Positions 1 through 32,000 of a stretch of 32,000 bases of DNA are shown here, piece after piece. The notes below the pieces were generated by a model. It was given only the letters and a program-made list of their open reading frames with translations, searched no databases and was not told where the DNA came from. A program made the translations under genes and the position numbers. The stretch covers positions 2,220,001-2,252,000 of the forward strand of contig NC_010628.1 in NCBI RefSeq assembly GCF_000020025.1, in the 5' to 3' direction. Origin of the DNA: Nostoc punctiforme PCC 73102 (lineage in GTDB: Bacteria; Cyanobacteriota; Cyanobacteriia; Cyanobacteriales; Nostocaceae). The first letter of the stretch is position 1; every line of letters starts with the position of its first letter.

Positions 1-2170
1 GTTTGGATTCCAGAATCGGCTGCGCTCGTTCCCACAAAGGAACCACTTGCAAGACATCTATAATCGTGCCGCTGAGACTGGTAGCTCCACCGATAAATGT
101 GCCAAATGCTGCATTAAATGCTAAAAATACACCTGTAGATAAACCACCTTCTGGGGAATTGGCTTGCTGAAGTAAACTGCTGGCGAACCAGAAGAGGATT
201 GCTGTAGTCAATACAGGCAAGATTTTATTAATCACAGCCAGAGCATCTTCAATGCCTTGGGTACTCAGCATCCATTTGATTTGCTGACTATACTGTTTTC
301 CCCAAAAAGCAAAGGCGCGGGCTTCTGCGCCTGCAACTCGCAATTTGCTAACGCCGTTGATTAACTGCACCATTACCCCTGAGAGTTGTCCTTGTAACTC
401 TAGTAAGGGACGAACCTTCCGTAGAGTGTAAATTCCCGAAACCAGAGTAATAGTAATGTTGACAAAAGCAACAAGAGTGGCAATTAACGCTAGCGAACCG
501 TTGTAATAAAAAAGCAGTCCTAAATTCAGAAACGCGAACAAACTGGTGAAAATACTTCTAAGAACCGTGCTACTAAGCTTTTGGCGGATTTGGCTAATGG
601 CGCTTACCCGTGAATTTAAGTCTCCAGTTGAGTACTGACGGAAGAATGATGCTTTTAGATTCAATAACCGATCCCAGACTGCTGCTTGGGTGGAAGCATC
701 GGCAAAGGTTTCCACGCGCATGATTGCAAAGCCTTGAGCAAGTTGAAACAAGGTGCTACCAAATGCAGTTGCTAGCAGCGCTAAGGCAATTTGCACTAAT
801 AAGCCGCGATTGGCATCAGGAATGGCACTGTCAATCAAGATGGCCATAGCTTGGGGGACAATCATTCCTAATAAACTCGTCGCCATACCCGCAGCCAAGA
901 CAATCAACAATTCCTTGTAGTGTCCTTGGAGAGCAAATTTCAGTAAATCGATGGTGGTGAGAACTTTATCAGGTAATGGGCGATAGAAGGTATAGCCCGT
1001 TAGCGCCAGTTTAATCGCACTTTTAGCATTAACCGGAGTGCGCGATCGCTTAATTGGATCAAAAATCTCATAGCGGGTATCAGACACAGGTAACAGCGCC
1101 ACAGGATTGTTATCTTCTAGCGTGTAAGCCAGCATTGCACCGCAATCCTTCTTCCACCATTGACCTTGTAAAGCGATCGTTCGGGTTCGTAAACGAGAAG
1201 CACGAGCGATCGCTTGTAGCGGATCTTGAACTCGTTTCAGGTCTTCAGACTTAGCTGGTGGTCGAATCGTCACACCCAAAGTTCGCCCCACAGCACCCGC
1301 AGCAATCAGCAAAGCTTGGTCAAAATCATTGGCTTCAATTTGAGCAGAAGCGGCAATTTGTGGAGATTGCAGCAACGAGGCTAACTCGCCCAGCGTCTCC
1401 TTCATTACATGATCGTTGAGGTGTTGCCGTTCTTGAAATCGGTTTAATTCTACCGCTTTTTCTTGCTGTTCCAGAAGAAAAAGACTCTGAAGAAAGTAGA
1501 CTTGAATTTGGAAAATCCCCCTCAACAGAGTATTTCCATCCTCAATCTCAGACGTAGTTAGGATTTCTAGCTCGGTTGTATCTTCAGCTTGAAACCACAT
1601 ATCTGCGCTCAACGGCACCAATCCTGATTGAGGCATGACTAAGAGTGTCTCAAACCCCATCCAAACCGCATAACCACGCTGAATTTGCACCCAGGATACC
1701 AGTTCTCGCTGTGGTTGGAAAATCTGACCATTGCTGAGTGAGAAATAGCGAACCCCTTCTTCTTGAAACGGCAGTCCAGGTGGAGTAATAGAAGACAGCG
1801 CCAATCCTAGTTGCTCAATCCATCCCTCTATTAAAGTTACGGCTTCACCATTGCGATCGCTAATAAATTCCCGAAAATCTTTCCTTGAAACTTTCATAAG
1901 TTCCGTTTCTTCAATCGACACCGCCAGAAGTTGATACGGTATCGGCTGAGAATCACTAATGATGCCAAACATTGCCTGTCTAGTTCGGGTGGTAAATAAA
2001 TAGCGGCGACTTCCCTCAGCAATTCCCTCTTTCACCGGAATCGCAAACACCGCTAATGAACCCGATTTTACGATCCAAATCGTCTTCGGGTCATTGAGAA
2101 TAATTGGCTCATTGCCTTTGAAGTGATAGTACTCTCCCGGCAGGGTAGCGCTGCGAATTTGATCTAACAT
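1..2170 (-). CDS. ABC transporter subunit, partial (3' end beyond the left edge). It has an N-terminal cNMP-binding-like domain, a non-catalytic C39-like region and an ABC membrane domain. It resembles the peptidase-less second transporter of NHLP/Nif11-type bacteriocin export cassettes.
   Basis: It is missing from the ORF track because no stop falls in the window. Manual translation from ATG at 2170-2168 gives MLDQIRSATLPGEYYHFKGNEPIILNDPKTIWIVKSGSLAVFAIP..., and the same frame is still open at base 2 (...IIDVLQVVPLWERAQPILESK). Multiple hydrophobic helices typical of an ABC membrane domain lie in the 3' half. No minus-strand ORF of 60 aa or more is listed here, which fits one open-ended ORF. 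Confidence 0.75.
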   Translation of the reverse strand, partial: MLDQIRSATLPGEYYHFKGNEPIILNDPKTIWIVKSGSLAVFAIPVKEGIAEGSRRYLFTTRTRQAMFGIISDSQPIPYQLLAVSIEETELMKVSRKDFREFISDRNGEAVTLIEGWIEQLGLALSSITPPGLPFQEEGVRYFSLSNGQIFQPQRELVSWVQIQRGYAVWMGFETLLVMPQSGLVPLSADMWFQAEDTTELEILTTSEIEDGNTLLRGIFQIQVYFLQSLFLLEQQEKAVELNRFQERQHLNDHVMKETLGELASLLQSPQIAASAQIEANDFDQALLIAAGAVGRTLGVTIRPPAKSEDLKRVQDPLQAIARASRLRTRTIALQGQWWKKDCGAMLAYTLEDNNPVALLPVSDTRYEIFDPIKRSRTPVNAKSAIKLALTGYTFYRPLPDKVLTTIDLLKFALQGHYKELLIVLAAGMATSLLGMIVPQAMAILIDSAIPDANRGLLVQIALALLATAFGSTLFQLAQGFAIMRVETFADASTQAAVWDRLLNLKASFFRQYSTGDLNSRVSAISQIRQKLSSTVLRSIFTSLFAFLNLGLLFYYNGSLALIATLVAFVNITITLVSGIYTLRKVRPLLELQGQLSGVMVQLINGVSKLRVAGAEARAFAFWGKQYSQQIKWMLSTQGIEDALAVINKILPVLTTAILFWFASSLLQQANSPEGGLSTGVFLAFNAAFGTFIGGATSLSGTIIDVLQVVPLWERAQPILESK

Positions 2171-2335
2171 ATATATTCCTGCTCCCTAAAATTAATATAA
2201 AATCGAATAATTTTTGACATTTAACGTGTATACTTACCTCTTGCCTCATCCGAGATCGGCTAAAAATTTCAGACAAACATTAATCAACACCAACTCTCTA
2301 AAATGAAACAACAGATTTAACTCTGACCTTTCCGC

Positions 2336-2366
2336 AATTTTTAATTTTTGATTTTTAATTTTTAAT
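2336..2366. repeat. Tandem heptamers (AATTTTT/GATTTTT) in the spacer between the two ABC genes
   Basis: aattttt aattttt gattttt aattttt read directly from the sequence. Resembles STRR-type heptamer repeats of heterocystous cyanobacteria. Confidence 0.6.
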
Positions 2367-2371
2367 TCTAA

Positions 2372-4636
2372 TCACTCCTCCTGAGCCGCTTCCCCTTCAC
2401 TGCGAATCAATTGCAAATACTTACCTTCAACCTTCTGCAATTCTTCATGGCTACCGCGTTGTACCACCTTGCCGCGATCGAAGACAATAATTTCGTCACA
2501 ATCCCGAATTGTGCTTAACCGATGCGCCACAATTACACAAGTACAGCCACGCTCCCGGAGTCTCTGATCGATCGTCTTTTCTGCCTCGGAATCAAGCGCA
2601 CTGGTCGCTTCATCCATCACCAAAATTGCCGGATTATTCACTAAAGTGCGGGCAATTTCTAATCGCTGTCGCTGCCCACCGCTCAAATTAGATGCCCCTT
2701 CTGCGAGGTCAGCGTTGTAGCCTCCAGGCATGGAAAGTACTACATCCTGAATAGCGGCATCTTTACAAGCGCGAACCAAGTTACTAAAAGGAACAGTCGA
2801 ATCCCAAAGCGTAAGATTGTCGCGCACAGTGCCTGCAAATAGTGAGATATCTTGCTCAACAAGCGCAATTGAATTAGTCAGAATCGATCGCGGAATATGT
2901 TTTCTGGGTTTACCATCAAATAAAATCTCTCCCGCCCACTGTTCGTATAATCCACACACCAACTTGGCGACGGTTGACTTACCCGAACCACTGCCACCCA
3001 CTAAAGCAACTCGTTGACCGGGTTTAAGTGAAAGACTAAAATTTTCGATTAAGGGAGGTGCAGAGCGGTTATAGCCAAAGGTGATATTACGGAGTTCAAC
3101 ATAGCCCTGAAGTCGAACGTTTGCGGCAGGTAGTTGAGTTGGCGATATACTAATGTCTCGCTCTACGGCAGGATCGATCGGATTGCGTAACACATCATCT
3201 AACCTACCCAAATTGCCTTCCATTTCCTGGAGTTCACCCGCTAAACTCACCAGATTATTTACAGGCTCTAAAAATCTTTGCATCAAGGCTTGAAAGGCAA
3301 TGAGCATCCCAATACTGAGTACACCATCCATTACCCGTAGCCCTCCCACCGCTAGCAAAAGCATGGATGTAATGGAGGTGAGAAATGACGGCAATACACC
3401 TAGGTTTTGATTAGTCGTATCCATTTCTTGCCGAGCATTAATTGCCTTAGCGTAATAACCTGCCCAGCGCGAAAAGAATTCTGACTCTAGCCCGGATGCT
3501 TTGAGCGTTTCCATACTTTGCAGTCCAGAAATCGCTACTCCATTGACTTTGCCTTGTTCTTGCATTAATCGCAAGTTGGCATCGACGCGCTGCCGTGAAA
3601 CCCATCGCCACACGCTGACATTCACGATTACAAAGGCAATGCCGATCGCAGTGAGAACGACATCATATTGCAACATGACTGCGGCATAAAAGATAACGGT
3701 GAAGGCTGAAATTACTGTCGTCGCTAATCTTCCTGAGAGCAGATTCGCCAAGCTATCGTTGAGGCGGACACGGCTACTAATTTCACCAGCAAATCGCTGA
3801 TCGTAAAAACTCACTGGCAGCCGGAGAATATGCCACAAGAATCGGCTAGACATCCCCACAGCCAGCTTAATTTTCATGCGTCGCAAAAATTGCAACTGAA
3901 GCAATGTTAAAAAACCATTCAATATGGCTGTGAGGATCATCCCTAAAATTAATGGTCGCAACCAATCACTTCTGCCTTCAATCAAAACATTATCAACAAA
4001 GGCTTGGGAGAACGCAGGGATGGCTAATCCGGGAATCACTAACAGCAAACCAGCGATCACACAATAAACCAATGCTCCTAGAGAACTCTGCAATCGATCC
4101 CATAAGGATAATGTCAGGCTCGGTTTCCGTCCTCCTGGCTGGAATTCTGCACTCGGTTCACCAACTAGTACTACCCCGGTAAAAGACTGATCGAATTCTG
4201 GGAGTGAAACTGTGCGCGGCCCGGTGGCAGGATCGTTAAGATAAACTTTGTCTTTGGCAAATCCTTCGACTATTAGAAAATGGTTGAAATTCCAAAAGAC
4301 AATATAAGGACATTGCAGTTTGCGTAACCCAGCTAAATCGACCTTAAAGCCTTTTGCCTGCAAACCATAGCTGCGAGCCGCATTGAGAATATTAGATGCT
4401 TTACTGCCATCTCGGGAAACACCACAAGCTTGACGGAGTTCTGCAAGGGGTACAATGCGATTATAGTATCCTAAAATAATTCCCAGTGCGGCTGCACCGC
4501 ATTCCACTGCCTCCATTTGTAAGAGGGTGGGAGTCCGACGACGGCGATCGGGACGGCTGAAGAGCCGTTGAAATTTTTTAAATCGAAGCCCAATTTGTGA
4601 TTGAATTTGCCGCATAATCAATACATTCCACTCCAC
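2372..4636 (-). CDS. Bacteriocin/peptide-exporting ABC transporter with an N-terminal C39 peptidase domain (peptidase + permease + ATPase)
   Basis: C39 motifs: QMEAVECGAAAL (catalytic Cys), NFNHFLIVEGF (His), YLNDPA (Asp). Walker A GGSGSGKST, ABC signature LSGGQRQR, Walker B ILVMDEATSALD. An alternative start at 4615-4613 (MRQIQSQ...) lies 2 nt after the HlyD stop and suggests translational coupling. Confidence 0.92.
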   Translation of the reverse strand: MEWNVLIMRQIQSQIGLRFKKFQRLFSRPDRRRRTPTLLQMEAVECGAAALGIILGYYNRIVPLAELRQACGVSRDGSKASNILNAARSYGLQAKGFKVDLAGLRKLQCPYIVFWNFNHFLIVEGFAKDKVYLNDPATGPRTVSLPEFDQSFTGVVLVGEPSAEFQPGGRKPSLTLSLWDRLQSSLGALVYCVIAGLLLVIPGLAIPAFSQAFVDNVLIEGRSDWLRPLILGMILTAILNGFLTLLQLQFLRRMKIKLAVGMSSRFLWHILRLPVSFYDQRFAGEISSRVRLNDSLANLLSGRLATTVISAFTVIFYAAVMLQYDVVLTAIGIAFVIVNVSVWRWVSRQRVDANLRLMQEQGKVNGVAISGLQSMETLKASGLESEFFSRWAGYYAKAINARQEMDTTNQNLGVLPSFLTSITSMLLLAVGGLRVMDGVLSIGMLIAFQALMQRFLEPVNNLVSLAGELQEMEGNLGRLDDVLRNPIDPAVERDISISPTQLPAANVRLQGYVELRNITFGYNRSAPPLIENFSLSLKPGQRVALVGGSGSGKSTVAKLVCGLYEQWAGEILFDGKPRKHIPRSILTNSIALVEQDISLFAGTVRDNLTLWDSTVPFSNLVRACKDAAIQDVVLSMPGGYNADLAEGASNLSGGQRQRLEIARTLVNNPAILVMDEATSALDSEAEKTIDQRLRERGCTCVIVAHRLSTIRDCDEIIVFDRGKVVQRGSHEELQKVEGKYLQLIRSEGEAAQEE

Positions 4637-6075
4637 GATCGCAGAATCGGAAACACAAAGGAAATCGGGGATTGTTCATCCACTTTTACACGCACTGAAG
4701 TAGTGGTTCCTGGTGTAATTTGGCTATTTGGCCCTTTAGAGGATGACCACCGAAAATGGCTTTTAGTCGAGGGATCTGGCTCAAGTTCCGCAAAAACTTG
4801 AATTTGTGCGCCTTCTGTGGTTAACCCTTGTAAAACTTCTAGACCACCGACAACACTTGATGCGCTTTCCTTACTAACCGGAAATGCAGAAATACTTGTG
4901 ACTTTCCCGATAATACCACCAAAGCGTTCTCGTTTAACGGTCGAAGGAGTGACTTGCAACTCCATCCCCTTTTGAATCTTTTTGCCTTCGCTGACCGGGA
5001 AGAATGCCACCCCAACTAACTTATTCCCGGAGTCTCTAGCTTCGATTGTGCCAATGCGAGCGCCCTTTTCCAGGGTTTGTCCAGGAACAGCAGAAAGTTC
5101 TAGAATTCGTCCATTGAAATTGCTAGTAACCTGGCTGTTTGCCTTGATTTCTAATTTTAATTCTGCGATCGCTCGCTGGGTGTCTTGAATTTCTTTTCTT
5201 CGATTAGTAGAAATAGCTAAATCTTGTTCTGCTTGCCCAGCAAACTTACTGTCTAATACTGCTAACTGTGCTTGCAGTTCTTTTGTTGAATTGATATTTG
5301 CTAAGAATTCTCTTTCTGCATCCGCTTCTTTAACATTAAGTTGTTTGAGTTGCGATTCGATTTCATTGATTTTGGTTTTACTGTTGAGAAATTCCTGTTG
5401 CGCCTGAAGAACGGTATCACTCGAAACTGCTCCTTCTTCGCGTAGCTTTTGGCGAATGTCAAATCGTTCTTTGAACGTGGGCATCAAATCTCGCGTTGTC
5501 TGCAACTGTTCCTGTAAGTTCTGACGCTCTTGCCGAATCGACTCCAGACCTTTACTTCTGAGAATTGGTGTTAGTGATTGGGTTGTTTTGAGAGTTTGCA
5601 GGAGTGCTTGACGTTGTTGCCCAATTGCACCCTTATCTAAAACCGTTCGCTGAAGTTGCAGAGAATTGGCATTTTGGTCTTGTTCCTGAAGTTGAGCAAG
5701 CTTGACTCGTGCAAGTTTCAACTTATCTTGAAGTTCAGTTTGGTCGATTGTTGCTAGTACCTGTCCTTTCTTCACCTCATCGCCTGTACGAACAAAAAGC
5801 ATGAGAATCTGCCCGGAACTAGGAGACTGGAACCCAACGACTTTGCTAGGAAAAACCACTACGCCTTGTCCAGCTACAGTAATGGGAATGCGACCAAAAA
5901 CACTCCAAACAAGTCCAACAACAATTAGAGATCCCATCGCAGTTAACGGTATCCATTTCTTTGGTTGAACCACCTGCATGAGTTGATCGAGCCGCTCCGG
6001 GGAGGATAAACGATCGAGTGCTTCTTTGCGGAATAGATTGCTTTTGTTGGTCGTTACCATACTGACTCCATTCAA
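4618..6075 (-). CDS. HlyD-family membrane fusion / secretion adaptor protein
   Basis: N-terminal FRKEALDRLSSPERLDQL followed by one TM helix. A long Q/E/L-rich coiled-coil middle follows, then a C-terminal beta-barrel-like region. It lies directly upstream of, and overlaps, the C39-ABC gene. Confidence 0.85.
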   Translation of the reverse strand: MNGVSMVTTNKSNLFRKEALDRLSSPERLDQLMQVVQPKKWIPLTAMGSLIVVGLVWSVFGRIPITVAGQGVVVFPSKVVGFQSPSSGQILMLFVRTGDEVKKGQVLATIDQTELQDKLKLARVKLAQLQEQDQNANSLQLQRTVLDKGAIGQQRQALLQTLKTTQSLTPILRSKGLESIRQERQNLQEQLQTTRDLMPTFKERFDIRQKLREEGAVSSDTVLQAQQEFLNSKTKINEIESQLKQLNVKEADAEREFLANINSTKELQAQLAVLDSKFAGQAEQDLAISTNRRKEIQDTQRAIAELKLEIKANSQVTSNFNGRILELSAVPGQTLEKGARIGTIEARDSGNKLVGVAFFPVSEGKKIQKGMELQVTPSTVKRERFGGIIGKVTSISAFPVSKESASSVVGGLEVLQGLTTEGAQIQVFAELEPDPSTKSHFRWSSSKGPNSQITPGTTTSVRVKVDEQSPISFVFPILRSWSGMY

Positions 6076-6096
6076 GTTGTAGAAATTTGTATATTA

Positions 6097-6124
6097 GGGA
6101 ATTGGGAATTGGGAATGAGGGGAG
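6097..6124. repeat. Tandem heptamers (GGGAATT) between the CNB-like gene and the HlyD gene
   Basis: gggaatt gggaatt gggaatg aggggag read directly. Confidence 0.6.
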
Positions 6125-6185
6125 CAAAGGAAGTCGGGGAAAATCAGAGAGAAGAATTAATAACCTATGCCCAATGACAAATGAC

Positions 6186-7283
6186 CTAATTCCCGCGAAT
6201 CTGCTTCAGCATCCAATCAAATCGAGTCCCAGCCAATGTCACTTGAGCCAAAAAGCTCGAACTCAGTTCATCTTCATAAGTCAAGCGTTCATCTAAAGAT
6301 TTACCTGAGCTATAGTTAATCCTGCCGTAACCCAGACTATTGATGATTCCTTGCTGTTTATCTGCTAACAAAATCGCTAATACTCGATAAAATCGGGCAG
6401 CAAAACCCACATCGTGTAACAATTTGGCAGAAAGTCGCCATCTGGGAATCGATAACACAGTTGCATCCTCAACCGCCCGAATTGTCATCGCAGGTGGGCT
6501 GGCTTCGACAAAGGGCGTTTCGCCAACTATGTCACCCCGCGATAATCTTGCAAACTCCCGTTCGATATGATCTGTCTGTTCTAAAGTTGAAAAGGCGCGG
6601 GTGAGAGGATTGCTTGTATCTTCAGCAACGGAAGCCACCATCTTGCCATCTAATAAGATATAGAGAGCATCAACAGGTCTTCCGGCTTGAAACAACACCG
6701 TTCCCGCAGGAAGTCTCATAGCATTTCCTGCAACAATCATCCAACCAATATCGCTATCATTTAATTCTGCAAATGTAAATAAGATTTCTCGAATTTGGGG
6801 CTGAAAAAGCACGACTGTGCTTTGGCCAATTTGACCGATCATCTGCTCTAATCGGTGAGAAAGTAGAACTGCGATCGCTCGATAAAAATGGGCAGCAAAT
6901 GTGACATCTTCCTGCAATTTTTGAATCAACTGCTGCTGAGGAATCATCAACACAAGCGACTTTCTAGCGGCTTTGACTGTAGTTGAAGACTGGTAGGAGG
7001 CTAAAAAAGGCATTTCTCCTACAACTTCACCATTTGCCAGCAGTGCAACCTCTCGTCCTGACAGTTCGCCACCTTCAAGGGCGGCAAATGCCCGACCAAT
7101 GGGATTATCGTCAGCCTGAGCGACAGAAACGCTTAATGCACCATCAAGCAGAATGTAGAGAGCATCAACAGGTGTTCCTTGGCGGATGAGAATCGTACCA
7201 GCAGTAATTTCTTCTCTTTGACCCGTTGCCAATATCCAGTCAATATCGCTATTTGTCAGTTCCTTAAGTAGAACTTCTGTCAT
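6186..7283 (-). CDS. Protein with two tandem cyclic-nucleotide-binding-like (CAP effector) domains, associated with the transport genes
   Basis: Internal duplication: GTILIRQGTPVDALYILLDGALSV...GEVVGEMPFL and GTVLFQAGRPVDALYILLDGKMVAS...GDIVGETPFV. SD-like AAGGAAG lies 8 nt upstream of the ATG at 7283. Confidence 0.8.
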   Translation of the reverse strand: MTEVLLKELTNSDIDWILATGQREEITAGTILIRQGTPVDALYILLDGALSVSVAQADDNPIGRAFAALEGGELSGREVALLANGEVVGEMPFLASYQSSTTVKAARKSLVLMIPQQQLIQKLQEDVTFAAHFYRAIAVLLSHRLEQMIGQIGQSTVVLFQPQIREILFTFAELNDSDIGWMIVAGNAMRLPAGTVLFQAGRPVDALYILLDGKMVASVAEDTSNPLTRAFSTLEQTDHIEREFARLSRGDIVGETPFVEASPPAMTIRAVEDATVLSIPRWRLSAKLLHDVGFAARFYRVLAILLADKQQGIINSLGYGRINYSSGKSLDERLTYEDELSSSFLAQVTLAGTRFDWMLKQIRGN

Positions 7284-7330
7284 AATTTAACTTCCTTACG
7301 TTCTGCTAACGGGAGAGAAATAGAGAGGGG

Positions 7331-7351
7331 TAATTCGTAATTCGTAATTTA
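7331..7351. repeat. Tandem heptamers (TAATTCG)
   Basis: taattcg taattcg taattta read directly. Confidence 0.55.
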
Positions 7352-7395
7352 ATTTATGGTTCAGATATAGGGAAGCCTTAACTTAGACTTTCCGC

Positions 7396-7416
7396 AATTT
7401 TGAATTTTGAATTGTT
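7396..7416. repeat. Tandem heptamers (AATTTTG)
   Basis: aattttg aattttg aattgtt read directly. Preceded by the same ctttccgcaatttt motif seen at 2328-2341. Confidence 0.55.
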
Positions 7417-7471
7417 TAACTCCCCATTGCGCGATTGAACTAGGTTGATGAGTTGCTACAGGTTTTTAGCA

Positions 7472-7705
7472 TCAATCACCGCGACCTTCATTCGGCTCAA
7501 CGCTTATTGGTTTATTGTCATTCCAAGAAGGAAACTTTATATTCTCAAGCTTTTTTGCGATCGCTTCAGACAGATTGTTATATTTATCCTCCGTAGGATA
7601 CTCACCTGGATAATGCTCGCCTACGGCAATACCACCCGAAATATTTGCGAGTTCTTGAGGCGATAGCTCTTGTGATTCATTTTGCTTTTTGTTTTCCATT
7701 GCCAT
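7472..7705 (-). CDS. Double-glycine leader peptide P9 (divergent). Leader MAMENKKQNESQELSPQELANISGG; core IAVGEHYPGEYPTEDKYNNLSEAIAKKLENIKFPSWNDNKPISVEPNEGRGD.
   Basis: LSxxELxxIxGG leader motif. AAGGA lies 5 nt upstream of the ATG at 7705. The ORF track's longest version starts at 7720. Confidence 0.6.
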   Translation of the reverse strand: MAMENKKQNESQELSPQELANISGGIAVGEHYPGEYPTEDKYNNLSEAIAKKLENIKFPSWNDNKPISVEPNEGRGD

Positions 7706-7843
7706 TTTTTTCCTTGTCATTTCATTTATTACTAAATTTGCCTAATTTTCTGAAAGTGAAATTATTAATCACACAAGAATAATTTCAGAACGCAGTTGAG
7801 CGAAACTTGTCCAACTGCAATTGATTGATTTGAGAAACTCCGT

Positions 7844-8143
7844 TTATGTAGAACCTTCGATCGCAGATATATCTCCAAACAACTCACCAAGAACCTTTAG
7901 ATCCTCTGTTGTCGCGTCGGTGATGGAGAGGTGGAACACAGAAGAGTCTGTTGTCTCTGCATGAAAAGCCGACCGTTTTGAGTGAAACCCTCGTCCTCGT
8001 GATGTTTGTTGGCTAAATCCCCTTGTCGATCTATGAGATCGTATAGATGTAAACTGCAAATTGAAACCACCAGCTAAATCGTCTAACTCTTCATCTGATA
8101 GTTCGATCGCTTCATCATTCGGAGTAATTTCGTCACCTGACAT
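7844..8143 (-). CDS. Double-glycine leader peptide P8 (divergent). Leader MSGDEITPNDEAIELSDEELDDLAGG; the 73-aa core has an Arg/Lys/His-rich N-half and an acidic C-half.
   Basis: AAGGAG (rc of 8149-8154) lies 5 nt upstream of the ATG at 8143-8141. The ELSDEELDDLAGG leader matches its neighbours. The track ORF (to 8269) adds 42 residues with no leader-like character. Confidence 0.65.
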   Translation of the reverse strand: MSGDEITPNDEAIELSDEELDDLAGGFNLQFTSIRSHRSTRGFSQQTSRGRGFHSKRSAFHAETTDSSVFHLSITDATTEDLKVLGELFGDISAIEGST

Positions 8144-8265
8144 AGAAGCTCCTTGACCCCACATGTTAAATTTAAATAAGGCGGAGGGAGTTAACCGAGT
8201 GGCTGCTAGGCTCATGGTTAACAACCCCTCCTGCTCCTGAAATTTGTCAAACTGAGAAATCCAGA

Positions 8266-8505
8266 TCAAGCTTCAGGGCTAGAAATACCAGCTTCCTTAA
8301 ACTCTCTAAGGTCTTGCTCAGAGAAAACGCTCACTTGAAAGGTAACGCTCTTAATGCCGCCTTCTTTAGGAATTTCCACAAAACCAAACTGAAAATCTTC
8401 GGCATTTGCGTTTGTTCCCAAGACATCGCTAGTTGCGCCACCAGCAATATAATCAAGTTCTTGATTGGATAGTTCCAGCATTTCATTAGGCTGCACATTT
8501 TCCAT
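8266..8505 (-). CDS. Double-glycine leader peptide P7. Leader MENVQPNEMLELSNQELDYIAGG; core ATSDVLGTNANAEDFQFGFVEIPKEGGIKSVTFQVSVFSEQDLREFKEAGISSPEA.
   Basis: GG leader motif. The core shares the GGI and DLRE(I/F)K motifs with P1-P6. AAGGAG lies upstream at a rather long ~13-nt spacing. Confidence 0.7.
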   Translation of the reverse strand: MENVQPNEMLELSNQELDYIAGGATSDVLGTNANAEDFQFGFVEIPKEGGIKSVTFQVSVFSEQDLREFKEAGISSPEA

Positions 8506-8534
8506 GATCTTTGTCGTTCTCCTTGTGATGTTGA

Positions 8535-8792
8535 TTATGAGCCTAGAAAATTACTAGGAATTCCGCTAGGAAATTCTTCTCCAGTGAATTTGATTTCGCG
8601 CAAATCTTGTTGAGATATAGTAGTTTCCTGACTGTTGAAGGATGCAATGCCGCCATCAGCACCGATAATCACTGCACTAGTTTGCTTATCCGAAAAGTTG
8701 AAGTTGTGAGCATCAACAAAGCTAAAAGCACCACCAGCAACGTTGTCCAATTCCTCAGCAGATAGTTCTACGGGCTTAATGTTGTCAGACAT
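8535..8792 (-). CDS. Double-glycine leader peptide P6. Its leader is identical to the array copies and its core has diverged.
   Basis: MSDNIKPVELSAEELDNVAGG|AFSFVDAHNFNFSDKQTSAVIIGADGGIASFNSQETTISQQDLREIKFTGEEFPSGIPSNFLGS. GAGGAG SD lies ~9 nt upstream. Confidence 0.8.
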   Translation of the reverse strand: MSDNIKPVELSAEELDNVAGGAFSFVDAHNFNFSDKQTSAVIIGADGGIASFNSQETTISQQDLREIKFTGEEFPSGIPSNFLGS

Positions 8793-8839
8793 AATGTTTT
8801 CTCCTCAATTTGTGATATGTGTTAATTGAGTTCTAGTTA

Positions 8840-9079
8840 CTAACTTTCAATAGTGGTAGGAAAGAAGCCAGTTGCTTTGATTTCGTGCAAACTTTGATGA
8901 GATGTAGTAGTTTGTTGAGCGGTGGAAGAGCCAATCCCGCCATGAGGACCAAGCACGGTTTCACTAATTTGTTGATCTAATCTGTTGTCGTTGTCAGCAT
9001 CAACAAAGCTAAAAGCACCACCAGCAACGTTGTCCAATTCTTCAGCAGATAATTCTACGGGCTTAATGTTGTCAGACAT
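8840..9079 (-). CDS. Double-glycine leader peptide P5 (tandem-array copy; protein identical to P4)
   Basis: MSDNIKPVELSAEELDNVAGG|AFSFVDADNDNRLDQQISETVLGPHGGIGSSTAQQTTTSHQSLHEIKATGFFPTTIES. AAGGAG SD lies 9 nt upstream. Confidence 0.85.
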   Translation of the reverse strand: MSDNIKPVELSAEELDNVAGGAFSFVDADNDNRLDQQISETVLGPHGGIGSSTAQQTTTSHQSLHEIKATGFFPTTIES

Positions 9080-9134
9080 GATGTTTTCTCCTTAATGTGT
9101 AAAATGTGTAATGTGTATGATGTGTGTTGTATCA

Positions 9135-9160
9135 AGCAGAACGCTTTATTGAGTTCTGCT
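9135..9160 (-). promoter_or_regulatory. Intercistronic stem-loop between P4 and P5
   Basis: agcagaac (9135-9142) pairs with gttctgct (9153-9160): an 8-bp perfect stem with a 10-nt loop. No U-tract follows on the coding strand. Confidence 0.6.
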
Positions 9161-9175
9161 CTGTGTAATTAGTTA

Positions 9176-9415
9176 CTAACTTTCAATAGTGGTAGGAAAG
9201 AAGCCAGTTGCTTTGATTTCGTGCAAACTTTGATGAGATGTAGTAGTTTGTTGAGCGGTGGAAGAGCCAATCCCGCCATGAGGACCAAGCACGGTTTCAC
9301 TAATTTGTTGATCTAATCTGTTGTCGTTGTCAGCATCGACAAAGCTAAAAGCACCACCAGCAACGTTGTCCAATTCTTCAGCAGATAATTCTACGGGCTT
9401 AATGTTGTCAGACAT
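9176..9415 (-). CDS. Double-glycine leader peptide P4 (tandem-array copy; protein identical to P5)
   Basis: Same 79-aa product as 8840-9079. AAGGAG SD. Confidence 0.85.
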   Translation of the reverse strand: MSDNIKPVELSAEELDNVAGGAFSFVDADNDNRLDQQISETVLGPHGGIGSSTAQQTTTSHQSLHEIKATGFFPTTIES

Positions 9416-9461
9416 GATGTTTTCTCCTTAATGTGTAATGTGTATGATGTGTGTTGTATCA

Positions 9462-9487
9462 AGCAGAACGCTTTATTGAGTTCTGCT
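9462..9487 (-). promoter_or_regulatory. Intercistronic stem-loop between P3 and P4
   Basis: The same 8-bp stem: 9462-9469 pairs with 9480-9487. Confidence 0.6.
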
Positions 9488-9502
9488 CTGTGTAATTAGT
9501 TA

Positions 9503-9742
9503 CTACTTTTCAATAGTGGTAGGAAAGAAGCCAGTTGCTTTGACTTCGTACAAACTTTGATGAGATGTAGTAGTTTGTTGAGCGGTGGAAGAGCCAATCC
9601 CGCCATGAGGACCAAGCACGGTTTCACTAATTTGTTGATCTAATCTGTTGTCGTTGTCAGCATCGACAAAGCTAAAAGCACCACCAGCAACGTTGTCCAA
9701 TTCTTCAGCAGATAATTCTACGGGCTTAATGTTGTCAGACAT
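9503..9742 (-). CDS. Double-glycine leader peptide P3 (tandem-array copy; protein identical to P2)
   Basis: Differs from P4/P5 only at the C-terminus (SLYEVKATGFFPTTIEK). AAGGAG SD. Confidence 0.85.
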   Translation of the reverse strand: MSDNIKPVELSAEELDNVAGGAFSFVDADNDNRLDQQISETVLGPHGGIGSSTAQQTTTSHQSLYEVKATGFFPTTIEK

Positions 9743-9788
9743 GATGTTTTCTCCTTAATGTGTAATGTGTATGATGTGTGTTGTATCA

Positions 9789-9813
9789 AGCAGAACGCTT
9801 TATTGAGTTCTCT
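9789..9813 (-). promoter_or_regulatory. Degenerate copy of the intercistronic stem-loop between P2 and P3
   Basis: A 1-nt deletion (gttctgct becomes gttctct) shortens the stem to ~5 bp. Confidence 0.4.
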
Positions 9814-9828
9814 CTGTGTAATTAGTTA

Positions 9829-10068
9829 CTACTTTTCAATAGTGGTAGGAAAGAAGCCAGTTGCTTTGACTTCGTACAAACTTTGATGAGATGTAGTAGT
9901 TTGTTGAGCGGTGGAAGAGCCAATCCCGCCATGAGGACCAAGCACGGTTTCACTAATTTGTTGATCTAATCTGTTGTCGTTGTCAGCATCAACAAAGCTA
10001 AAAGCACCACCAGCAACGTTGTCCAATTCTTCAGCAGATAATTCTACGGGCTTAATGTTGTCAGACAT
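9829..10068 (-). CDS. Double-glycine leader peptide P2 (tandem-array copy; protein identical to P3)
   Basis: Same 79-aa product as 9503-9742. AAGGAG SD. Confidence 0.85.
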   Translation of the reverse strand: MSDNIKPVELSAEELDNVAGGAFSFVDADNDNRLDQQISETVLGPHGGIGSSTAQQTTTSHQSLYEVKATGFFPTTIEK

Positions 10069-10108
10069 GATGTTTTCTCCTTAATGTGTATGATGTGTGT
10101 TGTATCAA

Positions 10109-10132
10109 GCAGAATGCTTTATTGAGTTCTGC
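10109..10132 (-). promoter_or_regulatory. Intercistronic stem-loop between P1 and P2 (6-bp version)
   Basis: gcagaa (10109-10114) pairs with ttctgc (10127-10132). The closing pair is mismatched. Confidence 0.5.
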
Positions 10133-10148
10133 CCTGTCTAATTAGTTA

Positions 10149-10388
10149 CTACTTTTCAATAGTGGTAGGAAAGAAGCCAGTTGCTTTGACTTCGTACAAA
10201 CTTTGATGAGATGTAGCAGTTTGTTGAGCGGTGGAAGAGCCAATCCCGCCATGAGGACCGATAACGGTTTCACTAATTTGTTGATCTAATTTGTTGTCGT
10301 TGTCAGCATCGACAAAGCTAAAAGCACCACCAGCAACGTTGTCCAATTCTTCAGCAGATAATTCTATGGGTTGAATGTTGTCAGACAT
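10149..10388 (-). CDS. Double-glycine leader peptide P1 (first gene of the array; a few substitutions relative to P2/P3)
   Basis: MSDNIQPIELSAEELDNVAGG|AFSFVDADNDNKLDQQISETVIGPHGGIGSSTAQQTATSHQSLYEVKATGFFPTTIEK. AAGGAG SD. Confidence 0.85.
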   Translation of the reverse strand: MSDNIQPIELSAEELDNVAGGAFSFVDADNDNKLDQQISETVIGPHGGIGSSTAQQTATSHQSLYEVKATGFFPTTIEK

Positions 10389-10825
10389 GATGTTTTCTCC
10401 TTAATGTGTAATGTGTGTTATTTATCAAGCAGAGAGAGTGATTTACTGCTTAGTCGCTTACCGCTTCCCTCGCTTGATGTCTCTACAATACGAAATCAAC
10501 TTAGCTATGTACATCTGAAAAACGTCTAGGATTTCACCTAAGCGAAGTAAGTAGATGTCGTCTAACTTTCGCTATATGGTATTGGGCAATGCGTAAGACT
10601 TTCGTCATAGGCTAACCCAGCTAGTTACTACAAAAGTCATGGATTTGCTTTCAGATGTGGCATTTCACTGCAATATCGTAGTATGACTAAACGTGGAAGC
10701 ACGAATGCAAAATTAGGATCGGTCCCAAGAAATGAGAGCATTCTACATCCATCACTAAATCAACTAAATTAAGAAATTATAGTTATCAGTCTCTAGCAAT
10801 GTTGTAAATAAAAACTCAAACAACA

Positions 10826-11887
10826 ATGTTTAATAGATTCAAATTAGCAACTAAATTTACTTTACTTTTATTGCTGGTGTTCATCGGCGCGATCGCAGTT
10901 AGTGGTTTTGCTTTATCTCATGCACTTGAGCAAAAAGCAGAAGCCGAAATTGCTTATCGCAGCCAAGTTATTGCAGAAACTATGAACTCAGTGAGGAACT
11001 ATACACACACGCGTATCAATCCTCTTCTGACACCAATGCTGGACACTCAAGCCACATTTCTCCCTGAAGTTGTTCCCAGCTTTGCAGTAAGAGAAGTGTT
11101 TGAAAATCTTCGGAAAAACGAAGATTTTAAAGATTTTTTATACAAAGATGCCAACCTAAACCCAACTAACTTACGAGATAAAGCAGATGTATTTGAAACG
11201 GAACTTATCGAACGATTTCGCAAGGAACCAGGGTTGAAAAACATATCCGGTTTTCATGAATCTTATGACGAGAAAATGTTTTATAACGCTCGTCCATTTT
11301 CCATTAATAATCCAACGTGTCTACGCTGTCATAGCACTCCTGAAGTTGCTCCAAAAAGTCAGATTGCTAGTTATGGTTCAGAAAATGGCTTTGGGTGGAA
11401 ACTCAATGAAATTTTAGGCACACAAATTATTTATATTCCTGCCAAACAAGTCTTTGAGGATGCTCATCGTGCTTTTGTTTTATTCATTAGCTTATTTATT
11501 ACGATCTTCGCCATCATGATTTTGCTCATTAATTATTTGTTAAAGCGAAATGTACTACAACCGCTTAAACCAATGGCACAACTTGCTCAGAAAATTAGTA
11601 TGAATGAGATTAGTGTCGAAGAAGCACAAGAGTACGATCGTGAAAAGCTAACATCGATTGTGCAACGTCATGATGAATTAGGACAATTAGGACGAGTTTT
11701 TCAACGCATGGTGCATGAAATTTCTGCCCGTGAACAACAGTTCAGACAACAGTTGCATACACTGCGTATAGAAGTTGATGAAGCTAAACGTGCGCGTGAA
11801 GTTGCAGAAATTGCTGAATCAAAAACATTCCAAAAATTGCAGGAGGAAGCAAAAGCAATCAGAAATAAACGGAATACTCCAAATTAA
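10826..11887 (+). CDS. Membrane sensor protein: periplasmic c-type-heme DUF3365 (Tll0287-like) domain, TM helix, HAMP domain and coiled coil, with no recognisable output domain
   Basis: N-terminal TM helix (FTLLLLLVFIGAIAVSGFAL). CxxCH heme-attachment motif in NNPTCLRCHSTPEVAP. Second TM helix (AFVLFISLFITIFAIMILLINYLL). HAMP-like LQPLKPMAQLAQKIS...DELGQLGRVFQRMVHEI, then a charged coiled coil to the stop. Confidence 0.7.
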   Translation: MFNRFKLATKFTLLLLLVFIGAIAVSGFALSHALEQKAEAEIAYRSQVIAETMNSVRNYTHTRINPLLTPMLDTQATFLPEVVPSFAVREVFENLRKNEDFKDFLYKDANLNPTNLRDKADVFETELIERFRKEPGLKNISGFHESYDEKMFYNARPFSINNPTCLRCHSTPEVAPKSQIASYGSENGFGWKLNEILGTQIIYIPAKQVFEDAHRAFVLFISLFITIFAIMILLINYLLKRNVLQPLKPMAQLAQKISMNEISVEEAQEYDREKLTSIVQRHDELGQLGRVFQRMVHEISAREQQFRQQLHTLRIEVDEAKRAREVAEIAESKTFQKLQEEAKAIRNKRNTPN

Positions 11888-11930
11888 TAATTAAGAATTA
11901 CGAATTAAAAATTAGTATTGAGGATTTATT

Positions 11931-12725
11931 ATGTCTGAAATTATTTCCATTCACTCATTCCGAGGCGGAACTGGTAAGTCAAATGTTACGAGTAATCTTG
12001 CTGCCCTAATCGCTCGTTCTGGAAAACGAGTTGGGATAGTTGATACAGATATCCAATCTCCAGGAATCCACGTTCTATTTGGTCTTGAACAAGAGCGAAT
12101 TCGCTACACATTGAACGATTATCTATGGGGTCGTTGTCAAATTGAAGAAGCCGTTTATGACGTTAGCGCCATTCTCAAACAAAAACAAACATTTTTTGGT
12201 CGCCAGGGAAGTGTTCATCTAATTCCTTCCAGCATTAAGATGAGTGACATTTCTCGAATCTTGCGCGAGGGCTATGACGCACGTCGACTGAATGATGGTT
12301 TACATAATCTAGTTCGCCGTTTAAAACTTGACTATCTGTTGATCGATACTCATCCTGGCATTAACGAAGAAACGTTACTATCTATTATTCTTTCTGATGT
12401 CCTGGTGCTGATTCTCCGTCCAGATAAACAGGATTATCAAGGTACAGCAGTGGCGATAGATGTTGCTCGTAAGCTAGAAGTACCTAAAATGCTAATAGTG
12501 ATCAACAAAGCTCTGCCATCTTTAGATTTCAAAGAGTTAGGGAAACGAGTGGAGAATACCTACAAAACCCCTGTGGCTGGAATACTCCCTGTTTGTGAAG
12601 AGATGTTTGAATTAGGGAGTGGTGGAATCTTCTGTTTGCGGTATCCAGATCATTCATGGACTCAAAAAATTAGTGCGATCGCCAAACAAATCACTGGTTC
12701 TGGAGTTAGATTGTTTGCCAAATAA
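11931..12725 (+). CDS. ParA/MinD-family P-loop ATPase
   Basis: Deviant Walker A SFRGGTGKSNVTSNLA, DTD switch-like motif, and Walker B-like LLIDTHPG. GAGGA SD lies 6 nt upstream. It starts 43 nt after the previous stop, so co-transcription is likely. Confidence 0.75.
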   Translation: MSEIISIHSFRGGTGKSNVTSNLAALIARSGKRVGIVDTDIQSPGIHVLFGLEQERIRYTLNDYLWGRCQIEEAVYDVSAILKQKQTFFGRQGSVHLIPSSIKMSDISRILREGYDARRLNDGLHNLVRRLKLDYLLIDTHPGINEETLLSIILSDVLVLILRPDKQDYQGTAVAIDVARKLEVPKMLIVINKALPSLDFKELGKRVENTYKTPVAGILPVCEEMFELGSGGIFCLRYPDHSWTQKISAIAKQITGSGVRLFAK

Positions 12726-12856
12726 GCGTTAGTTATCAAGGGTGGGTACTAGGGTGACAGATTTGGAAACTAGACGAGTGCATTAACTGGAGCAGTATTA
12801 TTGCTCAGAGCTATCCTAATTCGTAATTCCCTACGTGTAAGCTTGCGCCTACGTAA

Positions 12857-15463
12857 TTAAGTTTTGACCATAATAACTGTGCAATTACTCTTGCGAGAAA
12901 TATTTTCTGCAATATTTCCTTGAATTACCTGTTGTAGTAGACTTTCACGGCTAGCTCCCAAAACAATAACATCACTGTTGTCTTGCTGGGCGCATTCAAG
13001 TACAGCCTCAGAAACAGAATTGGCTTGGACTGGAGTCGCCACCACTTTACCTTTAACTCGGCGTTGGAGAAAGTGAACAGATTTATCTAGTAATGTTGTG
13101 TCAGGTAGAGACTTAGTAGGCTGGAATATTTGACATAGATTGATTTGGGGGGATTTACTTAAGGAAGCAAGAGCAGGTAATAACCGAATTGCTTGGCTGG
13201 AGTTAGGACCACCTGCCATTGGCAACAACCAACGGTCAAAAGCTCTTTTATCATCCAATTTGGCCAAGACAACATCACAACCTGCCTGTCGAATTATGGT
13301 ATCTACCACTCGGCTGAAAACTCTACCAGGAGTTGATGTAGTACCTTTCCATCCCATTAATACCAAATCGATATGTCGATCTTTGACAGTCTCCAAAATT
13401 GCTCCAGCGACATTATGGGTAACTCGGATCTGGGTGTGAACGGGAATCCGCCACTTTTCTCCTAACAGTATTGCTTTCTGTAAAAGCTCAAGGCTTTTGG
13501 TAATTTGTACTGGTGTTTCAGATGGGATACGGTTAGATGGAACAATAATTACTTGTAGGCATTCTATTTCGTAATTGTTAGCTTTAGCGATCGCCCCAGC
13601 CATTTCCAATAAAGTCTCGGCTGTCTGTGGATGCGAAAGTGGTACTAGTAACCTTCCTTTGCCTGTAGCCGGAGCGCGAGTTTGGTAAATCACATAAGAA
13701 GTTGCTGATTTCGATTCTATCTGTTGGGTGTTACCATTCAACCTCTCTGCTTCTACACGGATAATATCACTACGAGTAATAATTCCTACTAGCTTCCGAC
13801 CTTCTGTAACAGGCAAGCAGCTGAGGTGATAACGATTGAGTATATGCAGCACATAAGCCAGCGTCGCTGTGGGACTCGCTGTTACTGGCTCTGGTGTCAT
13901 AATCTGGCTGATAGTTGTATTTCCACTTAACTGTTGCGAGGCAAGATTAACTAAATCTTTCTGAGTGACAATGCCAACAACTTTACCTTTTTCTAAAATT
14001 GGGAAGTTGCGATGATGAGAGTCGGAAAATGCCTGCACTGCCTCATCAATACTCATCTGGCTAGATAGGGTTTCGACACGTCGCTGCATTACATCTGCGG
14101 CACTTATTTGTGCTAAAATCCCCTCTGTGCCTGGCTCTTTTGTAATGTGAATCCCTTTCCACTCTAGTAGAAGGTCATAGAGCGATCGCGGGTCAATTTT
14201 TTCTGCTACTAAATAAGCAATCACAGATACAATCATTAACGGTAGCACCAGATTGAAATCTGTCGTCATCTCAAAGACAATGACAACTGCTGTAATCGGC
14301 ACTTTAGAGACGGCGCTAAAAAGTGCAGCCATTCCCACATGAGCGTAGGTTGTTGCAGCACTCATTCCCAGCAAACTCTGTTCGGCAGCACCAACTAAGT
14401 AGCCAAGAGCAGCGCCCAAGACCAATGTGGGAACCAGCAAACCCCCTGGCGCTCCTGAGCCGTAGGTTAAAATAATTAGGGTAAATTGGACTAAAAGAGC
14501 GATCGCTGCAAATAGCCAATTCCCACTACCTACAAGCAAAATTTCTCTCAGCCCAGCATTATTGCGAAAGGTGATAGGTAACAGAGCGATCGCAACACCA
14601 GTTACTAACCCCACAATTCCAATTCGCCAGGGTAAACTCAGATTTAGTAAACGCCGATTAATTGCCAGACTTGCAAGAATACTTTTATTAAACAGAATGC
14701 CTATTAGCCCACCTAGCACCCCCAAAATCAAGTAGAAAGGGATTTCCTGAGCGAAGAAAGTGGTATGTGAAAAGCTTAAATCCAGATGATTCAGATCCAA
14801 GCTGTGACTACCATACAACCGGGAGATGACTGAAGCGATGAAAGAAGCCAAAATCGCAGTGCCAAGAGTGATACCTGACACATCTTGGAGTAATTCTTCC
14901 ACTACAAACAGGACACCTGCGATCGGTGCATTAAAAGCCGCTGCTAATCCAGCCCCGGCTCCAGCGGCGATCAGTTGGCGGCGATGCTCTGGTGAAGTCG
15001 GTACCCAATTACTAAGTTGATTTGCCAAAGCTGCCCCAATTTGGACAGTTGGCCCTTCCCGTCCTAAAGGCATTCCAGAACCCAGCACTAGTGTAGCGCT
15101 GACCAGCTTGACCAGAGCGATTCGCAGATTTAATGGCATCGGCACACGAGCCAATACGGCTTTGACTTCAGACATCCCACTACCTGATGCTTCAGGTGCG
15201 AAGCGCTCTACTAGCCAACCAGCTAAGATTCCCCCTACCAGTCCAATACCTGGTAGTACCAAGTAGGCAGGCCAGATGTAAGAAAGATGCACTCGCCATG
15301 CTCCCGCCCAGTCTACCGCCTGTCCTAACAGAACTGCTGCTAGCCCAGAAACTAAACCAATTATGCAAGCTTCAACGAAAGCCAAGCGCCTTGGTCGAAG
15401 CAGCTGACGGGAAAGCCTCAACCACAGAATTTTTCCCCTTGCTAACATATTTTTAGTAATCAC
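12857..15463 (-). CDS. ClC-family chloride channel/antiporter fused to a CBS pair and two universal-stress-protein (USP)-like domains
   Basis: ClC selectivity motifs GSGMSEVK, GREGPTVQ and GGLLVP. Two CBS-like repeats follow (NFPILEKGKVVGIVTQKDL; CLPVTEGRKLVGIITRSDI). The C-terminus has USP-like segments (IDLVLMGWKG..., DVIVLGASRE...CTVIMVK). Confidence 0.85.
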   Translation of the reverse strand: MITKNMLARGKILWLRLSRQLLRPRRLAFVEACIIGLVSGLAAVLLGQAVDWAGAWRVHLSYIWPAYLVLPGIGLVGGILAGWLVERFAPEASGSGMSEVKAVLARVPMPLNLRIALVKLVSATLVLGSGMPLGREGPTVQIGAALANQLSNWVPTSPEHRRQLIAAGAGAGLAAAFNAPIAGVLFVVEELLQDVSGITLGTAILASFIASVISRLYGSHSLDLNHLDLSFSHTTFFAQEIPFYLILGVLGGLIGILFNKSILASLAINRRLLNLSLPWRIGIVGLVTGVAIALLPITFRNNAGLREILLVGSGNWLFAAIALLVQFTLIILTYGSGAPGGLLVPTLVLGAALGYLVGAAEQSLLGMSAATTYAHVGMAALFSAVSKVPITAVVIVFEMTTDFNLVLPLMIVSVIAYLVAEKIDPRSLYDLLLEWKGIHITKEPGTEGILAQISAADVMQRRVETLSSQMSIDEAVQAFSDSHHRNFPILEKGKVVGIVTQKDLVNLASQQLSGNTTISQIMTPEPVTASPTATLAYVLHILNRYHLSCLPVTEGRKLVGIITRSDIIRVEAERLNGNTQQIESKSATSYVIYQTRAPATGKGRLLVPLSHPQTAETLLEMAGAIAKANNYEIECLQVIIVPSNRIPSETPVQITKSLELLQKAILLGEKWRIPVHTQIRVTHNVAGAILETVKDRHIDLVLMGWKGTTSTPGRVFSRVVDTIIRQAGCDVVLAKLDDKRAFDRWLLPMAGGPNSSQAIRLLPALASLSKSPQINLCQIFQPTKSLPDTTLLDKSVHFLQRRVKGKVVATPVQANSVSEAVLECAQQDNSDVIVLGASRESLLQQVIQGNIAENISRKSNCTVIMVKT

Positions 15464-15600
15464 TTCTCATATATTACAACTGCAAAAATCTCAAAAATAT
15501 TTTTTTACGTACTTATTTATAGTTTTGCATTAAAAAATGAAATTAAAATGAAATTTTTCTCTGCAAAATGATAGAGATATATGTATTCAAAATTATCAAA

Positions 15601-15646
15601 ACAGAATTCATGCGCGACTTTCTCAGAATGAGCGCATAAATTCTGT
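15601..15646 (-). terminator. Rho-independent-terminator-like hairpin on the minus strand, with no annotated upstream gene
   Basis: acagaattcatgcgc (15601-15615) pairs with gcgcataaattctgt (15632-15646): 15 bp with 1 mismatch. On the minus strand it is followed by TTTTGATAATTTTG. Confidence 0.5.
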
Positions 15647-16197
15647 ACGAAGCCGCAGGTAAATAAACAGTGAAATACCAGGGTGTTGACTTTGTAATAA
15701 ATTAGACTGCAAATATTAATTTGACATCTCTAAAAATTAAAATTGCCTGCTTCTAAAAATTAACCTTTAAGCTGATACTACAGTCAATTAACCCTGTTAA
15801 ATTCACGTTTACTTAATGGGTTTGGGCGTTTTTCCTGTAGGGTTATCTCTCGGTGTAGCAGGTGAATCTGGTGTCCCCAAATTAGACACCCAATCGTTTG
15901 CTCCTAAACCGAAGTGTCCTGTCTCAAACCACTTAGACTTGAGCAGCGACCACCAATCATTTGTCAACCCTTGTAGTACATAGTCAATATCTCTACAAAG
16001 GTTATAGATAAGGCATATTTAATTCCTAGATATATCTAATAGCAACTCTTCTGTTTGTAAAAGCTAGATAGATGAAGTAGCTGTAGCGATCGTGTATGAA
16101 GATTAAATGACTCTTAAATGGTGTAGGATGGTACTCTTACATCTTGCTTGAAGGTGATATCTTCCTGAGAACAGCTTTGTTGTTATCAGTTAGATTA

Positions 16198-16920
16198 ATG
16201 AGTCGAATTAATGGATTTGTAGGGCGACGTGACTTCTTAAAATTTGCCAGTGTGATAGGTATTGCGGCTACTGCTTTTGGTGATAGCTTTTGGAATACAG
16301 AGCAAACTGCTATTGCTGATATTCACCGAGTTAGCCCTAATCCAGTGAATCCTAATGAAGCTATCAAACGCTTACTAGATGGTAATCAAAGATTTATCAA
16401 TCAAAAACGCAAATATCCCGATCAATCATTAGAACATCTGCGATTAGTTGCTAAAGCTCAATATCCCTTTGCCGCCATATTGGGCTGTGCAGATTCTAGA
16501 GTCCCGGCGGAAATTGTTTTCGATCAAGGACTTGGAGATTTATTTGTCGTGCGAGTTGCTGGTAATGTGGTCAGTGACACAGTTATAGGTAGTCTAGAAT
16601 ACTCTACAACAGTATTGGGCTCGCAGCTGATTGTGGTTTTAGGTCATAAAAGATGCGGTGCAGTTGCAGAAGCAATCAAAAACGAACCACTTCCTGGAAG
16701 AATTGGTTTGATTATTGAGGGCATCAAACCATCTGTTGAAATGGTAAAGTTAAGGACAGGTGATAATATGCAAGATGCAGTTATTGCCAACATTCAATAT
16801 CAGACTGAAAAATTGCAGGAAAGCTCAACAATTTTAGCCAAATTGCTCAGTGAAGGTAAACTAAAAATTGTTGGTGCTTGTTACGACATTGACACTGGTA
16901 AAGTCAACATAATTACTTGA
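16198..16920 (+). CDS. Beta-class carbonic anhydrase with a twin-arginine (Tat) signal peptide
   Basis: GRRDFLKFASVIGIAATAFG Tat motif. Zinc ligand motifs CADSRV and GHKRCGA. The ATG at 16198 is preferred over the track's TTG at 16144. Confidence 0.85.
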   Translation: MSRINGFVGRRDFLKFASVIGIAATAFGDSFWNTEQTAIADIHRVSPNPVNPNEAIKRLLDGNQRFINQKRKYPDQSLEHLRLVAKAQYPFAAILGCADSRVPAEIVFDQGLGDLFVVRVAGNVVSDTVIGSLEYSTTVLGSQLIVVLGHKRCGAVAEAIKNEPLPGRIGLIIEGIKPSVEMVKLRTGDNMQDAVIANIQYQTEKLQESSTILAKLLSEGKLKIVGACYDIDTGKVNIIT

Positions 16921-17115
16921 ATACATAATACCTTTAAGGCGTACTATTCTGAGCTTAATAATGTTAAAAAAATATTATTATTGATAACTTTGTAGCTTAA
17001 TCAAATTTATTGTTCAATTTAGAGTAGTTTAGGTATCAAAAGTATATATTCCTCTAAATCTACCGATAATTTAGGGGACTTTTACTTCGATTTCCTACCC
17101 TTAAAAGCTCCAGTG

Positions 17116-17242
17116 CAATACTTTTCGGTTAAACCCAATAATCTCTCTTTTGGTCTGGGGAAAGCTTACTGGGCTTTGGGGAAAGGGAAATTCAAACCTT
17201 TCCCTTTCCCTTTCCCCTTTCCCCCTTAACTGAAAAGTATTG
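17116..17242. repeat. Long imperfect palindrome / MITE-like element with a nested G/A-rich hairpin
   Basis: caatacttttcggttaa (17116-17132) pairs with ttaactgaaaagtattg (17226-17242), 16/17 matching. Inside it, aaagggaaa...tttcccttt forms a second hairpin. Confidence 0.55.
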
Positions 17243-17248
17243 AGATCC

Positions 17249-17407
17249 GGTGTACACACAAGTCTTTTAAAGTTGTCCCACAAGCTTTTCATTCCCCAAA
17301 CCCTCGCGATAAAATAGTGGGTAAAAACCTATCAAATTCCTCCGCTAAATTGGAGTATTTAGAAGGAGCTACAACATTTTGGTTTTGTAGAGGGATGTGT
17401 GTACACC
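17249..17407. repeat. Second inverted-repeat pair flanking ~135 bp
   Basis: ggtgtacacaca (17249-17260) pairs with tgtgtgtacacc (17396-17407), 12/12. The adjacent cctttccccc / gggggtaaagg arms are also roughly complementary. Confidence 0.5.
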
Positions 17408-17490
17408 GTAGCCTCAAAAAGGGGGGTAAAGGAGATAAGCAAGTCCCTAGATCGCAGCCAAAAACTTTTAAAACAACCTCTTAAGCTAGC

Positions 17491-19401
17491 TCACAAAATC
17501 GTTCCAGTTTCTTTCAAATAAACACGTGTAAATGGTTCATCTTCAGCCAAAGTATAATCTTCAATCAACCCTTTGCGACGGATAGAAATATCGTTGCCTT
17601 TTCTAATCACCACAGTAGAACCATCAAAGACATCCCGCGCCAGCATCATCTCAGTTTCGGTGGGATTATCCAAAACCACGATATTACTATTCCGGTAAAA
17701 CATCCCCTCTTCATCTAAGATGTCTTCCGCATATTCGGCAATCAGCAAATCAACTTTGGGATGACGGAGCAAAGTTTGGACGTTACTATTGTAATTTTTG
17801 CTTAATACTTTTTTCGAGCGATTCACAAAAACTGCATCACGACAAACAGCGCCAATTGTCCAGTTGGGATGTTGCAAAAGGATATGATCAATTGTTGTTT
17901 GCAGTTCTTCAACTGAGATTCTATTAAATGTGATAATCGGTATTCTCGAATCTGTACCCGACTCAAAAAAGGTTTCTAGAATATGAGAAGGTACATCAAC
18001 ACTTTCACCTTCAGAAGGTTTAAGATGCATTAAAACTCCTGGTGCAGCGTTAATTTCCAGGATAGCGAAGTTACTAGATTTCCAAGATTCGGAGAGACTT
18101 TTGGTAATGACATCAATACCAAGGCAAGTCAACTGGAAATGTTGGGCAATATCTTGCGCCAAGATAATATTGTCATCATGAACTGTGTGGGTTGCATCGA
18201 TGCTCATACCTCCGGCTGAAAGATTGGCAACTTTACGCAGGTAAACAGTGCGTCCTTTTTCAATCACACTGTCTAGTGATAAGCGCTGTTCCTCTAAGTA
18301 AAGTTCCATCGCTTCATCAATCTGAATTTTACTCATGGGTGAGGTGGGCGTATCTAAACGTGCAGGTTTGCGGTTTTCTAGGCGAATTAATTCTGCAAGC
18401 GTTAAGTAGCCATCACCGACAACCGATGCTGGACGGCGTTCTGTGGCGGCGACAAATCTGCCATTGACACACAACATCCGAAAATCCGATCCTGAAATAC
18501 TTTTCTCAACAATTATCCTAGTTACTTGATCTTCAGGAATCGCTGCTAATGCTCTATTATAAGCAGATTCCAGCTCTTTTGAGTCTTGTACGTCAGCCGT
18601 AACGCCAATTCCTTTATGACCTACCACTGGCTTAACTGCCACTGGGTAGCCAATTTCTCTTGCTGCTGCCAAGGCTTCCTTTTCAGAAAAGACGATATCG
18701 CCTTCAGGGACTGGGAAACCCAAGGTTTTTAGAAATGCTTTGCAGTCATCTTTACGGGTGGTAAACTCTGAATCTAGATGACTATCACAGTTAAATGTGG
18801 TTGCTACTCCTCGGACGTGTTTTTTTCCAAAGCCGTATTGCATTAATCCTTCTTCCCACAAATAAAAGGCGGGAATACCTTTTTCGTAGGCTGTTCGCAA
18901 TAGGGCGTAAACTGTGGGGCCACCATAGACAGACGCGCGAAATCTATTTTGCAGCCTCACTAGCTGCTCCTCAAAGTTAAAGTCTTCGTCTTGGGTAATG
19001 GCTTCAAACCAATCCCAAACAAAATAAACGACCTCTCTAGTTGTGCGTTCATGTAGTGATTGGACGCTAATTCGCACGAAATCTGGATATGGCTTAACAC
19101 TCCAATGCTTAAGGTGCAAATCCATATCAAGTTTTCCGACTTCGGACACAACTTGGGCAAATAGATAGGCATGGGACTCGTAGCTTTGGCTGCCCAGATT
19201 TGGATAGCGATCGCCAATGCTTGCAATATAATCGTCTATGGGCAAAGGCTCTCTAGAGTCCACTAGAGCAAAGTCAAATACTAACGCCCCTGCATCTAAA
19301 TAGGGGTTGGGGCCAACATAATGCTTGAAGTTGAAAATATCGAATACATCCGTTCTTCTAGCATTAATGCGAACTAAGTCACTGCTTTTTTGTAGAACCA
19401 T
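17491..19401 (-). CDS. cphA2: Cyanophycin synthetase 2-like protein: short CphA form with an N domain, an ATP-grasp domain and a truncated M domain
   Basis: At 636 aa it is much shorter than the ~900-aa CphA1. ATP-grasp region: YPVAVKPVVGHKGIGVT...RIIVEKSISGSDFRMLCVNGRFVAA. It is divergently paired with a cyanophycinase gene, as described for the Anabaena cph2 cluster. Confidence 0.7.
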   Translation of the reverse strand: MVLQKSSDLVRINARRTDVFDIFNFKHYVGPNPYLDAGALVFDFALVDSREPLPIDDYIASIGDRYPNLGSQSYESHAYLFAQVVSEVGKLDMDLHLKHWSVKPYPDFVRISVQSLHERTTREVVYFVWDWFEAITQDEDFNFEEQLVRLQNRFRASVYGGPTVYALLRTAYEKGIPAFYLWEEGLMQYGFGKKHVRGVATTFNCDSHLDSEFTTRKDDCKAFLKTLGFPVPEGDIVFSEKEALAAAREIGYPVAVKPVVGHKGIGVTADVQDSKELESAYNRALAAIPEDQVTRIIVEKSISGSDFRMLCVNGRFVAATERRPASVVGDGYLTLAELIRLENRKPARLDTPTSPMSKIQIDEAMELYLEEQRLSLDSVIEKGRTVYLRKVANLSAGGMSIDATHTVHDDNIILAQDIAQHFQLTCLGIDVITKSLSESWKSSNFAILEINAAPGVLMHLKPSEGESVDVPSHILETFFESGTDSRIPIITFNRISVEELQTTIDHILLQHPNWTIGAVCRDAVFVNRSKKVLSKNYNSNVQTLLRHPKVDLLIAEYAEDILDEEGMFYRNSNIVVLDNPTETEMMLARDVFDGSTVVIRKGNDISIRRKGLIEDYTLAEDEPFTRVYLKETGTIL

Positions 19402-19729
19402 TGATTACGAACCTTTGGCTAAACACCCTGAAATTTCTATGCTGAGTTATCGTTACTCAGACTTGTTGGTTGGAGGCTGATTCAGATTAATTCTTGGAGA
19501 GTGATGGCAAAGCCATTGATCTAATCAGAACCTACATTAAACTTATTAGTAAGCATTTTTAACTATCTCAAGGCATATTAAATTTCTTTTCCTCGGCAGA
19601 AAAGGCAAAGAATAAAAAATAATAGCCACTTCATCCTTATGAATGGTCAAAGATATAACCTTTGAAAGGTGCAACACGCATTCCAAAATCTGTATAAATA
19701 AATATGTGGTATTGAAAAGACAGCAAAGG

Positions 19730-19933
19730 ATGAATAGCACACAAGCTGATCTAAGAGATGAAATTCGAGAACTTGCTGAGGAAGCTTTTCACCAAAAGCT
19801 GATCTCTGGTCATGGTGATGGGCCTGACATAAATGAGTATCAAATTGTCTACCAAGGCAAACCCAGGCATCTCCCACTAGAACAAGCACGTTTTTTCTTG
19901 ACTAACTTGCTTTATAGAAGTCGCATTCATTAG
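19730..19933 (+). CDS. Small hypothetical protein (67 aa) between cphA2 and the cyanophycinase gene
   Basis: In-frame ATG at 19730 preceded by aaagga. Product MNSTQADLRDEIRELAEEAFHQKLISGHGDGPDINEYQIVYQGKPRHLPLEQARFFLTNLLYRSRIH. No recognisable family. Confidence 0.4.
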   Translation: MNSTQADLRDEIRELAEEAFHQKLISGHGDGPDINEYQIVYQGKPRHLPLEQARFFLTNLLYRSRIH

Positions 19934-20261
19934 GGCTCACCATTCAGATATCTAATTTCACTCAGCTAGGGTTAATATCAACAATTGCATGATAAATTTT
20001 CAATGGCCAATTTAGAAACGCAGTCAATAATGCCTCTAGAAAATCTCTCTAGAGGCAGTTAGTTTTTGGCGTTTTATTTAGTAAAAAAAATTAATTCTGA
20101 GGATGGCTATTTTTCTATATCATTTTCCTGAAAAATCTTTTGGTCTAATTGCAAACGCAAATTCTAATACTATCTTTCATCAGGTAATCTACCAGAGGGA
20201 TGATTTGATAGTTTAATTGTCATGGTTTAGTGAAATTTATTAAGTCACATCAGGGGGCATC

Positions 20262-21104
20262 ATGGTGGAAAGTAATTTCAAACGGCAGTTGGTAATTATT
20301 GGGGGAGCCGAAGATAAAGAAGGAGATTCCCAAATTCTGCGAGACTTTGTGCGACGCGCCGGAGGTACGAAGGCGCACATTGTCATTATGACGGCTGCGA
20401 CAGAATTACCAAGAGAAGTGGGAGAAAATTATATTAGAGTTTTTGAGCGGTTGGGAGCCGAGAATGTTCGCATAATTGATACAGAAACCCGCGAAGATGC
20501 ATCTTCATCTACCGCGTTAGAAGCAATTCATAAAGCAACTGGGGTATTTTTTACTGGTGGAGATCAAGCTCGTATCACCAATATCCTTAAGGATACCGAA
20601 ATTGATGCGGCCATTCATAAACGGTTCGCGGAAGGTGCAGTGGTCGCCGGTACAAGTGCGGGCGCTGCTGTGATGCCAGATAAAATGATAGTTGAAGGTG
20701 ATTCTCAAACGCATCCTCGAATTGAAACAGTTGAAATGGGTCCTGGTCTAGGCTTTTTACCAGGGGTGGTAATTGACCAGCATTTTTCCCAGCGTGGACG
20801 TTTGGGACGCTTAATTTCAGCTTTAATACTAGAACCTGCTGTTTTAGGATTCGGTATTGACGAGAATACCGCTATGGTAGTTACTGATAACCAAATTGAA
20901 GTGATTGGTGAAGGTGCGGTGACAATTGTTGATGAATCAGAAGCTACATACAACAATATGGGCGAAATTTTGAAGGATGAGTCTTTGGCAATTTGCGGAG
21001 CAAAGCTTCATATTTTACCACATGGATTCAAATTTGACTTGAAAACCCGCCAACCTATCCTAAATAATAGCTCTGTGGCTAATGTCTCTGTACCTGTTGG
21101 TTGA
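20262..21104 (+). CDS. cphB: Cyanophycinase (peptidase S51)
   Basis: IIGGAEDKEGD, FFTGGDQ, and GTSAGAAVM (nucleophile Ser). AGGGGG SD lies 4 nt upstream. Confidence 0.88.
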   Translation: MVESNFKRQLVIIGGAEDKEGDSQILRDFVRRAGGTKAHIVIMTAATELPREVGENYIRVFERLGAENVRIIDTETREDASSSTALEAIHKATGVFFTGGDQARITNILKDTEIDAAIHKRFAEGAVVAGTSAGAAVMPDKMIVEGDSQTHPRIETVEMGPGLGFLPGVVIDQHFSQRGRLGRLISALILEPAVLGFGIDENTAMVVTDNQIEVIGEGAVTIVDESEATYNNMGEILKDESLAICGAKLHILPHGFKFDLKTRQPILNNSSVANVSVPVG

Positions 21105-21221
21105 ATCAACACCTAATTTTTTACAGGTGCGTTTAACTTGAATAAATAATTAATAATTGTAGATTATTAGCATTTATCTCTTGAATATCCTCTCAAGTAC
21201 TCTCAGAAATAGGGGACACAG

Positions 21222-21262
21222 CCCCCCTTTATTCAGGAGGAAAGGGGGGATTAATTTTTAAT
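21222..21262 (+). terminator. Candidate intrinsic terminator downstream of the cyanophycinase gene
   Basis: ccccccttt (21222-21230) pairs with aaagggggg (21241-21249): 9-bp stem, 10-nt loop, followed by ATTAATTTTTAAT. Confidence 0.5.
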
Positions 21263-21572
21263 ATTCCTTATCTTAACTTCAGTAAACTGTTACGAATAAG
21301 TAATATCAACTCTCCATGATGATGCACTTATAAGTAAGTGGGCGTAAATAATTGTCGTTGGGATAAGGCAATAGGCAACAGGCAATAGGTATAAGGGTTT
21401 TATCTAGTTTGATTTTATTGTGCCAACTTACTTAAACGAACCATAAAATCTAGGTAGTACATAAAGAAAAAGATCGGTAAATGAATTAATTATGAAGTCA
21501 AAATTTACAGAGAATTGGTAAATGTAGGTAATAATTAATTCAAACTATACGTCGAATAGCCGATCAACTTTT

Positions 21573-22043
21573 ATGACAATCTACTTTTATAGCACTCGTG
21601 AAGAATATGGCTGTTTCTCTAACTTTTCGCCCCACGGCTTTCAATTAGATGGAATGTATTGGTCAACCAGCGAACACTACTTTCAAGCGCAAAAGTTTGT
21701 GGATACACCTCATGTAGAACTAATCCGCCAAGTTAAAACACCTAAAGATGCGGCAAGAATGGGGCGTGAGAGAACCCGTCCACTACGTCAAGATTGGGAA
21801 CAAGTTAAAGACGATATCATGCGGCAAGCTGTGCTGTGCAAATTTCAAACTCATACTGATATTAGGAATATCCTACTTTCCACAGGCAATGCAGAAATTG
21901 TTGAAAACTCGCCCATCGATTTTTACTGGGGTTGCGGAGCCGATGGTAGCGGTAAAAATATCCTAGGAAAAATTTTAATGGAGGTGCGAGAGAGCCTGAA
22001 CTATAAATACAGCGCAGATGTTGATCGTAGAAGTGTTAAATGA
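21573..22043 (+). CDS. NADAR (YbiA/DUF1768) family protein
   Basis: FYSTREEYGCFSNFSPHGF...WSTSEHYFQAQKF...NSPIDFYWGCG. Confidence 0.8.
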   Translation: MTIYFYSTREEYGCFSNFSPHGFQLDGMYWSTSEHYFQAQKFVDTPHVELIRQVKTPKDAARMGRERTRPLRQDWEQVKDDIMRQAVLCKFQTHTDIRNILLSTGNAEIVENSPIDFYWGCGADGSGKNILGKILMEVRESLNYKYSADVDRRSVK

Positions 22044-22124
22044 TACGCTAAACCAACCTGATGAAAGATACCTTCTGGTTTTGGGAACACTATATTTACC
22101 ACCAGACTTCAAAGGAAGGGGTTG

Positions 22125-23225
22125 ATGCCTAAAGGCGAATGGAATAATAGCTCGAAAAATATAATTCCCCTACAATTACCCATAACATACTTAAAACCAG
22201 TGAAGCGTAATACAATTACTCATGAATTTGACTCTGGTTCACATGCAGAAATACTACCTCCACAGGAAAATGATGACAATTTATCGGAAGCATCCAAGCT
22301 ACTACGGCAAGGAATTCAACAGCAGCAAGCTGGTGAATTAATTGCGGCGCTGAAGTCTTTACAACAAGCTTTGGGGCTATTTCAGGCAGTTGGGGATTTG
22401 CAAAAACAGGCACAGGCGCTTTCTTTTTTAGGATTGGTAACTTATAGCGCTGGAGACTATAAAGGCGCGATATCTTACTCGGAGGAGTGTTTGTCTTTGC
22501 TCAATAACACCTCAAATTTAGCATTGCAAATGCAAGCACTTTCCCATTTAGGAAATTCATACCGTCATTTGAATGACCACAACAAGGCTATTGAGTTTCT
22601 AGAAAAGTGTTTGAAAATAACGCAACAGCTGCAAGACAAACGGAGTCAAGTTGCAGCATTGAATAATTTGGGATTGGTATATAAATCTTTGAGTAACTTT
22701 ACACAGGCTATTGAGTATCAGCAGCAAAGCCTAGAGATTGTGCGAGAACTCAAAGATAACTGGGGCGAAGAACAGGTACTCAAAAATTTGGGTAATGCTT
22801 GGTATGCTTTGAATAATTATTCAAAAGCGATCGCATATTATGAGCAGTGTGTAGTACTAGCACGCTCTTTAAAAAATGTTCGCAGTGCTTCTCAAGTACT
22901 AAAAAATCTAGGTAATGCTTGTTATGCTTTAGGTGATTATGCTAAAGCTATTAAGTATTATGAAGATCGGTTGCTATTAGCTAGAGAAATTCAGGACAAA
23001 CGTAGCGAGGAACAATCTTTAGGTAGTTTAGGAGTTGCTTGTGAAGCTCTGGGTGACTATAACAAAGCAATTACATATTATGAACAACGTTTGCTCTTAG
23101 CTAGGAATATCAAAGACCGTCGTAGTGAAGAAGAAGCTCTCGATCGTTTGAGAGTCGCTTGCTACGCCTTGGGTGATTATGTCAAAGCTATGCAATACCA
23201 GCAAGGAACATCTTCAAATAGTTAA
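22125..23225 (+). CDS. Tetratricopeptide (TPR) repeat protein
   Basis: About seven 40-aa repeats of the type LKNLGNA(W/C)YALG(D/N)Y(S/A)KAI.YYEQ.L.LAR...D. ATG at 22125 is preceded by AAGGAAGGGG. Confidence 0.85.
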   Translation: MPKGEWNNSSKNIIPLQLPITYLKPVKRNTITHEFDSGSHAEILPPQENDDNLSEASKLLRQGIQQQQAGELIAALKSLQQALGLFQAVGDLQKQAQALSFLGLVTYSAGDYKGAISYSEECLSLLNNTSNLALQMQALSHLGNSYRHLNDHNKAIEFLEKCLKITQQLQDKRSQVAALNNLGLVYKSLSNFTQAIEYQQQSLEIVRELKDNWGEEQVLKNLGNAWYALNNYSKAIAYYEQCVVLARSLKNVRSASQVLKNLGNACYALGDYAKAIKYYEDRLLLAREIQDKRSEEQSLGSLGVACEALGDYNKAITYYEQRLLLARNIKDRRSEEEALDRLRVACYALGDYVKAMQYQQGTSSNS

Positions 23226-23252
23226 AAAGCAAAAGAAGGAAACAATTCAAAA

Positions 23253-23951
23253 TTACTCGGATAGATCCATTGGTCCCATTGTATTTTGTTGCTGGAGATA
23301 TCTGAGAACTTCTGATGTCTCAACTTGGGGAAATTGTGCGTAAAAATTACTCACACTCCAGAAGGGTTCTGGTGTTTCCAAGACGATTGTGCGATCGCCC
23401 CACTGTTCTAACCAAGGTAGCAATCTTTGTGGTGCGATGGGAGTACATAGCCAAACTGCTGCTGGAGAAAGTGCTTTGATAGCAGTAGCGGCAACTGCTA
23501 TTGTCATACCTGTAGCAACGCCATCATCAACTAAAATAGCCGTAGCATTCTCGGCATTCACCTGCGGACAAGCAGTAATTAATTGAGCCTCAAGAGACTT
23601 AGCTTGGATAATAGCTTTATTTAAAGCCACTTCCCGCAGATTTGTATCATCTTTGAACCGAAATAGCTTTTGATCGGTCCAAAGAACATTTCCGTAAGTA
23701 GTCACTGCACCAATTGCTAACTCTGGGTTTTCTGGATGGCTAATCTTTTTTGCTACAACGATTGTCAACGGACAATCCAATAGATGTGCTATTGGTGCTG
23801 CTACTGGTACACCCCCTCTTGGCAAAGCATAAACAATTGGTACAGGTTTTATCCCAGAAGCAATAGTTTGCTGAGTCAAAACATCCTGAATCACTCGCGC
23901 TAATAACTCACCCGCATGGGTGCGATCGGCAAAAAGCGGGGTCTGTGACAT
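23253..23951 (-). CDS. Phosphoribosyltransferase-family protein
   Basis: PRPP-binding loop AILVDDGVATGMTI. N-terminal FADRTHAGELLA is typical of this family. Confidence 0.8.
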   Translation of the reverse strand: MSQTPLFADRTHAGELLARVIQDVLTQQTIASGIKPVPIVYALPRGGVPVAAPIAHLLDCPLTIVVAKKISHPENPELAIGAVTTYGNVLWTDQKLFRFKDDTNLREVALNKAIIQAKSLEAQLITACPQVNAENATAILVDDGVATGMTIAVAATAIKALSPAAVWLCTPIAPQRLLPWLEQWGDRTIVLETPEPFWSVSNFYAQFPQVETSEVLRYLQQQNTMGPMDLSE

Positions 23952-24145
23952 GGGTTCCCCCCAGCATCTTAGGACAGCACTGCTTTTATCATGACTGAAT
24001 TTTGTCTCAAATTAACTGATACAATAAGATTTTGTATAAATAATTAAGTATTCAGCAAAAGTCTATTTATTCTGATAAATCTCCAACCAGAGCAGTATTT
24101 AACTCAGATAAAACAGCTGGCGCTGATATCAAAATCCTAATTTTC

Positions 24146-24829
24146 ATGAGCAGCGAAACTCAACTCAGCCTCTTCGACGACGACTCAACCTTTAACCAAC
24201 GAGAACTAATTCCCACAGACGCTAAAATTGCGATCGCTCCCGGAACTTATTCCACCATAACGGAGTTGGCACAGCATTGCGATCGCTGCCACCGTTGTCC
24301 ATTGGGAGACACTCGGACTCATGCTGTCGTCGGACGCGGTAATCTCAAAGCCCCAATTATGGTTATTGGGGAAGCGCCTGGTCAAAATGAAGACGAAACT
24401 GGTTTGCCATTTGTAGGTAGATCGGGGCAATTGCTGGAGAAAATTCTGGCATCAGTGAATCTAACTACCGAGCATGATGTATATATAGCTAATATAAATA
24501 AATGTCGCCCACCAGATAATAGAGTTCCTACTCCAACAGAAGTGGCGGCTTGTCTACCCTACTTACTAGAACAAATTCGCCTAGTTGACCCTAAAATAAT
24601 CTTGTTAACAGGTGCAACTGCTGTCAAAGGCATCACTGGAGATAAGCGAGGAATTACGAAAATTCGCGGACAGTGGCTGGAGTGGGAAGGGCGTTTATGT
24701 ATGCCGATTTTTCATCCTTCCTACTTACTGCGTAATCCTTCTAAAGAAAGAGGTGCGCCCAAATGGTTGATGTGGCAGGATATCCAGGCAGTACGGGCCA
24801 AGTTAGACGAATTCCAAAATAACAATTAA
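24146..24829 (+). CDS. Uracil-DNA glycosylase, family 4 (Fe-S type)
   Basis: Cys cluster CDRCHRCPL, GEAPGQNED motif, NKCRPP, and C-terminal FHPSYLLRNP. Confidence 0.85.
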   Translation: MSSETQLSLFDDDSTFNQRELIPTDAKIAIAPGTYSTITELAQHCDRCHRCPLGDTRTHAVVGRGNLKAPIMVIGEAPGQNEDETGLPFVGRSGQLLEKILASVNLTTEHDVYIANINKCRPPDNRVPTPTEVAACLPYLLEQIRLVDPKIILLTGATAVKGITGDKRGITKIRGQWLEWEGRLCMPIFHPSYLLRNPSKERGAPKWLMWQDIQAVRAKLDEFQNNN

Positions 24830-24934
24830 TTTGGTAGACTTACCCAAAATATCCCATTTCACTAATTGCGATCGCCTGTTTTAATTGAAGTGGAAGCGAT
24901 CGCATCTGACAGCAAGAAAAGTAGGAGTGAGGTT

Positions 24935-25474
24935 CTAAGAACAACTCGTAAGCGCAGCACCACATTGATCTTCCTTTGTCAACCAACCTTTAACACCTTG
25001 ATATTCAACCTGCGCCCAATCTCCCTGACAGCCTAACAATTTGACAGCAGTATTCGCAGGAATTATTCTCACTTTTTGGCTTTCTTGACTATTACTAGCA
25101 TATAAATCTACCCCATTAGTACCGTAGCCCTGCGTTGTTAAACCTAACTTTGGCACAAATACCCATCCAGTTCCTTGAAAACCATTACTAGCATTATTAA
25201 TCTGTACCCAATCTCCAGTAGCACCAATAACTTGAACTGTTTCGTTGATGGGTATTTGCCCTAATATTGTGTTATATGTACTTGCACCACTCCGCACATT
25301 TAAACCTTGTGGATCTGTATCGGTCACGTAGGCAATAATATCGCACTTTTGGGAATTAGTCGATTTCGCTAAAGCTATTTGATAACCTATACCTGTATTT
25401 AGCATCACGCTAATACAACTAAATACCAATCCTGTTATTAACTTTGATGGTGCCTTTTTCACTTTTTTTGCCAT
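24935..25474 (-). CDS. Secreted protein with two bacterial SH3 (SH3b) domains
   Basis: N-terminal signal/TM segment (LITGLVFSCISVMLNTGIGYQIALA). Two repeats: LNVRSGAS...GDWVQI...GWV and GVDLYAS...GDWAQVEYQGVKGWL. Confidence 0.7.
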   Translation of the reverse strand: MAKKVKKAPSKLITGLVFSCISVMLNTGIGYQIALAKSTNSQKCDIIAYVTDTDPQGLNVRSGASTYNTILGQIPINETVQVIGATGDWVQINNASNGFQGTGWVFVPKLGLTTQGYGTNGVDLYASNSQESQKVRIIPANTAVKLLGCQGDWAQVEYQGVKGWLTKEDQCGAALTSCS

Positions 25475-25627
25475 AATTTGCTCAATTTTTTTGCTTCAGT
25501 ACCTAAAATTTGAGTTTGATTTCTATCTCATAATCTACCCAAGCAAATTAAAGATAAGTTTATAAAATACTTATCTAAAAAGAATTTCAGTACTATAATA
25601 ACACTTTTAGTTTTACAAAATTTAGTC

Positions 25628-25750
25628 CTGCGATGTCTACGACGGGTGGTTCCTGAGCGCAGCCGTACCACTTCCCTACGGGACGCTACGCGAACGTGGA
25701 AGCAAGCTACGCGCAGCGTCTCCGACAGGAGAAGGGCTACGCCTACGCTG
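25628..25750. repeat. GC-rich dispersed intergenic repeat (Nostocales type)
   Basis: Reiterated gctacgc motifs (gctacgcgaacg, gctacgcgcagcg, gctacgcctacgc) and tgagcgcagccgta. GC content is far above the flanks. The motif tgagcgcag(c/t)cg recurs inverted at 28588-28601. Confidence 0.6.
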
Positions 25751-25848
25751 ACAACTGCAACACAAAAACATCATTGAGTATTAAGATGTCAATGGTGTTG
25801 TTAACGCCAACAGTAAGTTCCAATTTTGAAAAAGATTCATTAATTTAT

Positions 25849-26730
25849 ATGGCTAAAAAGATACATTTCATATCAAATAGCATAGTTAAAGAAATCAATA
25901 ATTCCGATAATGTGAGTATTTTAGTATTAGACAAAGAAGAAATCATTAGCTTATTTAAGGCTAATGGAATCTTACTTTTTAGAGGGTTTGATGTTGATGT
26001 TGATATCTTTAAAGAATTTACCAATCTCTTGAGTATCGATTTTATAAATTATGCTGGTGGTGCATTCAGTAGAAGGGTAATTAATGGGGATCAAACTGTT
26101 TTAAGCGTCAATGACTTTAAATCTGAGATTAAATTGCATGGAGAAATGTATTATCAGAAAAATATCCCACTTATGTTGTGGTTTTTCTGTGCTAATCCGC
26201 CATTAGAAGATGGTGAAACTACTGTGTGTGATGGCAGACAATTTTTTCATGAAATTAGTAGTTCAACTAAAGAGTTATTCAGACAAAAGAATTTAAAGTT
26301 TACTGTTCGGATGTCTAAAGAAGACTGGCAGAAAAAATATAAAACAGATGATGTAAATCAACTAAAAGAGATATGTCGTAATAATAATACACACCTAAAA
26401 ATATTCGACGATCGATCAATTATGCTTGAATACATTTCTCCAGCAATTATTCCTAGCAGATGCGGAAATTATCAAGTGTTTATTAATAGTCTATTGCCCA
26501 CAAAGCAGTTAAGTCCAAATATTCTTAAGTTTGAAGATGATTCAGATATTCCTGAAGAGGTTGTCTCTGAACTGAATGAGATTGCTGAAAAAATTACCAC
26601 GGAAATCTCGTGGCGTAAAGGAGATATTTTAATGATTGACAATACAAGGATACTTCATGGGAGAAGGTCTTTTGCTGACGATCAAAGAGATATTTATATC
26701 AGGCTATGTTCTCCAGCTTTTTCATTTTGA
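25849..26730 (+). CDS. TauD/TfdA-family Fe(II)/2-oxoglutarate-dependent dioxygenase
   Basis: HxE of the facial triad in KLHGEMYY. Distal His and 2OG-binding Arg in TRILHGRRSF. The ATG at 25849 is preferred because the track's upstream extension (from 25696) translates the GC-rich repeat. Confidence 0.7.
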   Translation: MAKKIHFISNSIVKEINNSDNVSILVLDKEEIISLFKANGILLFRGFDVDVDIFKEFTNLLSIDFINYAGGAFSRRVINGDQTVLSVNDFKSEIKLHGEMYYQKNIPLMLWFFCANPPLEDGETTVCDGRQFFHEISSSTKELFRQKNLKFTVRMSKEDWQKKYKTDDVNQLKEICRNNNTHLKIFDDRSIMLEYISPAIIPSRCGNYQVFINSLLPTKQLSPNILKFEDDSDIPEEVVSELNEIAEKITTEISWRKGDILMIDNTRILHGRRSFADDQRDIYIRLCSPAFSF

Positions 26731-26735
26731 TATTT

Positions 26736-26830
26736 TTAGGACTTACGCAAGAGTTACGGAATAAGGAACCACAGAGGCGCAGAGGGCACGGAGAAATAAG
26801 AGTTTGAGAGACATTTTACGTAAGTCCTAA
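26736..26830. repeat. MITE-like dispersed repeat with 12-bp terminal inverted repeats
   Basis: ttaggacttacg (26736-26747) pairs with cgtaagtcctaa (26819-26830). The interior ccacagaggcgcagagggcacggag resembles a common Nostoc repeat. Confidence 0.55.
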
Positions 26831-26917
26831 TTTTATTACAGCAGATATCAAGGTACAGCATTGTTCTCCTCTGACTGCATGATTTATAGGTTATTAGTGT
26901 AGATAATTGGTATTTCA

Positions 26918-26937
26918 AGACGCGATGAACCGCGTCT
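26918..26937. terminator. GC-rich hairpin between convergent genes (TauD-like and UbiD)
   Basis: agacgcg (26918-26924) pairs with cgcgtct (26931-26937). It also matches a widespread Nostoc palindromic repeat. The U-tract is weak. Confidence 0.35.
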
Positions 26938-26987
26938 CTACATTAGGGTTTTCTTGCTCTATCTAAACTGTATTGATCTATAACAGG

Positions 26988-28496
26988 TTACTTCATATCA
27001 TAGCCAAACAAATTCGGGTCTACTTCTCCTAACTGCAACTCTGCCAAACCATATTCCGCCCATCGTCTCTCTACCATTGCCGCCACATCTGGATCAGATT
27101 CCAAAGGCGAACCCCATTCATGGTCTGTTTCCGGCGGAATCTTTGTAGTCGCATCAATTCCCATCCGTCCACCTAAGCCAATTTTTTCACTGGCAAAATC
27201 CAAGGTATCAAAAGGTGTATTTGGCAAAATAAACACATCTCGCACTGGGTCAACTTTGGAACTAATCGCCCACACCACTTGACGCGGATCGCGAATATTT
27301 ATGTCTTTATCCACAACAATTACAAATTTGGTGTAAGTAAATTGTGGTAAAGCACTCCAAAACGCTAAAGCCGCCCGTCGTGCTTGTCCGGGATATGCTT
27401 TATCTATGGAAATAATCGCTGCTTTATAACTTAAAGCTTCCATTGGGAGGAAGAAATCGACAATTTCAGATACTTGTTGGCGCAGTATGGGCGTATAAAT
27501 GCGATTTAGTGCGATCGCCATCATCGCTTCTTCTTTAGGTGGACGACCGCTAAATGTTGTTAAGTAAATCGGATTTTTCCGGTGCGTCATACACTCAAAG
27601 CGAATCAAAGGCGAATCCTCAACGCCGCCGTAATAACCCATGTGGTCGCCAAAAGGTCCATCTGGTAACACTTCTCCTGGTGTAATCGTTCCTTCCAAGA
27701 CAAATTCTGAATCGGCGGGAACTTCCAAATCTACAGTTTTACACTTCGCCAACTGCACACCAGAACCGCCGTATAGTCCAGCAAATAGCCATTCTGATAA
27801 ATCTACAGGGATGGGTGTGGCAGCTGCCATAATAATTAGAGGATCTACACCAAGTGCGATCGCTACTTCTAATTTTTTCCCACGTTCGGCTGCTTTTCGC
27901 AAATGCCTCGCCCCACCCCGCACCGATAACCAGTGAACCGTCATCGTATTTTTAGATTGTAGTTGCAAGCGATACACACCTACATTTGGTGTACCCGTCT
28001 CACAATCTTTGGTAATTACCAGTCCCAGCGTGATAATCTTGCCAGCATCACCAACATAAGGACGTATCAAAGGTAACTTATTTAAATCTAAATCATTACC
28101 TTGAAGCACAACTTGCTGACAAGCGGGGAAAAAATCTCGTCCTGGTTTCGCCTTCACCACATCAAACAATACTTTCCCAAAATCTATCGCCTGGGAAATC
28201 TTCTTCGGTGGTTTTGGCTGTTGCAGCATACTTAATTTTTTCCCCAGGGTTTCCAACTCCTCTGGATGCTGCATATTCATCGCCCAGCAAATCCTTTCCA
28301 CAGTTCCCATCAAATTCACCGCCACAGGGAAGGAAGCGCCTTTGACGTTTTCAAACAACAACCCTGGGCCACCTTTTTGCAGCATCCGGTTGGAAATTTC
28401 AGCAATTTCTAATTCCGGGTCAACTAAAGCTGAAATACGCCGTAATTGTCCCTTTTCTTCCAGAATTTTAATGAATCCCCGCAAGTCTCTCGCCAT
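26988..28496 (-). CDS. ubiD: UbiD-family (prenyl-FMN-dependent) aromatic acid decarboxylase
   Basis: MARDLRGFIKILEEKGQLRRISALVDPELEIAEISNR...GPGLLFENVKG. Full-length ~500-aa UbiD architecture. Confidence 0.88.
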   Translation of the reverse strand: MARDLRGFIKILEEKGQLRRISALVDPELEIAEISNRMLQKGGPGLLFENVKGASFPVAVNLMGTVERICWAMNMQHPEELETLGKKLSMLQQPKPPKKISQAIDFGKVLFDVVKAKPGRDFFPACQQVVLQGNDLDLNKLPLIRPYVGDAGKIITLGLVITKDCETGTPNVGVYRLQLQSKNTMTVHWLSVRGGARHLRKAAERGKKLEVAIALGVDPLIIMAAATPIPVDLSEWLFAGLYGGSGVQLAKCKTVDLEVPADSEFVLEGTITPGEVLPDGPFGDHMGYYGGVEDSPLIRFECMTHRKNPIYLTTFSGRPPKEEAMMAIALNRIYTPILRQQVSEIVDFFLPMEALSYKAAIISIDKAYPGQARRAALAFWSALPQFTYTKFVIVVDKDINIRDPRQVVWAISSKVDPVRDVFILPNTPFDTLDFASEKIGLGGRMGIDATTKIPPETDHEWGSPLESDPDVAAMVERRWAEYGLAELQLGEVDPNLFGYDMK

Positions 28497-28565
28497 TGTT
28501 CTAATAAAGCTGATTATTTAAGAAGTGTGAAGCGCTTTCTTATATTATGGGGTATTAGGGATTGG

Positions 28566-28660
28566 GCACGAGGCACTTGTACTGAGTTTCGACTGCGCTC
28601 AACTACCGCGAAGCCGTAAGCCTGCGGCATAGTACGCTTAGGGCGCAGCCTCTCCAAGAG
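28566..28660. repeat. GC-rich dispersed intergenic repeat related to 25628-25750
   Basis: ttcgactgcgctca (28588-28601) is the reverse complement of a tgagcgcagtcgaa motif. A GC-rich island sits in an AT-rich spacer. Confidence 0.5.
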
Positions 28661-29140
28661 TTGTATTGGCATTGGGAAAGGACAAGGAAGAATGCGTTCA
28701 ATAATTTTTCCTTGTTTCCTTGTCCCTCACTCCGTCATCTACCCATTTGAAAAATTGTTGGTTTTAATTGGAAATTAACCTATTTAGTCAGTTTTCTTAA
28801 CTGTCTTTTCCAAAGTATTTAGTTATTGTATCTAGGGATACGCATTTATTTTTTATAAATAAGCGCTAACCTAATCAAACATGGCCAGAACATACTATAC
28901 CTTCCTGGCAGGCGGTTTTGTTATATGACCCCTGCTAGGTTTATTTATTACAAGCTTGTACTGTGTCTTATTTTTGGATTTTTCTGAATTTTTGTGAGTT
29001 TGCGTTAGTGTAGTCCAACCCAAGCATCGCCAAAAGCATAAATTTTTGATCCTGACAAGGGGACTTTTAAAACATCCTCTGAAAGTATGGGTATCTAAAA
29101 CATAGTTGAAAATTGCTATTTATCCAAATTCAAAAATTTT

Positions 29141-30760
29141 CTAGAATTTTAAAATATCTAATGATTCTTCTATTTCCAAATCTAATATTCTTTCTTGTGT
29201 ATCTTTGAGTGCTTCTAGCTTACCTTCTTTACGATAGATGTCTGCTGCTTTATGAAAATCTTCAATCGCTCCCTGTTTATCGGCTATTTCTAAACGAATA
29301 TTGCCACGATTGTAATAAGCATCGGCATAATTATAATTAATTTGTATTGCTTGAGTATAATCTTCAATCGCTCTCTCAAAATCTCCTAAGTCAGAATGAG
29401 CATTATCACGGTTATAATAGGCATCGGCATAATTAGGATTAATCTGTATTGCCTGTGTATAATCTTCAATTGCTCCTTCAAAATCTCCTAAATCAGAACG
29501 AGCATTACCACGCTTTTTATAAGCTATGGCATCTTTTGGATTAATCTTGATTGCTTGAGGAAATCCTGGCTGAGAACTTAATAAATAACGAGCAATCCCA
29601 CGGTTTTTATAAGCATCAGCATAATGGGGATTAATTTTAATTGCCTGGGTATAATCCTCAATTGCTCCTTGATTATCTCCTATATGAGAACGAGCTTCAG
29701 CCCGGTTTTTATAAGCTACGGCAACATTAGGATTAATTCTAATAGCCTGAGTGTAATCATTAATTGCTTCTTCTAATCGACCTAGTTGAGACAGAGCTAA
29801 ACCTCGTTTATTGTAAGACTTAGCATCCTGAATATTCATCTGGATTGCCTGAGAATAATCTGCGATCGCAGCTTCATAATCACCTATTTGATAGTGAGTT
29901 AAACCTCGTTTATAATATAAATTAATATCGCTAGATGTAACTTTTAACGCTTTACCATAGTTAACGATCGCATTTGTATATTCTCCTTTTTCAAAATATT
30001 CATCCCCCAATTTTGCATAAAGTGTATTTGAATCTTCATTATTATATTCAGGTTGAAAAAAAGATTTTAGTAACTGATTATTGGTTGGCTTAGATAAAAT
30101 TTCTTGCTTCGGAAAATACTTGTAAATTGATGGTTGTTGTCTAGAAGAATTATTTATAGAAGATTGTAACTGTTCTAGATAGCACCATAAACCTCCGCCA
30201 TACAACAACTGGTCTATCCCAAAAGAAATTTTACCAGTCTTTAACTTTATCATCCGGGTTGGGAGAAACCCAGCCAAAAAAAGGTGATACTGAGATTGTG
30301 CTTCACTTACATCTTCTTGAATCAAAATGCAAACTACGACTGCATTTTTTTCAACTTCTTCAGAACTGATTGACCATCTAACTCTATCAATATTACCGTG
30401 ACGAGATTTAACCTCGATACCAATAGATGGGTCAGAAGTCAAGGTAAAATCTATATTGCCATCGCCGCCGAATCGCTTTTCATAATCGACTTCGGTAATA
30501 AAATCTGCTAAACGTTCCTTGACAACTTCCTCACCCAACTTCCCTTTAAGATAGCTAATAAACACGTCACGGACTGGCGAAACACGCTTATATTTCTCAG
30601 CCATCAACCAGCAAAATTCTCGCAGTGCCTTTAATCTCTCTCCAGAGATTATAGTTAATTCACTATATTGACCTTCGGTTTCACAATGAAGCAGACAACC
30701 AGATGTTAACCTTTTAATAAAATCAGACTGTAGCGATCGCAGTAGTGTAATCCAGTCCAT
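29141..30760 (-). CDS. Fusion protein: N-terminal PD-(D/E)xK nuclease-like domain plus a C-terminal array of ~8 TPR repeats
   Basis: N-terminal GKLGEEVVKE...GGDGNIDFTL...IGIEVKS fits the E...D...ExK pattern. The C-terminus carries 34-aa repeats AYxNRGxARSDLGDxxGAIEDYTQAIxINPNYADAY. Confidence 0.7.
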   Translation of the reverse strand: MDWITLLRSLQSDFIKRLTSGCLLHCETEGQYSELTIISGERLKALREFCWLMAEKYKRVSPVRDVFISYLKGKLGEEVVKERLADFITEVDYEKRFGGDGNIDFTLTSDPSIGIEVKSRHGNIDRVRWSISSEEVEKNAVVVCILIQEDVSEAQSQYHLFLAGFLPTRMIKLKTGKISFGIDQLLYGGGLWCYLEQLQSSINNSSRQQPSIYKYFPKQEILSKPTNNQLLKSFFQPEYNNEDSNTLYAKLGDEYFEKGEYTNAIVNYGKALKVTSSDINLYYKRGLTHYQIGDYEAAIADYSQAIQMNIQDAKSYNKRGLALSQLGRLEEAINDYTQAIRINPNVAVAYKNRAEARSHIGDNQGAIEDYTQAIKINPHYADAYKNRGIARYLLSSQPGFPQAIKINPKDAIAYKKRGNARSDLGDFEGAIEDYTQAIQINPNYADAYYNRDNAHSDLGDFERAIEDYTQAIQINYNYADAYYNRGNIRLEIADKQGAIEDFHKAADIYRKEGKLEALKDTQERILDLEIEESLDILKF

Positions 30761-31054
30761 TTATATTTCTGCGAATCTTTTGATGAGATTATTCTATTAA
30801 AATATCCAGTCGCCGTAAACCTTTTAATTAGCTTGGCAGAATTTATATCAGTCGAGGTACGGCCATCTCTGATTATGCCAAAGTTTTGACTGCTATGGGG
30901 GGTGTAAGAGTGCGATCGCTGGGAATAATACATGAAATATTAATTAGCTAACCCCAAAGCAAAAAGTTTAGAGTTTCTTCTATGGGGCTTACACAAAACA
31001 TCGCATGAATTGAGGGTTAGCAAACACATGTCAGTTGATAACCCGCAACTGTGG

Positions 31055-32000
31055 TTACTTATCAGCCTTACCAGCTTTTTTGATACCTTGCCATCTTTGT
31101 CGCAGTCGCTTCAAGTTAGGCGTATGGCCACCATAACGCCAGCCAACATAGGCTTGGCTAATTTCATCTATTACCTCAGCAGTTGCTGGGGCATGATGCT
31201 GGTACGATCCTTTGGCATACTCTAAAGGTGTTTGTGCTGGGTGTTTACCTAAACCTTTTTGGGTTGTCCATTGCAGCATTTGTTGATAAAGGCTTTCCAT
31301 TGCTGGCAATTTCTTTAACCATCGGCGGTTGCGCCACTCTCGCCACTGACCCCAAGCCAGCCAACCGAAGAATGCCGCTGTAGTTGCCAAGATTAAGCCA
31401 GTTAATATACCAAACCAACCTTGAGAAAATAAAGCTAAAAACCAAGCGATCGCTCTAATCACCCACCTAAATATTGTCTCAAATACATTATTCAACAAAC
31501 CTGTCACTGGAGATGGTAGCCATCCAGCAACCCAGTGCCATAACTGGCGCAATACACTAAAAGTTTGAGTATCTTCTACTGATGGAGGTATGAGAGGATG
31601 ATTGGGAATAGGGTCAAAAGCAAACCAGCCATATTTCGGAAAAAATACTTCCGTCATTACATAAGCGTCAGTATTGCGGACAACATATAGCCCTGTAAAT
31701 GGATTAAATTCTCCTGGACTAAACCCTGCCACTAACCGCGCTGGGATACCAATGGAACGTAGCATTACCGTGAGAACTGTTGAGAAGTGGTCAGGATAAC
31801 CACCGTTATATTTGAATAAAAAAGCTTCTACTAAGTCATCTTTTTCTTCCAAATAAGGCAAATCTAAAGGATTTTGCGGAACAGAGTAGCGTTGTTTTAA
31901 ATATTGAGCTAAGTAGAGAGCTTTTTCATAAGGTGAATCCAACCTTTTAGAAGACTTTGTGACTCTTTCTTGACTGTAGTTAGTGAGAATTTCTTCGGTG
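31055..32000 (-). CDS. Transglutaminase-like domain protein, partial (5' end beyond the right edge), with C-terminal TM helices
   Basis: The frame stays open upstream of the track's TTG at 31942 through base 31997 (...TEEILTNYSQERVTKSSKRLDSPYEKA...). Core: GIPARLVAGF...VVRNTDAYVMTEVFFPKYGWFAFDP. Confidence 0.75.
   Translation of the reverse strand, partial: TEEILTNYSQERVTKSSKRLDSPYEKALYLAQYLKQRYSVPQNPLDLPYLEEKDDLVEAFLFKYNGGYPDHFSTVLTVMLRSIGIPARLVAGFSPGEFNPFTGLYVVRNTDAYVMTEVFFPKYGWFAFDPIPNHPLIPPSVEDTQTFSVLRQLWHWVAGWLPSPVTGLLNNVFETIFRWVIRAIAWFLALFSQGWFGILTGLILATTAAFFGWLAWGQWREWRNRRWLKKLPAMESLYQQMLQWTTQKGLGKHPAQTPLEYAKGSYQHHAPATAEVIDEISQAYVGWRYGGHTPNLKRLRQRWQGIKKAGKADK

Follow-up and report, generated by a model that had tools for sequence, protein, structure and literature searches.

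The published group V "bacteriocin" cluster of Nostoc punctiforme PCC 73102: a conserved peptide-export cassette with a linked sensor/ATPase pair

The locus analysed here lies in a 32 kb window, i.e., the whole stretch of DNA under study (window coordinate + 2,220,000 gives the position on chromosome CP001037), and is the published "group V bacteriocin" cluster Npun_R1802–R1814 of Nostoc punctiforme PCC 73102. The same cassette, of which this locus is one copy, is kept in heterocystous and some filamentous non-heterocystous cyanobacteria; in it, double-glycine (GG) leader peptides and their exporter are accompanied by a membrane sensor and an ATPase. The explanation that best fits the locus as a whole combines this identity with export of the peptides, their coupling to the sensor and a product deposited as matrix or cell-surface material; we consider this combined account likely, the nature of the product being its most tentative element.

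Identity and layout of the locus

All nine peptides, Npun_R1806–R1814, were tabulated by Wang, Fewer, and Sivonen (2011; PMC3140520, Table S3), with coordinates that coincide exactly with those of the window at an offset of 2,220,000, and the same cluster, with Npun_R1804 as hlyD, is the figured example of group V in that paper. In the searchable literature text, the locus tags Npun_R1802–R1814 are named by Wang et al. (2011) alone, and no experiments on the locus were found. In addition, six of the nine peptides carry the NCBI annotation 'CTB family bacteriocin', and a protein 100% identical to the A type is already named 'CTB family bacteriocin [Nostoc punctiforme]'. The first-pass annotation of this DNA had implied a novel cluster; its gene anatomy is correct, but the discovery is not new, because the cluster was already published and annotated. 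More generally, what that annotation said of the exporter, of leaders unlike NHLP or Nif11 and of missing tailoring genes stands, whereas its novelty, its charge argument and its boundaries do not.

The cluster comprises thirteen genes, all on the minus strand: nine GG-leader peptide genes, followed by those for a CNB protein, HlyD, a C39-ABC and a second ABC transporter, with the peptide genes upstream of the transport genes. Five peptide genes are near-identical tandem copies and four are singletons, and SD-like AAGGAG or GAGGAG sequences precede most genes, as had been reported. When the 32 kb window was searched in its six frames with a regular expression for the leader (ELSxxELDx[VIL][AS]GG-like), exactly these nine peptide ORFs and no others were matched, which, together with the ORFs and their strand, bears out the first count of nine co-oriented GG-leader genes with an exporter. 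The block drawn at first, 1–10440, holds these thirteen genes but misses the partner genes at 10826–12725; the conserved unit reaches rightward to 12725, sensor and ATPase included. The features of the locus are the following (window coordinates).

2..2170, minus strand: second ABC transporter, ABC2 (presumably Npun_R1802), 723 of its 975 aa present, counted from the N-terminus; cut by the left edge, with the NBD beyond it
2372..4615, minus strand: C39 peptidase-ABC exporter, ABC1 (presumably Npun_R1803); alternative GTG start at 4636
4618..6075, minus strand: HlyD-type periplasmic adaptor Npun_R1804; likely start at ATG 6060
6186..7283, minus strand: two-CNB-domain protein Npun_R1805 (ACC80467), matched twice by PF00027
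7472..7720, minus strand: E-type GG-leader peptide Npun_R1806 (ACC80468), core 52 aa; Table S3
7844..8143, minus strand: D-type GG-leader peptide Npun_R1807, core 73 aa; Table S3
8266..8505, minus strand: C-type GG-leader peptide Npun_R1808, divergent CTB member; Table S3
8535..8792, minus strand: B-type CTB peptide Npun_R1809, 85 aa, single copy; NCBI name 'CTB family bacteriocin'
8834..10416, minus strand: A-type CTB tandem array, five genes, Npun_R1810–R1814; own SD for each copy, spacers of 80–96 nt
10149–10388, 9829–10068, 9503–9742, 9176–9415 and 8840–9079, minus strand: the A-type copies
10389..10825, no strand: divergent intergenic region of 437 bp, separating the sensor gene from the first peptide gene
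10826..11887, plus strand: membrane sensor (presumably Npun_F1815; ACC80477), PF11845 146.9 bits, HAMP 31.5
11931..12725, plus strand: MinD/ParA-family ATPase (presumably Npun_F1816; ACC80478), PF10609, PF13614 and PF01656

The array is a true tandem repeat with a period of 327 bp, 4.8 copies and 96% matches (TRF). The comparison covered 24 related loci; the conserved block, defined across 19 loci, holds only the sensor, the ATPase, the peptides, the CNB protein, HlyD and the two ABC transporters. The cassette contains five peptide types, whose order is fixed among the compared loci. The A type is present in one to seven copies in orthologous loci, the D type is the peptide most widely kept, and E-type orthologues occupy the same position in most loci.

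The peptides and their export

The leaders of the nine precursors measure 21–30 aa. The 21–26 aa first proposed need a correction for E, whose leader counts 30 aa if translation begins at the first ATG and 25 aa if it begins at the better-supported ATG at 7705. The cores, of 52–73 aa, are all devoid of Cys in PCC 73102, as first described; this does not extend to the D-type orthologues of other strains, which often carry one Cys. The A copies have cores with a net charge of −4 to −5 (roughly −5 in the earlier estimate); the charge of the other cores is −5 (B), −6 (C), 0 (D) and −4 (E). Ser, Thr, Asn and Gln make up 19–38% of the cores. The calculated masses of the GG-cleaved peptides are 6186.6, 6244.7, 6191.6, 6874.4, 6025.5, 8063.7 and 5875.3 Da.

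Eight of the nine peptides fall within the CTB family (NF038167 'cyan_ocin_like'; PF28158 'CTB'), which is defined on such cyanobacterial tandem peptides. Against NF038167 (cutoff 32), the A and B types score 58.9 and 55.5, with residues 1–69 of the 72-position profile aligned, and the D (27.9) and C (24.7) types fall below the cutoff. In precomputed Pfam data, PF28158 is recorded for D on an identical protein and on homologues, and for C as a 'weak' match on contig L001; the C type also aligns with the A and B types. The E-type peptide, which gave no match to the CTB profile, lies outside the family. A core-only profile search against 1.84 billion representatives returned CTB-type peptides alone. 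A match of the cores to a characterised family of known function, which would have told against the first-pass annotation, is thus found by half: the family matched is a curated one, but its function is putative. The family name asserts a bacteriocin function, and no papers reporting activity of CTB peptides were found in the literature.

By the curated models, the leaders are neither NHLP nor Nif11, as had been claimed. The NHLP leader model TIGR03793 gave a sub-threshold hit to D alone (E 0.06, 13.2 bits vs 50.9, over the last 20 leader positions), and the Nif11 leader model TIGR03798 gave zero matches at E ≤ 0.1 when the five distinct peptide types were scanned. Wang et al. (2011) call the nine peptides 'NHLP', a name that TIGR03793 does not support here. 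In other respects the locus has the architecture of their group V, in which a short C39-ABC is joined by an additional ABC devoid of C39, by HlyD and by a two-CAP_ED protein, with GG precursors adjacent; that paper is silent on the sensor/ATPase pair, on the fixed set of five peptide types and on any function.

All four transport proteins are of the NHLP-export type according to the curated models, in agreement with the first description of the exporter. ABC1, for which gene callers use the ATG at 4615, scores 1184.8 against TIGR03796 (cutoff 853.3, profile positions 1–710) and matches PF03412 (Peptidase_C39, 121.6 bits), PF00664 and PF00005. It carries the Cys, His and Asp noted earlier, at positions 39, 112 and 128, plus Gln33, along with Walker A, LSGGQ and Walker B motifs; it aligns over its full length with the solved PCAT1 structure 4RY2 (E 3.5e-95) and is also a full-length homologue of ComA. 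HlyD scores 395.6 against TIGR03794 (cutoff 156.2) and the CNB protein 400.1 against TIGR03896 (cutoff 161.05). ABC2 consists of an N-terminal extension with a weak cNMP-binding-like match, then a transmembrane domain; against TIGR03797 (cutoff 709.4), the window fragment scores 549.5 bits and the full-length copy on contig L003 1062.7, and its Walker A, ISGGQ and Walker B-Glu are canonical. The equivalog or subfamily cutoffs of the NHLM export system (Haft et al., 2010; PMC2887384) are thus all passed. However, NHLP/Nif11 leaders have roughly 80–90 aa, and neither a cyclodehydratase nor a LanM gene is adjacent in the present locus. With the motif in nine of nine peptides, a C39-ABC and an MFP, leaders and exporter are also those expected of class II bacteriocins, and cleavage is predicted.

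Judging from family membership, export probably proceeds as follows, transcription, cleavage and secretion all being deduced. The nine precursors would be translated with their leaders, the C39 domain of ABC1 (Cys39/His112/Asp128) would cleave behind Gly-Gly, and unmodified cores would leave the cell via ABC1, ABC2, HlyD and a TolC-like channel encoded elsewhere. The two-CNB protein may link export to a cyclic nucleotide, perhaps together with the weakly CNB-like N-terminal part of ABC2, as the presence of these domains suggests.

No tailoring enzyme was found in the window (where Pfam and NCBIfam scans covered all ORFs ≥ 90 aa outside the cluster), in ~3 kb beyond its left edge or in the conserved block, and no immunity gene in the conserved block or in the same ~3 kb; the first-pass annotation had likewise seen neither in the sequence before it. 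We read the products as exported unmodified because the conserved block and the flanks hold nothing enzymatic of this kind. The ~3 kb past the left edge (contig L003) contain DUF3455 and molybdopterin oxidoreductase genes, neither conserved with the cassette. Similarly, an ATP-grasp gene at 17491–19401, considered as a tailoring enzyme, is a truncated cyanophycin synthetase paired with a cyanophycinase and is not conserved with the cassette.

The linked sensor and ATPase

In the sensor, a Tll0287-like PAS domain that lies in the periplasm and bears a CxxCH haem-c site is combined with a HAMP domain and a short coiled coil; domain scans recognised no catalytic output or kinase domain. Its CxxCH, at 165–169, is invariant in 15 homologues of 55–77% identity. 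The ATPase, which lies downstream of the sensor in every conserved block examined, has a variant Walker A (RGGTGKS) and scores 90.5, sub-threshold, against the NCBIfam model minD_arch. Both genes stand beside the peptide genes in all 19 loci for which an upstream flank was available, and genes farther out vary. When the search was begun from sensor homologues (56–65% identity), CTB genes were present in three of four contexts; one of these has a paralogous sensor/ATPase pair beside four CTB genes, with the transporter absent within the flanks shown.

This co-inheritance with the peptide genes suggests that the pair probably controls peptide expression or deployment, on a periplasmic redox or gas signal; that no output domain is recognisable in the sensor speaks against such a role. 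No description of a Tll0287/HAMP sensor and MinD/ParA ATPase coupled to CTB genes was found in the literature. The promoters of both transcription directions are presumed to lie in the intergenic region; their placement is inferential, since a consensus sigma-70 promoter, a terminator and an Rfam family were all searched for in 10389–10825 and none was found.

Possible roles of the secreted peptides

By sequence comparison, the peptide genes are real and constrained, and the cores are under purifying selection. The dN/dS ratio is ~0.05–0.25 for the leaders and, for the cores, 0.1–0.5 in B and C and mostly 0.4–0.7 in D in the more diverged comparisons; core values of 1.0–1.35 in closely related pairs rest on very few substitutions. 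AlphaFold2 models of moderate confidence (mean pLDDT 69–72, pTM 0.30–0.38) give the core as a 2 × 22-residue hairpin with its turn at an invariant G..GG and an arm pLDDT of 83–87. The modelled D core shares this beta-hairpin architecture and has, in addition, a helix motif conserved at its C-terminus, TITDATTEDLKVLGELFG. A lone hairpin is often what AlphaFold2 gives for short beta-prone peptides. Asn, Gln and Ser positions are invariant in the core alignment, on the reading of which the hairpin has a hydrophobic face on neither side. Pfam and core-profile searches returned no similarity to curli or amyloid families, nor, in this indirect comparison, to EbfG.

As the likeliest role we tentatively prefer self-assembly of the exported cores into matrix or cell-surface material, by analogy with EbfG1–4 of Synechococcus elongatus PCC 7942; they may add antagonistic activity. 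This role is suggested by acidic, Ser/Thr/Asn/Gln-rich cores, each predicted to form one long beta-hairpin, and by the high gene dosage, five to seven near-identical copies implying a demand for dosage. In Synechococcus, tandem small GG-motif proteins are encoded upstream of a C39-ABC and HlyD gene; amyloid is formed by EbfG1–3, EbfG4 belongs to the matrix, and all depend on the C39 exporter PteB (PMC4997328; PMC9981879). An Acinetobacter baumannii microcin that builds amyloid biofilm fibres is a further precedent (PMC13188072). The EbfG proteins are secreted without known modification and have a matrix, cell-surface or amyloid role, not a killing one; for the CTB peptides a matrix role is putative. 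The likeness is partial: the PteB cluster is probably of group III, a group that lacks both the second ABC and the CNB protein, and has no reported Tll0287/HAMP–MinD pair. The clusters of PCC 7942 belong to groups I and III only (table in PMC3140520), and mature EbfG was described as without homologues in other cyanobacteria (Parnasa et al., 2016). Moreover, acidic hydrophilic cores do not by themselves predict aggregation, and CTB peptides are treated as bacteriocins in the curated family name as well as in the one expression study located, on Nodularia (PMC9846622).

A matrix role is favoured over, and has to be weighed against, that of toxins, which we regard as somewhat unlikely: the products would be unmodified peptides of the class II microcin/bacteriocin type directed against competing cyanobacteria. 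GG leader, C39-ABC and HlyD form the classical export route of such peptides (PMC3140520), and class II microcins (MccV, MccE492; Acinetobacter baumannii MccAB1, PMC13188072) share the GG leader, export by PCAT, MFP and TolC, and acidic cores of 50–90 aa that bear little or no modification and in some cases form amyloid. In two loci (L021, L022), unrelated cores replace the A/B/C cores behind the same leader, a cargo swapping typical of toxin loci. The size, acidity and Gly/Ser richness of the cores also resemble those of the enterobacterial class II microcins, which are anionic, Gly/Ser-rich and Cys-poor; this weakens the earlier argument that sets an anionic cargo free of Cys apart from class II bacteriocins. 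In addition, Nodularia CTB genes are induced on P starvation and were discussed as allelopathic (PMC9846622), and killing and amyloid roles are compatible, the A. baumannii microcin making amyloid biofilm fibres (PMC13188072). However, a small membrane immunity gene adjoins the toxin gene in microcin loci, and the conserved block has none; the small hydrophobic ORFs considered as candidates are interrupted by stop codons in orthologues, and an unlinked or atypical immunity factor is possible. The cores share no sequence similarity with microcins, are hydrophilic without a hydrophobic face and are, among orthologues, under purifying rather than diversifying selection. Multiple identical copies are unusual for toxins, and neither the dosage nor the fixed set of five types is microcin-like.

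Matrix assembly and sensor coupling can be joined into a more specific proposal, which we consider unlikely in its entirety: the CTB cassette would not be a bacteriocin but would serve the sensor-coupled deployment of self-assembling beta-hairpin peptides, with A as the major and B–E as minor subunits, exported unmodified as surface material or signal, and the haem-c Tll0287/HAMP sensor would act via a MinD/ParA-type ATPase, not a kinase.

It is quite improbable that the neighbouring Tll0287/HAMP protein detects at least one peptide type among the five as an autoinducer, by analogy with the GG-leader pheromone and sensor modules of Gram-positive bacteriocin and competence loci. The tight and specific linkage of the sensor to the peptide genes, even without the transporter, would fit this role, as would the fixed order of single-copy types and, in Synechococcus, the variation of ebfG expression with cell density (PMC9981879). 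Yet the invariant CxxCH points to a haem-based redox or gas sensor and not to a peptide receptor, the block contains no kinase, response regulator or DNA-binding protein of a peptide-pheromone module, and a signal would usually be shorter, and encoded in fewer copies, than these cores of 52–73 aa with their five to seven genes.

Least probable is that the peptides are RiPP precursors modified by enzymes encoded elsewhere, e.g., by one of the four N. punctiforme LanM dehydrating Ser/Thr before export: the NHLM transport set often serves modified peptides, N. punctiforme LanM genes are unlinked (PMC2887384) and the cores are rich in Ser/Thr/Asn/Gln, but the Cys needed for thioether rings is absent in PCC 73102, the leaders have neither of the domains, NHLP or Nif11, on which those LanM enzymes rely, an enzyme co-occurs in 0 of 22 loci, and the conserved long beta-strand patterns suit a folded, unmodified peptide.

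Identity of the cluster and of its exporter

Published work and NCBI/Pfam annotation already cover the locus, the class it belongs to and its peptide family. Wang, Fewer and Sivonen (2011; PMC3140520) tabulate Npun_R1806 (2227472-2227720) through Npun_R1814 (2230149-2230388) on CP001037 in their Table S3, and these coordinates equal those of the nine peptide ORFs of the window plus 2,220,000. This very locus is also the "group V" example in Figure 2 of that paper, with Npun_R1804 as hlyD; group V is defined by HlyD, a protein that has two CAP_ED domains, and two ABC proteins, of which the short one has a C39 domain and the extra one lacks it (PMC3140520). By exact-sequence look-up, ACC80468 is Npun_R1806 and its neighbors are ACC80467 (the cyclic-nucleotide-binding protein, CNB), ACC80477 (a sensor) and ACC80478 (an ATPase); similarly, the A-type peptide is 100% identical to the NCBI protein "CTB family bacteriocin [Nostoc punctiforme]". 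Since published coordinates and accessions agree, the finding rediscovers a cluster that had been published and annotated before, and in itself adds nothing new; modest additions are that the set of five peptide types is conserved, that a hairpin is predicted, and that the sensor and MinD-like genes are linked to the peptide genes. Exact look-up of peptide P0001 returned no record, and no origin was found for the name "CTB".

Thirteen co-oriented minus-strand genes are present in the window (ORF list and frame check of the left edge), most of them preceded by an SD-like AAGGAG or GAGGAG. The first-pass annotation had described nine genes with double-glycine (GG) leaders together with transport genes on one strand, which the ORF list and motif scan bear out; its boundaries were too narrow and left out two conserved partner genes, the sensor (10826-11887) and the ATPase (11931-12725).

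Transport genes of the cassette
2372-4636, minus strand, C39 peptidase-ABC exporter (ABC1), TIGR03796; gene callers start at ATG 4615
4618-6075, minus strand, HlyD, TIGR03794
6186-7283, minus strand, CNB protein with two cyclic-nucleotide-binding domains, TIGR03896
starting at 2170 and running off the window's left edge, minus strand, second ABC (ABC2), TIGR03797

The same annotation had assigned these proteins to an exporter and proposed an HMM search of all four. All of them pass the curated models built for NHLP/Nif11 export systems (Haft et al., 2010; PMC2887384): ABC1 with 1184.8 bits (cutoff 853.3), HlyD with 395.6 (156.2), CNB with 400.1 (161.05), and full-length ABC2 with 1062.7 (709.4). 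The solved PCAT1 and ComA align with ABC1 over its full length, Gln33, Cys39, His112, and Asp128 are all found in ABC1, and Walker A, signature and Walker B-Glu are canonical in both ABC proteins. A degenerate C39-like domain was considered for ABC2 (QxxxxxCG motif at 337) and rejected, as BLASTP finds no similarity to the ABC1 peptidase domain.

The peptides themselves pass no NHLP or Nif11 model: TIGR03793 (NHLP) responds to D only, with 13.2 bits (cutoff 50.9), and TIGR03798 (Nif11) does not match. The earlier view that the leaders are of neither type thus holds, and the "NHLP" label that Wang et al. gave these peptides is loose. With NF038167, "CTB family bacteriocin" (cutoff 32), A and B score 58.9 and 55.5 bits over nearly the whole peptide, and D and C fall just under it (27.9 and 24.7 bits); precomputed annotation still assigns C and D to PF28158 "CTB", a newer Pfam family, and E lies outside the CTB family. 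When 1.84 billion representative proteins were searched with a profile of the cores alone, only about six true clusters were found, each of them with this GG leader, so the Nostoc-type core is narrow; the more divergent cores of Leptolyngbya and Tolypothrix also fall in Pfam CTB. The matches P0046, P0051, and P0052 of that search were discarded as repeat or low-complexity artifacts.

Five peptide types in a conserved cassette

Peptide genes
10149-10388, minus strand, A peptide, 79 aa
9829-10068, minus strand, A peptide, 79 aa
9503-9742, minus strand, A peptide, 79 aa
9176-9415, minus strand, A peptide, 79 aa
8840-9079, minus strand, A peptide, 79 aa
8535-8792, minus strand, B peptide, single gene
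8266-8505, minus strand, C peptide, single gene
7844-8143, minus strand, D peptide, single gene
7472-7720, minus strand, E peptide, single gene

All nine peptides share the leader motif M..(E)LSxxELDx(V/I/L)(A/S)GG in alignment, and a regular expression of it, run in six frames over the whole 32 kb, matches these nine ORFs only. The five A copies form a tandem repeat with a period of 327 bp and 96% matches. The cores (52-73 aa) are without Cys and have a net charge of -4 to -6, with D at 0. Calculated average masses of the unmodified cores are 6186.6, 6244.7 and 6191.6 Da for A, 6874.4 for B, 6025.5 for C, 8063.7 for D and 5875.3 for E. Most D-type orthologues have one Cys where the hairpin turn is predicted (GSGC-GS; alignment A7 of the D type, column near D residue 63), where the N. 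punctiforme peptide has Phe-His; "Cys-free" is therefore strain-specific for the D type.

Within the array, an 8-bp perfect inverted repeat (AGCAGAAC / GTTCTGCT, 10-nt loop) lies in the spacers after array copies at 9135-9160 and 9462-9487, and the other spacers hold similar sequence. This repeat could be an RNA processing or stabilizing hairpin; it does not match a terminator pattern. A consensus promoter/terminator scan gave more matches in shuffled than in real sequence, and an Rfam scan of the whole window gave zero. In short-read Nostoc assemblies (L001/L002/L003, L008, L009, L012, L020), contigs end in or beside the A-type array, so CTB copy numbers of draft genomes are probably undercounted.

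Related loci (n = 21; scan with one genome per species) were compared by tblastn and ORF clustering; Nostoc PCC 7120 did not appear among the scan hits. The conserved block is sharply bounded: the Tll0287/HAMP gene followed by the MinD/ParA-like gene on one side and, divergent from them, the peptides, CNB, HlyD, ABC1, and ABC2 in that order; outside it, gene content varies from locus to locus. Peptide order is fixed in Nostoc, Aulosira, and Tolypothrix, with A (1-7 copies), B, C, D, and E (1-2 copies; undetected in a few loci), and a reduced set of types in the same order occurs in one Leptolyngbyaceae MAG and one Oscillatoriales MAG. Two loci have unrelated cores (AGIEQLLAKDFDAS..., LVEVTQVAAVETNF...) behind a near-identical leader at the A/B/C positions.

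Replaced-core peptide genes
L021 10001-10555, Nostoc linckia FACHB-104
L022 10001-11013, Calothrix membranacea FACHB-236

As both loci retain the leader and the D and E types, the cassette is conserved and part of its cargo has been exchanged. Pairwise dN/dS, noisy at this short gene length yet consistent overall, is about 0.05-0.25 for leaders, 0.1-0.5 for B and C cores, and mostly 0.4-0.7 for D cores (more diverged pairs), reaching 1.0-1.35 in the closest D pairs, which have very few substitutions. Judged by these ratios, the peptide genes are constrained coding sequences, not fast-diversifying ones.

An AlphaFold2 model of the A precursor (39-sequence alignment as input) predicts a short helix in the leader and a single long beta-hairpin with strands 22-43 and 49-70 and a turn at the invariant G..GG (arm pLDDT 83-87, mean pLDDT 71.5, pTM 0.30). 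In the D model (mean pLDDT 69) this hairpin recurs, and the conserved TEDLKVLGEL forms an additional C-terminal helix. Foldseek against the PDB gave nothing significant, the top look-alikes being beta-barrel pore stems (best E 0.55). A membrane-spanning beta-barrel pore was rejected, because neither hairpin face is hydrophobic.

A linked sensor/ATPase pair and the flanks

Genes divergent from the peptide genes
10826-11887, sensor with periplasmic Tll0287-like PAS domain (146.9 bits), HAMP and short coiled coil
11931-12725, MinD/ParA-family ATPase

The sensor runs from a transmembrane segment through the periplasmic PAS, with a CxxCH heme-c site, to a second transmembrane segment (both called by reading the sequence), HAMP, and a short coiled coil; the domain scan found no catalytic output domain. 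All 15 homologues compared (55-77% identity) keep the CxxCH. Every one of the 19 loci with upstream flank has the sensor/ATPase pair. In the reverse direction, four contexts were reached from sensor homologues of 56-65% identity: Leptolyngbya NIES-3755 carries the whole cassette, in Calothrix PCC 7507 the pair adjoins the cassette in rearranged orientation, in Tolypothrix tenuis a paralogous pair is divergent from four CTB genes, and the fourth is cut by a contig end. This second array of T. tenuis PCC 7101 (L027 7762-12105; AP018248 ~3.93 Mb) comprises four 85-aa genes and an 82-aa Pro/Ser-rich GG peptide, has no transporter gene within 10 kb on each side, and lies ~350 kb from an orthologous full cassette (L018). 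The pair thus stands beside CTB genes even without a nearby transporter, and the linkage is to the peptide genes themselves. Sensor/ATPase pair and peptide genes are genetically coupled, a linkage that none of the papers found mentions; the pair would presumably act in regulation. Elsewhere, in Coleofasciculus FACHB-T130 (L028 149-1728), the gene after a Tll0287/HAMP gene of 57% identity encodes a NADAR domain and takes the place of the ParA-like gene; the window also has a NADAR gene (21573-22043), ~9 kb from the pair, probably a coincidence.

To the right of the pair lie a ClC channel, carbonic anhydrase, a truncated cyanophycin synthetase and cyanophycinase, then unrelated housekeeping genes.

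Flanking genes
12857-15463, minus strand, ClC chloride channel, 868 aa, fused to two CBS and two universal-stress-protein domains
17491-19401, minus strand, truncated cyanophycin synthetase (ATP-grasp), 636 aa, matching only the first ~580 of 862-871 model positions
20262-21104, plus strand, cyanophycinase divergent from the preceding gene, TIGR02069, 360.8 bits

Synteny of the ClC gene is limited to the closest Nostoc relatives. The last two genes look like a CphA2/CphB2-type pair with no relation to the peptide cluster, and the ATP-grasp protein was dismissed as a graspetide-type tailoring enzyme, being a truncated cyanophycin synthetase beside a cyanophycinase and not conserved with the cassette. 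Beyond the left edge, same-strain contigs complete ABC2 (975 aa), followed after 27 nt, on the operon strand, by a gene for a 198-aa secreted DUF3455 protein with signal peptide (L003 9523-10119) and then by a molybdopterin oxidoreductase. The DUF3455 gene follows ABC2 in Nostoc loci L005, L011, L012, and L014, and a different gene stands in its place in N. carneum (L016) and Tolypothrix (L018). The DUF3455 gene was therefore rejected as a core immunity or accessory member and may be an accessory gene specific to Nostoc.

Neither a tailoring nor an immunity gene is visible in the cassette, the rightward flank or the contig sequence beyond the left edge, in agreement with the first-pass annotation. 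Small hydrophobic ORFs of the cassette are broken by stops in orthologues. One, an antisense 45-aa ORF (7645-7782), was discarded as a hidden immunity gene on these grounds. Another, a GTG-started 43-aa ORF (MKPCLVLMAGLALPP...) in a different frame of each A copy (minus strand; 8833-8964, 9169-9300, 9496-9627, 9822-9953, 10142-10273), is interrupted in several orthologous copies and is an artifact. In one database protein, P0043, a frameshift joins the A-peptide frame to the frame of this ORF.

Probable export and possible function of the peptides

From family membership, the C39 domain would most likely cleave after Gly-Gly, and the unmodified cores would most likely leave through ABC1, ABC2, HlyD, and a TolC-like channel encoded elsewhere, with cyclic-nucleotide input most likely via the CNB protein. 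We tentatively, with less than even confidence, read the mature peptides as self-assembling matrix or surface peptides, on account of gene dosage, a hairpin architecture with invariant Asn/Gln/Ser, a hydrophilic acidic composition, the lack of an immunity gene, and purifying selection; EbfG1-4/PteB provide a precedent (PMC4997328, PMC9981879). That they are microcin-like toxins is somewhat unlikely, even though the export route is a classical one, size and charge resemble those of microcins, cargo is swapped between loci, and P starvation is an inducing condition in Nodularia (PMC9846622). A 2026 study describes a single microcin that both kills and builds amyloid biofilm fibers (PMC13188072), so matrix and toxin functions are not exclusive. 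Peptide signals perceived by the adjacent sensor are improbable, given its heme site and the absence of a kinase, and modification of the peptides by unlinked enzymes is more improbable still.

To our knowledge, the EbfG proteins of Synechococcus are the only unmodified GG-leader peptides of cyanobacteria whose function has been tested. With five fixed peptide types, a dosage-amplified major type, no tailoring step, and a genetically amenable model strain, the cassette is a tractable case for the role of such peptides in filamentous cyanobacteria. If a matrix or signaling role were true, hundreds of cyanobacterial genes would carry an automatically assigned "bacteriocin" label that misleads. 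The strictly linked heme sensor and MinD-like pair offers a handle on regulation.
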